Positions 1 through 64,000 of a stretch of DNA of 64,000 bases are shown here, one piece after another. Origin of the DNA: Myxococcota bacterium (lineage in GTDB: Bacteria > Myxococcota_C > UBA6777). The number at the start of each line of letters is the position of its first letter. Position 1 is the first letter of the stretch. Position numbers and translations under genes: made by a program. The notes below the pieces were generated by a model, which saw nothing but the letters and a program-made list of their open reading frames with translations, ran no database searches and was not told the DNA's origin. Where the stretch lies: contig JAKLKB010000006.1 of assembly GCA_023150835.1 (NCBI GenBank), positions 1 to 64,000 of the forward strand, read 5' to 3'.

Positions 1-1546
1 TGTTGAGGGTGAGGGGTTGGGGTGTGTGGTTGGGGAACATCAGAAAAGGGCTTTGGGGGGTGAGGGTGAGGGGAGGGGTGATCTCGGTGCGTTGGGCGAT
101 CTCGCCTTGGACGGGATCTGTGCGCAGATGGCGGAAGGTACGAGAAAAAGTCAGAGTGTGCTGAGCGATCTGGAGAGTGAATTGAGCAAAGAGAGGTGCG
201 ACGTCGACGGGTTGTTCGGAGGTGTGGGGATGTTGGAGTGTGTAGAGTCCCGAGGAGGAATGTGTAGCAAGCCAGTTGGGGGCGGAGATGGGGGCGTCTT
301 GGGGCAAGGTCAGAGACAAGCGCCGCAAAAAGGGCTTGTGTTCAGGGAGATCGCGTTGGAGATCGAGGTGCGCACCTGTGGAGAAGTCGATGCGAAGGAG
401 TTTGAGGGGGATCGGGCTGCGATTGAGGGCGTGGAGGGAGATCTGGAGGGAGGAGCTTGGGACGGCGGAAGGCGCGTTGGTTCGGGCATCGAGGTAAAGT
501 CCAAGGCAAGCGGCGAGGGCGGAGCGGAGGGCGAGAGCGCGTTCTTGGAGCAGGAGATCGTTGGAGAAGTGGGGATGTTGTGTGAGGGCTAGGTAGGCGG
601 AGAGCAGGGCTGGAACGGAGCGATGGGGTTCGTGTGGGAGGAAGGCGTCTTTGGCTTGTTGGAGAGAGCGAGCGATGGCGTCGGAGAGCGGGATGCGCTT
701 CCATGAAAAGTCGATGCCATCGAGGATATCGGTTTGGGCTTTTTCGCCGGCGAGATGTTGGAAGTATTCGCGGGCGGGGCCGCGTTGTGTGGCGAAGCCG
801 AAGCCTTGGCTTTTGTGCATCGAGCGGCTGTGGGCGGCGATCTCTCCGTAAGAGTAGCCAAGGAGAGGGTTGTAGGAGCCGATATCGATCTTGTGGTAGC
901 GGGAGAGGTTGATCTTGCGTTTGAGTCGTCGGAGCATCCAAGTGGAGATGTTGTGGAGGAGGCGTTTGGCTTGCCAAGGTGGAGCGTGTGGGATCTGCTC
1001 GGGGAATCGGAGCGGATCGGAGGCGGCGTGAAAGGCTTCACGGGCGAGGATGGCGGAGGCGAGGTGGTGGCCGTGTGTGTTGCCTGTTTCGGGGAAGCGG
1101 GTGATGATCACATCGGGGCGAAAGCGGCGGATCACCCAGACCACATCGGAGAGGACGGCTTGGTGTCCCCAGATCTGCAAGGATTCGGCGGAGGATTTGG
1201 AGTAGCCAAAGTCTTTGGCGCGGGTAAAGAATTGTTCGGCACCATCGAGTCGGCGGGCTTGGAGAAGTTCATGGGTGCGGATCATGCCGAGCAAGGGGCC
1301 TTGTTCGCTACCGATCAGATTTTGTCCACCGCCTCCCCGCGTAAGAGAGAGATAACCGACGCGAAGTTTTCGTTGTCCAGCGAGATAAGCGAGGAGTCGG
1401 GTGTTTTCGTCGTCGGGGTGTGCAGCGATGTAAAGGACACGCCCGACGGATTGGAGGCGTTCGAGTTGATGGAGGATGTGGGCGGCGTGGGGCTGAGCGA
1501 TCTCGATCTGCGTGAGGGCAGGATCGGGGAGTTGGGGTGTGGACAT
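1..1546 (-). CDS. PIG-L/LmbE family deacetylase, long form (3' end runs off the window)
   Basis: Absent from the ORF track because it is open-ended. Manual translation from ATG 1546 (AAGGA upstream) gives MSTPQLPD...VLYIAAHPDDENTRLL...LSLTRGGGGQNLIG...DFGYSKS...RPDVIITRF...HGHH, which are PIG-L motifs. Confidence 0.85.
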   Translation of the reverse strand, partial: MSTPQLPDPALTQIEIAQPHAAHILHQLERLQSVGRVLYIAAHPDDENTRLLAYLAGQRKLRVGYLSLTRGGGGQNLIGSEQGPLLGMIRTHELLQARRLDGAEQFFTRAKDFGYSKSSAESLQIWGHQAVLSDVVWVIRRFRPDVIITRFPETGNTHGHHLASAILAREAFHAASDPLRFPEQIPHAPPWQAKRLLHNISTWMLRRLKRKINLSRYHKIDIGSYNPLLGYSYGEIAAHSRSMHKSQGFGFATQRGPAREYFQHLAGEKAQTDILDGIDFSWKRIPLSDAIARSLQQAKDAFLPHEPHRSVPALLSAYLALTQHPHFSNDLLLQERALALRSALAACLGLYLDARTNAPSAVPSSSLQISLHALNRSPIPLKLLRIDFSTGAHLDLQRDLPEHKPFLRRLSLTLPQDAPISAPNWLATHSSSGLYTLQHPHTSEQPVDVAPLFAQFTLQIAQHTLTFSRTFRHLRTDPVQGEIAQRTEITPPLTLTPQSPFLMFPNHTPQPLTLN

Positions 1547-1610
1547 GGCGGTCCTTTTGGGCTGCGGGCGGGGAGAGGTGGTTTTTGTGGGCTGTGGGCG
1601 GGAAGTGGGG

Positions 1611-2939
1611 CTAGGGTAGGTCGGTGGGATGGGAAGGGCGAGAAGGAGGAGGATCGTCAAGAAGGGGCGAGGCAGAGTGGAGGTGAGTGTGTTGGGAGTG
1701 ATGGGCATGATCGAGTGGCTCCTGTGCGGGGTGCAGGGCGTGTGTTTCGCAGAGGTGACAAGGAGAGGCAAGCGAAGGGCGCGCAAGGGTTTGTAGATAA
1801 AGGGTTTCGTATTGTTGGAGGACGGCGTTGGGATCGCCGAATTGGAGGGCGCGTTCTCTGGCGTGGAGGCGCATCAGGGCGAGGCGTTGGGGATCGCGAA
1901 GGATCTGTATGGCGTGTTGGGCCATGGTGTGGGTGTCATAGACAGGGGCGAGAAAGCCGCTGTGTTGGTGTTCGATCAGCTCGCTGAGGCCGCCGACATC
2001 ACTGGCGATCACGGGGAGTCCGCAGCTCATGGCTTCGAGGGCAGCGAGGCCGAAGCTTTCGGTTTCGGAAGGCATGAGCATCAGGTCGCATTGTTGGAGA
2101 TATTGGACGATATCTTCGCGTTTGCCGAGGAAGCAGACGCGATCTTGGAGTCCGCGTTGTTCGATCTGTTCGGCGGCGTTGCGGCGTTCGGGGCCTTCGC
2201 CGATCAGGAGCAGGCGGGAGGGGAGGGTTTGATTGACGGAGGTGAAGGTATCGATTACGTCGGGGATGCGTTTGACGGGGCGGAAGTTGGAGACGTGAGC
2301 GAGGATGGGTGTGTTGTGGAGGGCGGGGATACGGGGGAAAAGGTTGTTGATGCGTTGTTTGTCGCGGTGGGAGGCAGGAGAGAAGCGTTGTGTATCGACG
2401 AAGTTGGGGATGACTTCGATGGGAAGGTTTGTAGGGAGATCGAGGAGCGGGTAGGCGACTTCGCGCAGATAGCGAGAGGGCGCGGTGATCGCGTCGGAGG
2501 CGAGGAGGGCCATGCGCGTGACAGAGCGGTAACTATCGAGGCATCCGACACGAGTGACATCGGTGCCGTGAAGCGTGACGATCAAGCGTGGTCCGCCGCT
2601 TTGGAGGATCTGGCGAGCGAGATAGCCGCTAACGGCGTGAGGGATGGCGTAGTGGAGGTGTAGGATATCAAGGTGTTCGCGTTGTGCGATCTCTGCGAGG
2701 CGGGAGGCGAGAGCGAGCGTGTAGGGGGGGAATTCAAAGAGGGGATAGTCTTGGACTTCGACAGGGTGGAATTGGATGGGTAGGGTGGTTTGTCGTGCGC
2801 GGACGGGCATCTCGGTGGTGATGAGATGAACTTGATGACCGCGTTGGGCCATGCCAAGGCCGATCTCGGTGGCGACGATACCGCTTCCGCCAAAGTGAGG
2901 ATAACAGACGATTCCGATGCGCAATTTGACAGATCCCAT
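1611..2939 (-). CDS. bshA: N-acetyl-alpha-D-glucosaminyl L-malate synthase BshA (GT4)
   Basis: IGIVCYPHFGGSGIVATE, HLHYAIPHA, TLHGTD, HVSNFRPVKR and ESFGLAALEAM motifs; in an operon with bshB1 and bshC. Confidence 0.95.
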   Translation of the reverse strand: MGSVKLRIGIVCYPHFGGSGIVATEIGLGMAQRGHQVHLITTEMPVRARQTTLPIQFHPVEVQDYPLFEFPPYTLALASRLAEIAQREHLDILHLHYAIPHAVSGYLARQILQSGGPRLIVTLHGTDVTRVGCLDSYRSVTRMALLASDAITAPSRYLREVAYPLLDLPTNLPIEVIPNFVDTQRFSPASHRDKQRINNLFPRIPALHNTPILAHVSNFRPVKRIPDVIDTFTSVNQTLPSRLLLIGEGPERRNAAEQIEQRGLQDRVCFLGKREDIVQYLQQCDLMLMPSETESFGLAALEAMSCGLPVIASDVGGLSELIEHQHSGFLAPVYDTHTMAQHAIQILRDPQRLALMRLHARERALQFGDPNAVLQQYETLYLQTLARPSLASPCHLCETHALHPAQEPLDHAHHSQHTHLHSASPLLDDPPPSRPSHPTDLP

Positions 2940-3736
2940 CAGCTTTTCTCGAAGAAATGAGGGAGGCGTCCTGCGCTTAGGCGAAAGTGGGCGACAGGGT
3001 CGGCGATCCCGAGCGTGTTTTCACAAAAGAAAGGTTCGGCGCGTTCGACACCGAGCATGGAGCCGTAGTAGCGGTCGCGGGCGTCGATAGCGGCGAGGGC
3101 TTGGGGGGAGCCGACGAGGGTTGCGGCTCCGCCTTGGGGGGTGACTTGGCTGGCGTGGCGGAGGATGGCTTGGGTTTTTTGTTCGGCGTGTGCGGAGATA
3201 TCGACGAGGAAGCTTGGGGAAAAGGTGTGCCGCATCGCGTAGAAAAGGACTTGTGAGGGTGCAAAGGGCGGAAGATCGGAAGACGTGGTATAACGTCGTA
3301 GGCCAGAGAGAAAGAGGGCACGCGAAAGCAGCGCACTGGCTTGGGTATGATCGGGGTGTCGGTCTTTTTGCCAAGGGATCAAGACAAGGGCAGGGCGAAG
3401 TCTGCGCAAGGTGTCGACAAGGCGAGCGGTGGGCGTGTGGAGGCGTTCGTCGGGGATGGCTTCGTTAGGGGACCAAGGGAGCAGCGCACCATCGGGGAGT
3501 TCGAGATTTTCGCGCAGGGTGAGGCCCATGACACGGGCGGCATCGGCGGCTTCTTTGGCGCGTGTTTGGGGATCGCCGTTGGAGGCGAGTTCTCCGCGAG
3601 TGAGGTCGAGGATGCCCGTGTTGTAGCCGCATTGGGCCATCTTGATCACCAAGCCACCACAAAAGAGTTCAACGTCATCGGGATGTGGGCCGATGGCGAG
3701 CAGATCAAGGTTGTGTGTTTGAGTCATGGCGATCAT
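2939..3736 (-). CDS. bshB1: Bacillithiol biosynthesis deacetylase BshB1
   Basis: AIGPHPDDVEL, DLTRGE, DRHPDH motifs; sits between bshC and bshA. Confidence 0.92.
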   Translation of the reverse strand: MIAMTQTHNLDLLAIGPHPDDVELFCGGLVIKMAQCGYNTGILDLTRGELASNGDPQTRAKEAADAARVMGLTLRENLELPDGALLPWSPNEAIPDERLHTPTARLVDTLRRLRPALVLIPWQKDRHPDHTQASALLSRALFLSGLRRYTTSSDLPPFAPSQVLFYAMRHTFSPSFLVDISAHAEQKTQAILRHASQVTPQGGAATLVGSPQALAAIDARDRYYGSMLGVERAEPFFCENTLGIADPVAHFRLSAGRLPHFFEKS

Positions 3737-5369
3737 GGCTTTCTTTGCGGGGGTGAAGGCTCAGCGTGGTGTGTTGGTAAGGTTGATAGGCTGCAAACAG
3801 CGTTTGTTTGAGGGTTTGGAGGCCGAAGCGAGCGGCCAAGTAGGGGAAGCCGTAGAGGCGTTCTTGGGGAGCATCGTTGGGAAAGAGGCGTTGTTTGGCA
3901 GCGTGGAGGCGTTGGGTGGCTTGTTCGTCTTGGCTGAGTTGGGCGCGTTGGATCTTGGTGATGAGTTTTTCGAGTCCGTCCTCGAACTGCTGTACGAGTT
4001 TTTGAAGTGGCTTGAAGAGGTTGGGATCAAGGGATTGGAGGGGATGTTGAAGCTGTGTGATGGCGTCTTGGAGGGGGGTGGAGAGTTGTTTGCGAAGGTT
4101 GTGTTGATCGAGCGGGTGGTTGGGTTGTTGTTGAGCGATGCGGGCGATGAGGGTGGCTTCGGGGGCTTGGAGATCGTTGTAGGTCAAGCCAAGCTGGTCG
4201 AGGATCTTTTGTTGGCTGGGTTCGATCCATACGAAGCGTCCGCGAGGAAGGATCATCGGCATCGGGAGATCCATGAATTGGTAGAGTGGGGGCATCTGTG
4301 CGAAGTAAGCGATCTCGCCGGGTCCACCGACATAAGCAGCGGTCGGGAGGGATTGATCTTGGAGGATGGGGCGCAACAGAGCGGAAGTGCTGAAGCAGCG
4401 GGGAGATCGCTCAAGGTGTTCGAGGATCGCTTGGCGTGAAAGTCGGGCGGGGTGGCCCGCGAGGGCAAAGTCAGGACCGTCTTGGAGGATGCGATAACGC
4501 GGTCCTTCGGGGCCTTCGGGATGAAAGAAGCAGAGGGTGGCGTTTTTTCGCAGGGGGATCTGTACATCGAATCCTGCGGAGGTGAGGGCCTGTTCGCGTT
4601 CTTTGAGCAGAGTCTCGATGGCGTGGGCGTCAAGGAGGGCGCGTTGGTGGAGCGGAGCGGCAAGGGGGGCAAAGGCGGGATCGCGTGGGTTGAGCAGGAG
4701 CAAGCCTTCGTCGGCAAAGACAGATTGAAGGAGATCGGCGAAGGCATCACCGATGGGGCGATGGGGGGTGTAGTGCTGTTCGAGAAGAGCGATCACTTCG
4801 TCGGCGAAGGGGAGGCCGTGTAGAGAAGAGCGGATCTGTTCAAAGGCAGCGGAAAGGGCGGTGGGATCGAGTGTGTAGTGAGCAACCGAGGCGCGCCATG
4901 CGAGGGCTTCTGGGTGTTCGAGGGCGCGCAAGGTCAGGATCTCTCCGTTGTTTTGGGGGAGGCAGCAAGAGGCGATCTCGGCGAGATCGTGGTCTTCGAC
5001 TTGGAGCCAAAACAGCGGAACGACGGTGTTTCCTGTTTCGGCTTGGAGTTGTCGAGCGAGAAGGATGGCGGAAGCGGCCTTGTGAAGGGTGTAAAGCGGG
5101 CCAAGAAAAAAGCCGACCTGTTGGCCTGTGACGACGACGGTGGTTCCTTCTTGGGCGAGGGCGTCGAGGTGGGCTTGGTGAGCAGGAGTGCGTTTTTCGG
5201 GGGGATGTTGCGCATGAAGCAGCGCAAGCAGCGCGGGTGAACATCGGCGGTTTGCGCGTTGTTGGAGGGTGGCAAGACGGGCTTTGGGATCGGTATGGTG
5301 GGGATGCAAAAAGGCCGAAGCATCGGTCTGTGCGGCAAGAAAGGCGGGAGAAAAGGGGCGCGTCATCAC
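3705..5369 (-). CDS. bshC: Bacillithiol cysteine-adding enzyme BshC
   Basis: VVTGQQVG, GPLYTLHKA, EDHD, SALLRP, YVGGPGEIAY and PQER motifs; 554 aa. Confidence 0.95.
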   Translation of the reverse strand: MMTRPFSPAFLAAQTDASAFLHPHHTDPKARLATLQQRANRRCSPALLALLHAQHPPEKRTPAHQAHLDALAQEGTTVVVTGQQVGFFLGPLYTLHKAASAILLARQLQAETGNTVVPLFWLQVEDHDLAEIASCCLPQNNGEILTLRALEHPEALAWRASVAHYTLDPTALSAAFEQIRSSLHGLPFADEVIALLEQHYTPHRPIGDAFADLLQSVFADEGLLLLNPRDPAFAPLAAPLHQRALLDAHAIETLLKEREQALTSAGFDVQIPLRKNATLCFFHPEGPEGPRYRILQDGPDFALAGHPARLSRQAILEHLERSPRCFSTSALLRPILQDQSLPTAAYVGGPGEIAYFAQMPPLYQFMDLPMPMILPRGRFVWIEPSQQKILDQLGLTYNDLQAPEATLIARIAQQQPNHPLDQHNLRKQLSTPLQDAITQLQHPLQSLDPNLFKPLQKLVQQFEDGLEKLITKIQRAQLSQDEQATQRLHAAKQRLFPNDAPQERLYGFPYLAARFGLQTLKQTLFAAYQPYQHTTLSLHPRKESHDRHDSNTQP

Positions 5370-5410
5370 AGCATATCCTACACGATGTGAGGAGTGGTTT
5401 TTTTGTGTTT

Positions 5411-5529
5411 TGTGGGGTGCGGCCCCACGCCCCGCAAGAGCGAAGCCCTCTTGACCCCGTGTTGGGCGAAAAGATCTCTGTTTTTCGCACAGACGACTCT
5501 ATGGCTTGAGCGGGCGAGAACACGGGGGG
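5411..5529 (-). repeat. Dispersed structured repeat family A copy
   Basis: Reverse complement reads CCCCCGTGTTCTCG...ACGGGGTCAAGAGGGCTTCGCTCTTGCGGGGCGTGGGGCCGCACCCCACA, matching the other copies. Confidence 0.75.
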
Positions 5530-5558
5530 TTCGTCAACCGCGTCTCTGCCGTCTGTGA

Positions 5559-6452
5559 TTATTTTTTGGGTGGAGCAGCGGCTTTTTGCCAAGCGGCGAT
5601 CTTGGCTTCTGCGCCTTTGCGGAAGAAGTTGTCAAAGATACGATCGCCTTTGCCTAGAGCGGCGGCGCGTTGGCCGCTTTGGATCGCGTCTGCGGTGCGT
5701 CCGAGTTTTTCAAAAGCAAGCGCTTTGAACCATGTATTCCACCACGTTTCTTTGAGTTGGGTGGAGGTGTTGAGCATGGCGAGGGCTTTGTTGGCGTCCC
5801 CCACGCCCAAGTAGTAGCGGCCTGCCAAGAAGAAAGGACGCCAAGCATTTTGGGTGCCTTTGTGGATGGCGGCTTCGACGATCTTGGGGGTGTCGGTGGA
5901 GATCTGGACAGAGAGGCGTACTTTTTCCCATTCGACATGGAGGACGGTGGTGTTGTCGGTGGTATCGGTGAATTGGAAGGCGAGGCGTTCGCGGTGTGGG
6001 ATGGCGGTGGGGATGGCTTCGACTTGTGCGACGGTATGTTTGGTGTCGTACTTGGGGCCGCGTGTCCAAGCGCGTTCATCGGTGCTGAGGAAGAAGGTCC
6101 ATGTTTTTTCGGTTGGGATGGTGAAGATGTAGTAGGTTCCGGCTTTGACGAGGGTTTTTCCGAAGGTGATGTCGTGTCGGAACTTGATCTCCGAGCCGAC
6201 GTTTGCGCCTGTGCGCCAGATCTTGCCGTAGGGGACGAGTCCACCCCAGATCTTGCGGCCTTTGACGGCGGGGCTGTGGTAGGCGATGCTGATCTTGGTG
6301 ATGCCGACGGTTTGCATGACTTTGGCGCGAGGACTTGGGAGAGGGAGTTTGAGCGCATAGGCAGCGGGGGATGCGAAGCAGGAAACAGCGAGGAAGCCGA
6401 ATACAAGGGCGATTCGGCGGAGGAGGGATCGTGGGGGTGTCTGTGTGTGCAT
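5559..6452 (-). CDS. DUF2911 domain exported protein with C-terminal TPR-like helices
   Basis: Signal-like N-terminus, then PSPRAKVMQTVG...YHSPAVKGRKIWGGLVPYGKIWRTGAN. Start placed at ATG 6452 behind AGGAG. Confidence 0.85.
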   Translation of the reverse strand: MHTQTPPRSLLRRIALVFGFLAVSCFASPAAYALKLPLPSPRAKVMQTVGITKISIAYHSPAVKGRKIWGGLVPYGKIWRTGANVGSEIKFRHDITFGKTLVKAGTYYIFTIPTEKTWTFFLSTDERAWTRGPKYDTKHTVAQVEAIPTAIPHRERLAFQFTDTTDNTTVLHVEWEKVRLSVQISTDTPKIVEAAIHKGTQNAWRPFFLAGRYYLGVGDANKALAMLNTSTQLKETWWNTWFKALAFEKLGRTADAIQSGQRAAALGKGDRIFDNFFRKGAEAKIAAWQKAAAPPKK

Positions 6453-6697
6453 AGGTTCTCCTGTGCGAGTAAGGATGAAGAGGAACAACGGGGCGCTTTT
6501 TGACAAAAGCACCGAGGGACTGTTGTGCAACATTCTTGGTGTCGATGCCATTCCCAGAAGTTTTGTGCGGCCTTTGGATGCACCAAGGCGACTTTTGGAT
6601 GCGCGAGCACTGCGTGGGCGCGCATCGAGATCGAGGCGGTTCTTTCGGTATTCTTTGATGGATGGAGTTGGTGCGGTCGGTGCGGTCGGATAGGTGA

Positions 6698-6817
6698 TGT
6701 GGGGTTTCACCCCACGCCCCACAAGGGAGCTTTGCTCCCTTGACCCTGAATTGGCGGGACGAACAGGCGTTTTTCATGTCAACGTCTGCGCCGCTAGAAG
6801 TGCCACGAACACGGGGG
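6698..6817 (-). repeat. Dispersed structured repeat family A copy
   Basis: Reverse complement: CCCCCGTGTTCGTG...AGGGTCAAGGGAGCAAAGCTCCCTTGTGGGGCGTGGGGTGAAACCCCACA. Confidence 0.8.
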
Positions 6818-7236
6818 TTTTTGTCCACACGAGTCTCGCTTGTGGAAAAGAGCGTTGCATGGGTGCGATCAAGCGCGGCGGTGAAGTTGCAGTCTGTTTC
6901 AGATGGTTTCATTTGTTTCAAGGAATGGTTGCAACTGGTTGCAGGTAGGGGAAGGCCATCTTGTTTTGCCCTTGTGTTGCAAGGGCGAGATGTTGTTTTT
7001 GGTGTAGAGTGGTATGCCTCGTGCTGTTGCGGAGCCAGCGGTGTGGAGACAGAGACGGAGGGGGATCGGAAGAAATGCGAGTGGCGAAGTGTACACAGGA
7101 GCCGTTGTGCGCAGCGTTTGGGTGGTGGATGATGGGTACGGAATGCACGTTCAATCCGAGGGTCCAACCTCGGAGCGAACGTGTGCGCAGCGTTTGGGTG
7201 GTGAATTGTGGGTAAGGAAGGCGTGGAGGAAAGAAG

Positions 7237-9045
7237 ATGAGCGGTTTGAGTCGATGGATACCGGCGTTGGATTGGTTGAGGGCGTATAAGCGCGAGGAGC
7301 TGCGGGGGGATACGATGGCGGGTTTAACGGTCGCGATCATGTTGATTCCGCAGGGGATGGCGTACGCGATGTTGGCGGGTTTACCGCCGCAGATGGGGCT
7401 GTATGCTTCGTTGTTGCCGCCATTTTTGTATGCGTTGTTGGGGACATCGCGCCAGTTGTCGTTTGGTCCTGTGGCGATGGATTCGTTGTTGGTGGCGACG
7501 GGTGTGGGAGCGATGGCGTTGGCGGGGAGTGCGGATTATGTGGCGTTGGCGATCACGTTGGGGGTGTTGGTGGGGTTGATGCAGATCGGGATGGGTTTGG
7601 CGCGGTTGGGTTTTTTGGTGAACTTTTTATCGCGGCCCGTGATCAGCGGTTTTACGTCAGCAGCGGCGTTGATCATCGGGTTGAGCCAGCTCAAACATTT
7701 GGTGGGGTTGAAGTTGGAGCGAAGCAGCCAGATCCAAGTGATCGTGTTGGATGTATTGAAAAAGATAGGGGGTTTGCATGGGTTGACGTTGGGGATCGGG
7801 TTGGCGGCGGTGGTGTTGTTGGTGTGGGTGAAGAAGCGGCGTCCGGCGTGGCCGGGTGCGTTGTTTGTGGTGTTGTTGGGGACGTTGGTGGTCTGGGGTT
7901 TTGGATGGGAGCGATCAGGCGTGCAGATCGTGGGTGCGGTACCTGCGGGGCTACCGGGTTTGACGATGCCGCGCTACGACTGGGGGACGATCGAGCGGTT
8001 GTTACCGATCGCGTTGACGATCGCGTTGGTGGCTTTTTTGGAAGGGATCTCGGTGGCGCGGGCGATCGCGACCAAGCGGCGCTATGCGGTGGATGCGAAT
8101 CAAGAGTTGATCGCGATGGGCGTGGCGAATCTTGGGGGTGGTTTGACGGGCGGTTATCCCGGGACGGGCGGATTGTCACGGAGTGCGGTGAATGATCAGG
8201 CGGGTGCGCGGACAGGACTGGCCTCGATGATCACGGCGTTGTTGGTGGGTTTGACGCTACTGTTTTTTACACCGCTGTTCTACTTTTTGCCGAAAGCGGT
8301 GTTGGCGGCGATCGTGATGGTGGCGGTGTTTGGTTTGATCGAGTTTCAAGAGCCGTTTCGTTTGTGGAAGATCCAGCGGATGGATGCGGTGTTGTTGTTG
8401 TTGACGTTTGGAGTGACGTTGACGGTGGGGATCCAGCAGGGGATCGCGGTGGGGGTGGGGGTATCGCTGCTGTTGTTTATTGCGCGCAGCACAAGGCCGC
8501 ATACAGCGGTGTTGGGGCGGATCAAGGGGACAGATATCTATCGGAATGTCGAGCGTTTTCCAGAGGCCGAGACGTGGTCGGGGGTGGTGATCTTTCGGTT
8601 GGATGCGTCCTTTTACTTTGCGAATGTGGCGTTTTTTAAGGAGTTGTTGCGCGATCTGATCTTGCGAGCGGTGCAAGGAGGCGAGCCGTTGCGTGCGGTG
8701 ATCGCGGATACAAGTGGGATCGACTTTGTGGATTCTTCGGCGGTGGATGCTTTGCAGGAGGTGGCCCGCGATTTGAAGGACGCGGATATCGCATTTTATT
8801 TGGCGGGAGTCAAAGGGCCTGTGCGGGATGTTCTGCGTCGGTCGGGGCTGTACGCGATGCTTGGTGAGGAGCGTGTGATGTTGCGGATCCAAGATGCGGT
8901 GGATGCGGTGTTGCAAGAGCAGAAAGGTGAAGCGCAAGCGTTGTATGAGACGGGTGTTGTGCATCAGCGCGCAGGGACGGTGTTTGTGGAGGCTGATGCG
9001 ACGAAGCAAAACAGCCCAAAAGCTGTGGGAGAAGTGACTTCCTAG
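7237..9045 (+). CDS. SulP family inorganic anion transporter with STAS domain
   Basis: GDTMAGLTVAIMLIPQGMAYA, GTSRQLSFGP, NQELIAMG, SRSAVN; C-terminal STAS motif DTSGIDFVDSSA. Confidence 0.95.
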   Translation: MSGLSRWIPALDWLRAYKREELRGDTMAGLTVAIMLIPQGMAYAMLAGLPPQMGLYASLLPPFLYALLGTSRQLSFGPVAMDSLLVATGVGAMALAGSADYVALAITLGVLVGLMQIGMGLARLGFLVNFLSRPVISGFTSAAALIIGLSQLKHLVGLKLERSSQIQVIVLDVLKKIGGLHGLTLGIGLAAVVLLVWVKKRRPAWPGALFVVLLGTLVVWGFGWERSGVQIVGAVPAGLPGLTMPRYDWGTIERLLPIALTIALVAFLEGISVARAIATKRRYAVDANQELIAMGVANLGGGLTGGYPGTGGLSRSAVNDQAGARTGLASMITALLVGLTLLFFTPLFYFLPKAVLAAIVMVAVFGLIEFQEPFRLWKIQRMDAVLLLLTFGVTLTVGIQQGIAVGVGVSLLLFIARSTRPHTAVLGRIKGTDIYRNVERFPEAETWSGVVIFRLDASFYFANVAFFKELLRDLILRAVQGGEPLRAVIADTSGIDFVDSSAVDALQEVARDLKDADIAFYLAGVKGPVRDVLRRSGLYAMLGEERVMLRIQDAVDAVLQEQKGEAQALYETGVVHQRAGTVFVEADATKQNSPKAVGEVTS

Positions 9046-9109
9046 AATCTTTTGTTGAGGTGTCGGCTCCTCAGAAGCTTTTGAAGGCAAGTCGAGCCAA
9101 CAGAGTGGT

Positions 9110-9190
9110 TGGTTTGAAAGACGCTGTGTACCCCGTCGATACGGGGTCAAGGGGGCAAAGCTCCCTTGTGGGGTCTGGGGTAAAACCCCA
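9110..9190 (+). repeat. Dispersed structured repeat family A copy (3' part)
   Basis: TGGTTTGAAAG...GTCGATACGGGGTCAAGGGGGCAAAGCTCCCTTGTGGGGTCTGGGGTAAAACCCCA. Confidence 0.8.
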
Positions 9191-9240
9191 TAAAAGTTCT
9201 CAAACAGTGTCCATTCTATAGAAGAAAAAGGAGAGAAAAG

Positions 9241-9681
9241 ATGTTGCAATCGTTGATGATGGGAGCGATCGGCGGGACGATGATCGGTTTGTCGGTTGCG
9301 ATCATGCTGTTGTTTTTAGGTCGGATTACGGGGATTAGCGGGATCTTTGGTGGTGCGCTGATCCCGACGGACGGCGATCGTTTGTGGCGTGCGGTGTTTG
9401 TGCTGGGGTTGTTGGTGGGCGGCGTGTCGCTGTGGTGGTTGTATCCGACGGCATTTCCTGTGGATGCGTTGAAGTCGATGTCGTGGCCGGTGGTGGTGTT
9501 GGCGGGGTTGTTGGTGGGCGTTGGAACGCGGATGGGGAGCGGTTGCACAAGTGGGCATGGCATCTGCGGACTGGCGCGTTTTTCGGTGCGTTCGTTGGTG
9601 GCGACGGTGACGTTCATCTTGGCGGGTGCAGCGACGGTGTTTTTGGCGCGGCATGTCTTGGGTTTGAAGTCGTTGATTTAA
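9241..9681 (+). CDS. YeeE/YedE family sulfur-compound transporter subunit
   Basis: GRITGISGI and GTRMGSGCTSGHGICG motifs; hydrophobic. Confidence 0.9.
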   Translation: MLQSLMMGAIGGTMIGLSVAIMLLFLGRITGISGIFGGALIPTDGDRLWRAVFVLGLLVGGVSLWWLYPTAFPVDALKSMSWPVVVLAGLLVGVGTRMGSGCTSGHGICGLARFSVRSLVATVTFILAGAATVFLARHVLGLKSLI

Positions 9682-9708
9682 GCAGTTAAGAAAAAAGGAG
9701 ATTTGACG

Positions 9709-10173
9709 ATGAATACATCGGCGATGCGTTTGTGGGTGGTGTTTGTTTCGGGTGTGTTGTTTTCGGTGGGGTTGGGGCTTTCGGGGATGACGCAGCCCGT
9801 GAAGGTGAAGGGGTTTTTGGACTTTTTTGGGAGCTTTGATCCGACGCTGTTGGCGGTGATCGGTTCGGCGACAGGGTTAAATGTGATCTTGTTTCGTTTC
9901 ATTTTGCGCCGTCCTGCGCCGATCTTGGAGGAGAAGTTTTCTTTGCCGACCAAGAAAGAAGTGGACAGGCCGTTGGTGTTGGGGGCGGTGTTGTTTGGGA
10001 TGGGATGGGGGATCGGTGGTTTTTGCCCCGGGCCTGCGTTGACGTCGCTGGCGTCGGGTACGTGGACCGTGTTGATCTTTGTGATCGCGATGGCAGCGGG
10101 GAGTTTGGGTTATCTGTTTGTGGAAAAGCAGATGCAAAGTGCCAAAGTTTCGCGGGAATCCAAGAAGTCTTAA
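9709..10173 (+). CDS. YeeE/YedE family membrane protein (second subunit)
   Basis: GLGLSGMTQPVKVKGFLD and FGMGWGIGGFCPGPA; AAGGAG RBS. Confidence 0.9.
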   Translation: MNTSAMRLWVVFVSGVLFSVGLGLSGMTQPVKVKGFLDFFGSFDPTLLAVIGSATGLNVILFRFILRRPAPILEEKFSLPTKKEVDRPLVLGAVLFGMGWGIGGFCPGPALTSLASGTWTVLIFVIAMAAGSLGYLFVEKQMQSAKVSRESKKS

Positions 10174-10338
10174 CGCAGGGCCTTGTCTCGAAAGTGTTTT
10201 TGGCGCTATCGTGCGGGGTGTTTTGTGACACTTTGGCGGCATAGCTTGCGCGGTTCGTTGGGGCTGCTTAAACAAAGCCGCGAAGAGGGCGTCATGGCCC
10301 TCGAAACCAAAGACCCTGTAGAAAGAAAGGTTAGATGG

Positions 10339-12219
10339 ATGCGTCGATGGATTCCCGTAGTGATGTTTTTCTTTGCGCTTGGTGCGGCGATGACAGGCGG
10401 ATTTGCCTGTGATGGCCCAAAAACAGAACAGACAACCGAAACCCAGAAAGAGCCGACGGCAGAAGCAACACCCGAAGAACAGACCGTGATACCCGAAGAA
10501 AAAGCGGCGGATGGCAGCGAGACGGTAGCCGATGGAACGGGCGAGACGGTAGCCGATGGAACGGGCGAGACAGTGGCCGACGGAACGGGCGAGACAGTGG
10601 CCGACGGAACGGGCGAGACGGTAGCCGACGGAACGGGCGAGACGGTAGCCGACGGAACGGGCGAGACGGTAGCCGACGGAACGGGCGAGACGGTAGCCGA
10701 TGGAACGGGTGAAACGGTAGCCGAAGTGACGCCTGAATCGAATGCGGCACCTGATCCAGCGGCAGCTACGCAGATTACTGCGGTTCGCGGCGGTACAGCG
10801 GGGGATATCAAGAAGGTGGCGGTGACTTACTTGAAGCCCTTGATGCCGGGGGCTTCTGCAACCGATGGTGCGGGCTTTTTTGTGCAAGCCACCCAAGATG
10901 GCCCTGCGTTGTTTGTGGCCGTCGATCCGAGCACAACAACACCTCCGCTTAGTGTAGGAGATATCATCTCATTTAAAGCCGACACCGTGACCGCTTCGCA
11001 AGGGCGTCAAGAAGTGACGGCGATCAGCAACTTGACTGTGGATGGCAAAGGTTACGATGTGACGAAGCTTGCTCAAGACATCAGCGCAAAAGCCGATGTC
11101 GTGAGCGCTTTGGATAGCTACGAATCAGAAATCGTCTCGTTGGAGGCCAAGTTCAAAGGGGCATTTGCGAGCGGAGGAGCTGGCTATTCGAAGATCACGG
11201 TGGAGAGCGCGGGTTTGACGGGGGATGCCAAGTTTCTTGTGCGTGTTCCTGTTGCGGTTTCGACGGATCTCGGCGATGTCGATGGTTGTACCTTCTCGCT
11301 GCGTGGCGTGCCGATGTGGCGCTTTACAGCGGATGCGCAAGTTTCGTTCTTTTCGCTCACTGCGCTGACGTTGAAGACATGCCCTGCGCCCAAATTGCTT
11401 TCGGCGCAAGCAACGAACGCAACGACGGTGATCTTGACGTTCAATCGTCGCCTTGATGGAACAAGCATCCTTGGTGGCTCGCAATTCACCTTTGATAAGG
11501 GCCTTACAGCATCGTCGAGTACAGCGTTGGGAGAGCGTGTAGAGTTGACCACAGGCCAACAAACTGCTGACGAAGAGTACACTGTGACCGTGGCTGCGAC
11601 GGTTAAAGATTCCCTTGGGAGTGGGGTGGATGCCACCGCGAATTCAGTCAAGTTCAAGGGATTCCGACCGTTTACGAGTTCGCTGATGATCAACGAGATC
11701 CTCGCCGATCCACCGACAACAGGGGGAGATGCCAACAAAGACGGCACAGTGAACTCAACGCATGACGAATTTGTTGAGATCGTGAACATTTCGGCCAACG
11801 CGGTGAATTTGTCAGGTTATAAGATCCTCGTGGGCACGGCGGTGGTCTTTACCTTTGGAAGCGTCTCGCTTGCTGCGGGCAAAGCAGTGGTGGTGTTTGG
11901 TGGTGGCATGACCAACGACACCGAAGTCGGAACAGGCACGCCGCACAGCAAGTTCAGCGGCTCGTTGGTATACAAGGCGACAGCGAGTTCAGGGCTTGGA
12001 CTTACAAACAGCGGGAAGATCGTTACGTTGCAAGACGCGACCGGTGCGACGCTGGATACTTTGGAGTACAAGAGCAGCGGGGCTTGCAAAGGGGATGCAG
12101 ACGAATCGGTGAACCGCGCACCTGATTTGACGCCGTACTCCTGCGAAAGACACAAGACCTTGCCGGGAGCCACGACGGCGTTTAGCCCGGGAACCAAGTC
12201 GGACGGTTCGAGCTTTTAA
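10339..12219 (+). CDS. Lipoprotein with ETVADGTG repeat linker, Ig-like region and C-terminal lamin-tail (LTD) domain
   Basis: MRRWIPVVMFFFALGAAMTGGFAC lipoprotein-like signal; LTD signature LMINEILADPP...DANKDG...DEFVEIVN...LSGY. Confidence 0.75.
   Translation: MRRWIPVVMFFFALGAAMTGGFACDGPKTEQTTETQKEPTAEATPEEQTVIPEEKAADGSETVADGTGETVADGTGETVADGTGETVADGTGETVADGTGETVADGTGETVADGTGETVADGTGETVAEVTPESNAAPDPAAATQITAVRGGTAGDIKKVAVTYLKPLMPGASATDGAGFFVQATQDGPALFVAVDPSTTTPPLSVGDIISFKADTVTASQGRQEVTAISNLTVDGKGYDVTKLAQDISAKADVVSALDSYESEIVSLEAKFKGAFASGGAGYSKITVESAGLTGDAKFLVRVPVAVSTDLGDVDGCTFSLRGVPMWRFTADAQVSFFSLTALTLKTCPAPKLLSAQATNATTVILTFNRRLDGTSILGGSQFTFDKGLTASSSTALGERVELTTGQQTADEEYTVTVAATVKDSLGSGVDATANSVKFKGFRPFTSSLMINEILADPPTTGGDANKDGTVNSTHDEFVEIVNISANAVNLSGYKILVGTAVVFTFGSVSLAAGKAVVVFGGGMTNDTEVGTGTPHSKFSGSLVYKATASSGLGLTNSGKIVTLQDATGATLDTLEYKSSGACKGDADESVNRAPDLTPYSCERHKTLPGATTAFSPGTKSDGSSF
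10519..10724 (+). repeat. Coding tandem repeat, 24 bp x ~8.5 (ETVADGTG)
   Basis: GAGACGGTAGCCGAYGGAACGGGC repeated in frame. Confidence 0.95.
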
Positions 12220-12317
12220 TCGGATAGGATGGGCTCTGCTCTGCTCTGCTCTGGTTGGGGGATCTGGTGGCGGAGTGGGGGGCGGATGCTTGGGTACAAT
12301 CGAACGAACGGCTGTTT

Positions 12318-12989
12318 TTAAGGGGCAGCGGACCGAGTGGTGGGCAGCGGCGGTGGGGATTGTAGGGTGAGGTGGGGACGGACGCGCTGAAGTGTCTTGG
12401 GGCCGATTCCACGGATATCGCGAAGCTGTTCGAGGCGGGTAAAGGGGCCTTTTTGCGTGCGCCTTGCGACGATCGCTGTGGCGAGGCGTTGGGAGATCCG
12501 AGGGATGGCGGTGAGTTCGGATGCTGTAGCGTGATTGAGTGGAAGAGGGATGCCAAGGAGGATGCGTTGGGGGGCAGGAAGCATCGAGAGATGGGCGTGG
12601 CAGTATGGTATCGCTGTGTGTGCGGTGGATGTAGGGTGAACGCGATGTGATGCGGGGACAGAGGTGGAAGATCGCGATGGGATGGACAGATGCAAGAGTT
12701 GTCCGTGTTGGGGGATCGGGAGAGGTGGAAGGGTGCAGCGCTTTTTGAGGGGGCGTAGGTAGGTAGCGAGGAAGGGCTGGGCTTCTTTGGGGTCGGTGGG
12801 TAGGCAAAGAACGATCTGTTGTTGGAGGAACGCGAGACCGATCCAGCGAGCACAGGTGGGGGGCGTGGTGGGTTGGGGCGGTGGGGCGTTGGAAAACCAA
12901 TGCAGAAAAAGCAGCAGAGCAAAGATCAAAAAGCTCCATATCCCAAGGAAGAGCGGAAAGGTCGGTCTTTGGGCTGCGTGGGTGGACAT
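12318..12989 (-). CDS. ComEA-like helix-hairpin-helix DNA-binding membrane protein
   Basis: N-terminal TM segment; LPLNHATASELTAIPRISQRLATAIV...GPFTRLEQLRDIRGIGPKT. Confidence 0.75.
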   Translation of the reverse strand: MSTHAAQRPTFPLFLGIWSFLIFALLLFLHWFSNAPPPQPTTPPTCARWIGLAFLQQQIVLCLPTDPKEAQPFLATYLRPLKKRCTLPPLPIPQHGQLLHLSIPSRSSTSVPASHRVHPTSTAHTAIPYCHAHLSMLPAPQRILLGIPLPLNHATASELTAIPRISQRLATAIVARRTQKGPFTRLEQLRDIRGIGPKTLQRVRPHLTLQSPPPLPTTRSAAP

Positions 12990-13103
12990 GCGCGATCTCT
13001 TGTGGTGTGGGTGGTTTGTGGAGAGGTTTGGTCGGACAGAGGAGGCCGGGAGAGACCACGACCTCGGTGCTATCGGTCTTTGTGGACGCAGGGAGGACGT
13101 CGA

Positions 13104-14531
13104 TCAGAGGAGATTGGCAGCGATCTCTGCGAGCTTAGAGCGTTCGCCTTTTTGGAGCGTGATGTGGCCTGAGAGTGGTTGATTTTGAAAGCGGCGAACG
13201 AGGTGGACAAGGCCGTTGCTAGAGGAATCGAGATAAGGGTGATCGATCTGGTAAGGGTCGCCCGTAAGGACGATCTTGGTGTCTTCACCTGCGCGTGAGA
13301 CGATGGTTTTGATCTCGTGGGGAGTGAGGTTTTGTGCTTCATCAACGATCATGTATTGGCGGGGGATCGAGCGGCCACGGATGTAGGTGAGGGGTTCGAT
13401 CTGCAAGACGCCAAGGTCGATCAGTTCTTGGTAGGAGCGACCGCTGCGTTTGTCTTTTTGGTTGAGGCCCATCAAGAGTTCAACGTTGTCAAAGATCGGC
13501 TGCATCCAAGGCCCGAGTTTTTCGTTGAGTCCGCCCGGGAGGTAGCCAAGATCGCGGCCCATCGGGAAGATCGGACGGCTGACGAGCAAGCGTTGGTAAA
13601 GCTGCTGATCCATGGTGGTCATCAGACCGGCAGCGATGGCAAGAAGGGTTTTTCCTGTGCCGGCTTTTCCGACAAGGGTGACGAGTTTGATGCGCGGATC
13701 GAGCAGGAGTTCGAGCGCAAAGCGTTGTTCTTTGTTGCGGGGCTGGATGCCCCAAACGTCCTTGTATTGGGGGCGAAAGGCGACTACGTTTTTGCCGTCA
13801 GGCTCGATCCGCGCAAGGCCGCTGTGTTGGGGATTGTTGCTGGAGACAAGGGAGAGAAACTGGTTGGCGTAGAAGTCGAAGCGTCCGCCTTGTGCGGGGT
13901 TCGGGAGGCTCGGAGGAGGGGGAGCGGCGCTGGTGGTGTTTGTGGTGGGCGGAGGTTCGGGCTTGGGGAGGATGGCTTGGAGATCTTCGATCTGGATCTG
14001 TTCGGTTTGGAAGAGTTGGTCGATAAAGCCGCTAGGGACGGTGAGTTCTTGGTAGCCGGGATAAAGCTCGTCGATGGGGCGGCTTTCGGGTTCAAAGTCT
14101 TCGGCGTCAAGGCCGACAGCATCGGCGCGGATACGGAGGTTGGTGTCTTTGCTGATCAAGATCGTCTTGCGGTCGGGTTCTTCGGTGCAAAGGCGCATGG
14201 CGACGGCGAGGATCTTGCTGTCGGGGTGGTTGGGATCTTGGAAGAGGTTAGAAAGTTTTTGGCTTTTTTCGGCGAAGAGGATGCGTAGGGTTCCGCCGCT
14301 TTGGAGGGTGACACCGTCTTTGGAGATGTCGCCCTCTTGTTTTCGGTAGTGATCGAGATAACGCGCCACTTGGCGAGCATTTCGCCCGATCTCGTTGATA
14401 TCTTTTTTGAATTGATCGAGTTCTTCGATCACGTAGATCGGGATAACGACGTGGTTGTCGGCGAAGTCGAAGATGGCATGGGGATCGTGAAGCAAGACGT
14501 TGGTATCAAGGACGAAGTTTTTGGCGGTCAT
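13104..14531 (-). CDS. PIN-domain PhoH family ATPase (PhoH2/YlaK type)
   Basis: FVLDTNVLLHDP PIN start, SKDTNLRIRA, Walker A GKAGTGKT, YIRGRS, DEAQN, GDPYQID. Confidence 0.95.
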   Translation of the reverse strand: MTAKNFVLDTNVLLHDPHAIFDFADNHVVIPIYVIEELDQFKKDINEIGRNARQVARYLDHYRKQEGDISKDGVTLQSGGTLRILFAEKSQKLSNLFQDPNHPDSKILAVAMRLCTEEPDRKTILISKDTNLRIRADAVGLDAEDFEPESRPIDELYPGYQELTVPSGFIDQLFQTEQIQIEDLQAILPKPEPPPTTNTTSAAPPPPSLPNPAQGGRFDFYANQFLSLVSSNNPQHSGLARIEPDGKNVVAFRPQYKDVWGIQPRNKEQRFALELLLDPRIKLVTLVGKAGTGKTLLAIAAGLMTTMDQQLYQRLLVSRPIFPMGRDLGYLPGGLNEKLGPWMQPIFDNVELLMGLNQKDKRSGRSYQELIDLGVLQIEPLTYIRGRSIPRQYMIVDEAQNLTPHEIKTIVSRAGEDTKIVLTGDPYQIDHPYLDSSSNGLVHLVRRFQNQPLSGHITLQKGERSKLAEIAANLL

Positions 14532-14721
14532 GCGGCTTCCTTTGTGGATGTGGGCGCGAGGTTGCGCGAGTGAGATGCTTCGCTCGTGGCTGTCGCAAGG
14601 GCGTCTATCCTAGGGCCAAGCGAACAAAAGGTCAACGTACGGCTTGGCTTGGTGTAGGGTGGTGTGTAGGGTGGATGTGCAACAATCGAAAAGTGCGATC
14701 GTTTGGGTCGAGGAGGTAAGG

Positions 14722-15963
14722 ATGACGATGAGCTTGGAAAAAGCGGTGGATGGGAGCGAAGTGGTTTCGTGTCGGCATTGTGGGCGGAAGAATCGGATCT
14801 TGGTAGAGCGTGCGTTGGAGGAGCCTGCCTCGTTGCGATGTGGGGCGTGTCGGGGAGGGCTGTTGTTGGAGACGACGGAAGCGTATGTGGGGCTGAGCGG
14901 TCGGGCCTATCAGCATCCGTGGGATCGGGAGGCATTGGCGGCGTTGCAGAAAGTGCCGGGGATCGACTCGCTGTTGCGGTGGTTGGTGTCGGAGAGTTTC
15001 GAGCGTGCATCGCGGATGTATCACGTTTCTTCGTACATTCGATGTCATGAGCGTCAGGGCAAGGCGTTGTATCGGATGTATCGGGATGTATCGGAGCGGC
15101 TGGATATCCAAGAAGTGCCGGAGTTGTTTTTGTATCGAGGGGGCGGGATGAATGCCTATACAACGGGGGTTCGGAAGCCTTTGGTGGCGTTGTCGGCGGA
15201 GCTGGTGGAGGGATTGGAAGATCAAGAGCTGCGCGGAGTGATAGCGCATGAGTTGGGGCATTGGCAAAACGATCACGTTCTCTACAGCATGGCGGCGCAG
15301 TTGTTGGGCAATTTTGCGGGGGCGATGGCGATCTCGGTGTTGGGTTTGGGGACGTTGGCGATGATGCCGTTGCGACTGGCGCTGTTGAAGTGGATGCGAT
15401 GTTCGGAGTTGACGGCAGATCGGGCGGAATTGATCGCGGTACGTGATCCGCGAGTGGTGATCCGCACGTTGATGAAGATCGCGGGAGCGACGCCGCGATT
15501 GATGGAGCAGCTTGATCTGGACAGCTTTTTGGAACAAGTCGACGAGGCCGAACAGATGGAACAAGAGCAGATCTTGAATCGCGTCTTTTCGCTGATGCAG
15601 TCGGTGTTTCGTACACATCCGTTGGTGGCGTGGCGCGCATCAGAGTTGATGCGGTGGGCGCGTAGTGGACAGTATGTGCAGTTGATGGCGGGCCATTATC
15701 TGCGGCGTGGAGACGAAGAAGCGCGAGATTGTGAGGCGTGTCATCGCCCTTATACGGCGTCTTTGGAGCGATGTCCGCACTGCGGTCATCGAGCGGGCGA
15801 GCGGGTCGCAGAAAAGACCGAAGAGAAGGACTTTTTCACACAAGTGCAGGATATGCTGCCGAACGGAGTGCAGGATGCGGTGGCGCAAGGTACTTCGTGG
15901 CTCAAAGGATGGTTTGGGGGAGACGAGCGAAGCGAGGGCCAAGGGCCGCAAAAACCAAAGTGA
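14722..15963 (+). CDS. M48 family zinc metallopeptidase with N- and C-terminal zinc ribbons
   Basis: MNAYTTG, IAHELGH, ELTADRA, THP; CxxC pairs at both ends; GAGGAGG RBS before ATG 14722. Confidence 0.85.
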   Translation: MTMSLEKAVDGSEVVSCRHCGRKNRILVERALEEPASLRCGACRGGLLLETTEAYVGLSGRAYQHPWDREALAALQKVPGIDSLLRWLVSESFERASRMYHVSSYIRCHERQGKALYRMYRDVSERLDIQEVPELFLYRGGGMNAYTTGVRKPLVALSAELVEGLEDQELRGVIAHELGHWQNDHVLYSMAAQLLGNFAGAMAISVLGLGTLAMMPLRLALLKWMRCSELTADRAELIAVRDPRVVIRTLMKIAGATPRLMEQLDLDSFLEQVDEAEQMEQEQILNRVFSLMQSVFRTHPLVAWRASELMRWARSGQYVQLMAGHYLRRGDEEARDCEACHRPYTASLERCPHCGHRAGERVAEKTEEKDFFTQVQDMLPNGVQDAVAQGTSWLKGWFGGDERSEGQGPQKPK

Positions 15964-16194
15964 TCGCAGGATGGATGGACTTGGCGGGGGATGGAAGTAC
16001 TTGACAGTGGTCTGTCTTTTCTGTTAAAGATGCGCCGCTTTTGGTGATCCTGCTTGTACATCGCCTTGTTTTTTGACGCGGTGCGTCCGTGTGTTTGTGG
16101 GGTGTACGGGAGTGTGTCTGGGGGCGAGGGAGGTGTGGTTTCGATGTTTCACACGCAGGAGTTCGTCTTTTTCCGTTTGCTTTGGCGATAGAGC

Positions 16195-17508
16195 GTGTGC
16201 GTGGTTTCACAAGACGCGGTCGATGCGCTTGTACGAAGAAGAGAAGGAATCAAGATCTTGATCAATCCAGCCGATTATAGCTTGGCCGATTTTTATTACA
16301 GTGAGACCAATGATCCGACGTGTCCGCCGCCCGAGTTTACGGCGTGGCGTGAGGCGGGAGCGTGGGCGATGTCGTTGATGGAACCTGCGTTGCACGGCCC
16401 CGCGATTCCGCGTGTTTCGATCTATCGTGCGGGACACGATCAAAAGGTGATCAACCTGTCGTCTTACAACTACATGGGGATGGCGCATCATCCTGAAGTG
16501 ATCGAAGCCGCCAAGCAAGCGTTGGATAAGTACGGTGTCGGCGCTTGTGGATCTCCGCTCTTGTCGGGGCTTTCTGATCTTCACCGTGAGTTGGAAGTGA
16601 AGCTTGCGGCGTTTTTGGGCCGCGAGGCAGTGATGCTTTACAACAGCGGTTTTGGCGCAGCGATGGGCGCTTTGGCGGGGATGTTGCGCAAGGGCGACAC
16701 GGCGATCTTGGACGCAAAGTGCCATCTTTGCGCGATGGATGGGGCTTCGCTGTCCAAAGCCAAGCGGGTGTTTTTTGATCACAACAGCGCAGCTTCTTTG
16801 GAAGAAGCGCTGTCGAAGAGCGAAGGGCAGCGGCGTTTGGTGGTGTTGGAGGGGGTGTATTCGATGGATGGCGATGTGGCGGATCTTCCGGCGTTGTTGG
16901 AAGTGACCCGTCGTCATAAAGCCAGTGTGTTCATCGACGAAGCGCACTCGCTGTTGGTGTACGGCAAGCATGGGCGCGGTGTGGCTGAGCATTTCGAGGC
17001 AGAAGCCGATATCGCGGTGATGTTTGGCACGTTCAGCAAATCTTTCGCAGGGGTGGGCGGATTTGTTGCGGCCAAAAAAGAACTGGTGGATTACCTGCGT
17101 TATTACAGCAACCCCTACGGTTTTAGCTGTGCCTTGCCGCCCTCGGTGGTTGCGGCGTTGTTGAAGGTCTTGGAGATCTTCCAACGCGACGATTCATTGC
17201 AAAAACGCCTGTGGGACAACACGCATTACTACCGTTCGCAGCTTTTGCAGATGGGGGTCAATATCGGGGAGTCGACTTCGCAAGTGGTTCCGATCGTGAT
17301 CGGCTCGAATCGTTTGTTGTTGTACCAACTCTGCCACGAGATGAACGAAAAGGGCCTGTTCTTGGCTCCTGTGGATTATCCCTCTGTTCCCGAAGGGCAG
17401 CTGCGTTTTCGCTCGGCGATCACAGCCGCCCACACCCGCGAAGATCTCGACGAAGCACTTCAGATCATCGAAGACACAGTGGTCAAACGCCTCAAAGAAC
17501 AAGGCTAA
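16195..17508 (+). CDS. PLP-dependent alpha-oxoamine synthase, serine palmitoyltransferase-like
   Basis: SSYNYMG, EGVYSMDGD, IDEAHS, GTFSKS (PLP Lys), YPSVPEG. Start codon uncertain. Confidence 0.85.
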   Translation: MCVVSQDAVDALVRRREGIKILINPADYSLADFYYSETNDPTCPPPEFTAWREAGAWAMSLMEPALHGPAIPRVSIYRAGHDQKVINLSSYNYMGMAHHPEVIEAAKQALDKYGVGACGSPLLSGLSDLHRELEVKLAAFLGREAVMLYNSGFGAAMGALAGMLRKGDTAILDAKCHLCAMDGASLSKAKRVFFDHNSAASLEEALSKSEGQRRLVVLEGVYSMDGDVADLPALLEVTRRHKASVFIDEAHSLLVYGKHGRGVAEHFEAEADIAVMFGTFSKSFAGVGGFVAAKKELVDYLRYYSNPYGFSCALPPSVVAALLKVLEIFQRDDSLQKRLWDNTHYYRSQLLQMGVNIGESTSQVVPIVIGSNRLLLYQLCHEMNEKGLFLAPVDYPSVPEGQLRFRSAITAAHTREDLDEALQIIEDTVVKRLKEQG

Positions 17509-17540
17509 ACCCAACACGAAGGCCCCACAGACGCGATCGA

Positions 17541-17676
17541 TCTGCTCCAAACGCGAACGATACCGATAAACGCGGTAGGTCTGCTCCAAACGCGAACGAT
17601 ACCGATAAACGCGGTAGGTCTGCTCCAAACGCGAACGATACCGATAAACGCGGTAGGTCTGCTCCAAACGCGAACG
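17541..17676. repeat. Intergenic tandem repeat, 39 bp x 3.5
   Basis: TCTGCTCCAAACGCGAACGATACCGATAAACGCGGTAGG, identical copies. Confidence 0.95.
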
Positions 17677-17963
17677 GCTCTTCTCCATGCAAAACAGCTC
17701 TTCATCCATGCGGAAGGGGGTACGTTTTGCGGCGCATACAGTATCGCGGCACGTTTACGCCACGAGTGTTGTTTTTGTGCAACACCGAATGCGGTGGATG
17801 GGCTGTGGGGGTGCGGGTTGAGCGTGTTGTATCTTGCGGTGGTTCGGTCTTTTTGGATCGAGTCACAGTGTGGAATGTGACGTATGGCGTAGGGTTTGCT
17901 AAGGAGAGAAGAGGCTTTTTTGGAGTCGTGGTTTGTTGTGGGTGAAGAGGCGAGGTGTGTGAG

Positions 17964-18935
17964 ATGGCGATGGTATGGATGTTTCCGGGACAGAGTTCGC
18001 GCTATGCAGGGATGATCGAAAAGCTGGTGTCGTTGCATGATGCCAATCGGGTGTTGTTGGGCCGAGCATCGGAGCTTTTGAATCGGGACGTGGGGGCGTG
18101 TTATGCGTCTTCGCGCAGCGAAGAAGAGATGTTTGCGAGCAATCGCGATGTGCAGATCGGTGTTTTTCTTGCGAATCAGATGTTTTTGCAGATCTTGGAA
18201 GCGGCAGGATTGAAGGCGGATTACTCGCTTGGTTTGAGCTTGGGCGAGTGGAATCATCTGGTGCATATCGGTGCGGTTTCGTTTGATCAGGCGTTGTTGG
18301 CGGTGGAGCAGCGGGGCTTGGCGTATGATGCGGGTCCACGCGGTTCGATGGCTTCGGTGTATCCGGCGTCGGTGGAAGACTTGGAGCCGATCTTGGAGCG
18401 ATCCCGAGCTTTTGGGGTGGTCGAGGCCGTGAATCTGAACTCGCCACGCCAGCAAGTGATCTCAGGAGAGACCGCAGCTCTCGATGAAGCCGTGCGTTTG
18501 ATCGAAGAAGAATTGTTTTTGCAGCCCGTGATCATCGAGCGCCAAGTGCCGATGCACGCATCGATCTTTCGCCCCGCAGGCGAGCAGTTTCGAGCGCATC
18601 TAACCAAGATGCGATTCCAAAAGCCCGCGCTACCGTATCTTCCAAATCGTTTGGGACGCATCCAAGAATCCCCCACCCAAGAAGACTTTGTGGAACTGCT
18701 GTCTTCGCATGTGTACAGCCCTGTGCTGTGGCGGCATTCGATCGATTTTTTGGTGGAACGCCACCCGAACGCGGTGTTTGTCGAGGTGGGGCCGCGTGGT
18801 GTGCTGCATAATTTGTTGGATCGTCGGTGGCATCGAGATATCCGCAAGTTCAAGATGGATAGCGCCCAAGACACCGAAGCGCATCAACAAGAAACGATCG
18901 CAGCGCTTCGTCAATTGGCTGAAGAGACCGTGTAA
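17964..18935 (+). CDS. ACP S-malonyltransferase (FabD-like AT)
   Basis: WMFPGQ, GLSLGE (Ser nucleophile), NLNSPRQQVISG, PMHAS, SPVLW, EVGP. Confidence 0.9.
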   Translation: MAMVWMFPGQSSRYAGMIEKLVSLHDANRVLLGRASELLNRDVGACYASSRSEEEMFASNRDVQIGVFLANQMFLQILEAAGLKADYSLGLSLGEWNHLVHIGAVSFDQALLAVEQRGLAYDAGPRGSMASVYPASVEDLEPILERSRAFGVVEAVNLNSPRQQVISGETAALDEAVRLIEEELFLQPVIIERQVPMHASIFRPAGEQFRAHLTKMRFQKPALPYLPNRLGRIQESPTQEDFVELLSSHVYSPVLWRHSIDFLVERHPNAVFVEVGPRGVLHNLLDRRWHRDIRKFKMDSAQDTEAHQQETIAALRQLAEETV

Positions 18936-19085
18936 AAAGCCAATTGGCTGAAGAGACCGTGTAAAAAGTCAATTGGCTGAAGAGACCGTGTAAAAAGTCA
19001 ATTGGCTGAAGAGACCGTGTAAAAAGTCAATTGGCTGAAGAGACCGTGTAAAAAGCCAATTGGCCGAAGAGACCGTGCAAAAAAG
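18912..19085. repeat. Tandem repeat, 29 bp x 6; first copy contains the AT stop codon
   Basis: CAATTGGCTGAAGAGACCGTGTAAAAAGY repeated. Confidence 0.95.
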
Positions 19086-19100
19086 AAGGACAGAGATCGG

Positions 19101-19652
19101 ATGGACGTGGAGAAGTTGGTGCGTCGGATGCGGCGCAAGCGCTTGTTTGAGATCGGGGAGGGGGCCGAACAAGTGAGGCTGGGGCGCGATGCGATCAAGC
19201 AGATGATCCCGCATCGTGAGCCGTTTTTGTTGTTGGATCAGATCGATACGGTGGATCTTTCGCAGGTCGCGATGATCGCACGTCGAACGATCGATCCGAG
19301 CGATCCGATCTTGCGAGGGCATTTTCCCGGAGATCCCGTTTATCCCGGGGCTTTGTTGTTGGAGATGTTGGGGCAGGCGATGTTGTGTTTGAACCACCTC
19401 AATAACCTCGGACGGACGGCGGTTTTCCCCGAAGATCGGCCAAGACCTGTGCGTTTGATGAAGCTGTATCACGCGCTGTTTCTGGCCGAAGTTCGGCCTG
19501 ACGAAGAGATCGAGCTTTTGGTGCAAAAGATCGATGGAGGCGAATACACGTTGACTTGCGCGGGGCAGGTGTGCAAGGGTGACGCGATTTGCACCGTCAC
19601 CGTGATGGAAGTCTATCTTGTTGAGGAAGAGACGGAAAGGAGTGCGCTTTGA
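19101..19652 (+). CDS. FabZ/FabA-like 3-hydroxyacyl-ACP dehydratase
   Basis: IPHREPFLLLDQI and GHFPGDPVYPGALLLEMLGQ (His/Glu dyad). Confidence 0.9.
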   Translation: MDVEKLVRRMRRKRLFEIGEGAEQVRLGRDAIKQMIPHREPFLLLDQIDTVDLSQVAMIARRTIDPSDPILRGHFPGDPVYPGALLLEMLGQAMLCLNHLNNLGRTAVFPEDRPRPVRLMKLYHALFLAEVRPDEEIELLVQKIDGGEYTLTCAGQVCKGDAICTVTVMEVYLVEEETERSAL

Positions 19653-20938
19653 GCGAGCAAAAGCGACGGGTTGTTATTACGGGCATGGCCATCAACACAA
19701 AATTAGGCGATACGCTCGACGGCTTTTATGAAAGCCTGATCGCGGGCAAGTCAGGTCTTGTGAACTGGCAATTTGTGAACACAGACGGCATCTATTCGAA
19801 AGTGGGCGGAGATTTGAGCGATTATGACGTGGACGGAAAAGCCGCAGCGCTCAAAGAGACCATGCCTACGGAAGAATGGAAACGGCTGCGCAAGCTGTTG
19901 CGCGGTGCGCCCTTTTCGACGCGATTGTCGATTCTGTGTGCTTCGGATGCTTGGTTGGATGCGGGTTTGCACAAAGCGGGCATCGATCCGACGCGAGTTT
20001 CCGCAGTTGTGAGCGGTCACAACCTCAACAAATACTACGATTATGTGATCGATCGGCAATTTGCCGAAGAGCCTGATTATATGGACCCGATGGCGTCGGT
20101 GCGTTCGTTGGATACGGATCATGCGGGTTCGGTGGCCGAAGTGTTGAATATCCAAGGCTCGATCTACACGATGGGCGGGGCGTGTGCATCGGCCAACGTC
20201 GCCTTGCGTACAGCCATCGACGAAGTGCGCCACCATGAACACGATGTGGCGCTTGTGGTGGGGGCTGCGTTGGAATTTTCGCCGATGTCGCTGCATGCGA
20301 TGGCGTTGATGGGCGCGATCTCGTTTAAGTCTTTCAACGATTGTCCCGAAAAGGCCAGTAGACCGTATGATATGGCCCGAGAGGGCTTCATTCCTTCGCA
20401 TGGTGCGGCTGTTTTGGTGGTGGAGACATTGGAACACGCCAAGGCACGGGGAGCCAAGATCTACGCCGAGGTCTTGGGCGTCGAAGCGATGTCGGACGCC
20501 AACCACTTGCCGAATCCCTCGCTGGATGGGCAAGCCCGCACGATGAATCGCTTGTTGAAAGTGACGGGTGTTTCGCCCGATAGCATCGACTACGTTTGTG
20601 CGCACGCGACGTCGACACCGCTTGGCGATTTGACGGAACTGGGTTCGATCAAAAAGGTGTTTGGTGCGCACGCTCCAAAACTCAAGATCAACGCGCCAAA
20701 GTCGATGCTTGGCCATACTTGTTGGTCGGCTCCTGCGGTGGAGACCGTTGCTGCGGTGATGCAGATGCAGCGTGGCTGGTTGCATCCTTCGATCAATATC
20801 GAAAACATCGACCCCAACGTCGACTTGCAAGTTTGCCCCAACGAACCTGTCAAACACCAGATCCGCTTGATGCTGAAAAACTCTTTTGGTTTTGGTGGGA
20901 TCAACTGCTGTAGTCTATTGAAGTTGTACGAAGATTAA
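19649..20938 (+). CDS. Discrete beta-ketoacyl-ACP synthase (FabF/PksF-like), catalytic Cys intact
   Basis: RRVVITG, GGACAS, SRPYD, AHATST, KSMLGH, KNSFGFGG; overlaps the upstream gene by 4 nt. Confidence 0.92.
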   Translation: MSEQKRRVVITGMAINTKLGDTLDGFYESLIAGKSGLVNWQFVNTDGIYSKVGGDLSDYDVDGKAAALKETMPTEEWKRLRKLLRGAPFSTRLSILCASDAWLDAGLHKAGIDPTRVSAVVSGHNLNKYYDYVIDRQFAEEPDYMDPMASVRSLDTDHAGSVAEVLNIQGSIYTMGGACASANVALRTAIDEVRHHEHDVALVVGAALEFSPMSLHAMALMGAISFKSFNDCPEKASRPYDMAREGFIPSHGAAVLVVETLEHAKARGAKIYAEVLGVEAMSDANHLPNPSLDGQARTMNRLLKVTGVSPDSIDYVCAHATSTPLGDLTELGSIKKVFGAHAPKLKINAPKSMLGHTCWSAPAVETVAAVMQMQRGWLHPSINIENIDPNVDLQVCPNEPVKHQIRLMLKNSFGFGGINCCSLLKLYED

Positions 20939-20967
20939 GGGCTTGAGCGACTTGTGGGCAAAAAAAG

Positions 20968-21084
20968 CCGTGTTCGCGCCATTTCAAGCGGCAACGCCGA
21001 TGGTTTGAAAAGCGACGATTCACCCCGCCAAAACGGGGTCAAGGGGGCGAAGACCCTTTGCGGGGTGTGGTACCTCGCCCCACA
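20968..21084 (+). repeat. Dispersed structured repeat family A copy
   Basis: CCGTGTTCGCG..TTTCAAGCG..TGGTTTGAAA..ACGGGGTCAAGGGGGCGAAGACCCTTTGCGGGGTGTGG..CCCCACA. Confidence 0.8.
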
Positions 21085-21103
21085 AGATCATCCAGCCGTG
21101 TCG

Positions 21104-21339
21104 TACGAAATCCGCTCGTTGTGTGATCGCAAAACGTAGGGGCAGACAGGTGTGGTTGCCCGACAATCGGGTGTCTACGCACTATCCTACGGGAACAGAT
21201 CACTCGGATATCGTGTCAGTCCGATAATACGAGATCCGCAGGGAGCGTGATCGTAAAACGTAGGGGCAGACAGGTGTGGCTGCCCAAGGATAGGGCGTCT
21301 GGGCGCTATCCTTCGATCATAGATCACTCGGATATCGCA
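21104..21339 (+). repeat. Two tandem copies of family B (GTAG-REP-containing, ~110 bp)
   Basis: TACGARATCCGC...GTAGGGGCAGACAGGTGTGGYTGCCC...CACTCGGATATCG at 21104-21215 and 21228-21339. Confidence 0.85.
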
Positions 21340-21384
21340 TAAGAAGTCGAAAGTTTGAAGCTTTGTGGGAGAAAAAGAAATTCA

Positions 21385-22131
21385 ATGATCTATTTTATTA
21401 CGGGCGGCTCAAGAGGTATCGGGGCGGGTGTGGTGTTGGATGCGGTGCAGCGCGGGCATGATGTGGCGTTCACCTACGTGCAAAGCGAAGAAGGAGCCGC
21501 CAAGATCGAAGAAGAGGCTCAGCGTTTGAATCCGTCGGTGCGTTGTAAAGCGTATCGTTTGGATGTGCGCAAAGCCAAAGAAGTCGAGCAGGTGGGTGAT
21601 CAGGTGCTTGCGGACTTTGACACGGTGGATGTGGTGATCAACAACGCCGGGATCAGCCGCGATCAAACGGTCGTCGGGATGTCGGATGAAGAATGGGACG
21701 ATGTGATCGCCGTCAACCTGACAGGGACGTTTTATGTCTGTCGGTTTTTCTTGATGGGGATGGTGGGGAATCGCTTTGGTCGGATCATCAACGTGTCGTC
21801 GTTGTCGGCGTATGGGGCGTCTGGACAATGCAACTACGCAGCGGCCAAAGCGGGCTTACATGGTCTGACGCAAACTATCGCTAAAGAGTACGGTCGCAAG
21901 GGCATTACAGCAAATGTCGTGGCTCCGGGTTTTTTTGAGACCGATATGACACGCGATGCTTTGCCCGAGCATATGCGGCAGTTTTGGCAAAAGTGGTCTC
22001 CCGTCCCCAAAGGTCGGATCGGAGATATCAAAGAACTGAGCGCGACGATCCACTTTTTGGCCTCGAAAGAAGCGGCGTTTGTCAACGGCCAGATCATCAA
22101 CGTGACGGGTGGGTTGGATTGGTCGCCCTGA
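21385..22131 (+). CDS. 3-oxoacyl-ACP reductase (FabG-like KR)
   Basis: TGGSRGIG, NNAGI, YAAAK, VAPGFFETDM. Confidence 0.9.
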   Translation: MIYFITGGSRGIGAGVVLDAVQRGHDVAFTYVQSEEGAAKIEEEAQRLNPSVRCKAYRLDVRKAKEVEQVGDQVLADFDTVDVVINNAGISRDQTVVGMSDEEWDDVIAVNLTGTFYVCRFFLMGMVGNRFGRIINVSSLSAYGASGQCNYAAAKAGLHGLTQTIAKEYGRKGITANVVAPGFFETDMTRDALPEHMRQFWQKWSPVPKGRIGDIKELSATIHFLASKEAAFVNGQIINVTGGLDWSP

Positions 22132-22251
22132 TCGCGTCTTCGTCTCGTCGCACGACAGGAGCCGCGTTGGGCTTGTCGCACGACAGGAGTCGTGTTGGGG
22201 ATGGGGAGAAGTGTGAGTGTCGAAGGCGTTTTGTAGGAGAGAAGTGTAAGG

Positions 22252-23481
22252 ATGCAACGTGTAGGGATTGAAAAGATTTGGGTGTACCCCTGTTCGATGT
22301 TTTTGGATCTATCTGAACTGGCCGCTGCACGGGGATTGTCGCCAAGTTATCCGATGGAGAACTTGATGATGCGTGCGCGAGGGGTGAACCCGTGTTGGGA
22401 AGATCCCGTGACGATGGCGGTCAATGCGGCCAAGCCGATGTTGACGCAAGAAGATCGTGATTCGATCGAGTTGTTGATTGTGGGAACGGAGTCCTCGCCC
22501 GATCAAGGCAAGCCGATCAGCACCTTTGTGCATCGATTTTTGGGTCTATCGGAAAACTGCCGAAACTTTGAGACGAAGCATGCTTGTTATGGCGGGACGT
22601 GCGCGGCGATGATGGCGGCGCATTGGGTGGCGTCGGGTGCTGCGGGAGATGCGAAAGCCTTGGTGATCGCGACCGATCAGTCGCGGATGCACTTGGGTGC
22701 GCCTTGGGAGTATGTGTTGGGGGCGATCAGCGTGGCGATGTTGATCTCCAACAAGCCGAGCGTGCTGGAGTACGATCTGCGCGACAACGCGTATTGGACA
22801 AAAGAAGTGGGAGATACTTTTCGCCCGACCTCTCGCGAAGAAGCCGGAAACACCGAGCAAAGCGTCTTTTGCTACCTTGAAGCTCTCGAAGGGGCCTTTG
22901 CGCATTATCGGCGCAAGCAAGGCGGGATGGTGGATATGAATGCGCGCTTTCAGAAGCATATCTACCACGTACCGTTTTCGGGCATGGTGCAACGCGCCCA
23001 TCGCCAGATCATGCGCGATGCACACGGGATGTCTCGCAAAGAAGCGGATGCCCACTTTGATCAACGGGTGCGCGGAAGTTTGGTGTACAACTCCCAGTGT
23101 GGCGGGACATATACAGCAGCCACATTTCTTGCATTGACGGGGCTGTTGGATCAATACAGCGATTTGAACGCAGGGGATCGTATCAGCATCTTTGCGTATG
23201 GTTCGGGATCTTGTTCGGAGTTTTATTCGGGGTTTATCGGTGATCAAGCCCGTGAGCGCGTTGCAAAAGCCGATGTACAGGGCAGAATCGATGCGCGTTA
23301 TCGCCTGAGCGTCGAAGAGTACGAAGCTGTCGAGAAAGAGCGCACAAGCTACATCGATCTGCCGACCTACCAGCCGCCCAAAGAAGGATTCAACAACCAC
23401 TACAAGGCGTTTTACGAAGGCAAGGGCTATCTTGTCTTGGATGGTTTGGACGGATATTTCCGTCATTATGCGTGGAGTTGA
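22252..23481 (+). CDS. HMG-synthase-like beta-branching enzyme (PksG/HCS type)
   Basis: EDPVTMAVNAAKP, GTES, FETKHACYGGT, HVPFSGMV, FAYGSGSCSEFYSG; followed by two ECH genes. Confidence 0.9.
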   Translation: MQRVGIEKIWVYPCSMFLDLSELAAARGLSPSYPMENLMMRARGVNPCWEDPVTMAVNAAKPMLTQEDRDSIELLIVGTESSPDQGKPISTFVHRFLGLSENCRNFETKHACYGGTCAAMMAAHWVASGAAGDAKALVIATDQSRMHLGAPWEYVLGAISVAMLISNKPSVLEYDLRDNAYWTKEVGDTFRPTSREEAGNTEQSVFCYLEALEGAFAHYRRKQGGMVDMNARFQKHIYHVPFSGMVQRAHRQIMRDAHGMSRKEADAHFDQRVRGSLVYNSQCGGTYTAATFLALTGLLDQYSDLNAGDRISIFAYGSGSCSEFYSGFIGDQARERVAKADVQGRIDARYRLSVEEYEAVEKERTSYIDLPTYQPPKEGFNNHYKAFYEGKGYLVLDGLDGYFRHYAWS

Positions 23482-23508
23482 CGGGCTGTGCGCTGGGTGG
23501 CCTCGTCA

Positions 23509-23621
23509 TACGATATCCGAGAGATGTATGCACAAACGAGAGTACGCGGATGCCCGATTCTTGGGCAGCCACACCTGTCTGCCCCGACCTCTTTACGATA
23601 GCGCAACAGGCCGATCTCGTA
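23509..23621 (-). repeat. Family B REP-like element copy
   Basis: TACGATATCCGA...TTGGGCAGCCACACCTGTCTGCCCCGAC...CCGATCTCGTA. Confidence 0.8.
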
Positions 23622-23659
23622 GGAGTCCCTGAATCTTGGTGCGTGAAGGGTATGTTTTG

Positions 23660-24619
23660 ATGAGCATGGAACTTCGGTGGAGAGAGCAACAGAGAAGCGT
23701 GTGGCGTTTGCAGATGATGCCTGTGGAGGCTACACGAGCCGAGATATCGTTGGATAGTGCGGCGTTGCGGGATTGGGAACAGAAGCTCAAAGAAGCCGAA
23801 GAGGCGGAGATTCGGGTGTTGGTGATCGAGGGTGTGGGGGGGATGTTTTGTCAGGGGATGGATCTGGGGGCGCGTTTGATGGCGTATCCGCAACCTCCGA
23901 TGGGTCCGTCATCGCGAGATGAAGCGCACGAGATCGATGCGCATTATACGCCAACACCCGGGATCTTGCGTGCGCTGCACGGTCGTACTGTGTTGGATGA
24001 TGTGACGGCTGCGGCACTGCGCGACGATGTGAAGCGTTATGCGGCGTTGCTGTGGGCATTGCGACGCGCTGCATTTGCGGTGGTGGCGTTGGTGGATGGT
24101 GAGGTGATGGCGGGTGGAGTGGGCCTGATGGCGGCGGCGGATCAGGTGTTGGCGACGAAGCGATCGCGTGTGGGTTTGCCGGAGGCTTCGTTGGGCTTGT
24201 TGCCTGCGGTGGTGTTTCCTGTGTTGTGTGAGCGTGTCCCTGCACAAAAAGCCCGATGGTTGGCGATGCGCAGCGTGGGGATGGAGTCGGCAGAAGCGTT
24301 GGCGCTTGGGCTGTTTGATGCGGTTTACGAAGATGCGGAGGCTGTGGAGAAGGCAAGTCGTGAGAGTTTGCGCGCTTTGTTGCGGGCGCATCCGCAAGCG
24401 ATCGCCGATCTCAAACGCCGCACTACGGAAACGCCGAAGGCATCGCTGCAAGATGCGTTGGATGAAGCTGCGGAGTATACGGCCTCTTGTTTGATGCTTC
24501 CTGATCGTGTAGAGGGCATCCGTCGTTTCTTGCAAGGAGAGCCTTTGCCTTGGCAAGAACGCTTGCCTCGCAGAGAAGATCGTTCCCACCCATCGGATCC
24601 ATCGCGATCCTCCGAGTAG
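23660..24619 (+). CDS. Enoyl-CoA hydratase-like ECH1 (PksH-type dehydratase) with internal insertion
   Basis: FCQGMDL, DGEVMAGGVGLMAAAD, LPEASLGLLPA. Confidence 0.85.
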   Translation: MSMELRWREQQRSVWRLQMMPVEATRAEISLDSAALRDWEQKLKEAEEAEIRVLVIEGVGGMFCQGMDLGARLMAYPQPPMGPSSRDEAHEIDAHYTPTPGILRALHGRTVLDDVTAAALRDDVKRYAALLWALRRAAFAVVALVDGEVMAGGVGLMAAADQVLATKRSRVGLPEASLGLLPAVVFPVLCERVPAQKARWLAMRSVGMESAEALALGLFDAVYEDAEAVEKASRESLRALLRAHPQAIADLKRRTTETPKASLQDALDEAAEYTASCLMLPDRVEGIRRFLQGEPLPWQERLPRREDRSHPSDPSRSSE

Positions 24620-24638
24620 ACAACGCCGAAAGCACGGG

Positions 24639-25409
24639 ATGTCGAGCATGACAGAAGCTTTGATCACACTTCACTACGAAGAATCAGGGATCGTGATCTT
24701 GCAGATGCAAGATCAAGCCAAGAAAAATGCCCTTGGGACGGTCTTTGTTGAAAAGCTGACGGAGGCTTTGCATCAAGTGGCACAGCGTGCCGAAGTGCGA
24801 GTGTGCGTGTTGCGAGGACTGGAAGAGGTGTTCTGTGCAGGCGGCGATGAGGAGATGTTGTTGGCATTGGCACAGGGCAAGATCGTGGCGTCGGATATCA
24901 TGTTGTCGCGGACGATGCTCGAAGTACCGATCCCAACGATCGCAGTGATGGAAGGCCACGCTGTGGGTGGGGGTCTGACGCTTGGTTTGTGCTGCGATAT
25001 CGTGATGATGGCGCGGGAAAGTCGCTATGGCTGTAGCTTTATGAACATGGGATTTACGCCCGGGATGGGTACGACGCGCTTGTTGGCCTTGGCGGTGGGT
25101 GAGTACATCGCTGCGGAGATGATGTTGGGGGGGCAGTTTTTTCGGGGCGCGCACTTCGAGGGGCGTTCACAGATCAACTACATCTTGCCGCGTGAGCAGA
25201 TGTGGCGAAAAGCCATGCAAGTGGCCGCAGCGATCGCAGAAAAACCGCGATTTGCGTTAGAGATGCTCAAGCGCGATCTGTCGTTGAAAAAACGACGCCT
25301 CTTTGAAGAAGCCCGCACCAACGAAGTGCCGATGCACCAGTACTGCTTTGCTTTGCCCGAGACGGCTCAGCGTATCCAAGAAAACTACGTCTCCACAAAG
25401 AAACACTAG
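24639..25409 (+). CDS. Enoyl-CoA hydratase-like ECH2 (PksI-type decarboxylase)
   Basis: MQDQAKKNA, FCAGG, GHAVGGG, FMNMGFTPGMGTT, C-terminal MHQYCF. Confidence 0.88.
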   Translation: MSSMTEALITLHYEESGIVILQMQDQAKKNALGTVFVEKLTEALHQVAQRAEVRVCVLRGLEEVFCAGGDEEMLLALAQGKIVASDIMLSRTMLEVPIPTIAVMEGHAVGGGLTLGLCCDIVMMARESRYGCSFMNMGFTPGMGTTRLLALAVGEYIAAEMMLGGQFFRGAHFEGRSQINYILPREQMWRKAMQVAAAIAEKPRFALEMLKRDLSLKKRRLFEEARTNEVPMHQYCFALPETAQRIQENYVSTKKH

Positions 25410-25471
25410 CCGAAACAAAAAGATATCCGATTACAAAGATATCGGTTCTTTGCATCAGAAGGAGCTTTGGG

Positions 25472-26281
25472 ATGCGCAATGATCTTCGCGGAAAAGCGGT
25501 CTTGATCACGGGTGGAACCAAAGGGATTGGTTTTGCGATCGGTCTGGCGTTTGGAAAGTTGGGCGCACACACCTATTTGACGCATCGTTGGGGTTCGGCG
25601 GACGAAAACAAGATCCGCGAACAGTTCGCAGCAGCGGGCGCACCGACACCGCAGATCGTCGAGGCCGATGTGGTCAACGATGACGATCTCAAGCGGTTGT
25701 TGGCGCTGATCCAGCAAGATCACGAACGCATCGAAGTGTTCGTCAGCAACGTTTGCGTTGTTCAGCCTGCCAACGGCGTAGACAGCTACAAAAAACGCTC
25801 GCTGCTGCGGAGTTTGGAGTACAGCGCTTGGCCCTACGTCAACTACACCATGCAGATCAAGAAGACTTTTGGGACATATCCGCGTTATGTGGTGGGGATA
25901 TCGAGCGATGGCCCCGACAACTACTTTAGCCACTACGAATTTGTCGCCGCCTCGAAGACGGTGATGGAAACTTTTTGCCGTTATATGGCTTCTCGCCTAT
26001 ACAAAGAGGATGTGCGCTTCAATGTGATCCGCACCCGTAGCGTCCCGACCGAAGCGGTGCTGGAGATCTTTGGGGAGGATTACATCAAGTTTTTTGGAAA
26101 GTATGCCGGCGAAGAATACTTTGTCCAGCCCGAAGAGGTCGCTGATTCGGTGATCGCGCTGTGCAGCGGTATGTTGGATAGCCTCAACGGCCAGATCGTT
26201 TTGATTGACAAAGGCTCGTCTTTCGCGGATACCCTGATGCGTTTGATGGAAAAACGTCACACGTTGGGCCTGTCGTTGTAA
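25472..26281 (+). CDS. SDR, FabL-like enoyl-ACP reductase 1
   Basis: ITGGTKGIG, FVSNV and the Y-x6-K motif YEFVAASK. Confidence 0.75.
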   Translation: MRNDLRGKAVLITGGTKGIGFAIGLAFGKLGAHTYLTHRWGSADENKIREQFAAAGAPTPQIVEADVVNDDDLKRLLALIQQDHERIEVFVSNVCVVQPANGVDSYKKRSLLRSLEYSAWPYVNYTMQIKKTFGTYPRYVVGISSDGPDNYFSHYEFVAASKTVMETFCRYMASRLYKEDVRFNVIRTRSVPTEAVLEIFGEDYIKFFGKYAGEEYFVQPEEVADSVIALCSGMLDSLNGQIVLIDKGSSFADTLMRLMEKRHTLGLSL

Positions 26282-26335
26282 GCCCGCGTAGGGCGCGTGA
26301 TAAAATGGAAAAATAGAAACAAAGGAATAGGAACC

Positions 26336-26593
26336 ATGACTAAAGAAAAAATTTTCTCGATCGTGAAAAAAAACTTGCTTGATATCCTCGAAGATGCCGA
26401 TGAGAGTGCGGTCACTCCCGATAAATCGATGAAAGAACTCGGCGCAAACAGCTTGGATATCGTCGAAGTGGTGTCCACGAGCATGCGTGAATTGAAAGTC
26501 AAGATCCCCCGCTCCGAACTCAATACGCTGACCAACATCGGCCAATTGGTCGATGCGTTGTATGCCGCTGTCAACAACAAAGTGGACGCTTAA
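26336..26593 (+). CDS. Acyl carrier protein (GANS motif, AcpK-like)
   Basis: 85 aa, acidic, LGANSLDIVEVV. Confidence 0.92.
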   Translation: MTKEKIFSIVKKNLLDILEDADESAVTPDKSMKELGANSLDIVEVVSTSMRELKVKIPRSELNTLTNIGQLVDALYAAVNNKVDA

Positions 26594-26624
26594 ATCCTTG
26601 AAACCACACCCCACCGCTCATCCG

Positions 26625-27461
26625 ATGATCAAAAATGACTTTCGTGGAAAAGCGATCTTGATCACGGGCGGCACAAAAGGCATCGGCCTTGCGATCGCGC
26701 TTGCGTTTGCACGAGAAGGGGCGCACGCTTACCTCACTTACAAGTGGGGAAGCGCGTCTCTCGACAGCATCCGCGAAACGTTCCGCAACGAAGGGCTTTT
26801 TGAGCCGATCTTGATCGAAGCCGACGCCTCGAACGAAGAAGACACCGACATGGTGCTTCGTCGCATCAAGGAAGATCACGAACACATCGAAGTGTTTGTC
26901 AGCAACGTCTCTTTTTCGCAGCTTGTATCCGATGAAAGCTCCTACAAAAAGCGCTCGTTCCTTAAAAGTTTGGAATACAGCGCGTGGCCTTTTCTCGGAT
27001 ACTCGCAAAAGATCAAGCAGACCTTCGGTCGTTATCCGCACTATATCCTCGGAACATCGAGCTTTGGCGTCGATACCTACTACATCCAGTACGACTTTGT
27101 CGCTGCTTCAAAAGCTGTGATGGAGACTTTTTGTCGATACATGGGCAAGCATCTTCTCAACGAAGGTGTGCGAGTCAACATCTTGCGCTCGCGCCCTGTC
27201 GCCACCGATTCACTTCGGGCCACTTTCGGCGAAGGCTACGAAGCTTTTGCAAAAAAGCATTTTGGTGAAGAGGCGTTTGTCACCGTCGAGGAAGTCGGCG
27301 AAGCAGCTCTGGCGATGTGCAGCGGCCTGATGGACGCCATGACCGGACAAGTCCTAATGATCGATCACGGCGTCACCTTCCACGACAACATCCAGTACAT
27401 GTTTGAACATCGCGATGAGATGGGCTTTGAGGCGCTTCTTGCCGAAGTCGAAAACAAATAA
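26625..27461 (+). CDS. SDR, FabL-like enoyl-ACP reductase 2 (paralog of 25472-26281)
   Basis: ITGGTKGIG, FVSNV, YDFVAASK; shares long blocks such as SYKKRS..SLEYSAWP and VMETFCRYM with copy 1. Confidence 0.75.
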   Translation: MIKNDFRGKAILITGGTKGIGLAIALAFAREGAHAYLTYKWGSASLDSIRETFRNEGLFEPILIEADASNEEDTDMVLRRIKEDHEHIEVFVSNVSFSQLVSDESSYKKRSFLKSLEYSAWPFLGYSQKIKQTFGRYPHYILGTSSFGVDTYYIQYDFVAASKAVMETFCRYMGKHLLNEGVRVNILRSRPVATDSLRATFGEGYEAFAKKHFGEEAFVTVEEVGEAALAMCSGLMDAMTGQVLMIDHGVTFHDNIQYMFEHRDEMGFEALLAEVENK

Positions 27462-27537
27462 GTCCACGGAAAACACGGAAAACACGGAAAGGGGCAGGAA
27501 AGGGGCAGGAAAGGGGCAGGAAAGGGGCAGGAAAGGG
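27461..27537. repeat. (CACGGAAAA)3 motif followed by 11-bp GGAAAGGGGCA x4
   Basis: AGTCCACGGAAAACACGGAAAACACGGAAA then GGGGCAGGAAA repeats, between convergent genes. Confidence 0.9.
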
Positions 27538-27540
27538 AGT

Positions 27541-28398
27541 TTACGAAAGAAGAGGAGAGGCGGCGGTGGCTCGTCGGACCCAGTTTTGGGCGAGCATACC
27601 GCCGTTGTCGATCAAGGACTCTTCGAGAAGAAAAGCGGGCAGAGGGGTTTGTTCGAGGCGGGAGAGCAGGGCCAAGTCGGCGTGAGGATGGGCTTGATAG
27701 AGGCGAAAGAGAGCGGCGATGCTTTTGGAGCCGAGGCGGAGATCAGCGGTGCTTTTGGAGCCGAGGCGGAGATCAGCAGTGCTTTTGGAGCCGAGGCGGA
27801 GATCAGCAGTGCTTTTGGAGCCGAGGCGGAGATCAGCAGTGCTTTTGGAGCCGAGGCGGAGATCAGCAGTGCTTTTGGAGCCGAGGCGGAGATCAGCGGT
27901 GCTTTTGGAGCCGAGGCGGAGATCAGCGGTGGGGTGGGCTTCGCCGTCCTCTTCGCCAAAGGGTCCGATCTCGCGAGCGCCGATGCCGAGGATCATGCGA
28001 CTGAAAAGCAAGCGTTGACGGGCTTGTTGGAGAAATCGTGGATCGAGGATCGACAGCAGGGCAGCCCATTGTGGAGTGACCCACGAGCCGCGATCAAAGC
28101 ATTGCCAAGCGAGGGAGAGTGTGTGCGGATCATGCAGGCTTGGGGAGACGAAGATCGCGCCGACCGCGACGAGGTTTTCGCGCCAGTTGGAGTCTTGGAT
28201 CAGAGCGTGAACTTTGGAGGTGAGGTGGGGGATCGGGCGGAGAACCTCTTGGACGGTGCGGAATAACGCGGTGGTTGCGAGCGGATCTTCGTAAAGATTG
28301 AGCAGCGCGTGTATGGGTGAGATGCGCTGTTGGTTTCCAACAAAAAGCGGCGCAAAGTCTTGGCGAAGCGCTGCGGAAGGGGTGAGTTGGGCGGACAT
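27541..28398 (-). CDS. Hypothetical protein with in-frame 10-aa repeats
   Basis: ATG 28398 with AGGAG upstream; non-repetitive flanks (NWRENLVAV, GSWVTPQWAA); TADLRLGSKS x7. Confidence 0.6.
   Translation of the reverse strand: MSAQLTPSAALRQDFAPLFVGNQQRISPIHALLNLYEDPLATTALFRTVQEVLRPIPHLTSKVHALIQDSNWRENLVAVGAIFVSPSLHDPHTLSLAWQCFDRGSWVTPQWAALLSILDPRFLQQARQRLLFSRMILGIGAREIGPFGEEDGEAHPTADLRLGSKSTADLRLGSKSTADLRLGSKSTADLRLGSKSTADLRLGSKSTADLRLGSKSTADLRLGSKSIAALFRLYQAHPHADLALLSRLEQTPLPAFLLEESLIDNGGMLAQNWVRRATAASPLLS
27721..27930. repeat. Coding tandem repeat, 30 bp x 7
   Basis: GCTTTTGGAGCCGAGGCGGAGATCAGCRGT. Confidence 0.95.
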
Positions 28399-28549
28399 AG
28401 GGCGCTCCTGTTTGTACAAAAGGCAAGAGATCCTGCATCGTTGGGTGGGGGCGCAGGTGGCTCTCAAGATAGTTTGGGGCGGTGCGGATGGCCAGACGCG
28501 AAGAGAAGTTCGGCTTTTTCTTTGCTCGTGCGCTTGACGTTCTGTTTTG

Positions 28550-28567
28550 TATGGATAATTGTCCATA
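28550..28567. promoter_or_regulatory. Putative BrnA operator palindrome
   Basis: TATGGA-TAATTG-TCCATA inverted repeat ~30 bp upstream of brnT. Type II antitoxins typically autorepress at such sites (inference). Confidence 0.45.
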
Positions 28568-28597
28568 TACGATAAACCACCCAAGAAAGGAAAGCGT

Positions 28598-28873
28598 ATG
28601 GATGTCGGTTACGTCTGGGACGAATCAAAGTACGAGAAAACAAAAGAAAAGCACGGTGTGACGTTTGCTGAAGTTGTTTATGCGATGGAAGATCCCAACA
28701 GTTTAGACGAACAAGAATTTCGTAACGACGAAGAACGCTGGGTGAGCGTGGGTTCCACGTGGGAGGGGCGTGTCATCGCCGTCGTTTACAACTGCGACGA
28801 ATTTCCTCTTTACCGCATCATTACTGCTTTCCAAGCAGAAGGGAGTTGGCTCGATGAGTACCGAAAAACCTGA
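28598..28873 (+). CDS. brnT: BrnT family toxin
   Basis: YVWDESKYEKTKEKHGVTFAE...EERWVSVG...RIITA; overlaps the antitoxin gene. Confidence 0.85.
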   Translation: MDVGYVWDESKYEKTKEKHGVTFAEVVYAMEDPNSLDEQEFRNDEERWVSVGSTWEGRVIAVVYNCDEFPLYRIITAFQAEGSWLDEYRKT

Positions 28874-29204
28874 CGAAATCGATATCCTACGAGAAGAGAT
28901 TCTCGCGAGGAAACCGAACCCCGATTCGATTTCTCGCGGGCTTGAGCGTAGAAAACAGCGATTGCAAGAGGCCATAAAAACGAAAATATCCATCCGCATC
29001 GACGAGGACATTTTGCAAGAGTTTAAAGCCCTCGCACAAGGGAAAGGCTATCAAGCACTGATCAATCAGGCGCTTCGCGAATGGTTGGTGGTCGGTGGTC
29101 TGAGGGAACTTTTGCGCGAAGACGTGGAGCAACTCATCCAGCACACCATCCAAACAACCCTTTCTTCCGTTCAAAACCCGGTACAAAAAAGAGCGAGCAA
29201 ATAG
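28854..29204 (+). CDS. brnA: BrnA family antitoxin
   Basis: KTKISIRIDEDILQEFK...GYQALINQALRE. Confidence 0.85.
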   Translation: MSTEKPDEIDILREEILARKPNPDSISRGLERRKQRLQEAIKTKISIRIDEDILQEFKALAQGKGYQALINQALREWLVVGGLRELLREDVEQLIQHTIQTTLSSVQNPVQKRASK

Positions 29205-29290
29205 GGTCGCCACGATTTGCAGTAGCGGTCCTGTTCTTGGGCAGCCACGGGGCTGCATCTGCCGATCACAGCACGGAGGATTTTGTATCA

Positions 29291-29411
29291 TACGATCTCC
29301 GAGAGACGTGTGATCGAAGGGTAGGTGCGATCCGCTGTAGACGCCCTATTGTTGGGCAGCCACTGGGGGCTGCCCCTACGTTTTTCGGTCACAGCATGGA
29401 GGGATTTCGTA
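29291..29411 (-). repeat. Family B REP-like element copy (degenerate partial copy at ~29237-29288)
   Basis: TACGATCTCCGA...TTGGGCAGCCACTGGGGGCTGCCCCTAC...GGGATTTCGTA. Confidence 0.75.
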
Positions 29412-29864
29412 TCACTCGCTTTCGATCCATCGCTTTCGCTCCTCTACGGTCGGTATCCTGCAAGCGTTGTATCGTCCAAAAAGGCGGTAGCGGTAGCGCG
29501 CAAAAAGGCGATAAAAAGCGTTGAGTAAAAAAAGCGGTATCCATCTCATAAAGATCAAGGATGGAAAAAGGCGGGGGTATATTTCTCGGGCTGCACGACC
29601 ATCGAGCAACAACGTCTCCGAAGGGGTGCCCGCATGGAGCAGCAAATAGATACCATCGATATCGTCTATTTTGCCACCGTGGCGTTGCAAAGCAGCACGC
29701 GCATAACCTCCTTGAAGATAAGCAAAAAAGAACTGCTTTTTCGCATCGTGTTTCAACAAGAAATGGACAAACCAATTGCAGTACACGCAGGTTCCGTCGA
29801 TAAAGACGACGTGGCGTTGGTTGGGGATGGCTCGTTCGGGCGGAGGTTCGATCATGGCGGTCAC
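29412..29864 (-). CDS. DCC1-like thiol-disulfide oxidoreductase (DUF393)
   Basis: [10 protein letters not shown] (DxxCxxC) and [16 protein letters not shown]. Confidence 0.88.
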
Positions 29865-31471
29865 ATGCGAAAGACGCCGTAGCGTGTGGGGTTGGGGGGG
29901 GCTTGCAAGGTGACGGCAAGCGCAAGGCCGAGGATATCGCGGGTGTGGGTGGGATCGATCACGCCGTCGTCCCAGAGGCGGGCAGTCGAGTAATAAGGAT
30001 TGCCTTCGCGCTCGTATTTTTCGAGGATAGGGGCTTTGAAGGCGCGAGCCTCTTCGTCGGACATGGCGGATTGTCCGAGGCGTTCGGCTTGTTGTTGTTT
30101 GACGGTGTAGAGGACGTTTGCGGCTTGTTCACCGCCCATGACGGAGATGCGGCTATTCGGCCACATCCAGAGGAAGCGCGGAGCATAGGCACGACCGCAC
30201 ATGCCGTAGTTTCCAGCCCCAAAGGAGCCGCCGATTACGACGGTGAGCTTGGGTACTGCGGCGTTGGAGACGGCATGCACCATCTTGGCTCCGTCCTTGG
30301 CGATGCCGCCGGCCTCGTAGTCGCGCCCGACCATAAAGCCAGTGATATTTTGTAAGAAGATCAACGGGATACCGCGTGCCGAACACAGCTCGATAAAGTG
30401 GGTTCCTTTGAGGGCCGATTCGCTGAATAAGATGCCGTTGTTGGCGACGATCCCGACGGGATAACCGTGAATATGCGCAAAAGCACACACCAACGTCGTG
30501 CCATAGCGGGCCTTGAATTCGCGCCATTGACTGCCGTCGACGATGCGGGCCATGACTTCGCGGACATCGTAGCCGATGCTTGTGCGCGGTGGGACGATGC
30601 CGTAAAGCTCGATCGGATCGTAGAGGGGTTCTTCGGGGGACTGGACTTGGGCGTGGATCTGGAGGTTGCGGTTGAGGGATTCCACGATCTCGCGGACTTG
30701 TTCGATCGCATCGTGATCGTCGACTGCGAAGTGATCCGCAACGCCAGAGATCCGTGTGTGGACATCCGCTCCACCGAGATCTTCGGCGGTCACTTCTTCG
30801 CCTGTGGCGGCCTTAACGAGCGGTGGGCCAGCCAGAAAGATCGTGCCGTTGCCTTTGACGATCACGGCTTCGTCGCTCATCGCGGGGATATAGGCCCCGC
30901 CCGCTGTACAAGATCCCATCACGCAAGCGATCTGCGGGATACCCAGCGAACTCATCTGTGCTTGGTTAAAGAAGATCCGCCCGAAGTCATCGACATCAGG
31001 GAAGACCTCATCTTGCATCGGCAAAAACGCCCCGCCCGAATCCACAAGATAGATGCAAGGCAGGTGATTCTCTTGGGCGATGTATTGGGCGCGTAGGTGC
31101 TTTTTAACCGTCATCGGAAAATAGGTTCCGCCTTTGACCGTCGCATCATTGGCGACGATCATACAAGGCTGCCCGTGAACACTGCCGATCCCCGTCACGA
31201 TCCCCGCTCCCGGGGCCTCACCTTCGTAAAGATCCCACGCTGCAAGTGGCGATAGCTCTAAGAACGGAGAGCCCGGGTCGATCAAACGCTCGATGCGCTC
31301 GCGTACAAACAGCTTTCCGCGTTTTTCGTGCTGTTGGCGGGTTTTGTCGCCGCCGCCCTTACGCACAAGCACCATCCGTTCGCGCAACTCCTCCGCTAAA
31401 CCCCGATTGTGGGCCTCATTCTCTTTGAAGGTCTGGCTTTCTGTTTTGATCAGCGATTGAAAGATCTGCAT
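29861..31471 (-). CDS. Methylcrotonyl-CoA carboxylase beta subunit (carboxyltransferase)
   Basis: [58 protein letters not shown]. Confidence 0.92.
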
Positions 31472-31707
31472 CAACGCTTCCTTGGCTCGTGGTCTGTGAG
31501 CGATGGGTGGCCGTTCGTTGCGACACCCCATCCAACGGGCTTCTCGTGTGACCCTGTTTGGAGCGTCTCTTGTACCCACAATCTTCGACCACAACAAGGG
31601 GGTATGTCCTGTTCGTGGAGGGTGGATTCGTTTCTTCGTCGTGCTGTTTGAAATGCCGCGAACACGGGGGGTTTCCTATCTATTGCTTTGTTGGGCCGTC
31701 GCGTGGT

Positions 31708-31885
31708 TCACAGCCAGCCCGCTGTTGATCCGCCAAGTGGCTCACAGCCAGCCCGCAGTTGATCCGCCAAGTGGCTCACGAAAGCCTCGATGTTCGGTCG
31801 CTTTGTTCACAGCCAGCCCGCAGTTGATCCGCCAAGTGGCTCACGAAAGCCTCGATGTTCGGTCGCTTTGTTCACAACAAGCCCG
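31708..31885. repeat. Compound tandem repeat (34-bp and 65-bp periods) abutting a stop codon
   Basis: TCACAGCCAGCCCGCWGTTGATCCGCCAAGTGGC starts at 31708, 31742 and 31807; a related TCACAACAAGCCCG at 31872 is the gene end. Confidence 0.9.
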
Positions 31886-32963
31886 TTGCAACGAAGCGTT
31901 CAAGCTGCTCCCAAGGGACGCGCAGATCGAGCTTTTCTTGTTGCAGCCATTCATCGCTAAAGTACCGATCTTTGTAGCGATCGCCTGCATCGCAGATCAA
32001 TGTCACAACGCTGCCTGTTTGGCCTTCTTGGAGCATCTTGCTGATCAAACCAAATGCCGCAAAGACGTTCGTTCCCGTCGATGCGCCGACCTTTTTTCCG
32101 AGATAGCGTTCCAAAAAGCGCGTGGTTGCGATGCTTTGTTCGTCGGAGATCTGTACAGCATCGTGGATCACGTCGGGCAAAAAAGAAGGTTCAACACGCG
32201 GCCGCCCGATGCCTTCGATGCGCGAACTGGCGCACATCTTGAGATGTGGATCGCGTGTCTTGAAATACTCGTAAAACACCGACCGTTCTGGGTCTGCAAG
32301 AATAAGCTGTGTTTGGCCCCCGCACTCCAAGGAATAACGCAGATAACGACCGATCGTGGCGCTGGTTCCGCCCGTCCCTGCGCTCATGACGACATAGGCA
32401 GGGGTTGGATAAGGCTCTTGCTTCATTTGATCGAAGATGCTTTGTGCGATGTTGTTGTTGCCCCGCCAATCGGTCGCTCGTTCGGCGTAAGTGAACTGAT
32501 CCATATAGTGGCCGTTGCGTGTGCGTGCGATCTCCTCGGCGGAGGCGTAGATCTCCGCTGGTGCGACCCGCTCACAACGCCCCCCCCAAAACTCGATCTC
32601 TCGGACTTTTTGCGAGGCTGTTTTTTCGGGAATCACCGCGATAAAGGGCAATCCCAACAGCCGCGCAAAGTAGGCTTCCGAGATCGCCGTACTGCCCGAA
32701 GAAGATTCAACGATGGGCGTGCCTTCGCCGATCCAGCCGTTGCAGATCGCATACAAAAACAACGACCGCGCAAGTCGATGTTTGAGACTGCCTGTCGGAT
32801 GCGTTGACTCGTCTTTGAGATAGAAATGGATATCGTGTTTTTGTAAGATCGGAAACATCGGCTTGAGCAGATGTGTATCCGAAGATCGCGTAAAATCCGC
32901 ATGGATCTGTTGGATCGCCCAACGCACCCAGTTGCTGCAATACTTGGCTTTTGAATGAGTCAT
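31872..32963 (-). CDS. PLP-dependent cysteine synthase family protein (Cds1-like L-cysteine desulfhydrase)
   Basis: LKDESTHPTGSLKHRLARSLFLYA, ESSSGSTAISEAYFA, DWRGNNNIA, GTGGTSAT, IEGIGRPRVEPSF. Confidence 0.9.
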   Translation of the reverse strand: MTHSKAKYCSNWVRWAIQQIHADFTRSSDTHLLKPMFPILQKHDIHFYLKDESTHPTGSLKHRLARSLFLYAICNGWIGEGTPIVESSSGSTAISEAYFARLLGLPFIAVIPEKTASQKVREIEFWGGRCERVAPAEIYASAEEIARTRNGHYMDQFTYAERATDWRGNNNIAQSIFDQMKQEPYPTPAYVVMSAGTGGTSATIGRYLRYSLECGGQTQLILADPERSVFYEYFKTRDPHLKMCASSRIEGIGRPRVEPSFLPDVIHDAVQISDEQSIATTRFLERYLGKKVGASTGTNVFAAFGLISKMLQEGQTGSVVTLICDAGDRYKDRYFSDEWLQQEKLDLRVPWEQLERFVATGLL

Positions 32964-32986
32964 CAGTTGCTCCAAAATACAAAAAG

Positions 32987-33018
32987 AGTCCACGGAAAGC
33001 ACGGAAGGCACGGAAAAA
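32987..33018 (+). repeat. 9-mer repeat arm (left inverted repeat around GxxExxY)
   Basis: AGTCCACGGAAAGCACGGAAGGCACGGAAAAA. Confidence 0.85.
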
Positions 33019-33025
33019 GAGTCCG

Positions 33026-33089
33026 CGTACAACGACCAACGGGAGTTTCACGCTTCGTACAACGACCAACGGGAGTTTCACGCTTCGTA
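33026..33089. repeat. 30-bp direct tandem duplication
   Basis: CGTACAACGACCAACGGGAGTTTCACGCTT x2. Confidence 0.9.
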
Positions 33090-33106
33090 AAGCATGGACA
33101 ACACTG

Positions 33107-33529
33107 TTAGAGAAGAAGGCGCTCGATGGTTGCTTTGGGATGGCATCCAAAATTGGCTAACAGGCCGACTTTCAGCCCTGTAGATTTCAGGTAGTTGAGC
33201 AGTTGTGCTTTATGTTCGCCGGTGGTTTGGCTGAGGGCTTTAATCTCCAAGATAACCGAATTGTAGCAAATGAAATCAGGCCGATAGTAGTGCTTCAATG
33301 GTTCGCCTTTGTAGGACAGTCGCAATTCGCTTTGTGCCGCGAAAGGGATGTTTGCTTTGGCGAATTCTTTTTCCAAGCACTCTTGATACACAGCTTCGAG
33401 AAATCCGCAACCCATCTCTCGGTACACCTCAAAGATCGCGCCTCGGATCGCGTAGGTTTCTCGTTCGTGGAGTATGGTTGTTGTTTTTGGATAGGTGGGA
33501 GGAAGGAATGTTGGATCGCTGGGGTTCAT
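33107..33529 (-). CDS. GxxExxY family protein (PD-(D/E)XK-like)
   Basis: GCGFLEAVYQECL, YRPDFIC, ILEIKA, AQLLNYLK, GLLANFG. Confidence 0.92.
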   Translation of the reverse strand: MNPSDPTFLPPTYPKTTTILHERETYAIRGAIFEVYREMGCGFLEAVYQECLEKEFAKANIPFAAQSELRLSYKGEPLKHYYRPDFICYNSVILEIKALSQTTGEHKAQLLNYLKSTGLKVGLLANFGCHPKATIERLLL

Positions 33530-33815
33530 CGTTTTCTACCTTTCTTTGTTTCTAGCGTTGTTTCTTGTGAGATTGCTTGCTGTCGGCAAGATTGCTTGTT
33601 GTCCTGTGATCGGGTGTGCTCTACGCTTCGAATGTTTCGGGATGAGTTGCGTGCGCTGGACGAGGGCACTCGCTGCTTGCTTTATTGTCGGCGGTGTTGG
33701 ATTCTTGTTTTGTTGGTCGGTGTTTTCATTTTTTTGCGGTGGGCGTGGGGAGGTTGTGCTTTGATAGAGCGAGTCGTGTCTTACGAAGCGCTAGGCCCTC
33801 TTTGGCGGCCTGCCT

Positions 33816-33959
33816 TGGAGTCTTCTTGCCTTCTTTCTGTGTTGTCTGTGTTGTCTGTGTTGTCTGTGTTGTCCGTGTTGTCCGTGTTGTCCGTGTTGTC
33901 CGTGTTGTCCGTGGAGTCTTCTTGCCTTTTTTCCGTGTTTTCCGTGTTTTCCGTGGACT
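33816..33959 (-). repeat. 9-mer arrays (right inverted arm around GxxExxY)
   Basis: (GTGTTGTCY) x ~8, then TTTTTTCCGTGTTTTCCGTGTTTTCCGTGGACT; TGGAGTCTTCTTGCCTT is duplicated in front of each block. Confidence 0.9.
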
Positions 33960-34155
33960 ATTCTTTCTGGCTTGGTAGGTTTCGTGTTTGATCGGGCGAT
34001 TTACGCCAAGGAGAAAACTGCGACGAATCGAGTCCGCCCCATCCACCGAGTATTGCACTCGTACCATTGTTTCGGATCTGTTCGTGTTTTTCTGTTGATT
34101 ACGCTGTGCTTGTTCTGTTTGGCCTGTACATCCTAGAGGATAGGAGTTGTGTTGG

Positions 34156-36462
34156 ATGAGTCACACCCAGCGTTTCGGTCGAGGCGGTGCCGTTTTTTAC
34201 GGTGTTGTGGTTTTGGTGATGGTGCGGTGGTTTTTTGGGATGGTTTTTGATGGAGCGTTTGTGCAAGCGCAACCGATTCCTCCAGAGATCGAGCGGTCTA
34301 TTCGGGATTTGCGTGATGCTGCGGATCCGAGGGTTCGTGTGCGTGGAGCAAAAGCCTTGGGGCAGAGCGGAGCCAAAGCAGCGCCTGCTGTGGCGGTGCT
34401 GGTGCGAACATTGAGCGAAGAAAACGAGGGCGTGGTTCGTCGGGAGGTGGTCAAGGCTTTGGGTCAGATCGGCGTGGTGGCCAAGGCAGCGATCCCTGCG
34501 TTAATCGAGGCTTTGTGCGATCCCGATGCAGATGTGCGCCCCCAAGCAGCCGAGGCGTTGAGAGCGGTGGGAACGGTAGCGATCCCTGCACTGATCTACG
34601 CGGTACACCATCCCTTTTGTTGGAACGCCCGCTATCTCGCCATCAAAACGCTCGGTGAGATCGGGGGAATGGATCGATCGGCGATCAAGGCGATCGTTCA
34701 GAGCCTCAAAGATCAGCGTTTCGAGGTTCGTCGAGAGGCCGCGTTGGCGTTAGGCAAGATGGGGGTAAAAACGAAGTATGCGCTCCCTGTATTCATCGAG
34801 TTGTTGGGGGATAAAGAGGCGTGGGTACGCCAAGAAGCCGCAAAGTTGTTGCGTGAGAGGGGGGATTTGGCGGTTCCTTTGCTGACGAGGGCTTTGTGGC
34901 ATCCAAAGGAAGAGATCCGTATGGGGGCGATTGAAGTGCTGGGCAAGATGGGGCAGCTTACGAGCGATAAGCTGGTGAGAGCCTTGGGGGGGGCGTCTTG
35001 GGCCGTGCGCTGCGATGCTGCGAGGGCTTTGGGCAGGATGGGGAAGGCTGCTCGGCCTGTGATCCCTGCGCTGATTCGGGCTTTGCGCGATCCGAGTCGT
35101 GATGTTCGCGCTTGTGTTGTCCAAGCCTTGGGAAAGATGACCGACACCGCGCTCCCCGCCATCACGGCGGTTTTGGGTGATCCCGATGCGCGTGTTCGGG
35201 CGAAAGCAGCCCAAGCCTTGGGAGATATCGGACCTGCCGCCAAGACAGCGATCCCAGCGTTGATCGTGGCATTGCGCGATCGTGAGTTGGAGGTGCGCGA
35301 GTCTACGTCATTGGCGCTCGCAAAGATCGGAGCATCGGCAGTTCCAGCGTTGATCGTGGTGTTGCGCGACAAGGAATGGTTGGTGCGCGGTGATGCCGCC
35401 AAAACACTTGCAAAGATCGGTACAGAAGCGAAAGAGGCGGTTCCAGCGTTGATCGTGGCGTTGCGTGATGAAGTGAGGGAAGTGCGTGTTGTGGCCGCCA
35501 AGGCTTTGGGGAAGGTGGGTGGGGCTGCGAGGGCAGCGGTCCCTGCACTGATCGAGTCATTGCGCACAGAGCAGATCGGAAGAGTGCGCGCTCGATCTGC
35601 TCAGGCGTTGGGGCAGATGGGGGATGCGGCAAGCGCGGCGATCCCTGCACTTGCGTCGGCTTTACGCGACAAACACTCGGATGTTCGACAACAGGCTGTT
35701 CGTGCGTTGGGCCGTATCGGGGTTCGAGCCGTGTTTGCGATCCTTGGGCAAGCTTTGCGCGAACCTGATTTGGAAGTTCGACGGCTTGCAGCGGAGGCAC
35801 TCGGTCAGATCGGTGTGGCCGCCCAATCGACGGTCCCTGCGCTGGTTGAGGCGTTGCGTGATCAAGAAAAAAAAGTGTGTGTGTCTGCGGCCCGAGCCTT
35901 GGGGCGGATGGGCAGCGCTGCAAGACAGGCGGCTCCTGCGCTGGTGGGAGCGATTCAGGATCCAGAAGTGCGTGCTTCGGCGGTCGAGGCGCTTAAACGG
36001 ATGGGCAGCGCAGCGAAGCCAGCGATTCCCGCGCTGTTGAAGGCTTTGGGCGATCTGGATCCGAGCGTTCGCAGCATCTCTGCCGAGCTGTTGGGGTCGA
36101 TCGGGAGTGCCACCAAACCAGTGATTAGGGTGCTGGTTCGGGCTTTGCGCGATGAAGAAGATGAGGTGCGTGTTCGTGCGGCCTTGGCTTTGGTTTGCCT
36201 GAACGCCTCAAAGCGTGCGGTATCCGTGTTGCTCAAGGCTTTGCGGGAGAAGCAACGGCTTGCTCGTCTTCGATCGGTGCGGCTGCTTGGGAAGATGGGA
36301 GCGGGGGCTCGATCCGCGCTGCCTGCGCTTCATCAGGCCAAAAAACAAGCGACGGATCGCCTTTTTCAGGCCGCGATCACAGAAGCGATCACCGATATCT
36401 CCCGCCCTTCTGTTTCGTTGTGCCCCTTTTCGGCGTCTCCTCCTCGCTCTCGGCGGCCTTGA
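34156..36462 (+). CDS. HEAT/PBS-lyase repeat protein with N-terminal TM/signal
   Basis: About 20 repeats of AIPALIxALRDxxxxVRxxAAxALGxIG. Confidence 0.9.
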   Translation: MSHTQRFGRGGAVFYGVVVLVMVRWFFGMVFDGAFVQAQPIPPEIERSIRDLRDAADPRVRVRGAKALGQSGAKAAPAVAVLVRTLSEENEGVVRREVVKALGQIGVVAKAAIPALIEALCDPDADVRPQAAEALRAVGTVAIPALIYAVHHPFCWNARYLAIKTLGEIGGMDRSAIKAIVQSLKDQRFEVRREAALALGKMGVKTKYALPVFIELLGDKEAWVRQEAAKLLRERGDLAVPLLTRALWHPKEEIRMGAIEVLGKMGQLTSDKLVRALGGASWAVRCDAARALGRMGKAARPVIPALIRALRDPSRDVRACVVQALGKMTDTALPAITAVLGDPDARVRAKAAQALGDIGPAAKTAIPALIVALRDRELEVRESTSLALAKIGASAVPALIVVLRDKEWLVRGDAAKTLAKIGTEAKEAVPALIVALRDEVREVRVVAAKALGKVGGAARAAVPALIESLRTEQIGRVRARSAQALGQMGDAASAAIPALASALRDKHSDVRQQAVRALGRIGVRAVFAILGQALREPDLEVRRLAAEALGQIGVAAQSTVPALVEALRDQEKKVCVSAARALGRMGSAARQAAPALVGAIQDPEVRASAVEALKRMGSAAKPAIPALLKALGDLDPSVRSISAELLGSIGSATKPVIRVLVRALRDEEDEVRVRAALALVCLNASKRAVSVLLKALREKQRLARLRSVRLLGKMGAGARSALPALHQAKKQATDRLFQAAITEAITDISRPSVSLCPFSASPPRSRRP

Positions 36463-36494
36463 GATGGCGAGGTGGGGCTTCCACCGAAGTGTGC

Positions 36495-36792
36495 GGGCGT
36501 ATGTTGGCGGACCGTGCGACCCACCCAAAAAACCTGTGGGCGTATGTTGGCGACCGTGCGACCCTTCCAAAAAACCTGTGGGAGTACTTTGGCGACCGTG
36601 TGACCCTTCCAAAAAACCTGTGGGAGTACTTTGGCGATCGTGTGACCCTTCCAAAAAACCTGTGGGAGTACTTTGGGCGACCGTGCGACCCTTCCAAAAA
36701 ACCTGTGGGAGTACTTTGGGCGACCGTGTGACCCTTCCAAAAAACCTGTGGGAGTACTTTGGGCGACTGTGTGACCCTTCCAAAAAACCTGT
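36495..36792. repeat. Intergenic tandem repeat, 42-43 bp x 7
   Basis: GGCGACCGTGYGACCCTTCCAAAAAACCTGTGGGAGTACTTT; no unique spacers. Confidence 0.95.
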
Positions 36793-36942
36793 TGGTCTTG
36801 CGATCTTTGGGGGTTGTGTGTTTGGGTAGGAAGGCACGGGTGATGTTGGGCTGCGGCTTGGCAAGGAAGGTGTTGCGTATCTATCCCCCTTGGGGACGGA
36901 GTATCAACGGAGAGCGAATCACCCTTTGTTGAGCAGAAATGA

Positions 36943-37042
36943 TACGAAATCCGCAGGGTGTGTGCATGACGTAGGGGCGGTTCGCGAACCGCCCGATTCT
37001 TGGGCAGCTATGTTTACGCTCACACAATAGGCGGATCTCGTA
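36943..37042 (+). repeat. Family B variant REP-like element
   Basis: TACGAAATCCGC...GTAGGGGCGGTTCGCGAACCGCCC...GCGGATCTCGTA. Confidence 0.75.
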
Positions 37043-37065
37043 TGAGCGGTGTTGAAGGGAGAGCG

Positions 37066-38817
37066 ATGAGAGAAGCGGTACAAGAAGCGTTGAACGCCCT
37101 ATTGATGGAGGAGGAGAGTGCGGAGACGTGGGAAGGGCTGTGTACGTTGTTGGTGGAGATCTGTACGGAAGAAGAACGGGAGTGGGGGATTCAAAAAGCG
37201 GCGTTGGTGTTGGCATCGTGGTCGGATGAATACTGTCGATTGGAGGGGATCGATCTAAAGCATCCATGTTGGCCGTTGGTGCGGACATTGCGTTTGTCGG
37301 ATGAAGATCTGGTGGATTTGGCGGTCTTGATGGAGCATCCGCACATTCGAGGGTTGGAGATGTCGGGTTGCGAAAGGCTTGAAGATGCCGAGGTGTTGGG
37401 GCAGTTGTCGTCGTTGACGTATTTGGATGTGTCGGGGACGGTGAGTTTGCGGGATATTGGCGGGTTGGGGCGGTTGAAGCTGTTGACGCATTTGGATGTG
37501 TCATCTTGTCCGAATGTCGAGGACTTTGGTGTGATTGGAGAGATGAAGGGCCTGCGGAGGTTGGGGCTGTCGGAGTGCGATGCGTTGGTGGATGTGGGGT
37601 TCTTGGAGGGATTGGAGGGGTTGGAGTATGTGGATTTGTCATGGTGTGCGTTTTTGGAAGATACGCGGGGGTTGGCGGGGAAAGTCAGATTGCGGGAAGT
37701 GGATCTGTATGGCTGCGATGTGTTGAGGGAAGTGGATCTGCGGGGATGTGTGGCGCTTGAAGAGATCGATGTTTCGAAGTGTGCCTCGCTGGAGAATCTG
37801 GACGGATTGCGCGGATTGACGGCCTTGCGGAAGATCGATGTATCGGAAGGGCTGTCGTTGCGGGACGTGGATGGTTTGTGCGAAGCGCTGTTGCTTGAAG
37901 AGGTGGATTTGTCGAAGTGCGAGTCGTTGGAGCGGGTGGATGGGCTTGAGGGGATGAGCGCGCTGCGGATGTTGGATCTGTCGGGTTGTGTGCGGCTGCA
38001 AGATATCAGCGTGTTACGTTCGTGTGTGGGGTTGGAAGAGGTCTACTTGCACGATTGTATGGCCCTGACGGATCTGGTGGGTTTGGGTGGATTGAGCAGG
38101 CTTGAGACGTTGGATGTGTCGAATTGTGTGGGTCTGACGTCGTTGGGAGGGCTGTGTGGGTTGCCGAGTTTGCAGACGTTGAATTTGTCGGGCTGTGCGG
38201 CGATGTCGGATCTCTCGGAGATTACGGGGTTGACATCGTTGGTTTCGTTGGATTTGGCGTGGTGCGTGGCCTTGTCGGATCTGCGACCGATTGGGGGGTT
38301 AAAGAGGCTGCAAACGCTGGATATGTCGGGTTGTACGAGTGTGGTGTCTTTGGCGGGTGTGGGTGGATTAAGGCAGTTACAAGCGTTGGATATGTCGTTG
38401 TGTTCGGGCCTGACGGGGGTTCAAGAGTTGGCGGGGCTGTTGCGGCTCAAGCATTTGAACTTGTCGTGGTGTCATGGTTTGCGGGATCTCAAGGGCTTGG
38501 GTGGGCTGCGTTCGTTGCAGTCGTTGGATCTGTTGGGTTGTGAAAGCCTGACGGATATTCGTGCGCTGGCGTTGCTAAAGGGTTTGCGCAAGTTGAATCT
38601 TTCGGCGTGTTCTTCGTTGGAGAGTTTGACGCCGTTGGCAGCGCTCGAATCGCTGGAGTCTTTGAACATTTCGTGGTGTCAAGCACTGGCGATCGGAGAA
38701 GTGGCAAAGTCGATTATGCAAGGGGAAGATGTCGTGCGTTTTCGCGGGATGTTGGGCAAAAATATCGAGGCGCGGCCCGATAGCTCGCTGCTTTTTGAGC
38801 AGCGAAGGCGGCCTTGA
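37066..38817 (+). CDS. Cysteine-containing leucine-rich repeat protein
   Basis: About 20 23-aa units LxxLDLSGCxxLxDLxxLxGLxx. Alternative start at 37042. Confidence 0.9.
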   Translation: MREAVQEALNALLMEEESAETWEGLCTLLVEICTEEEREWGIQKAALVLASWSDEYCRLEGIDLKHPCWPLVRTLRLSDEDLVDLAVLMEHPHIRGLEMSGCERLEDAEVLGQLSSLTYLDVSGTVSLRDIGGLGRLKLLTHLDVSSCPNVEDFGVIGEMKGLRRLGLSECDALVDVGFLEGLEGLEYVDLSWCAFLEDTRGLAGKVRLREVDLYGCDVLREVDLRGCVALEEIDVSKCASLENLDGLRGLTALRKIDVSEGLSLRDVDGLCEALLLEEVDLSKCESLERVDGLEGMSALRMLDLSGCVRLQDISVLRSCVGLEEVYLHDCMALTDLVGLGGLSRLETLDVSNCVGLTSLGGLCGLPSLQTLNLSGCAAMSDLSEITGLTSLVSLDLAWCVALSDLRPIGGLKRLQTLDMSGCTSVVSLAGVGGLRQLQALDMSLCSGLTGVQELAGLLRLKHLNLSWCHGLRDLKGLGGLRSLQSLDLLGCESLTDIRALALLKGLRKLNLSACSSLESLTPLAALESLESLNISWCQALAIGEVAKSIMQGEDVVRFRGMLGKNIEARPDSSLLFEQRRRP

Positions 38818-38828
38818 GGGGGAAGTGG

Positions 38829-40871
38829 CTAGGATTTGTTGAGGAGGGAATGGATCTCGGAGAAGAAGGATTTGAATTTTTTGTCGCGCTCTTCTTCGGA
38901 TTGGGCTTGTCGTTGTTGTTCGGCTTGGAGGAAGAAGGTGAGTTCTTTGGGGATATCGGCGAGGAAGCGGGAGGGATCGCGTTCGAGATTTCGTCCGAAG
39001 CGTCGTCGTTCGAGAGCGCGGAAGATGTAGAGTCGTTGTTTGGCGCGGGTGATGCCGACATAACAGAGTCGTCGTTCTTCTTCGACGTCGGGTTCTTCGC
39101 CTTGTCGGTAAAAGGGCAAGAAGCCGTCTTCCATGCCGACGAGGAAGACGACGGGGTATTCGAGGCCTTTGGCTCCGTGTAGGGTGATCAAGGTGACGTG
39201 ATCTTTTTCGGTTTCGCGATCATCGTCTTCGCTGTGGGAGTCGAGGGAGATGCGTTCGAGGTAGTCATCGAGGGAGGGGTGATCGACGCGGCGTTCGTAT
39301 TGTTCGATGGCGTTGATGAGGGAGGAAAGGTTGTCGATACGGGATTTGGCTTCGTTGGGATTTTTGTATTCGCGGTGAAGGTGTTGGAAGAGGCGGAGTT
39401 CTTGGAGAAGTTCGAGGGTAAGGGTGGAGAGTTTGGTGCGTTGTGCGCGGAGGCGGAAGAGGTCGAAGAGTTGGAGAAGATCGAGGATGGCCTTGCGTGC
39501 GGAGGGTGTGAGGGTTTCGATCTGTTCGGCGTGTTCGCAGGCTTGGTAGAAGGAGTTGAAGCGGCCATCGCGGAGTGTTTCGGAGAGGTGGTCGATGGTG
39601 GTGTTGCCGATGGAACGGGGTGGGTAGTTGATAATGCGTCGGAGAGAGATCTCGTCAGAGGGGAGGTGGAGGACTTTGAGGTAAGCGAGGGTGTCTTTGA
39701 TCTCTTTGCGCTCGAAGAAGGTTTGTCCGCCGACGAGTTTGTAGGGGATGCGTTCTTGACGGAGGGCTTCTTCAAAGGCTTGGGACTGTGCGTTGGTGCG
39801 GTAGAGGATGGCAAAGTCGCGCCAAGGTCGTTTTTCAGCGTGTTTGATCTCGAAGAGTTGTTCGACGGTGTAGCGGGCTTCTTTTTCTTCGTCGGGTAGG
39901 GTGGCGAGTCCGATGCGAGGGCCGGGGAGGGCATCGGTCCAGAGGGATTTGTCGTAGCGGTTTTGGTTTTTGGCGATGACTTTGTTGGCGGCGTCGAGGA
40001 TGTGGGCGGAGCAGCGGTAGTTTTGGGTGAGCATGATGGTGCGAGCGCCCGGGAATTGTTTGTCAAAGTGGAGGATATTGCTGACATCGGAGCCACGCCA
40101 TCCGTAGATAGATTGGTCATCATCGCCGACGACGCAGAGGTTTTTGTGGACAGAGGCGAGGCAGTCGACCATGAGGAGTTGTGCGCGGTTGGTGTCTTGG
40201 TATTCGTCGATCATGATCTGTTGGAAGCGGTTGGACCATGTGTGTAGGGCGTCGGGGAAGGAGCGAAAGATCTTGACGGGGAGTCGGATCAGGTCATCAA
40301 AGTCGACGGCCCCACAAACGCGCAGGGCGTCTTCGTAGAGGGAGTAGGCTTTTTTGAGGACCATGATGTTTGGGTAGAGGGCGTGGTGGGTAGTGTGGAC
40401 GAGGTCGTTGGGATCGAGGAAAAGGTTTTTGGCTTGGGAGATGGCGGCGAGAAGATCTTTGGGGGGGTGGAAGGCTTCGTCGATGCGGTTTTCGCTCATG
40501 ACACGGCGCAAGATGGCGAGTTGATCGCTGGGATCGTAGATGGTGAAGCGTTGGGGATAATGGAGACGAGAGAGTTCTTTGCGGAGGATCTTGACGCCGA
40601 GGGAGTGGAAGGTGCTGAGGGTGAGTTTTTTGACGAGGGTGGGATCTTTGATCATGGAGGAGACGCGTTCTTCCATTTCGCGGACGGCGCGGTTGGTAAA
40701 GCTGACGGCGAGGATGGCCTCGGCGGGATGGCCTTGGGCGAGAAGATGGGCGATGCGATGGACGATGACACGGGTTTTTCCGCTGCCAGCGCCTGCGAGG
40801 ATCAGCAAAGGGCCGTGCGTGTGCAAGACAGCGTCGCGTTGTTCGGGGTTAAGGTGAGCGACCGAAACCAT
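38829..40871 (-). CDS. UvrD/Rep/PcrA family SF1 DNA helicase
   Basis: LILAGAGSGKT, FTNRA, TFHS, DEYQD, GDDDQSIYGWRG, QNYR, TLHGAKGLE, EERRLCYVGITRA. Confidence 0.95.
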   Translation of the reverse strand: MVSVAHLNPEQRDAVLHTHGPLLILAGAGSGKTRVIVHRIAHLLAQGHPAEAILAVSFTNRAVREMEERVSSMIKDPTLVKKLTLSTFHSLGVKILRKELSRLHYPQRFTIYDPSDQLAILRRVMSENRIDEAFHPPKDLLAAISQAKNLFLDPNDLVHTTHHALYPNIMVLKKAYSLYEDALRVCGAVDFDDLIRLPVKIFRSFPDALHTWSNRFQQIMIDEYQDTNRAQLLMVDCLASVHKNLCVVGDDDQSIYGWRGSDVSNILHFDKQFPGARTIMLTQNYRCSAHILDAANKVIAKNQNRYDKSLWTDALPGPRIGLATLPDEEKEARYTVEQLFEIKHAEKRPWRDFAILYRTNAQSQAFEEALRQERIPYKLVGGQTFFERKEIKDTLAYLKVLHLPSDEISLRRIINYPPRSIGNTTIDHLSETLRDGRFNSFYQACEHAEQIETLTPSARKAILDLLQLFDLFRLRAQRTKLSTLTLELLQELRLFQHLHREYKNPNEAKSRIDNLSSLINAIEQYERRVDHPSLDDYLERISLDSHSEDDDRETEKDHVTLITLHGAKGLEYPVVFLVGMEDGFLPFYRQGEEPDVEEERRLCYVGITRAKQRLYIFRALERRRFGRNLERDPSRFLADIPKELTFFLQAEQQRQAQSEEERDKKFKSFFSEIHSLLNKS

Positions 40872-41091
40872 GGTAGGGAACCTCCGAGCCAAAAAAGCAA
40901 CTCAAAAAGAGCAGGCATGATGCGGCTGCGCAAATGTTCGGTCAAGGGGCAAGGAGGGTGGGGCTGGCCTTGTGTTTGAAGGGGTGCCGATCCAAACTAG
41001 CGTGTTGTTGGATGATAGGAACGATCGATACGGGAGAGATGGAATGGTCCGCACAAGAAGACGAGAACAGCAAGGGAAGGGGGATAGGAAG

Positions 41092-44000
41092 ATGCTTCGA
41101 GGGTGGAGTGTAGGGATATGGGGGTTGGTGGGATGGTTGTTGTGCGGCGTGGCGTGGGGGCAAGAAGAGGATTGGAAGTTGCGGGATCGGGATCGGCGGC
41201 AGAAACAGATCTTGAGGCGTTTTCAAGAGATCGTGGAGAAGAAGCCTGATCGGGGTTTTGCGTTTCAGCGGATGGTGGAGGTGGGTCGTCGTTGGCCGGG
41301 GCTGGATCGTTTGGTGGCGGAGTATCGGAAGAAAGTGAAGGCATCGCCGCGTCGGTTGGCGTATTCGTTGATCTTGGGGCATTTGTTGGATCACACGGGG
41401 CAGCGGGAAGGTGCGTTGCGTGCGTACGAGCAGGCGTTGCGGCTGGATCCGCAAAATGCGATGGCGTTGCAGTACAAAGCGGCGATCTTACAGAAGTTGC
41501 AACGTTATGAGGAAGCGATCAAGGCGTATGAGACAGCGTTGGGTGTGTTTAAGGACGCGGAGAGGAAGCGGCGAGCGTACAAGGCATTGGGGACGTTGTG
41601 GTTGTTGAGGAAGCAGCCGAAGAAAGCGTTGGGGTATTGGAAGCAATTTTTGCAGATGAGTCCGAACAACTTGTTGGCGCGGGAAGAGTTGGCGCGGGAG
41701 ATGGGGCGGAACAAGTTGTACGAAGAGGCGTTGTTGCAGTGGAAGGAGGTGTTAAAGCGCCGAGGGGGAGGAGTGGCGCGAGCGGGGGTGTTGCGGCAGA
41801 TGGGGGGATTGTACGAAGAGATGGGGAAGTGGCCAGAGGCGGTGGGGGTGTATCGTCAAGCGATGGTGTTGACGCAAGAGAGTCATTGGTTGAGGAGAGA
41901 GTTGAGTGCGCGGGTGTTGCAGTTGCATCGGGAGAATGGGAAGTTGGCGGAGCTTGCGGGGTACTTGCAGCAGCAGAAGCGCAAGTCGGCATCGGACTTG
42001 TCGGCGTTGGCGCAGTTGTATGACGAGATGGGGAGGGACAAGGAAGCGCGGGAGATGTATGCGAAGGCATTGTTGGCGAACTCACGGGATTCGCGGTTGC
42101 GTTTGCGGTACATCACGTTGTTGGAGGTGGGAGGAGATGTGGCGGAGGGGGTGAAGCAGTATCGGTTGTTGATCCGCAATGAGTCGTCGGAGCCGCGTTA
42201 TCGGATGGCGTTTGCGGAGATGTTATCAAGGGCGGGTAAGCAGAAGGAATCGTTGGCGGAGATGGCGGAGGTGGCGCGGAGATTTTCGCGCAATACGGAG
42301 ATCTTGTCGCGGTTGGCGGCGCTGTATCGGCGGCGTCGGATGCACAAAGAGGCGAACGCGTTGTTGCGGCGTTTGATTGCGGTGGATCCGAGGGATCCGG
42401 CGCATCGCAATGCGTTGGGGACGTATCATTTTGAGTTGGGACAAAAAGGACAAGCGCAGACGATCTGGAGGGGGATCTTGCGCAGTGGTTTGGGTACAGC
42501 GGCGGCGTATACGGCATTGGGGCAGATCTATCGGAGCCACAATCTGGATCGGGATGCGTTGGAGGCGTTTCGGAAGGCAGCGCGTGCGGCTGCGAAAGAT
42601 CCGAATGTGTTGCGCAATTTGGGAGAGATGTTTCGTCGTTTGTTGGAGGAGGAGGGGGATCTCAAGGCGAAGGAACTGCAAGAAGCGATCGAGGTGTGGA
42701 AAAAGATTCATTTGTTGGCGAAGCTGCGTCCCGCGAAAAAAGAGGCGTTGCGGCAATTGTTTGCGTTGTATCATGCGCAAGGGACGTCGTATCGGCTGCC
42801 TGTGGAGTATCGACAACGGCTGCGCAAACGCCCAAGCGATATAGAAGCGTTGCGGCTTTTGGGGGAATATTATTTGTGGTTGGCACGCAAGGAGCGGCGG
42901 GATCATGCGCAGGCGCGGCGTTATTTTGAGCGGATCTTGGATTTTCAAAAAGATGATATCGATGCGATCTTGACGTTGGAAGATCTGGAGGCGCGTCAGA
43001 GCCGATGGTATCTGGCGAAGCGTTATTTGTTGCGAGCGGTGGAAGTGGATAAGAAGGGGAGGAGGACGTATTATCGGCGTTTGTATGAGTACAGCTTGAA
43101 GCTGCGTCAGTACCAAGACGCGATCCAGTATGCGCGTCGGGTGGTCGAGTTGTATCCAGACGATGCGACGGCCCATGCGGAGTTGGCGCGGGTGTATCGA
43201 AAGGTGGGACGGGCGCAAGAGGCGGTGGGAGCGTACCAAGAGGCGTTGCGCTTGCAGCCACACAATCATGGATACCATCAAACGCTCGGGCATTTGTATC
43301 GCGATATGGGGCAAACGGACCAAGCGATCGAGCGTTACAACTTTGTGTTGAAGCACGCGAAAGAAGGGAACCTGATCTACGATGCGGCCATGCAGATCAT
43401 GGGATTGCGCACGTTGGCCCCAAAGAACGATGTGTTGGAAGTGACGTTGCAGACGCTGTCTGAGCAGAATCCAAGGGAGCTTGCGTACTTTCGGGCGTTA
43501 GCGGAGTTGTACCAGCGGCAGGGGCGGATGAAAGAATACCGCGTGGCGTATTTGAAGGCGGCGTCGTCGGTGGATGACAAGTCGCAGGTGTACAAGAAGT
43601 TGGCGGAAGCAGCGACGGAACAGGGCGATTTGAAGAAGGCGATCATCTATTACCGCAAGATGCTTGAAGAGACGCCGAACCCGCAGCCCGATCAACAGAT
43701 GCACTTGGCGCGGTTGTCTTTTCAGGTGGGTGATCAAGTTGGGGCGCGCAAGCTGCTGTTCTCGATCTTGACGGAGAATCCGAACTCTGCGCGGATCTTG
43801 CGCCAAGTTGGAGAGCTGTTCGATCGCCATCAGTTGGCGGAGGACGCGATCTATAGCTACGAGTTGTTTTTGGAGCTGCAGCCGATGGAGTCGGCGGTAC
43901 GAGTGCGGCTGGCGGAGCTTTATTTGCAGAAGCAGATGAACGAGCCCGCGATGGGCTTGTTGGAGTCGGTGTTTTGGCAAGAAGAAGAAAAAGCGTTACG

Positions 44001-47000
44001 CAGCGTGGCGAAGAAGACGAGCAAACCCAAAAAAGCCAATTCTCCGACACCATCGAGGGCGTATGGTCGGTCGATACGTCATCGTCCGATACATCTGTCC
44101 TCGTCTTATTATGCGCGTCGGATGCGTTATATGCGGCTGTATCAGTCGAGGCCGCAACGGATACAGGCGTTGGGCTTGTTGTTGGAGTTGTACGCGAAGG
44201 CGGGTAAGTTGGAGGAGTGGGATCGTCGGGTGGAGCTGCATTTGCGGTATGGATGGCAGGACACCGGAACGTTTCTGCGTTATGAGCAGACGATGTTGTT
44301 GGAGTTTTTGGCTGCGGCGTATCGAGAGCGCGGTTGGGACGAGCGTTTGCGCAAGATGTATGAGGTGATGCACGAAGCGGATCCGCAAAATGCGCGATGG
44401 TCGCAAGAGTTGGCAAAGCTGTATATTGATCAGGGGTTGCATGAAAAGGCAAAAGCGCTGATGTTTGGGATCCATCGGGGAGGGGTTCAAGATATCCAGA
44501 TGATGTTGGCGCGGGTGCGATTGTTGGTGCAGTTGCGAGAAGAAGAGCAATTGACGTTTCAGTTGCGAAGCTTGTTGTACGGGAGTTATACGCGAAACCA
44601 CCACTATATGCTGCAAGTGTTGCAGGAGTTGCGAAAACTACCGAACACACGGTTGTATGAGATGTTTTTGCGGGGCTTGTTGCAGACGGGGGTTGCGTAT
44701 TATCGGGAGGCGTACCAGCAGATGTTGGTAAGCGTCTATTTGCAATCGGGAAAACAAGATCTTGCGCAAAAGATGTTGATGGCGCGATGGAAGGGGGGGT
44801 TGTCACGTGCGCCGCTCAAGCAGATGGAGACGGATCGGTTGGGGACAGCGCGTTTGTTGTGGCCGTTGTTGTCGTCGAAAGAGCAAGAAAAGCTGTTGCA
44901 GGATGCGGAACAAGGGGTGACGGATGCTTTGTTGGGTGGAGATCCAGAGAAGATTCGGCAGGCTTTGGTGACGGCGCGAGCAGCGGTGTGGGTGGGGCGG
45001 GGTCAGGATGCGGCGCAAGCCTATCTTCCGGCGATGTGGAGTGTGGGGACCAAGTACCAAGACGGCCCATTTTTGCGGGGCGTGTTGTCCGATCTGTTGC
45101 GGGAACGGCAGGATATCCACGCGCTGAAGTTGATCAAGCAAGAGATGGCGGAACAGACGACGCCGCATACAGAGATGGGGTATCTGTACAGCGTGTTGAC
45201 GCATTTGTCTTCGAGGGGGGGGACGCCAGAGGCGAGTTTGGGGCGATATCTGGAGAAGGCATTGCGGCGTTTGCACCCGAGAAGTCGGAGGCCAAGCGTG
45301 ATCAGGCGTGGGGCTGTGGCGATCAACTCGATGTTAGAGAAGAGGGCATGGTTGGCGTTGGCGTTGCGATTGGGAGAGGTGTATTTGAAGGGGGGCGATC
45401 CGAAGCGGGGGATCTGGTGGTTGGAGGCTTGTCGTTGGTTGGACAGCGAGCAGGCACAAGAACCCGCGTTGTTGAATCTGCTGTACGAGGCATACCAAGA
45501 ACAGGGGATGAACGAAACGGCGGCGCGTTATCGGGAGAAGACGCGCCAAGCGATCGGCGAGATCTTGTTGCGGGATCTGAAGGGGTGGGAGCTGTATTTG
45601 GGGCTAGGTGCGGAGCGGGACAAGGCGCTATTTTCGCATATTTGGTTGTATCTACGGAATTCTCCGACGATGTACACGGCACGTTATCAGTTACAGCGCC
45701 CAAGTCAGATGTTGCGTTATCAGATCCAAGGGATTCAACGGATGTCGTTGTTGGAGAGTTACAAGGTGCGGATCGCGCCGTTGGCTGCGTTGTACAGCCC
45801 GTCAGGTGAGATCCAAAAGCTGGTGGATTTGCTCAAGGCACGCCGAGAGCGGGTGGTGGATGGCGAAACGAAGCGGATGTTGTCGTTGTATGTGATGGGT
45901 GCGTATCTGTGGGATTGGGAGACGCGTTCGACACCGAGTTCATTGAAGGAGTTGTTGGCGAGGATGGATGGGCTGCGCAAGATGCCGCACAGTCCGCAAG
46001 AACGATTTCATTTGGGATTGTGGCATGGGAGGTTGTTGGGTGAGATGCAACAGCCGAAGCAGGCGCTTGCGGTGTATCGTGAGTTGTTGACGGGCGCGTC
46101 GCCAGCCCAAGAGCGGCAGGTGTTGTTGCAGATCGCGGAACATGCGAACCAAGCCTCGGAGGAAGACCAAGAGAAAGCTGCGCATGTGCAGCTTGCGCGC
46201 AAGCACAACGAGCCGAATTCGTATCGTGTGCTTGCACAAAAGGCGTTGGAGGCGAAGCAGATCGGGGAGGCGGTGCGGTATTTTCGGGGGTATATGAAGG
46301 GGCATTTGACGTTGCCGCAGTATCGGAGCTTATCGGGCCACTTGAAGAAGGCGGAACAAGAGATCCAGCTCGCGCAATTTTTGTTGGGTGTGGATACGGG
46401 CGATCGCGTGGTGTTTCATTTGTTGCGGGCGATCGATGCGATGCGTTTGGAACGAAACCGCGAGAGCTACTTGTTTTCGATGCGGATGCAGCAGACTTTG
46501 CGCACACTTCAACAAGCGGGGCGGCTTGAGCAGCAAGTGGAGGCGTGGGAAAAGACGCGCAAAGAGACGCAAGTGGATGATCCATACCAGATGATGTTGT
46601 TGTCGCAGGCGTACGGATACTTGGGGAAAAAACAGAAGCGTTTTGAGGTGTTGACAGCATGGCTGTATGTGCAACCGTATGAGCAAGCGCTGTTTCGGCG
46701 TTGGAAGGTGTCGTTTGAGCACGATGCTTTGGAGGGAGAGCAGCAAAAGATATTGGAACGACTGCGCGTTTTGTATGCGCCACCCAAGCCCAAGCCGGGG
46801 GGATACGATCTATTTTTTGGGGATATCGCTTTTCGCAAAAAGCGGCCAGCCGAGGCGTTGGTGTCGTGGAAGTTGGCAGCGAAAGAGTGTTCGAGTACGG
46901 CGGCTTTGTTTTCTGCGGCTGCTTCGCCGTATCGCAGGAATACGTTTTATGCGCGGTCTGCATGTGTCCAACGGGTCTGCCAGTCGATGTTGAAGGCGGG

Positions 47001-50000
47001 ATTGACGGACGAAGCCTTGCAGGCGGCGAAGGATCTGTTGAAGAAGGAGTCGAGCCATTACACGCGTCGGTCGGGGGTTTTGAATTTTGCGCGAGTGTTT
47101 TTGGCGGAAAAAGGATACCGTGCAGTCGTGGCGTTGGGGGAATTGTTGGGGATGAGATCGAGGTCGTCGGGCGGGTCGGGTTTGATGACGCTGGACAACG
47201 TTCAACTCGAATGGATGGGGCATTTGGCGCAAGCGCAAAAGGGTCTAGGCCAAGAGAAGGAACGTGTAGAGAGTCTGTTTGAGATCATGAGTGCCAAGAT
47301 GGTTTCGCCGTACCAGACGAGGAGGCAGGCGGATATCTTGAAAGATGCGGGGATGTGGGTTGCAGCGGAGTATGTGCTGTGGCGTGCGCAACAGTCGGCG
47401 ACGGCATCGATGTTGGTGCAATTTCGGATGCAGCTTTGTGATATCTGGCAACGCCAAGGGGTGGGAGCGTTGTGTGGTTTGGATCAAGGTCGGGAGGGTG
47501 TTTTGGACGAGGGGCTGTTGGCGTTGCGGGCGGAAAAAGCGGGGCTATTGTTTATTGCGATGCTGCTGCGTCGGCGAGCGTGGTTGCGGATGCCTCGGCA
47601 GTTGGAGGCGTTGGATCAATTTTTGAAGCTGTCTTTGGCGTTGGGGCGAAAAGAAGAGAGTGCGTTTTTGCAGCGTATTCGGGCGCGTTGGTTTGTGGGG
47701 CAGCCGCCGTTGGGTGCTGTGGCGGAGAAAGCAAGGGAGAGTTCGGCAGGGTGGGAGTTACAGGTTCCTGCGTATTGCAAGACGATGAGTGTGCAAAAGG
47801 GGCGGTTGGATACTTCGGACTGTACGGGGAAATGGTCGACGATGGAATCTTCGGGTAGCTTGCGTTGCCAGCGTCGAGTGGTGAGGGCGGGAAGATGGGT
47901 GTTGACGAATGATTGCCGTGGTCGATTGGTGGCGGTGGAGGCGGATGGGGGGAAGGTTGCGTGGGTCAAGCAGTTGGTGCAAGTGAAGACACGGGAGGTT
48001 GTAGAACGAGCCCAAGCCATGCATCGATCGGAGGTGATGTGGCTGGATCGGCATCTGAATGTTGCGGACATTCGGGTGGATGGAGAGGATGTATGGGTGG
48101 CGATCAACGAGGCTTGGTTTGAATGGGGTAATGGCTGGGTTTCGGGCATTCAGCATCGACTGCATCTGCTGCGGGTGCGACAAAAAGATGGCGCGATCCA
48201 AGCATCCAAGGTGTTTGCGGGTAATTATGTGCGGGGCCGAGTGCATCTGGAGGGGGAGCGGTTGTTGTTTCGGGGGCGTCGCCTGTATGCGTTGTCTCGT
48301 CGAGATGCGACGGTGTTGTGGGAGAGCGGAGCGCTTGGAACTCGCGGGACTTGGTTGTTGGATATGGGATCGTCGTTGCCGTTGGTGGTGTCGGGAGGAT
48401 ACGTTTTTGGAGAGAGCGACGGCTTTGTTCGTGCGTTGCGGTTGTCGGATGGTGGGGTGTTGTGGTCGCAACGCTTGCATCAAGGGGTTCGTGCGTTGGA
48501 TGCGGATGCTTCGCATCTTGTGGTGGTTTTGGTGGACGGCTCGTTGTGGTCGATGGAGGCAAAGACAGGGAAATTACGGTGGAAGGCTTGGTTGCGTAGC
48601 GGGCATCGGCGTTATGTGCATGTCTGGTGGGCGGGGTTTGAGTTGCCTTTTCGTGAGGGGGAACACGCTTTGCTGACGAAGGCGGGCGTGTTGGCGTCGA
48701 CGTCGGATGGTTGGTTGGCGTTGTTTGATCAGCAGACAGGAAAGCCGCGTTGGGAGCGAGAGGTGGGCGAGATCGTGTGGCATGCGCCCCGTCCGTTGGG
48801 GGATGGTGAAGAGGTGCTGTTGTTGGGGCAGATGGGGACAGCGAGTCGCTTGCGGTTGTCGGATGGAGCGCTGTTGTGGAAAGGCCGATTTTCGCAAATG
48901 CCGCAGCGTGGGTGGTTGAACAAGTTTCATCATAGCCAAGCGATCGCGATGGGGCGTGGTTTGCTGTTTGGAGCGTACCAAGAAGATCATCGCTTTGTGT
49001 TGCGTACGCGATCGTTTGTCGCAGCGACAAGCTCGGATTCATCGAAGGAAAAGGTGTTGTCTTTTGTTCGACAGTTGCGTGCGGAGGGGCGTTCGGTTTG
49101 GGCAGACAGGATCTTGTCGTACGCGGCGGATGCAGAGCGCGGGGAGGACCAAGTGTATTTCTCGGCGCTTTCGGCGTCGGGGCATCTGAGCAAGATCCAG
49201 CGCTTGCGTTGGATCACGGCGAAACTGCGGTACGCATCCGATCTGCGGGGAGCTTTGCTGGAGATGGAGCCGATGCTTCGTACGTTGGGGGTGTTGAAGC
49301 CGCCCGCTTATTTTGCGGCTTACGACAAACAAGCGGTGAAGGACTACGCGACGCAATTTTTGTTGTATTACTGGCTGCATCGCAAACGTTCGGGTGATTC
49401 GATGGAGACGTGGTGGCAGTTGGTTCGTTCGTCGTATCGGGTGTTGCAGTTGGATTCGCCGTTTGCGCGGCGGGTGATGGCGTTGTTGTTAACGGAGGGG
49501 ACGCCGGTGGTGCGTTGGTGGGCAGCGGCGACGTTGGCGGCGTGGGGGAGCAGTGCGGGGCATCGCGTGTTGTTGCAGGGGCTTGCGAAACGAGGCGAGT
49601 ATCGGGCGGTGGTGTTGAGTACGCTTCAACAAGACTGGGTGATGCGGATCTTGGTGCATTGGTCGTATGCGCTGCGTTGGGAAGGGTTGTTGGGGCGTCG
49701 TGATCTTGCGGATGCGGAGGTGTTGTTGAGGTCGTATCATCCGTTGGTACGGAACCTGTCGGCGTTGTTTATTGCGGATCATCTGAGCAAAGAACGCCCC
49801 GAAGATCAGCGTTTTGATACGCCGCTGTTGCGTGCGACGTTGCGCCGGATCTTGAACGATCGCGGTGTTGCGGTTCAAACAACGAGCGAAGCGCAGACAT
49901 GGCGGATGCAGGCTGCGATCGCGATGGCGCGATTGGGAGAGCGCGTAGGGATCGAGGGTTTGCGCCTTTTGGTGCGGCAAAGCAACAACGCGACGTTGCG

Positions 50001-50841
50001 CAATCGTGCAGCGCGGTCTTTGTTCTTTGAATTTGGCGATGCGTCGGGGCGCAGCGCGATCTTTGATAGCGTCCAAGGGACCAACCAAAAGAATCTGCGG
50101 CTGCCTTCTTTTCAGTTGATCTACGCCAACAACCTCTTGGGATTGAAAGAGTACCGCAAGGCTTTGACGCAGTTTCGCAAGGTACACACGATGCCGACAG
50201 CGCTGCTTTCGGTGCTTCATCAATCGAAGGCATCATGGGGGATGGTGCGTTCGCTTGCGCATCTGGAGCGTTATGACGAAGCGCTACAGGAAATCGAAAA
50301 ACTCAAGATGCTCGATCCTGCGGCGGTCTCGCACCTGCCGTATATCCAAGGCTACATCTTTTGGAAGCAAGGCAAGGATAGCTTGGCGAGGCCGTTGTTC
50401 GAGCGTTTCATGCGAGAGCATCCTTATGGGGACGATGCGTCGCAAGTGCGGGAATGGCTTGCGCGGAGCTTGTTGAAAGCGGGGCGCGCAGAAGAAGCCA
50501 TCGCGTTGTTTACGCCGATATTCGAGCGTGATCGTGGGATGCGTCGACTTTATTTGGAGCATTACCATCTTGCGCGTGCTTTGTCGAAAGCCAAGGTGGA
50601 TCCGACGCTTGCGCGTGTGGGACTGCTGCATATCCGCAAGGCGCTCGAACTCCAACAAGATCAGCCCCGATTGATCGCCATCGAAGCCAGTTTGTTGCAT
50701 CTTCTCGGACAATTCGACCAAGCCAAGCGTCGGTTGCTTCGAGCGATCCAGTTGGATGCCCCACAATCCCCGCTGCGCCGAGAATATCAAAATTGGCTGC
50801 AAACATGGGAAGGTCGAAAGGTCGGCCTCAACAAAAATTAG
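41092..50841 (+). CDS. Giant (~3,250 aa) exported TPR protein with PQQ-type beta-propeller and helical C-terminus
   Basis: Signal peptide MLRGWSVGIWGLVGWLLCGVAWG; many TPRs; propeller repeats (ALRLSDGGVLW, MEAKTGKLRW, FDQQTGKPRW); 9.7-kb uninterrupted ORF. Confidence 0.8.
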   Translation: MLRGWSVGIWGLVGWLLCGVAWGQEEDWKLRDRDRRQKQILRRFQEIVEKKPDRGFAFQRMVEVGRRWPGLDRLVAEYRKKVKASPRRLAYSLILGHLLDHTGQREGALRAYEQALRLDPQNAMALQYKAAILQKLQRYEEAIKAYETALGVFKDAERKRRAYKALGTLWLLRKQPKKALGYWKQFLQMSPNNLLAREELAREMGRNKLYEEALLQWKEVLKRRGGGVARAGVLRQMGGLYEEMGKWPEAVGVYRQAMVLTQESHWLRRELSARVLQLHRENGKLAELAGYLQQQKRKSASDLSALAQLYDEMGRDKEAREMYAKALLANSRDSRLRLRYITLLEVGGDVAEGVKQYRLLIRNESSEPRYRMAFAEMLSRAGKQKESLAEMAEVARRFSRNTEILSRLAALYRRRRMHKEANALLRRLIAVDPRDPAHRNALGTYHFELGQKGQAQTIWRGILRSGLGTAAAYTALGQIYRSHNLDRDALEAFRKAARAAAKDPNVLRNLGEMFRRLLEEEGDLKAKELQEAIEVWKKIHLLAKLRPAKKEALRQLFALYHAQGTSYRLPVEYRQRLRKRPSDIEALRLLGEYYLWLARKERRDHAQARRYFERILDFQKDDIDAILTLEDLEARQSRWYLAKRYLLRAVEVDKKGRRTYYRRLYEYSLKLRQYQDAIQYARRVVELYPDDATAHAELARVYRKVGRAQEAVGAYQEALRLQPHNHGYHQTLGHLYRDMGQTDQAIERYNFVLKHAKEGNLIYDAAMQIMGLRTLAPKNDVLEVTLQTLSEQNPRELAYFRALAELYQRQGRMKEYRVAYLKAASSVDDKSQVYKKLAEAATEQGDLKKAIIYYRKMLEETPNPQPDQQMHLARLSFQVGDQVGARKLLFSILTENPNSARILRQVGELFDRHQLAEDAIYSYELFLELQPMESAVRVRLAELYLQKQMNEPAMGLLESVFWQEEEKALRSVAKKTSKPKKANSPTPSRAYGRSIRHRPIHLSSSYYARRMRYMRLYQSRPQRIQALGLLLELYAKAGKLEEWDRRVELHLRYGWQDTGTFLRYEQTMLLEFLAAAYRERGWDERLRKMYEVMHEADPQNARWSQELAKLYIDQGLHEKAKALMFGIHRGGVQDIQMMLARVRLLVQLREEEQLTFQLRSLLYGSYTRNHHYMLQVLQELRKLPNTRLYEMFLRGLLQTGVAYYREAYQQMLVSVYLQSGKQDLAQKMLMARWKGGLSRAPLKQMETDRLGTARLLWPLLSSKEQEKLLQDAEQGVTDALLGGDPEKIRQALVTARAAVWVGRGQDAAQAYLPAMWSVGTKYQDGPFLRGVLSDLLRERQDIHALKLIKQEMAEQTTPHTEMGYLYSVLTHLSSRGGTPEASLGRYLEKALRRLHPRSRRPSVIRRGAVAINSMLEKRAWLALALRLGEVYLKGGDPKRGIWWLEACRWLDSEQAQEPALLNLLYEAYQEQGMNETAARYREKTRQAIGEILLRDLKGWELYLGLGAERDKALFSHIWLYLRNSPTMYTARYQLQRPSQMLRYQIQGIQRMSLLESYKVRIAPLAALYSPSGEIQKLVDLLKARRERVVDGETKRMLSLYVMGAYLWDWETRSTPSSLKELLARMDGLRKMPHSPQERFHLGLWHGRLLGEMQQPKQALAVYRELLTGASPAQERQVLLQIAEHANQASEEDQEKAAHVQLARKHNEPNSYRVLAQKALEAKQIGEAVRYFRGYMKGHLTLPQYRSLSGHLKKAEQEIQLAQFLLGVDTGDRVVFHLLRAIDAMRLERNRESYLFSMRMQQTLRTLQQAGRLEQQVEAWEKTRKETQVDDPYQMMLLSQAYGYLGKKQKRFEVLTAWLYVQPYEQALFRRWKVSFEHDALEGEQQKILERLRVLYAPPKPKPGGYDLFFGDIAFRKKRPAEALVSWKLAAKECSSTAALFSAAASPYRRNTFYARSACVQRVCQSMLKAGLTDEALQAAKDLLKKESSHYTRRSGVLNFARVFLAEKGYRAVVALGELLGMRSRSSGGSGLMTLDNVQLEWMGHLAQAQKGLGQEKERVESLFEIMSAKMVSPYQTRRQADILKDAGMWVAAEYVLWRAQQSATASMLVQFRMQLCDIWQRQGVGALCGLDQGREGVLDEGLLALRAEKAGLLFIAMLLRRRAWLRMPRQLEALDQFLKLSLALGRKEESAFLQRIRARWFVGQPPLGAVAEKARESSAGWELQVPAYCKTMSVQKGRLDTSDCTGKWSTMESSGSLRCQRRVVRAGRWVLTNDCRGRLVAVEADGGKVAWVKQLVQVKTREVVERAQAMHRSEVMWLDRHLNVADIRVDGEDVWVAINEAWFEWGNGWVSGIQHRLHLLRVRQKDGAIQASKVFAGNYVRGRVHLEGERLLFRGRRLYALSRRDATVLWESGALGTRGTWLLDMGSSLPLVVSGGYVFGESDGFVRALRLSDGGVLWSQRLHQGVRALDADASHLVVVLVDGSLWSMEAKTGKLRWKAWLRSGHRRYVHVWWAGFELPFREGEHALLTKAGVLASTSDGWLALFDQQTGKPRWEREVGEIVWHAPRPLGDGEEVLLLGQMGTASRLRLSDGALLWKGRFSQMPQRGWLNKFHHSQAIAMGRGLLFGAYQEDHRFVLRTRSFVAATSSDSSKEKVLSFVRQLRAEGRSVWADRILSYAADAERGEDQVYFSALSASGHLSKIQRLRWITAKLRYASDLRGALLEMEPMLRTLGVLKPPAYFAAYDKQAVKDYATQFLLYYWLHRKRSGDSMETWWQLVRSSYRVLQLDSPFARRVMALLLTEGTPVVRWWAAATLAAWGSSAGHRVLLQGLAKRGEYRAVVLSTLQQDWVMRILVHWSYALRWEGLLGRRDLADAEVLLRSYHPLVRNLSALFIADHLSKERPEDQRFDTPLLRATLRRILNDRGVAVQTTSEAQTWRMQAAIAMARLGERVGIEGLRLLVRQSNNATLRNRAARSLFFEFGDASGRSAIFDSVQGTNQKNLRLPSFQLIYANNLLGLKEYRKALTQFRKVHTMPTALLSVLHQSKASWGMVRSLAHLERYDEALQEIEKLKMLDPAAVSHLPYIQGYIFWKQGKDSLARPLFERFMREHPYGDDASQVREWLARSLLKAGRAEEAIALFTPIFERDRGMRRLYLEHYHLARALSKAKVDPTLARVGLLHIRKALELQQDQPRLIAIEASLLHLLGQFDQAKRRLLRAIQLDAPQSPLRREYQNWLQTWEGRKVGLNKN

Positions 50842-50880
50842 GGGTGGGGAAGAGGAGGGGTGGGAGGATGGGGCGGGTTA

Positions 50881-50993
50881 GACGATATCCGAGTGATGTG
50901 TGCGCAAAGGATAGTGTGTAGATGCCCTGTGGTTGGGCAGCCACACCTGTCTGCCCCTACATCTTTACGCTCCCACAACGAGCGGATTTCGTC
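50881..50993 (-). repeat. Family B REP-like element copy
   Basis: GACGATATCCGAGTG...TTGGGCAGCCACACCTGTCTGCCCCTAC...GCGGATTTCGTC, between convergent genes. Confidence 0.85.
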
Positions 50994-51281
50994 TTATTCT
51001 TCGTCGCCGTTGACGCGCTCGCGCAGTTCTTTGCCGACGGTGAAGAAGGGGATGCGTTTGGGTGGGATCTCAACGGGGCTACCGGTTTTGGGATTTCGAC
51101 CCGTGCGAGCATCGCGGTGTTTGACGGTGAAGCTGCCAAAGCCACGGATCTCGATACGCTCACCACGGATCAAAGAGTTGCGCATGCTATCGAAGATGGT
51201 GTTGACGACGGATTCGATATCTTTTTTGGAGAGGTCTGTACGTTTTTCGCTGATGGCGAGGACGAGTTCGCTTTTGGTCAC
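50994..51281 (-). CDS. ihfB: Integration host factor subunit beta
   Basis: MTKSELV...GERIEIRGFGSF...GRNPKTG...GKELRERVN; downstream of rpsA. Confidence 0.93.
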   Translation of the reverse strand: MTKSELVLAISEKRTDLSKKDIESVVNTIFDSMRNSLIRGERIEIRGFGSFTVKHRDARTGRNPKTGSPVEIPPKRIPFFTVGKELRERVNGDEE

Positions 51282-51951
51282 GGTGGACTCCTTTTTTTTC
51301 TCGCAGGATCCAGAGAGCGTTGGTGGATCCGAACAAAAGGTTGAGTTTCTCCAAACGGAGGATGTTTGCTTTGGTGCTCATCCGATCGGGGAACGGATGT
51401 GACGGGATGGGCAACGTAGGTTGTGGAGAGAACGGATATCCGTCATTCCACGTCGGCTCATCGGAGCATGGATTGTTGTTGGTGTGCAAAGGACAAAGAC
51501 GAGGACGGATCCGCCCGAGATAGGAGAGGCAGATGTCGGATGTGCGGTGTCTGCTTGGAAGCATCCGTGCGTCCTTGCGGGCTTTTTCGTGCGCCACTTC
51601 TTCGGTGCTGAGAGTTGCAACGAAAGAAAGCGGCAGATCTGTGTCAAGCATGAACCTTCAACAGATGAAGGTGGCTGCAGCGTTATGTTGCGACGAAAGA
51701 GAGCGGCAGATCTGTGTCAAACCGTGACACAAGAGAAAAAGCGATGAGTTCTGAGGCGCAACCCACGAAGGGGATCGCGGTGGATGGACCTCAGAAAAGA
51801 AAGAAAGAGATCTCTCTTCTTTTTCGTGTCTGTCTCTTGTGAGGCTAAGATAGCGAAACTTTTAAAAAAATCAAGAAATTCTTTTGGTTTTGAACAAGAA
51901 ATTCTTTTTGGGAAAGCAAGAGGGGGTGGAGTGGGGTGGATGCGATGCGGG

Positions 51952-53643
51952 TTATTTCTCTTCGTGGAGGTGTCCGCGCAAGAGGGCACCGAGGCTGGTG
52001 GAGGCTTCGCCTTGGTCGGCGTAGTTGTTGTCATCGTGGGCTTGACGGATGGAGAGTCCGATTTGGCGTTTTTCGGTGTCAAGGTTGATGACGCGGACGC
52101 GGACTTCTTGTCCTTCTTTGAGTTCGTCGGTGGGGTTTTCGACGCGATCATCGGAGATCTCGGAGATATGGACGAGACCTTCGATCCCGGATTCGAGTTC
52201 AACGAAAGCGCCAAAGTCGGTGAGTTTTTTGACGTTGCCTTGCCAGACGGAGCCTTCGCGGTAGCGGACGGGGATATGGCTGCTCCAAGGATCGGGGCCG
52301 ATATCTTTGATGGAGAGGGAGAAGCGTTGGTTTTGTTCGTCGATGTTGGTGACGATGGCTTCGACTTCTTGGCCTTCTTCAAACATTTCAGAGGGATGTT
52401 TGACGCGTTGAACCCAAGAGATATCGGAGATGTGGACGAGGCCGTCGATGCCTTCTTCGATACCGACAAAGATGCCGAAGTCGGTGATATTGCGGATCTT
52501 GCCGACGATCTTGCTACCGAGGGGATATTTCTCTTTGAGTTGGCTCCAAGGGTTGGGTTCGACTTGTTTCATGCCGAGGCTGATACGACGGTTGTTGACG
52601 TCGATATCGAGGACAACAGCATCGACGGTTTGGCCGACGTTGACGACTTTGGAGGGGTGTTTGATGCGTTTGGTCCAAGACATCTCGGAGATGTGGACGA
52701 GACCTTCGATGCCTTCTTCGATCTCGACGAAAGCGCCGTAATCGGTGAGGCTAACGACTTTGCCGGAGACGCGGGTTGCGGGTGGATAGCGTCGTTCGGC
52801 GTTGTTCCATGGGTCTTCGGTGATTTGTTTGAGTCCGAGGGAGACGCGTTCGGTGTTTGAATCAAACTTGAGGACTTTGACCTTGATTTGATCGCCGACG
52901 TTGAAGCGTTCGGAGGGGTGGTTGATGCGGCCCCAAGACATATCGGTGATATGGAGAAGGCCGTCGATACCGCCGAGGTCGACGAAAGCGCCGTAGTCGG
53001 TGATATTTTTGATTTGTCCGTCGAGGATCTGGCCTTCTTGGAGTTTGTCGAGGGTGTCCTTTTTGAGGGCTTCGCGTTCTTCTTCGAGGAGGGCGCGACG
53101 AGAAAGGACGATATTGGAGCGTTTTTTGTTGAACTTGATGACTTTGAATTTGTAGCGTTGTCCGATCAGTTTGTCGAGGTTACGAACAGGGCGGAGGTCG
53201 ACTTGGGAGCCGGGGAGGAAGGCTTTGACGCCGATATCGACGGAGAGGCCGCCTTTGACACGTTGAACGATGACACCTTCGACGACTTGGTCTTCTTCGC
53301 AGGCTTTGGAGATCTCTTCCCAGATCTTGAGCTTGTCAGCTTTTTCTTTGGAGATACGGCAATGGCCGTCGTTGTCTTCGAGGATTTCGACGAGGACATC
53401 GACTTGATCGCCGGGTTTGATAGAGAGAGATTCGCTGTTGTAGCCGAATTCGCGAAGAGAGATCTCGCCTTCGGATTTGAAGCCGATATCGATAAGAACT
53501 TTGTCTTTTTCGATTTTGACGATGGTGCCGCGTACGATAGCGCCTTCTTGGATCATGGATTCGCTTTTTTCTTGTTGTTCCAAGAGGGCGGCAAAGTCCT
53601 CTTCGTCGTGAAGAGGCGAGTTGTGTTCAACGTGATCGATCAT
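51952..53643 (-). CDS. rpsA: 30S ribosomal protein S1
   Basis: Six S1 repeats (DYGAFVDLGGIDGLLHITDMSW etc.); cmk-rpsA-ihfB synteny. Confidence 0.97.
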   Translation of the reverse strand: MIDHVEHNSPLHDEEDFAALLEQQEKSESMIQEGAIVRGTIVKIEKDKVLIDIGFKSEGEISLREFGYNSESLSIKPGDQVDVLVEILEDNDGHCRISKEKADKLKIWEEISKACEEDQVVEGVIVQRVKGGLSVDIGVKAFLPGSQVDLRPVRNLDKLIGQRYKFKVIKFNKKRSNIVLSRRALLEEEREALKKDTLDKLQEGQILDGQIKNITDYGAFVDLGGIDGLLHITDMSWGRINHPSERFNVGDQIKVKVLKFDSNTERVSLGLKQITEDPWNNAERRYPPATRVSGKVVSLTDYGAFVEIEEGIEGLVHISEMSWTKRIKHPSKVVNVGQTVDAVVLDIDVNNRRISLGMKQVEPNPWSQLKEKYPLGSKIVGKIRNITDFGIFVGIEEGIDGLVHISDISWVQRVKHPSEMFEEGQEVEAIVTNIDEQNQRFSLSIKDIGPDPWSSHIPVRYREGSVWQGNVKKLTDFGAFVELESGIEGLVHISEISDDRVENPTDELKEGQEVRVRVINLDTEKRQIGLSIRQAHDDNNYADQGEASTSLGALLRGHLHEEK

Positions 53644-53837
53644 GCTGTTCCTATTCCTTATGGTGGAGCCGAGGGGGAGAGTTGGAGATCAACAGACCCC
53701 TACAAAAACGTATCTTTTTTGTGCGTAACTTGTTGAAGTTGGTCAAGTTTTGCATCAAAGAAGGTGTACCCTAAACGAGACAGGGTTGTCACTATAGAAA
53801 GCTTTTTTTGACTCGTCAAGGTATTTTTAAGGTTTGA

Positions 53838-54566
53838 TCAATGAAGTTCGTGGAGTGGGGGTGGAGGGACTTTGGGTAGAGAGGGGAAGCGGGCGTAGGT
53901 GGCATCGAGCATTTGTTGGAGGACTTGTTGGGGGGAGAGGGAAGAGGTGTCGATGCGGAGGGCATCTTGGGGGCATCGGAGTGGCGCATGGGTGCGTTGT
54001 GTATCGGCGCGATCACGGGCTTCGATCTGTTGTTGGATCTCTTTGAGGGAGGTGGAGGAGTTGGGGCCGAGTTGGCGGAGTCGTCGTAGGGCGCGTTCGT
54101 GGGCGCTGGCGTCGAGGTAGAATTTGAGGGGGGCGTTGGGGAAGACGACGGTTCCGGTATCGCGGCCTTCGAGGACAGAGGGTCCTTGGAGGGCGAGGTG
54201 TCGTTGTTGAACGAGGAGGAAAGTACGAACGGAAGGATGGACGGAGACAGCGGAGGCACCGATGCCGATCTCGGGGGTGCGGATGGCGTCTTCGACATCT
54301 TGATGATTGAGGAAGATGCGGCGTTGTCCGTGTGTGTGGTGAAATTGGAGGTGTACGGAGGGGAGGAGTGCGGCGAGTTGGGACTCATCGTCCCAAGGGA
54401 TGTGGGCTTGTTGAGCGGCGAGGGCGAGGGCGCGGAACATGGCGCCTGTGTCGATGTAGGTGAATCCGATGGTTTCGGCGAGGGTGCGGCTGAGTGTGCT
54501 TTTGCCGGCCCCAGCGGGGCCGTCGATGGTGATGATGGGGTGGGGGAGGGGCGATGTTGTGGGCAT
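53838..54566 (-). CDS. cmk: Cytidylate kinase
   Basis: ITIDGPAGAGKST, DTGAMFR, EGRDTGTVVFP, RDRAD. Confidence 0.95.
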   Translation of the reverse strand: MPTTSPLPHPIITIDGPAGAGKSTLSRTLAETIGFTYIDTGAMFRALALAAQQAHIPWDDESQLAALLPSVHLQFHHTHGQRRIFLNHQDVEDAIRTPEIGIGASAVSVHPSVRTFLLVQQRHLALQGPSVLEGRDTGTVVFPNAPLKFYLDASAHERALRRLRQLGPNSSTSLKEIQQQIEARDRADTQRTHAPLRCPQDALRIDTSSLSPQQVLQQMLDATYARFPSLPKVPPPPLHELH

Positions 54567-54629
54567 GAGCTTCCGTTGGGTTGGTTTTCAATGCTTGTCC
54601 GCCCCGAAGGACGGATGCGACGGTTGAGT

Positions 54630-54775
54630 TTGATTTGGTTTTGATGTCTGTTCGGCTCGAACGACGGTCAGGGTGGTTGATTTGGTTTTGGTGTCTGTTC
54701 GGCTCGAACGATGGGCTGGACGGTTGATTTGGTTTTGATGTCTGTTCGCCTCGAACGATGGGCTGGACGGTTGAT
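54630..54775. repeat. Intergenic tandem repeat, 47 bp x ~3
   Basis: TTGATTTGGTTTTGRTGTCTGTTCGSCTCGAACGA... at 54630, 54677 and 54724. Confidence 0.9.
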
Positions 54776-54791
54776 GTTGATTTGCGTTGAT

Positions 54792-55466
54792 CTACGGTTG
54801 TTTTGGAGGGGCCGTTTGTTGTTTTGGAGGGGAAGGCTGGAGGGTGGGAGGGGTGGTTTGTTGTTTTGGAGGGGAAGGCTGGAGGAAGGATTGGAGTTTT
54901 TGGACAAAGGCATCGAGTTCGATGGGCTTGTGGTGGTGGAGGTGTTGAAGTTGAAAGCGGCCTTTGGTGTTCCACGAGCCAGCGGCGATGTTGCGAGTAT
55001 CGCGTAGGAGGAAGCGTTTTTGTGTTTTGGGATCTTCGAGGATGGCGAGTTTTCCGTAGGCCATGCCCATGACGTGAAAGTAGCGGGGGTTGTGTTGGCG
55101 TTCGAGGAAGACGAGGGTTTCTTCGCCGGCTTTGAAGCGAGCGGAGCCGGGGACATGGCTTCCGATGCTGTGGATGGCTCCGCCGACTTGGCGGATATCG
55201 ATCTCTTGTTGTTGGGGATCGCCTTTGAAGCGTTGGATGACGGCGATCTTGATGTAGGTGTAGATGCGGCGATCTTTGGCGTGCCATCGGGCGTTGACGC
55301 TGAGGACGCGGCCTTGGATGATGGTGTGTGCGCGTTGAGCCATCTGTTGATCGTCGAGTTTGACGATGATGGTGGCTTGTGTGAAGGGGGAGGCCAAGAA
55401 GAAGGCGGCCAAGCCCAACAAGATCGTAGAGAGCGGCTTCAAGATCGCGGAGAGCGACTTAGGCAT
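54792..55466 (-). CDS. Exported hypothetical protein, partner of the matrixin gene
   Basis: The C-terminal part of track ORF 54792..57287 is the real gene: MPKSLSAIL... signal, then IIQGRV...IYTY...QVGG...VPGSARFKAGEETLVFL. GGAG RBS; overlaps the matrixin stop. Confidence 0.75.
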   Translation of the reverse strand: MPKSLSAILKPLSTILLGLAAFFLASPFTQATIIVKLDDQQMAQRAHTIIQGRVLSVNARWHAKDRRIYTYIKIAVIQRFKGDPQQQEIDIRQVGGAIHSIGSHVPGSARFKAGEETLVFLERQHNPRYFHVMGMAYGKLAILEDPKTQKRFLLRDTRNIAAGSWNTKGRFQLQHLHHHKPIELDAFVQKLQSFLQPSPPKQQTTPPTLQPSPPKQQTAPPKQP

Positions 55467-57753
55467 AACGGGATCTCCTAGAGGTACGGGCGAGGACAAA
55501 GAGGGCCAGTAAGAGCACCAGCCACGCCACAAAGGATGAGGATGACTCGCTATGTTCGCAACCGCAGCCGGCGCGTTTGGGTCGGCAGGGGTTAACGCTG
55601 CAATCGCTTTGGGAGGCGGGCCAGCAGCCGAGGTTGATGTTGGGGAGTCCTTCGATGCAGAAGAAGCCGTCTCCGCAGCTTGCGGGAGTGGAGGGAAGGC
55701 AAGTGCGGCTACAGGTGCCTTTTCCGTCGAGAACGATGCAAGTGAGTCCGGGGACGCAACCTTCGTCGCCTGCGCAGACAAAGCCGAGGGTGCTGCGGCA
55801 GACGTTGTTGATGCACTCTTGGCCGGAGGGACAGGGGCCACGCCCACCGCAGTTGACTTCGGTGGCAGCGCAGGCGTTGTTGAGGCAGCGCAAGCCGGAG
55901 CCGCATTGGTTGTCGGCGGTGCAAGTTTTGGGGACGCAGCGGCCTTTTCCGCTAAAGATGCTGCAAGTCTCGGTTGGACCGCAAGTATTGTTGCAAGCGT
56001 CGATTTGTTTGCAGCGTTGTTCGATGCATTTTTGGGGGGAGATGCAATCGCTGTCTTGGGAGCAGGTTTGGGCGCTGCCTGTCGTGCAGATACCGCCGAG
56101 GCAGATCTCGCCGCCGGCGCATTGTTGGTTGCTTGCGCAGGGGGTTCCGGGTTGGCAGAGGCTGTTGGCGCAGCGGTGGCGTGGGGGGCATTCGGCATCG
56201 GAGCCGCCGCATTCTTTGCGACAGAATCCGAGTTCGCAGCGGTGTTTGGGTTCGCAGTCGGTGTTGGCGGTACAAGGCGAGCAGCGCTCGTTTTTGCAGA
56301 CGCGTCCGGTGGGGCATTCTGCGGCGCTTTTGCAGGGTTCGGTGCCGGTTTCTTGGGTACAAAGGCCGACGGTGTTGTTGGTGTTGGCGACGGCGATACA
56401 ACGATACCCTGAAGGGCAAGCACCGTTGGCTCCGGGGCGACAGAGGAAGCGGCATTTTTTCTCTTGGGTGTTGCAGCCGAGTTCGTATTCACAGGGGGCT
56501 TGATCGCTACAATCCATGCCTTCTTTTCCGCCATTGTTGGGGGGGATGCAAAAGCCTTTGGTGTAGTTGGTGCCTTCGGCGGCGATGCAGCGGAGGTTGC
56601 CTTCGCAGCGGGCAGCGAGTGGGTCGCAAGGAGTGCGGCAGCGGTCGCCATCGCCTGCGTTGATACATTGGAGGTTTCCGCAGCATCGTTGTTGGGCGGT
56701 ACAAGCGAGTCCTTCGTTGGTGCAGGCTTGATCGTTGACGCAATTTCCGCTGATACATTTGAACGGATCGAGGCAATCGTTGTTGCTGCGGCAGCAAGGA
56801 TAGGGAGTTGCGCCCGCGCAGGTGTTGAGGGAGGGTGTGCAGTTTCGCCCGAGGATGACTTGGGCATTGTTGGGATCGGCGATGGGGGTGCAGTTGTAGC
56901 CGGCGGGGCAGACGCCGCCGTTGGAACAGTCGAAGCCACAGCGGTTTCCGTCGGTGAGGCCGATACAGAAATTTTTGGAGCCGAGGCAATCGTCGTTGGT
57001 GTTGCAGCTTTTGCAGACTTGTTGATATGGAGCGCAACGCTTGGTGTATCGGCCATTATAGCAAACAAGGTCAGGGCCGCTGGTTTCGGCATCTTTGCAT
57101 GCGGCTTGGGTGGGGTACAGATCGCGGATACCTTGGCGGTCATCATCGGTGAGCTGGCGTTTGCTGGTTTCGCCCGGGTTGGCGGAGGCGAACATCGTGG
57201 CGGTGACGACTTGGGAGTGCCACAGGCCCAAGACATGGCCGAGTTCGTGGGTGAGGATAGCTTGGAGGTCGTATTTGTCGTTGGCACCGATACCGATCGG
57301 GACGCCTTGGGTGTTCCAGTCGTTCATCGAGATATCGGCGTCAAGCATCTCGCCGTCGCGGGTGTTGTAGTAGGTTTCGGTGCGGGCAAGTTCGATCTCA
57401 CCGAACTTCCAGTTGGCTTTTTGGTTGATGAATTTGATCACCAGCTTTCCGTCGTAGCTGGCGGGTAGTTCGGTGTTTTCGACGGGAGCGAGTTTGAGCA
57501 GTTGTGGGATCGCACCAGAGATACCGTTCCAAGCGGCCACAGAGCTTGATAGTGCGCTTTGGATATCGGCAAACGGGATCTGCACACTGCCCGTTTTATC
57601 GAGGTTGATGGTGAGGGGGAATTTCCCGCGTTTCCAATAGCGTTCGCGGTTGTTCTCATCGATTGGGAAAAGCTCGTAAGCCCATACCCGCGAAACCGAG
57701 AACAACATCACAAACCAACACAAAACACATACGATACGTTGCCATTTTCCCAT
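55459..57753 (-). CDS. Matrixin (M10) metalloprotease with Cys-rich repeats and MYXO-CTERM-like anchor
   Basis: Signal peptide, DADI, HELGHVLGLWHS..ATM (Met-turn), many CxxxxxC repeats, C-terminal GCGC + TM + RR. Confidence 0.88.
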   Translation of the reverse strand: MGKWQRIVCVLCWFVMLFSVSRVWAYELFPIDENNRERYWKRGKFPLTINLDKTGSVQIPFADIQSALSSSVAAWNGISGAIPQLLKLAPVENTELPASYDGKLVIKFINQKANWKFGEIELARTETYYNTRDGEMLDADISMNDWNTQGVPIGIGANDKYDLQAILTHELGHVLGLWHSQVVTATMFASANPGETSKRQLTDDDRQGIRDLYPTQAACKDAETSGPDLVCYNGRYTKRCAPYQQVCKSCNTNDDCLGSKNFCIGLTDGNRCGFDCSNGGVCPAGYNCTPIADPNNAQVILGRNCTPSLNTCAGATPYPCCRSNNDCLDPFKCISGNCVNDQACTNEGLACTAQQRCCGNLQCINAGDGDRCRTPCDPLAARCEGNLRCIAAEGTNYTKGFCIPPNNGGKEGMDCSDQAPCEYELGCNTQEKKCRFLCRPGANGACPSGYRCIAVANTNNTVGLCTQETGTEPCKSAAECPTGRVCKNERCSPCTANTDCEPKHRCELGFCRKECGGSDAECPPRHRCANSLCQPGTPCASNQQCAGGEICLGGICTTGSAQTCSQDSDCISPQKCIEQRCKQIDACNNTCGPTETCSIFSGKGRCVPKTCTADNQCGSGLRCLNNACAATEVNCGGRGPCPSGQECINNVCRSTLGFVCAGDEGCVPGLTCIVLDGKGTCSRTCLPSTPASCGDGFFCIEGLPNINLGCWPASQSDCSVNPCRPKRAGCGCEHSESSSSFVAWLVLLLALFVLARTSRRSRYA

Positions 57754-57963
57754 GATCTCAGCCCTTTTCGTCAGACGTTTCAAGCGTCGCTTATACTAAA
57801 GGCTTCCGAGCAGACTGGCAAGAGATCCGTTTGTGGGGGGCGGCTATTGGCCATCTCGGCGGGCAGATCGATTTTGTAGAAGGGAGGAGCATTGTCGGGG
57901 GGGTAGCGAGGATACGGAGGGATGGGGATTTGTCGGTATGCAAGGGAAGGTGTGCAGAAAACG

Positions 57964-58081
57964 CCCCCGTGTTCGCGGAGGTTCAAGCGTTGCGGTTGTT
58001 GGTTTGAAAGACGTCTGTTCGCCGCGTCGATACGGGGTCAAGGGAGCCGCGCTCCCTTGTGGGGTGTGGGGCAAAGCCCCA
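57964..58081 (+). repeat. Dispersed structured repeat family A copy
   Basis: CCCCCGTGTTCGCGG..TTCAAGCG..TGGTTTGAAAG..GTCGATACGGGGTCAAGGGAGCCGCGCTCCCTTGTGGGGTGTGGGGCAAAGCCCCA. Confidence 0.85.
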
Positions 58082-58100
58082 AAAAACGCGAATCGAAGGG

Positions 58101-60641
58101 CTATTGGGAGACGATATTGAATTCGACGCGGCGGTTTTTGGCGCGATTTTGTTTGTTGGTGTTGGGGACGAGGGGGCGTTTGGGGCCGAAGCCTTCGGCA
58201 TCAAGGCGGCCTTCTTCGACGCCTTTTTTGACGAGGTATCGTCGGACGGATTTGGCGCGGCGGTCAGAGAGGTTGGTGTTGTAAGCGGGATTTCCGCTGC
58301 TATCGGTGTGTCCTTCGATACGGACGCGGATGGTGGGGCGGCTTTTGAGGACGGCGACGACTTGATCGAGGACGCCAAAGGACTTGCGTTGGATGGTGTC
58401 GCGGTTGAGGGCAAAGAAGATCTTTTGGAGGATCTCGATCTTTTTGTCGGTGACTTGGACGAGGATGATCTTGGGGCAACCGTCGCGCTCTTTGACGCCC
58501 GGGACGAAGGGACATTTGTCGAGGCGGTCGACGATGCCGTCACCATCGGAGTCTTTGTCGGGGCAGCCTTGGTTTTCGGGGATGCCTTTGACTTTGGGAC
58601 ACTTGTCTTTTTCGTCGGGGATACCATCGCCATCTTCGTCGCCCCCGGGACATCCGGGTTTCATGGTCGACGTCACGAGCAAGGTGTTTTCTGCGCCGTC
58701 GATCTGGATAAAGAAGCCTTGCATCTTTTTGTATTCGTCGTTGCTGAGGATGTCTTTGCGGAAGTGGTATTCTGCTTTGAAGACGATGTTGAGGCCGCTG
58801 GCGCCGGTGGTGAGTTGGTAGCGCAGGAGGGCATCGTCGATTTGAAAAGGCTTCGGTAGTTCGAGGGCTTTGAGACCTTGGATGTGGATCTCGTCGATGT
58901 AATGTCCGCTGGTTTTCCACATGAAGGGGTGGTGTTGGCGCTTGGTGGCGAGATGGCGTTGGTGGTCGGAGTGGAAGTCGAAGTGGACGTAGATCTCGCA
59001 GTCGGTGACGCGGTTTTTGTAGAATTCAGCGGTGAAGTCGGCTTCGATGCGAGGTGTTTTGGATTTTACCTCGGTGATGCGGGCTTCTTGGACTTTGATC
59101 GATTGGAGAAGTTTTTTGGTGGCGAGATAACCGAGCAGAGTTTGCGCCCACTGATTTTTTCCGCTCGCGGTATCAAGGCTGTGATCTTTGATGCGTTGAT
59201 CGAGATCGGCGCGGTGATGTCCGCGCAGGAGCATCACCATCTTGCCTTTGATCTTGCCGTCAGGGGTCGCGTTCAACGTGATCTCGCGCTGTGTCCTATT
59301 TTCGGTGGGGGCTTGGAGAGGGGTTTGGATCAGTCGGCCATCGTCGATGGGAAGGGCGGAGGCGTTTTGATCTTCCCAGCTTAGGTCGCCGAAGTGGCTA
59401 TCGGTTTTTGCGGTATCAAGGAAGATTCCGCCGTCGATGCTTGGGATGTGGTTGAGGGTGTGTTGAAAGACCGCAGGGGTGGGCAGTTGCGGATCGACAT
59501 CGCCTTTGTCGCGGGTACGTACGCGCACGATCTGGCTGGGGATGCCTGCGGCTTCGAGCATGGCTTTGTACAGTGCGGCTTTTGCGCGATCGTCGCCTTG
59601 TTGTTGTTTGAGGGTTTGTTCGGCGGGTGCGACGCTCCATTCCATCATCTGGGGATCGCGGGTGATGGTGCGGACTTTGTCGTGCAAATAGTCGTAGATG
59701 CGCTGGGCTTTTTCGCGGTTGTCGCTTGCGCCTTGGGTGATCTTGTCGGTCTTGTCTTTGATGGCGGGTGTGGACACGGCGCTGTTTTGGAACATCTCTT
59801 TTTCAAAGCTTGCCACTTCCGCCCACGAAGACGACGGATAATTGCGCCCTTGGTAGCCGAAGGACTTGGGGGCTAACTCGATGCGTGCGGTTAAGGTGTG
59901 GGCGTTGGGTTGACCGGCTTCGGTTTCGAGGGCAGGGACTTTTCGAGCGGACCAGACGTGGATGGTGTGGCTGGGACGGTCGGGATCATTTTCGGTTCGG
60001 TAGCTGATCAGCGATGCGGGGAAGTCTTGACCGCCGTAGACACGGGCATTGAAGGCGAAGTCGCGAGGGGCTGAAAAGCGAAACTCGGTTTCTTGGACGG
60101 GTCGGTCTTTTTGGACATAAAAGGTGTAGTGCAAAAAGGTGTTTGTTTCGAACTTGGCGAGATATTCGTGGATGGCACCCGGGGTGATGTTGTCCATGAA
60201 CCACAAGCTGTACATGGCGTTGCTTTCGCTTGTGGGGGACCAGTCGACGGGCCAATCGTAGAAGCCACGCGACGGCGTGATCCAGCCGTTGGGTCGAACG
60301 ATCCGCGCATAGATCTCTTTGAGCGGGCGGCGGGGAGTGTAGATCACGGCCCCTTGGGTGATGTTGCCGGATTGTGTGGTTTTCCATGTCAGGGATTGGA
60401 TCTGGACGTGTTCGGTTTCTGTAAAGCGCATCCGCTCGGCATCTTGGAGGACGAGGGTTTGCTTGATCATCGGATAATGCTCGCCGTCCTTGCTGAGGGT
60501 GGCGGCTTGGGGCGGGAGCGTGGGCTTGAGCGGTCCGAATTCTTTGGGGGTGGGGATGATGCCAAAGAAGGGTACACATCCCGAGAGGTTGAGAGCGATC
60601 ACCGCGACAAGCGGCAACAGGCGGAGAGAACGATTGAACAT
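58101..60641 (-). CDS. Lipoprotein: DUF3857 + transglutaminase-like + TSP3-like Ca repeats + OmpA C-terminal domain
   Basis: Lipobox LSGC; AQRIYDYLHDKVR, TLKQQQGDDRAKAAL, FQH..FLD; DGDGIPD/DGDGIVD; GHTD..LSDRRA..NRRVEF. Confidence 0.8.
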   Translation of the reverse strand: MFNRSLRLLPLVAVIALNLSGCVPFFGIIPTPKEFGPLKPTLPPQAATLSKDGEHYPMIKQTLVLQDAERMRFTETEHVQIQSLTWKTTQSGNITQGAVIYTPRRPLKEIYARIVRPNGWITPSRGFYDWPVDWSPTSESNAMYSLWFMDNITPGAIHEYLAKFETNTFLHYTFYVQKDRPVQETEFRFSAPRDFAFNARVYGGQDFPASLISYRTENDPDRPSHTIHVWSARKVPALETEAGQPNAHTLTARIELAPKSFGYQGRNYPSSSWAEVASFEKEMFQNSAVSTPAIKDKTDKITQGASDNREKAQRIYDYLHDKVRTITRDPQMMEWSVAPAEQTLKQQQGDDRAKAALYKAMLEAAGIPSQIVRVRTRDKGDVDPQLPTPAVFQHTLNHIPSIDGGIFLDTAKTDSHFGDLSWEDQNASALPIDDGRLIQTPLQAPTENRTQREITLNATPDGKIKGKMVMLLRGHHRADLDQRIKDHSLDTASGKNQWAQTLLGYLATKKLLQSIKVQEARITEVKSKTPRIEADFTAEFYKNRVTDCEIYVHFDFHSDHQRHLATKRQHHPFMWKTSGHYIDEIHIQGLKALELPKPFQIDDALLRYQLTTGASGLNIVFKAEYHFRKDILSNDEYKKMQGFFIQIDGAENTLLVTSTMKPGCPGGDEDGDGIPDEKDKCPKVKGIPENQGCPDKDSDGDGIVDRLDKCPFVPGVKERDGCPKIILVQVTDKKIEILQKIFFALNRDTIQRKSFGVLDQVVAVLKSRPTIRVRIEGHTDSSGNPAYNTNLSDRRAKSVRRYLVKKGVEEGRLDAEGFGPKRPLVPNTNKQNRAKNRRVEFNIVSQ

Positions 60642-60668
60642 GACGCGTGTTCCTTTTCGCGGGATGGG

Positions 60669-63329
60669 TTACTTGTGAGCGATCTGGAAGGTGATCGATT
60701 TGGCCGTTTTTTGCCAGAAGGTGCGGAAGGCTTGATACCGTTCGGCGGGGAGTTCGCGTTGGCGAAACTCGATGTGCGTGTGTTTGGAGAGCACGTTGCT
60801 TTCGATCTTATGCGAAGATTTGAGGTAGACGACACCATCAAACGATTTGTCATAGCTGTGTTCTTTGGCTTTGGCGGACTTGCGAAGGTTGAGACTGAGC
60901 TTGAACGACGGCGGAAAACGCAGCGTGATCTTGGTTTCTTTGAGGTAGGGGTATTCAAAAAACAGCTTCACATCGCGGTTGGGGGCTGTAAAGGTGTAAG
61001 AGGGGAGTGTGCCCGGGGTTTTGTAGAGCATGACTTTTTGGCTGTGGGGAAAGCAGTGATGGGCTTTGAATTTGTAGCGGTAGGTGACGGGCTGCGAGAG
61101 GTCTTGGATGTTGAGTTCGGGTAGCACAAGATCGGTGATCTCGAACTGTTGGCCGCAAACTTGGCGAAGCCATCCGCCGCGTTGTTTGCGCCAAGTTTCC
61201 CAGTCACGGGGTTGGGCAAACAGAAGCTGTCGGCGGACGTTGGCGGCAAGATGCCCCGTCAGCTTGATCTCGTAACTGCCCGTCAGTGTGCCCTCTGCGT
61301 CCACTTGCATATCAAAGGTGCGGAAGTCTTGGGTGTAGGTGTAGGGTTGGGAAGGCGTCTTAAAGAAGCGGCCACCGCCGTAGTCGATGATGAAGGCTTC
61401 GACGCCTTCGGCGCGTGGATTGACGGTGTTGTAGGGATCGACGATCCCTGCGGGGCTCAAGAGGCGGCCTTGGTTGACGGTGCGCTCTTTTCCGGCAGGA
61501 GCAAACTTCGCGGCATCAGCGGCACGTTCGGCGTGTAAGCCACGCCAAGGGCCTTCGGATTCTTCAGGGACGAAAACAGCCAACCCACCGAAGACATCGC
61601 GGTCAGGGAGACCTTTGCGGTAGTCGTAGTATCCGTTGGGGACGAGGGCTGCGTAGGCGCGGATGCCAAGCGAACGCAACATGACGATGAAAAGCATATT
61701 GCTAACGTAGGGGTTTCCTGTGCGCATCTGATAGCTGCGCAAGAGGTCTTCGCCCGAAGATAGGCCAAAGTTGATCGGTGCAAGGCCGATCGCACCTTGG
61801 ACATAGAGGTTTTGGCGGAGATGTTCGTAGATGACTTTGATCTTTTCTTCGCGGCTGGTGGCGTTGCGGGTGAGATCGCGGGCGATCTTGGGGAGGCCAT
61901 TTTGGTTGAGTTCTTGGTCTTCGTCCATCTGGAAGTTGCGGTTAAATCCGCCGCGATCGTCTTGGAAGGGCCACATCGCACGAGTATACCAAGCGATCAC
62001 GTTTTTCCATTCGGCGCGGATATCTTGGTATTCGGCGAGGCGGGTATCCAACATCCGCACGATCTTGATGGTGGCTTGCGGGGGTTTGCAATAACGGGGC
62101 GGTAGCGCCGAGGTTTTGCACATGGCGTTGAGGCCCATCCGACCTTGGCGAGTCACGCCCGGGACGTTGCGCATGTAGACGTCGATCATGCGGGAATCGC
62201 GGTCGTGGCTCACACGCACAGCGTCTCCCCCAAAGGAGCGATCGGCTTCGTCGGCGACGAGTGCTGCCCGAATGGCTTGTTCGACAGCGAGGTCGAGTTG
62301 GAGCTTGTCGCTGACGGGCGCTTTCGGTGTTTCGAGCGGTTTGTTTGGATCGATCGTGCCTTTGACTTTCTCGGCGCTCTCGGGAGCCGAGACTTGCAGG
62401 CGCTGGATCACGGCTTGGCGCTCGGCGGCGCTCATCATCGGAAACACATTCAGCGCAGCGATGCGTTTGTCCTCGGGCAGTCGGTCGAAAACGTTCACCA
62501 TCAAGGTCTTTTGCTTGACGTTAAGACCTTTGAGCCAAGCCTGTGCAGCCGCTTTTTTGTCGGCAGGGAACTGTTCGAGCAGCAGGTCGATCTCGGCCAT
62601 CACGCTTGCGATGCGTTGGGTGGCTTCGCGGATCTGAAGCGTTTGCAAGACAAACAAGGGATCAAGATCGATCCGCATCTCAAGGTTTTCAGCGTAGTGA
62701 TAGCGCATGTGTGCGCGGCGCACAGGGATCTCTTGTAAAAGCTCGATTCGCACGCCCGTCAATCCGAAGAAAAAGCGGTCGAATTGCATACTCAGGTCGT
62801 ATTCCCACATCACATCCAGCACACAACCCACTTCGATGCCGGGCAGATGCGCATGAAAGACTTGGTTTTCTTGCACCGTCTCGACCGCGTCTGTTCCGCG
62901 ACTATAGAACTTGACGCGGAGATCTTTGAGGACGCGATCGTCGTATTTCAACACTTTGTTGTTCGGGCAGGTGGCGCGTACGTTGAACTTTTGCAGACGA
63001 TTGAATGGACTCCACACCCCGAATCCACCCGGAAGATACTTAAAGGAAGCGTACTTGAGGCCGCCATGTTTGTTGATGCGGATGCGCTTGTTCATGCGCC
63101 AAAGAGTGGTGCGTTGGGATTGTCCGACTTGTCCCCATCGATGGTAGTATTCGGCTTCCATCCACAAGATCTCGGCATCTGGCATCGTTTGCTTGGAGCC
63201 GAGGGGTTGAAGATCTTTTTGTGTGACGGGTTGAAAGCCCTTAAAACTTGGAATGCAGCCGCTCGCGAGCAAGCCGAACAGCACAAAAGCTGGCCATTGC
63301 CCCGATACGCGGTGTTGTCTCAAACGCAT
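60669..63329 (-). CDS. Lipoprotein with DUF3857/transglutaminase-like architecture, catalytically degenerate
   Basis: Lipobox ASGC; LPGIEVGCVLD, EKIKVIYEHLR, TGNPYVSNMLFIVMLRSLGI, C-terminal YQAFRTFW. Confidence 0.65.
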   Translation of the reverse strand: MRLRQHRVSGQWPAFVLFGLLASGCIPSFKGFQPVTQKDLQPLGSKQTMPDAEILWMEAEYYHRWGQVGQSQRTTLWRMNKRIRINKHGGLKYASFKYLPGGFGVWSPFNRLQKFNVRATCPNNKVLKYDDRVLKDLRVKFYSRGTDAVETVQENQVFHAHLPGIEVGCVLDVMWEYDLSMQFDRFFFGLTGVRIELLQEIPVRRAHMRYHYAENLEMRIDLDPLFVLQTLQIREATQRIASVMAEIDLLLEQFPADKKAAAQAWLKGLNVKQKTLMVNVFDRLPEDKRIAALNVFPMMSAAERQAVIQRLQVSAPESAEKVKGTIDPNKPLETPKAPVSDKLQLDLAVEQAIRAALVADEADRSFGGDAVRVSHDRDSRMIDVYMRNVPGVTRQGRMGLNAMCKTSALPPRYCKPPQATIKIVRMLDTRLAEYQDIRAEWKNVIAWYTRAMWPFQDDRGGFNRNFQMDEDQELNQNGLPKIARDLTRNATSREEKIKVIYEHLRQNLYVQGAIGLAPINFGLSSGEDLLRSYQMRTGNPYVSNMLFIVMLRSLGIRAYAALVPNGYYDYRKGLPDRDVFGGLAVFVPEESEGPWRGLHAERAADAAKFAPAGKERTVNQGRLLSPAGIVDPYNTVNPRAEGVEAFIIDYGGGRFFKTPSQPYTYTQDFRTFDMQVDAEGTLTGSYEIKLTGHLAANVRRQLLFAQPRDWETWRKQRGGWLRQVCGQQFEITDLVLPELNIQDLSQPVTYRYKFKAHHCFPHSQKVMLYKTPGTLPSYTFTAPNRDVKLFFEYPYLKETKITLRFPPSFKLSLNLRKSAKAKEHSYDKSFDGVVYLKSSHKIESNVLSKHTHIEFRQRELPAERYQAFRTFWQKTAKSITFQIAHK

Positions 63330-63603
63330 ACTACTTCACTCCCAAAAGTTGATCCTGACCATCTGTTCGGCAAGATCAACGCTCTCTATGTGGTGCCGAT
63401 AACACAAAAACAGGCGCTACGTTTCGCAAAGTTCGGCAGCTTAGCTTCGTGATCGGAGGCTGTCAAGCCCTCCATGTCTCTGCAAACGCGAACATTTATC
63501 GCAACCCCACACAAAATGCAAATCTGTTTCGTGATGGGGTTGTGTTGTTGTGGGAGGAGGTGGGGGGGGAAGCGAGAGGAAGTGGTGGGGGAAAGCGGGA
63601 GGA

Positions 63604-63999
63604 TTAGGGGGTGTTGCTGCGGTTTTCGATGCCGGTGGCTTGGTCTTTGTTGATGATGTTGAATTCGACGCGGCGGTTGGTGGCGCGATTTTGTTTGGTG
63701 TCGTTGGCGACGATGGGTTTATCGGGTCCGAAACCTTTGGCTTCGAGGCGGCCTTCATCGATACCTTTTTTGATCAAGTACTTGCGAACGGATTTGGCGC
63801 GGCGATCAGAGAGGCCAACGTTGTAGGCACGACGACCACGGTCATCGGTGTGTCCTTCGATACGGACGCGGAGTTCGGGACGGCTTTTGAGGACGGAGAC
63901 GACTTGATCGAGGACGCCAAAGGACTTGCGTTGGATGGTGTCGCGGTTGAAGGCAAAGAAGATCTTTTGGAGGATCTCGATCTTGTCTTTGGTGACTTT
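63604..63999 (-). CDS. OmpA-family protein, C-terminal part (start outside the window)
   Basis: Manual translation KVTKDKIEILQKIFFAFNRD...IEGHTDDRG...LSDRRAKSV...NRRVEFNII...NTP*. Confidence 0.88.
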   Translation of the reverse strand, partial: KVTKDKIEILQKIFFAFNRDTIQRKSFGVLDQVVSVLKSRPELRVRIEGHTDDRGRRAYNVGLSDRRAKSVRKYLIKKGIDEGRLEAKGFGPDKPIVANDTKQNRATNRRVEFNIINKDQATGIENRSNTP

Positions 64000-64000
64000 G

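Follow-up and report, generated by a model that had tools for sequence, protein, structure and literature searches.

The operon described here, carried by an uncultured sludge bacterium, in our estimation probably constitutes a self-contained, iterative type II fatty acid/polyketide synthase with a built-in HMGS-centered beta-branching cassette, with an alpha-oxoamine synthase (AOS) as the release enzyme. It comprises eleven discrete genes in the order AOS-AT-DH-KS-KR-HMGS-ECH1-ECH2-ER-ACP-ER, and this gene set would probably specify a methyl-branched, sphingolipid-like amino lipid, with every step of the proposed chemistry read from homology. The usual role of HMGS/ECH-type enzymes is to install methyl branches on antibiotics. 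The same gene set occurs in many environmental bacteria and is unstudied; a full-text literature search recovered no characterized match to it, and one preprint makes passing mention of HMGSs next to "type II PKSs".

The earlier note on this DNA had recognized eleven co-oriented genes at positions 16195–27461 of the window (the whole 64,000-nucleotide stretch that was analyzed), and ORF calls combined with Pfam and NCBIfam searches recover every one of them at these positions, in the same order and on the + strand (Table 1). Alignments of orthologs indicate that the true starts of KR (~21385), ACP (~26336) and SDR2 (~26625) probably lie downstream of the longest-ORF starts. The catalytic motifs of the operon's enzymes are intact by inspection and alignment. 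None of its FAS-type proteins reaches an NCBIfam equivalog cut-off, so they may act on substrates other than those of FabD/F/G/Z/I. The repeat between AT and DH duplicates the final codons and the stop codon of AT and fills the spacer, while the MITE-like repeat between KS and KR is represented at very high depth in contigs of the RNA libraries, as a multi-copy repeat should be. For one sample, two RNA libraries yielded contigs that match AOS, AT, DH-KS, KR, HMGS, ER1 and ACP-ER2 with 0–1 mismatches, which is consistent with, and not proof of, transcription of the operon.

Table 1. Genes and intergenic repeats of the operon (window positions)
Feature	Position	Strand	Supporting match
AOS (alpha-oxoamine synthase; PLP enzyme, BioF/Kbl/SPT family)	16195..17508	+	Pfam Aminotran_1_2, E 5e-49
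39-bp minisatellite, AOS-AT spacer	17524..17676	no strand	Repeat family D4, 3 copies
AT, malonyl-CoA:ACP acyltransferase, FabD-like	17955..18935	+	Pfam Acyl_transf_1; TIGR00128 146.7 bits (cut-off 260.9)
29-bp tandem repeat, ~7 units, AT-DH spacer	18881..19112	no strand	Repeat family D2
DH, FabZ-type 3-hydroxyacyl-ACP dehydratase	19101..19652	+	Pfam FabA; FabZ models 59–67 bits, below cut-off
KS, Cys-His-His triad	19649..20938	+	Pfam ketoacyl-synt N and C domains
MITE-like repeat, ~110–120 bp, 2 copies, KS-KR spacer	21104..21337	no strand	Repeats D5, I1–I4
KR, FabG-type 3-ketoacyl-ACP reductase	21355..22131	+	Pfam adh_short_C2/KR; TIGR01830 254.8 bits (cut-off 297.75)
HMGS, HMG-ACP synthase-like	22252..23481	+	Pfam HMG_CoA_synt N and C domains
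MITE-like repeat, inverted copy, HMGS-ECH1 spacer	23508..23593	no strand	Repeats I1, I2, D8
ECH1-type crotonase (dehydratase)	23636..24619	+	Pfam ECH_1, residues 134–308 only; NF005498 114.9 bits (cut-off 250)
ECH2-type crotonase (decarboxylase), PksI-like	24639..25409	+	NF005496 285.6 bits, above cut-off 215
SDR1, enoyl-ACP reductase paralog 1, FabL/FabI-like	25472..26281	+	Pfam adh_short_C2; NCBIfam best FabL; Y-x6-K
ACP, GANSLD motif	26297..26593	+	Pfam PP-binding
SDR2, enoyl-ACP reductase paralog 2	26553..27461	+	Pfam; NCBIfam best FabL; Y-x6-K

The ten genes from AT to the second ER keep their order in five of the six genomes of the phylum, and cluster-type KR/KS genes lie upstream of HMGS in 42 of the 50 metagenome loci with upstream sequence. 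Given the recurrence of the same order in these genomes and in dozens of metagenome contigs, chance juxtaposition can be dismissed; this core is the universal unit, widely conserved and, on our reading, the chain factory. The synteny with the cassette extends to KR, DH and both ERs and holds across phyla. Of 99 genomes from an unrelated phylum, 8 encode an ortholog of the KS, and the one of these that was checked carries the cassette (locus L146); among 395 unrelated genomes, one has a KS ortholog. The operon is absent from a 94%-complete genome of the same family (G005).

Within the cassette, HMGS residues E80, C112 and H239, which presumably form the catalytic Glu/Cys/His triad, are invariant in all 27 aligned homologs. 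The best PDB matches of this protein are CurD (266.7 bits) and PksG (259), as against 242.9 bits for M. xanthus MvaS, and in trees it belongs to a separate family, sister to the HMGSs of PKS cassettes. Its identity to 38 plasmid-borne HMGSs does not exceed 43%, and the six of these that were inspected all lie in PKS/NRPS-type contexts; its identity to 80 related metagenome HMGSs is 44–96%, and those with a visible context mostly sit in operons of the same kind. The genome's MvaS-like paralog is encoded within a mevalonate operon on a different contig. ECH1 displays an insertion of ~65 aa between its two oxyanion-hole segments and is 29–35% identical to PKS ECH1s. The ACP aligns with the donor ACPs of PKS HMGS cassettes and lacks the Trp that flags acceptor ACPs. 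That the operon's only ACP is of this donor-like type counts against our preferred reading, which would require one carrier to serve as both acetyl donor and acceptor.

The KS, the sole one in the operon and unaccompanied there by a chain-length factor, is best matched in NCBIfam by NF005490/PRK07103 ("polyketide beta-ketoacyl:ACP synthase"; 351.8 bits versus 316.8 for FabF). A quick, long-branched tree places it with the Ser-type decarboxylating KSs of PKS beta-branching cassettes; its pairwise identity to these (30–33%) barely exceeds that to FabF-like proteins (24–31%). Its catalytic Cys is retained in 31 of 31 orthologs, as against Ser in all four PKS-cassette KSs, and this we count in favor of a real condensing KS; the operon KS may be viewed as a Cys-retaining relative of the decarboxylating enzyme. 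Among the remaining proteins, the KR bears an active-site YAAAK (YxxxK), the DH a His...Glu motif (HFPGDPVYPGALLLE), and the AT a GLSLG rather than a GHSxG motif. The two ERs flanking the ACP both exhibit the spacing of active-site residues typical of enoyl reductases; they are ~53% identical, with their paralogy visible even in the DNA (repeats D3 and D6). A pair of ERs was seen at 27 of the 80 metagenome loci; many of these 80 do not extend far enough to cover that region.

The earlier note had reported no modular PKS/NRPS in the 64 kb, while naming a remote type I PKS served by the cassette as a finding that would count against its reading. A scan of the non-shadow candidates among window ORFs of at least 400 aa bears out the former, with none found; the 3289-aa ORF at 40972–50841 encodes a TPR/PQQ repeat protein. 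As to the latter, no KS-bearing modular or trans-AT PKS was found in the 93%-complete genome, whose only large KS-bearing ORFs encode a PfaA/PfaC-type PUFA synthase, a fungal/CMN-type FAS I and a KS-CLF-like protein. The search for a housekeeping FAS II likewise returned no FabF, FabH or FabZ above cut-off, no FabH-type priming KS was found, and there are only four PP-binding matches in the genome, the free-standing ones being those of the studied operon and of a second operon (C160). Given the lack of FabF/FabH/FabZ at cut-off and the paucity of PP-binding matches, the operon cannot borrow reductive enzymes from elsewhere. Overall, the self-contained FAS-like line proposed earlier is supported, and those attempts at refutation that were made all came out in its favor.

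The AOS, with its PLP-binding Lys in TFSKS, is best matched in NCBIfam by TIGR01825 (355.5 bits), Kbl (337.6), BioF (336.4) and SPT (323.2), all below cut-off, and in the PDB by ThAOS (7poa/8s1y, 268–270 bits) and the Sphingobacterium SPT (3a2b, 264.6 bits). With the Kbl, BioF and SPT models equidistant from it, no prediction of its amino-acid substrate can be made. The only other close AOS in the genome is a true Kbl. Co-occurrence of the AOS with the cassette in other genomes, for which the earlier note had asked, is borne out: the AOS is adjacent in seven of the nine metagenome loci with both flanks visible, in three of the five cassette-bearing genomes of the phylum and in the L146 locus of the unrelated phylum. 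However, no AOS ortholog is found in the sister genus g2 (G003 and G004), which keeps the ten-gene core and has an MBL-fold hydrolase in its place, and none is adjacent at loci L036 and L060. The AOSs linked to the cassette belong to at least three distinct lineages. As an off-loading module, a role proposed here, the AOS is common but can be replaced; it is the most frequent of several release modules, an alternative being a fatty-acyl-reductase-type NAD_binding_4 protein (L105). Its associations also include Sfp-type PPTase genes, which adjoin the AOS or DH at three loci (L050, L091 and L146), and, in some lineages, tailoring genes for a SnoaL-like protein, an FAD oxidase and an amine oxidase. 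At L078, the gene after the AOS is best matched by the 3-ketodihydrosphingosine reductase model NF049977 (278 bits, cut-off 400), and a homologous SDR follows the AOS at L094 and L096, a hint of a sphingoid product. In the window's own lineage the operon has no 3-ketosphinganine-reductase-like neighbor, and across the phylum no such gene scores above cut-off; this counts against a sphingoid product.

Briefly, we advance the following mechanism. Malonate would be loaded by the AT onto the single ACP, and the KS would self-prime via decarboxylation of malonyl-ACP and then elongate the chain. In ordinary cycles, the KR, the DH and one of the FabI/FabL-type ERs would fully reduce the beta-keto group. 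In one or more cycles, the HMGS would instead add an acetyl unit to the beta-ketone, followed by dehydration by ECH1 and decarboxylation by ECH2, and the second ER paralog would reduce the resulting 3-methyl-enoyl-ACP to a saturated beta-methyl branch. The retention of two ERs would be accounted for by this need to act on both ordinary enoyl and 3-methyl-enoyl intermediates. Finally, AOS-catalyzed condensation of the completed acyl-ACP and a small amino acid, most likely serine and possibly glycine or alanine, would release CO2 and yield a methyl-branched 2-amino-3-keto lipid, a sphingoid-base-like precursor; in other lineages, the adjacent 3-ketosphinganine-reductase-like SDR might then reduce it. 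We accordingly infer a branched saturated chain, and a sphingoid base or aminoketone as product. Granting this scheme, a single branch on acetoacetyl-ACP, giving an isovaleryl-type (iso-terminal) chain, is the leading possibility while falling short of an even chance; an isoprenoid-like chain with several branches at regular intervals is slightly less probable, and some other branch pattern has a smaller share still. Against the scheme, we count its requirement that HMGS and KR share beta-keto intermediates in a programmed way, as well as the lack of a FabH-type priming KS.

An alternative that we deem unlikely is that chain building stops at a C5–C9 branched acyl-ACP (e.g., isovaleryl- or 5-methylhexanoyl-ACP), from which the AOS would form not a membrane lipid but a small aminoketone that cyclizes or dimerizes to a pyrazine/pyrrole-type or CAI-1-like signal or metabolite. 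AOS enzymes make small aminoketones too, with Kbl-, BioF- and CqsA-type models all scoring on this one; the single KS without a chain-length factor, the tailoring genes beside the AOS in some lineages and a patchy distribution reminiscent of an accessory pathway also suit a short product. Yet the conserved full KR/DH/ER set, with two ERs, seems excessive for one or two cycles, and the NAD_binding_4 protein and the sphinganine-reductase-like SDR are release genes typical of long chains.

It is more doubtful still that HMGS, ECH1, ECH2, KS, AT and ACP act in trans on a megasynthase elsewhere (a modular PKS, the Pfa PUFA synthase or FAS I), with KR, DH, the ERs and the AOS as unrelated neighbors. 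The donor-type GANS motif of the ACP and the affinities of the KS would fit such a role, as would two HMGSs of the operon's family that adjoin large multidomain KS-bearing ORFs (L067 and L103), and a PKS could lie in the unassembled part of the genome. Nevertheless, save for these two, metagenome loci of at least 9 kb show no megasynthase nearby; the failure to find a modular or trans-AT PKS in the window or the 93%-complete genome, the invariant KS Cys and the cross-phylum synteny of the reductive genes likewise argue against a trans-acting cassette. Least probable of all, and in our view very remote, is a housekeeping role, wherein the operon would be the type II system of a FAS-I lineage, furnishing acyl-ACP for lipid A, lipoate and the like. 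In genus g1 the operon KS is indeed the best FabF-like match, and the dearth of Fab enzymes and free-standing ACPs noted above points the same way. However, the related genome without the operon and the rarity of the KS among unrelated genomes speak against it, and a housekeeping FAS would have no use for HMGS/ECH genes or an AOS.

In comparative terms, the operon has six protein types (AT, small ACP, KS, HMGS, ECH1 and ECH2) in common with PKS HMGS cassettes, namely those of bacillaene (PksC/AcpK/PksF/PksG/PksH/PksI), curacin (CurB–CurF) and thiomarinol/mupirocin. Further likenesses are the HMGS, closest in the PDB to CurD and PksG, the ECH2, which passes the PksI-type NCBIfam cut-off, the shared donor-ACP motif G-A/V-N/D-S, and the placement of both HMGS and KS next to cassette proteins in trees. 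It differs in the KS Cys (31/31 versus 0/4 in the cassettes), in having one ACP as against donor and acceptor ACPs, in the joining of KR, DH, two SDR-type ERs and an AOS into the operon, and in that no PKS substrate was found for it in the window or the 93%-complete genome. On the release side, a precedent is PfSgaAB of Pseudomonas fluorescens MYb115, which pairs an iterative type I PKS with a discrete AOS to make sphinganines (PMC12134224). There, as proposed here, chain building falls to a dedicated synthase outside primary FAS, and a discrete PLP-dependent AOS transfers the chain to an amino acid to form a sphingoid base; that system employs a type I PKS, in contrast to the type II enzymes and beta-branching cassette of the operon, whose AOS has putative SPT activity. 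Each catalytic type of type II FAS (FabD/FabF/FabG/FabZ/FabI-FabL/AcpP) is present in the operon too, as separate proteins with intact motifs, but with sub-equivalog scores, no FabH, and an additional HMGS/ECH module and AOS. Lastly, the alternative isovaleryl-CoA route of myxobacteria (MvaS, LiuC, AibA/B and AibC) proceeds on CoA thioesters from acetoacetyl via HMG, 3-methylglutaconyl and 3-methylcrotonyl to isovaleryl; the decarboxylase and reductase of that route are unrelated to those of the operon, whereas the iso-terminal version of our proposal would use identical chemistry.

As the earlier note had claimed, the ORF listing and profile searches recover eleven discrete, co-oriented genes at this locus, which lies in a 7.56-Mb, 93%-complete MAG from a GTDB phylum numbering six species genomes in all. 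The catalytic motifs are intact: Cys-His-His in the ketosynthase (KS), YxxxK in the ketoreductase (KR), His...Glu in the dehydratase (DH) and Y-x6-K, the enoyl-reductase spacing, in both FabL/FabI-like SDRs (ER1 and ER2). The alpha-oxoamine synthase (AOS) belongs to the AOS family of fold-type I PLP enzymes and retains the catalytic Lys, in TFSKS. In the HMG-ACP synthase-like protein (HMGS), whose closest PDB entries are CurD (266.7 bits) and PksG (259 bits), the residues E80, C112 and H239 are unchanged in 27 of 27 homologues and presumably constitute the catalytic Glu/Cys/His triad. As for the two crotonases, ECH2 exceeds the cut-off of NF005496 (285.6 bits vs 215), and ECH1, which has an insertion, falls below that of its top model NF005498 (114.9 bits vs 250).

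Two further ORFs were rejected as operon genes: the one at 17211-17945, in the gap between the AOS and the acyltransferase (AT), has no Pfam match and lies within a repeat-filled spacer, and the one at 27403-28266, also with no Pfam match, is a shadow of a conserved minus-strand ORF (27541-28584). The latter is convergent with the operon, is 56-59% identical in locus L002, has no Pfam or NCBIfam match and contains at least seven tandem 30-bp (10-codon) repeats at 27679-27961. A carboxyltransferase (29861-31597, minus strand) was likewise rejected as malonyl-CoA supplier and left out of the cluster because its synteny with the operon is not kept in L002. The operon spacers are packed with repeats, including several copies, in both orientations, of a ~110-bp MITE-like element, and the KS-KR spacer measures 193 bp in the close relative G002 vs 417 bp in the window. 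The plus strand shows a very strong GC skew across the window (1-64000), most 2-kb intervals giving +0.12 to +0.45, with the highest values over minus-strand genes. At 1611-5369 (minus strand), a BshC-like protein (bacillithiol biosynthesis) is found near a GT4 glycosyltransferase, which suggests the presence of bacillithiol genes in this lineage.

Features of the window and of other contigs of the same genome (G000)
Feature	Location	Strand	Details
Operon	16195-27461	+	AOS, FabD-like AT, FabZ-type DH, KS, FabG-type KR, HMGS, ECH1, ECH2, FabL/FabI-like SDR, ACP, second FabL/FabI-like SDR (Pfam, NCBIfam)
Repeat region, operon spacer	17524-17676		39-bp minisatellite
Repeat region, operon spacer	18881-19112		29-bp tandem repeat copying the 3' end of the AT gene and its stop codon about 7 times
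Repeat region, operon spacer	21104-21337		
Repeat region, operon spacer	23508-23593		
Repeat region, operon spacer	29203-29418		
Lamin-tail protein	10183-12219	+	678 aa
PIN-PhoH fusion protein	13104-14531	-	directly upstream of the operon region
TPR/PQQ-repeat protein	40972-50841	+	3289 aa
PUFA-synthase pair, Pfa-type	C39, L110:2551-17282		PfaA-like KS-AT-KR-DH (2318 aa); PfaC-like KS-KS-AT-FabA-FabA (2592 aa)
FAS I, fungal/CMN-type	C139, L111:1126-11355		3409 aa; Fas1-like helical, SAT, MaoC, AT, ACP and KS domains
KS-CLF-like protein			980 aa; large ORF behind a Pfam KS match
Mevalonate-pathway operon	C113, L016:9622-15774		HMGS, GHMP kinase, diphosphomevalonate decarboxylase, 735-aa GHMP kinase-polyprenyl synthase fusion

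The operon is conserved well beyond the genome in which it was noticed. Within its phylum, five of the six genomes encode an HMGS orthologue at 64% identity or above, G005 being the one without. All three genomes of genus g1 have the AOS and the ten further genes in unchanged order, and both genomes of its sister genus g2 have the ten-gene core (AT-DH-KS-KR-HMGS-ECH1-ECH2-ER-ACP-ER) without an AOS and followed by an MBL-fold hydrolase. No AOS orthologue was found anywhere in the g2 genomes, the best match being a 36-37% identical paralogue common to all genomes, which in the window's genome is a bona fide Kbl (633.5 bits vs cut-off 493). A metagenome scan with the HMGS alignment yielded 80 loci, which were analysed by tblastn; a cluster-type KR and/or KS lies 5' of the HMGS in 42 of the 50 with at least 1 kb upstream (the exceptions are L032, L067, L074, L088, L093, L095, L098 and L103). 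The AOS, too, keeps company with the cassette elsewhere, a co-occurrence on which the earlier note had staked its reading: it adjoins in seven of the nine loci showing both flanks (two upstream, five downstream; absent from L036 and L060) and, counted per visible flank, in 10 of 21 loci upstream and 7 of 13 downstream. All-against-all ORF clustering of the 31 loci of at least 9 kb together with L002, L012, L013 and the window revealed no other widely conserved neighbour.

Homologues of the HMGS at 54-57% identity come from sources named Nannocystis, Enhygromyxa salina, Gemmatimonadota and Planctomycetota, and AOS orthologues at 59-67% identity are as numerous as these. Outside the phylum, a KS orthologue was recovered from one of 395 unrelated genomes sampled; in the phylum of that genome, 8 of 99 genomes have it, including seven of the eleven in one family. 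The locus in the first of these genomes, L146, has the gene order KS2-KS-KR-HMGS-ECH1-ECH2-ER-ACP-AOS-DH-PPTase, and the operon is present in a second GTDB phylum. Near-identical DNA turns up in runs whose labels are activated sludge, wastewater and aquatic metagenome. Two RNA libraries made from a single sample (X13 and X14) contain contigs that match eight operon pieces with 0-1 mismatches and give almost no cover of the divergent neighbouring gene at 14701-15834; two others (X17 and X19) contain short, more divergent operon pieces only. As such contigs give no strand, ends or level and may include DNA carry-over, they are simply consistent with transcription of the operon. The literature on HMGS, beta-branching, AOS/SPT, type II FAS and myxobacteria yielded no description of this gene set, in line with the initial impression that it is not a characterised cluster, with the proviso that tables S173-S179 of 10.1101/509463 may list similar ones. 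In sum, the gene set is real and conserved, and it is uncharacterised.

Could these genes instead serve a PKS encoded elsewhere, as do the HMGS cassettes that they resemble? As in those cassettes, the operon combines a PksG/CurD-type HMGS with an ECH1 and ECH2 pair, and the top NCBIfam model of its KS is that of a polyketide KS (NF005490, 351.8 bits; FabF, 316.8). However, the cassettes work in trans, on acceptor ACPs belonging to a modular and mostly trans-AT PKS, whereas for the operon no such PKS was found and the sole ACP is its own. Neither a modular PKS nor an NRPS was found in the window, just as the earlier note held, the 3289-aa ORF being a repeat protein. A genome-wide Pfam search for KS domains (93% completeness) gave 12 matches; the large ORFs behind them are the PfaA/PfaC-like pair, the FAS I and the KS-CLF-like protein, with no remote trans-AT or modular PKS among them. 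The KS also differs: that of the cassettes is a decarboxylase-only enzyme with Ser for Cys (4/4 references), whereas the operon-type KS keeps the Cys in the window and in 31/31 orthologues. The operon ACPs are highly conserved and share the G-A-N-S-L-D motif, with its Ser, with the donor ACPs; they have no Trp, the flag of acceptor ACPs, and the single ACP, although it aligns with the donor ACPs, would have to double as acceptor.

The fatty-acid systems of the genome bear on the same issue. Across the phylum's six genomes no FabF over cut-off was found; for genus g1, the top FabF-like match is the KS of the operon itself. Similarly, no FabH over cut-off was found in the window's genome (best match 62.7 bits vs cut-off 292.1) and no FabZ over cut-off in the lineage. 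Judged by curated cut-offs, the lineage is without a housekeeping type II FAS; as the genome also has only four PP-binding matches, the operon must therefore be self-sufficient, and its predicted enzymes would supply everything needed for this. A fungal/CMN-type FAS I of ~3400 aa is also found in G001 (C1), G002 (C467), G004 (C356) and G005 (C37), and such an enzyme with no FabF, FabH or FabZ at cut-off is unusual among bacteria labelled Myxococcota. The second HMGS of the window's genome belongs to a mevalonate operon on another contig, and thus the HMGS studied here is not the one for isoprenoid supply.

The AOS itself falls below cut-off with the curated SPT models (NF047600, 323.2 vs 640; NF047599, 309.6 vs 500; NF047603, 251.7 vs 670) and with the Kbl and BioF models too. 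As Kbl, BioF and SPT score alike, neither profile scores nor PDB matches predict its amino-acid substrate. In L078, L094 and L096 homologous SDRs come right after a downstream AOS, and in L078, where a SnoaL-like protein and an FAD oxidase follow next, the top NCBIfam model of this SDR is 3-ketodihydrosphingosine reductase (278 bits vs cut-off 400). Such a reductase-like neighbour is an indirect hint that L-serine and a long-chain acyl thioester may be the substrates. In the window's phylum, a search for a 3-ketosphinganine reductase gave only generic SDR matches (151-214 bits vs cut-off 400), which are present in the cassette-less G005 too. Other loci have an epimerase-family reductase before the AOS (L071) or an Sfp-type PPTase beside it (L050 and L091). 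Where the AOS is absent, its place is taken by a fatty-acyl-reductase-type NAD_binding_4 protein in L105, an alpha/beta hydrolase with a radical-SAM protein in L036, an amine-oxidase-like flavoprotein with an SDR in L066, or the MBL-fold hydrolase in genus g2. An AOS tree rooted on Kbl paralogues places at least three AOS lineages in linkage with the cassette. Given these varied release genes and several AOS lineages, the ten-gene core resembles a chain-making unit whose off-loading step can be exchanged, with the AOS as the commonest option.

The architecture-level reading of the operon is well supported. Which genes it contains, their motifs and synteny, and the lack of a PKS partner are observed; the chemistry that follows is our inference. 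Malonyl loading would be followed by iterative extension driven by the KS, with ordinary cycles completed by KR, DH and ER. At least one cycle involving HMGS, ECH1, ECH2 and ER would create a saturated beta-methyl branch, and the AOS would finally carry out a decarboxylative condensation of the chain with a small amino acid. Having two conserved ER paralogues is compatible with one of them handling ordinary enoyl and the other 3-methyl-enoyl intermediates. If HMGS acted on acetoacetyl-ACP only, the chain would be iso-terminal, and if it acted repeatedly, isoprenoid-like, alternatives between which the sequence does not discriminate. A bolder, compound proposal, to which we give little credence, is that the operon makes regularly methyl-branched, isoprenoid-like saturated chains on an ACP and independently of mevalonate. 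HMGS branching would take turns with ordinary reduction, so that every fourth carbon bears a methyl, and the product would leave as a phytanyl-like sphingoid base or, in other lineages, an alcohol or acid. The same proposal makes this widespread FAS-like system, with its still-condensing KS, the source of the AT/ACP/KS(Ser)/HMGS/ECH1/ECH2 cassettes of PKSs.

The trees, which are quick ones with long branches and few references, illuminate the relationship to those cassettes. With MvaS-like paralogues as root, the HMGS tree groups all six PKS references together (99), and the 34 HMGSs of the operon's family are sister to that clade (93, not starred) rather than falling within it. For the KS, all 31 cluster sequences fall together (99) and are united with the four Ser-type cassette KSs (99 for the union), with FabF-like proteins placed elsewhere, although pairwise identity to the cassette KSs (30-33%) is barely above that to FabF-like proteins (24-31%). 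None of the 38 plasmid-borne HMGSs found exceeds 43% identity to the operon HMGS, and the six inspected are in PKS/NRPS-type contexts. Nested inside the operon's HMGS family are the HMGSs of L067 and L103, both adjoining large multidomain KS-bearing ORFs (997-2597 aa), and these may represent an independent recruitment of the family into type I PKS pathways.

On large modular PKSs, beta-branching by an HMGS cassette is known as a tailoring reaction; in the operon this chemistry is apparently built into an iterative type II synthase that is small, complete and common in environmental bacteria. If so, the operon would point to methyl-branched amino lipids of bacteria that form a class not recognised before, with branch methyls on acetate-C1-derived (odd-numbered) carbons, unlike SAM- or methylmalonate-derived branches. 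It would also offer a living model for the origin of PKS beta-branching cassettes, treated as an open question in the preprint 10.1101/509463, where a few HMGSs are mentioned as adjoining "type II PKSs" with their role left open. An HMGS of the operon's family (56% identity) is present in cultured strains of Nannocystis, such as N. exedens/pusilla (WP_096333436.1 / WP_421068350.1), and of Enhygromyxa, such as E. salina (WP_106392243.1), and the question is therefore open to experiment. That the gene context is the same there is judged from this identity and, for a Nannocystis MAG, from HMGS and AOS contigs of equal length.

In terms of known systems, the operon resembles type II FAS in having discrete AT, KS, KR, DH, ER and ACP proteins with catalytic motifs. 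However, its proteins fall below the equivalog cut-offs (FabD, 146.7 vs 260.9; FabF, 316.8 vs 493.75; FabG, 254.8 vs 297.75; FabZ, 66.9 vs 113), and type II FAS has a FabH-type initiating KS, whereas the window's genome has no FabH over cut-off. In PfSgaAB, whose PKS-plus-AOS route leads to sphinganines (PMC12134224), an iterative type I PKS is matched with a discrete AOS; the operon likewise has a discrete AOS, but coupled to a type II synthase with no multidomain PKS. Should the proposed reading hold, the known bacterial routes to sphingoid bases would extend past SPT and PfSgaAB. Among characterised systems, the closest parallels to the operon are the PKS beta-branching cassettes together with the PfSgaAB route (PMC12134224).
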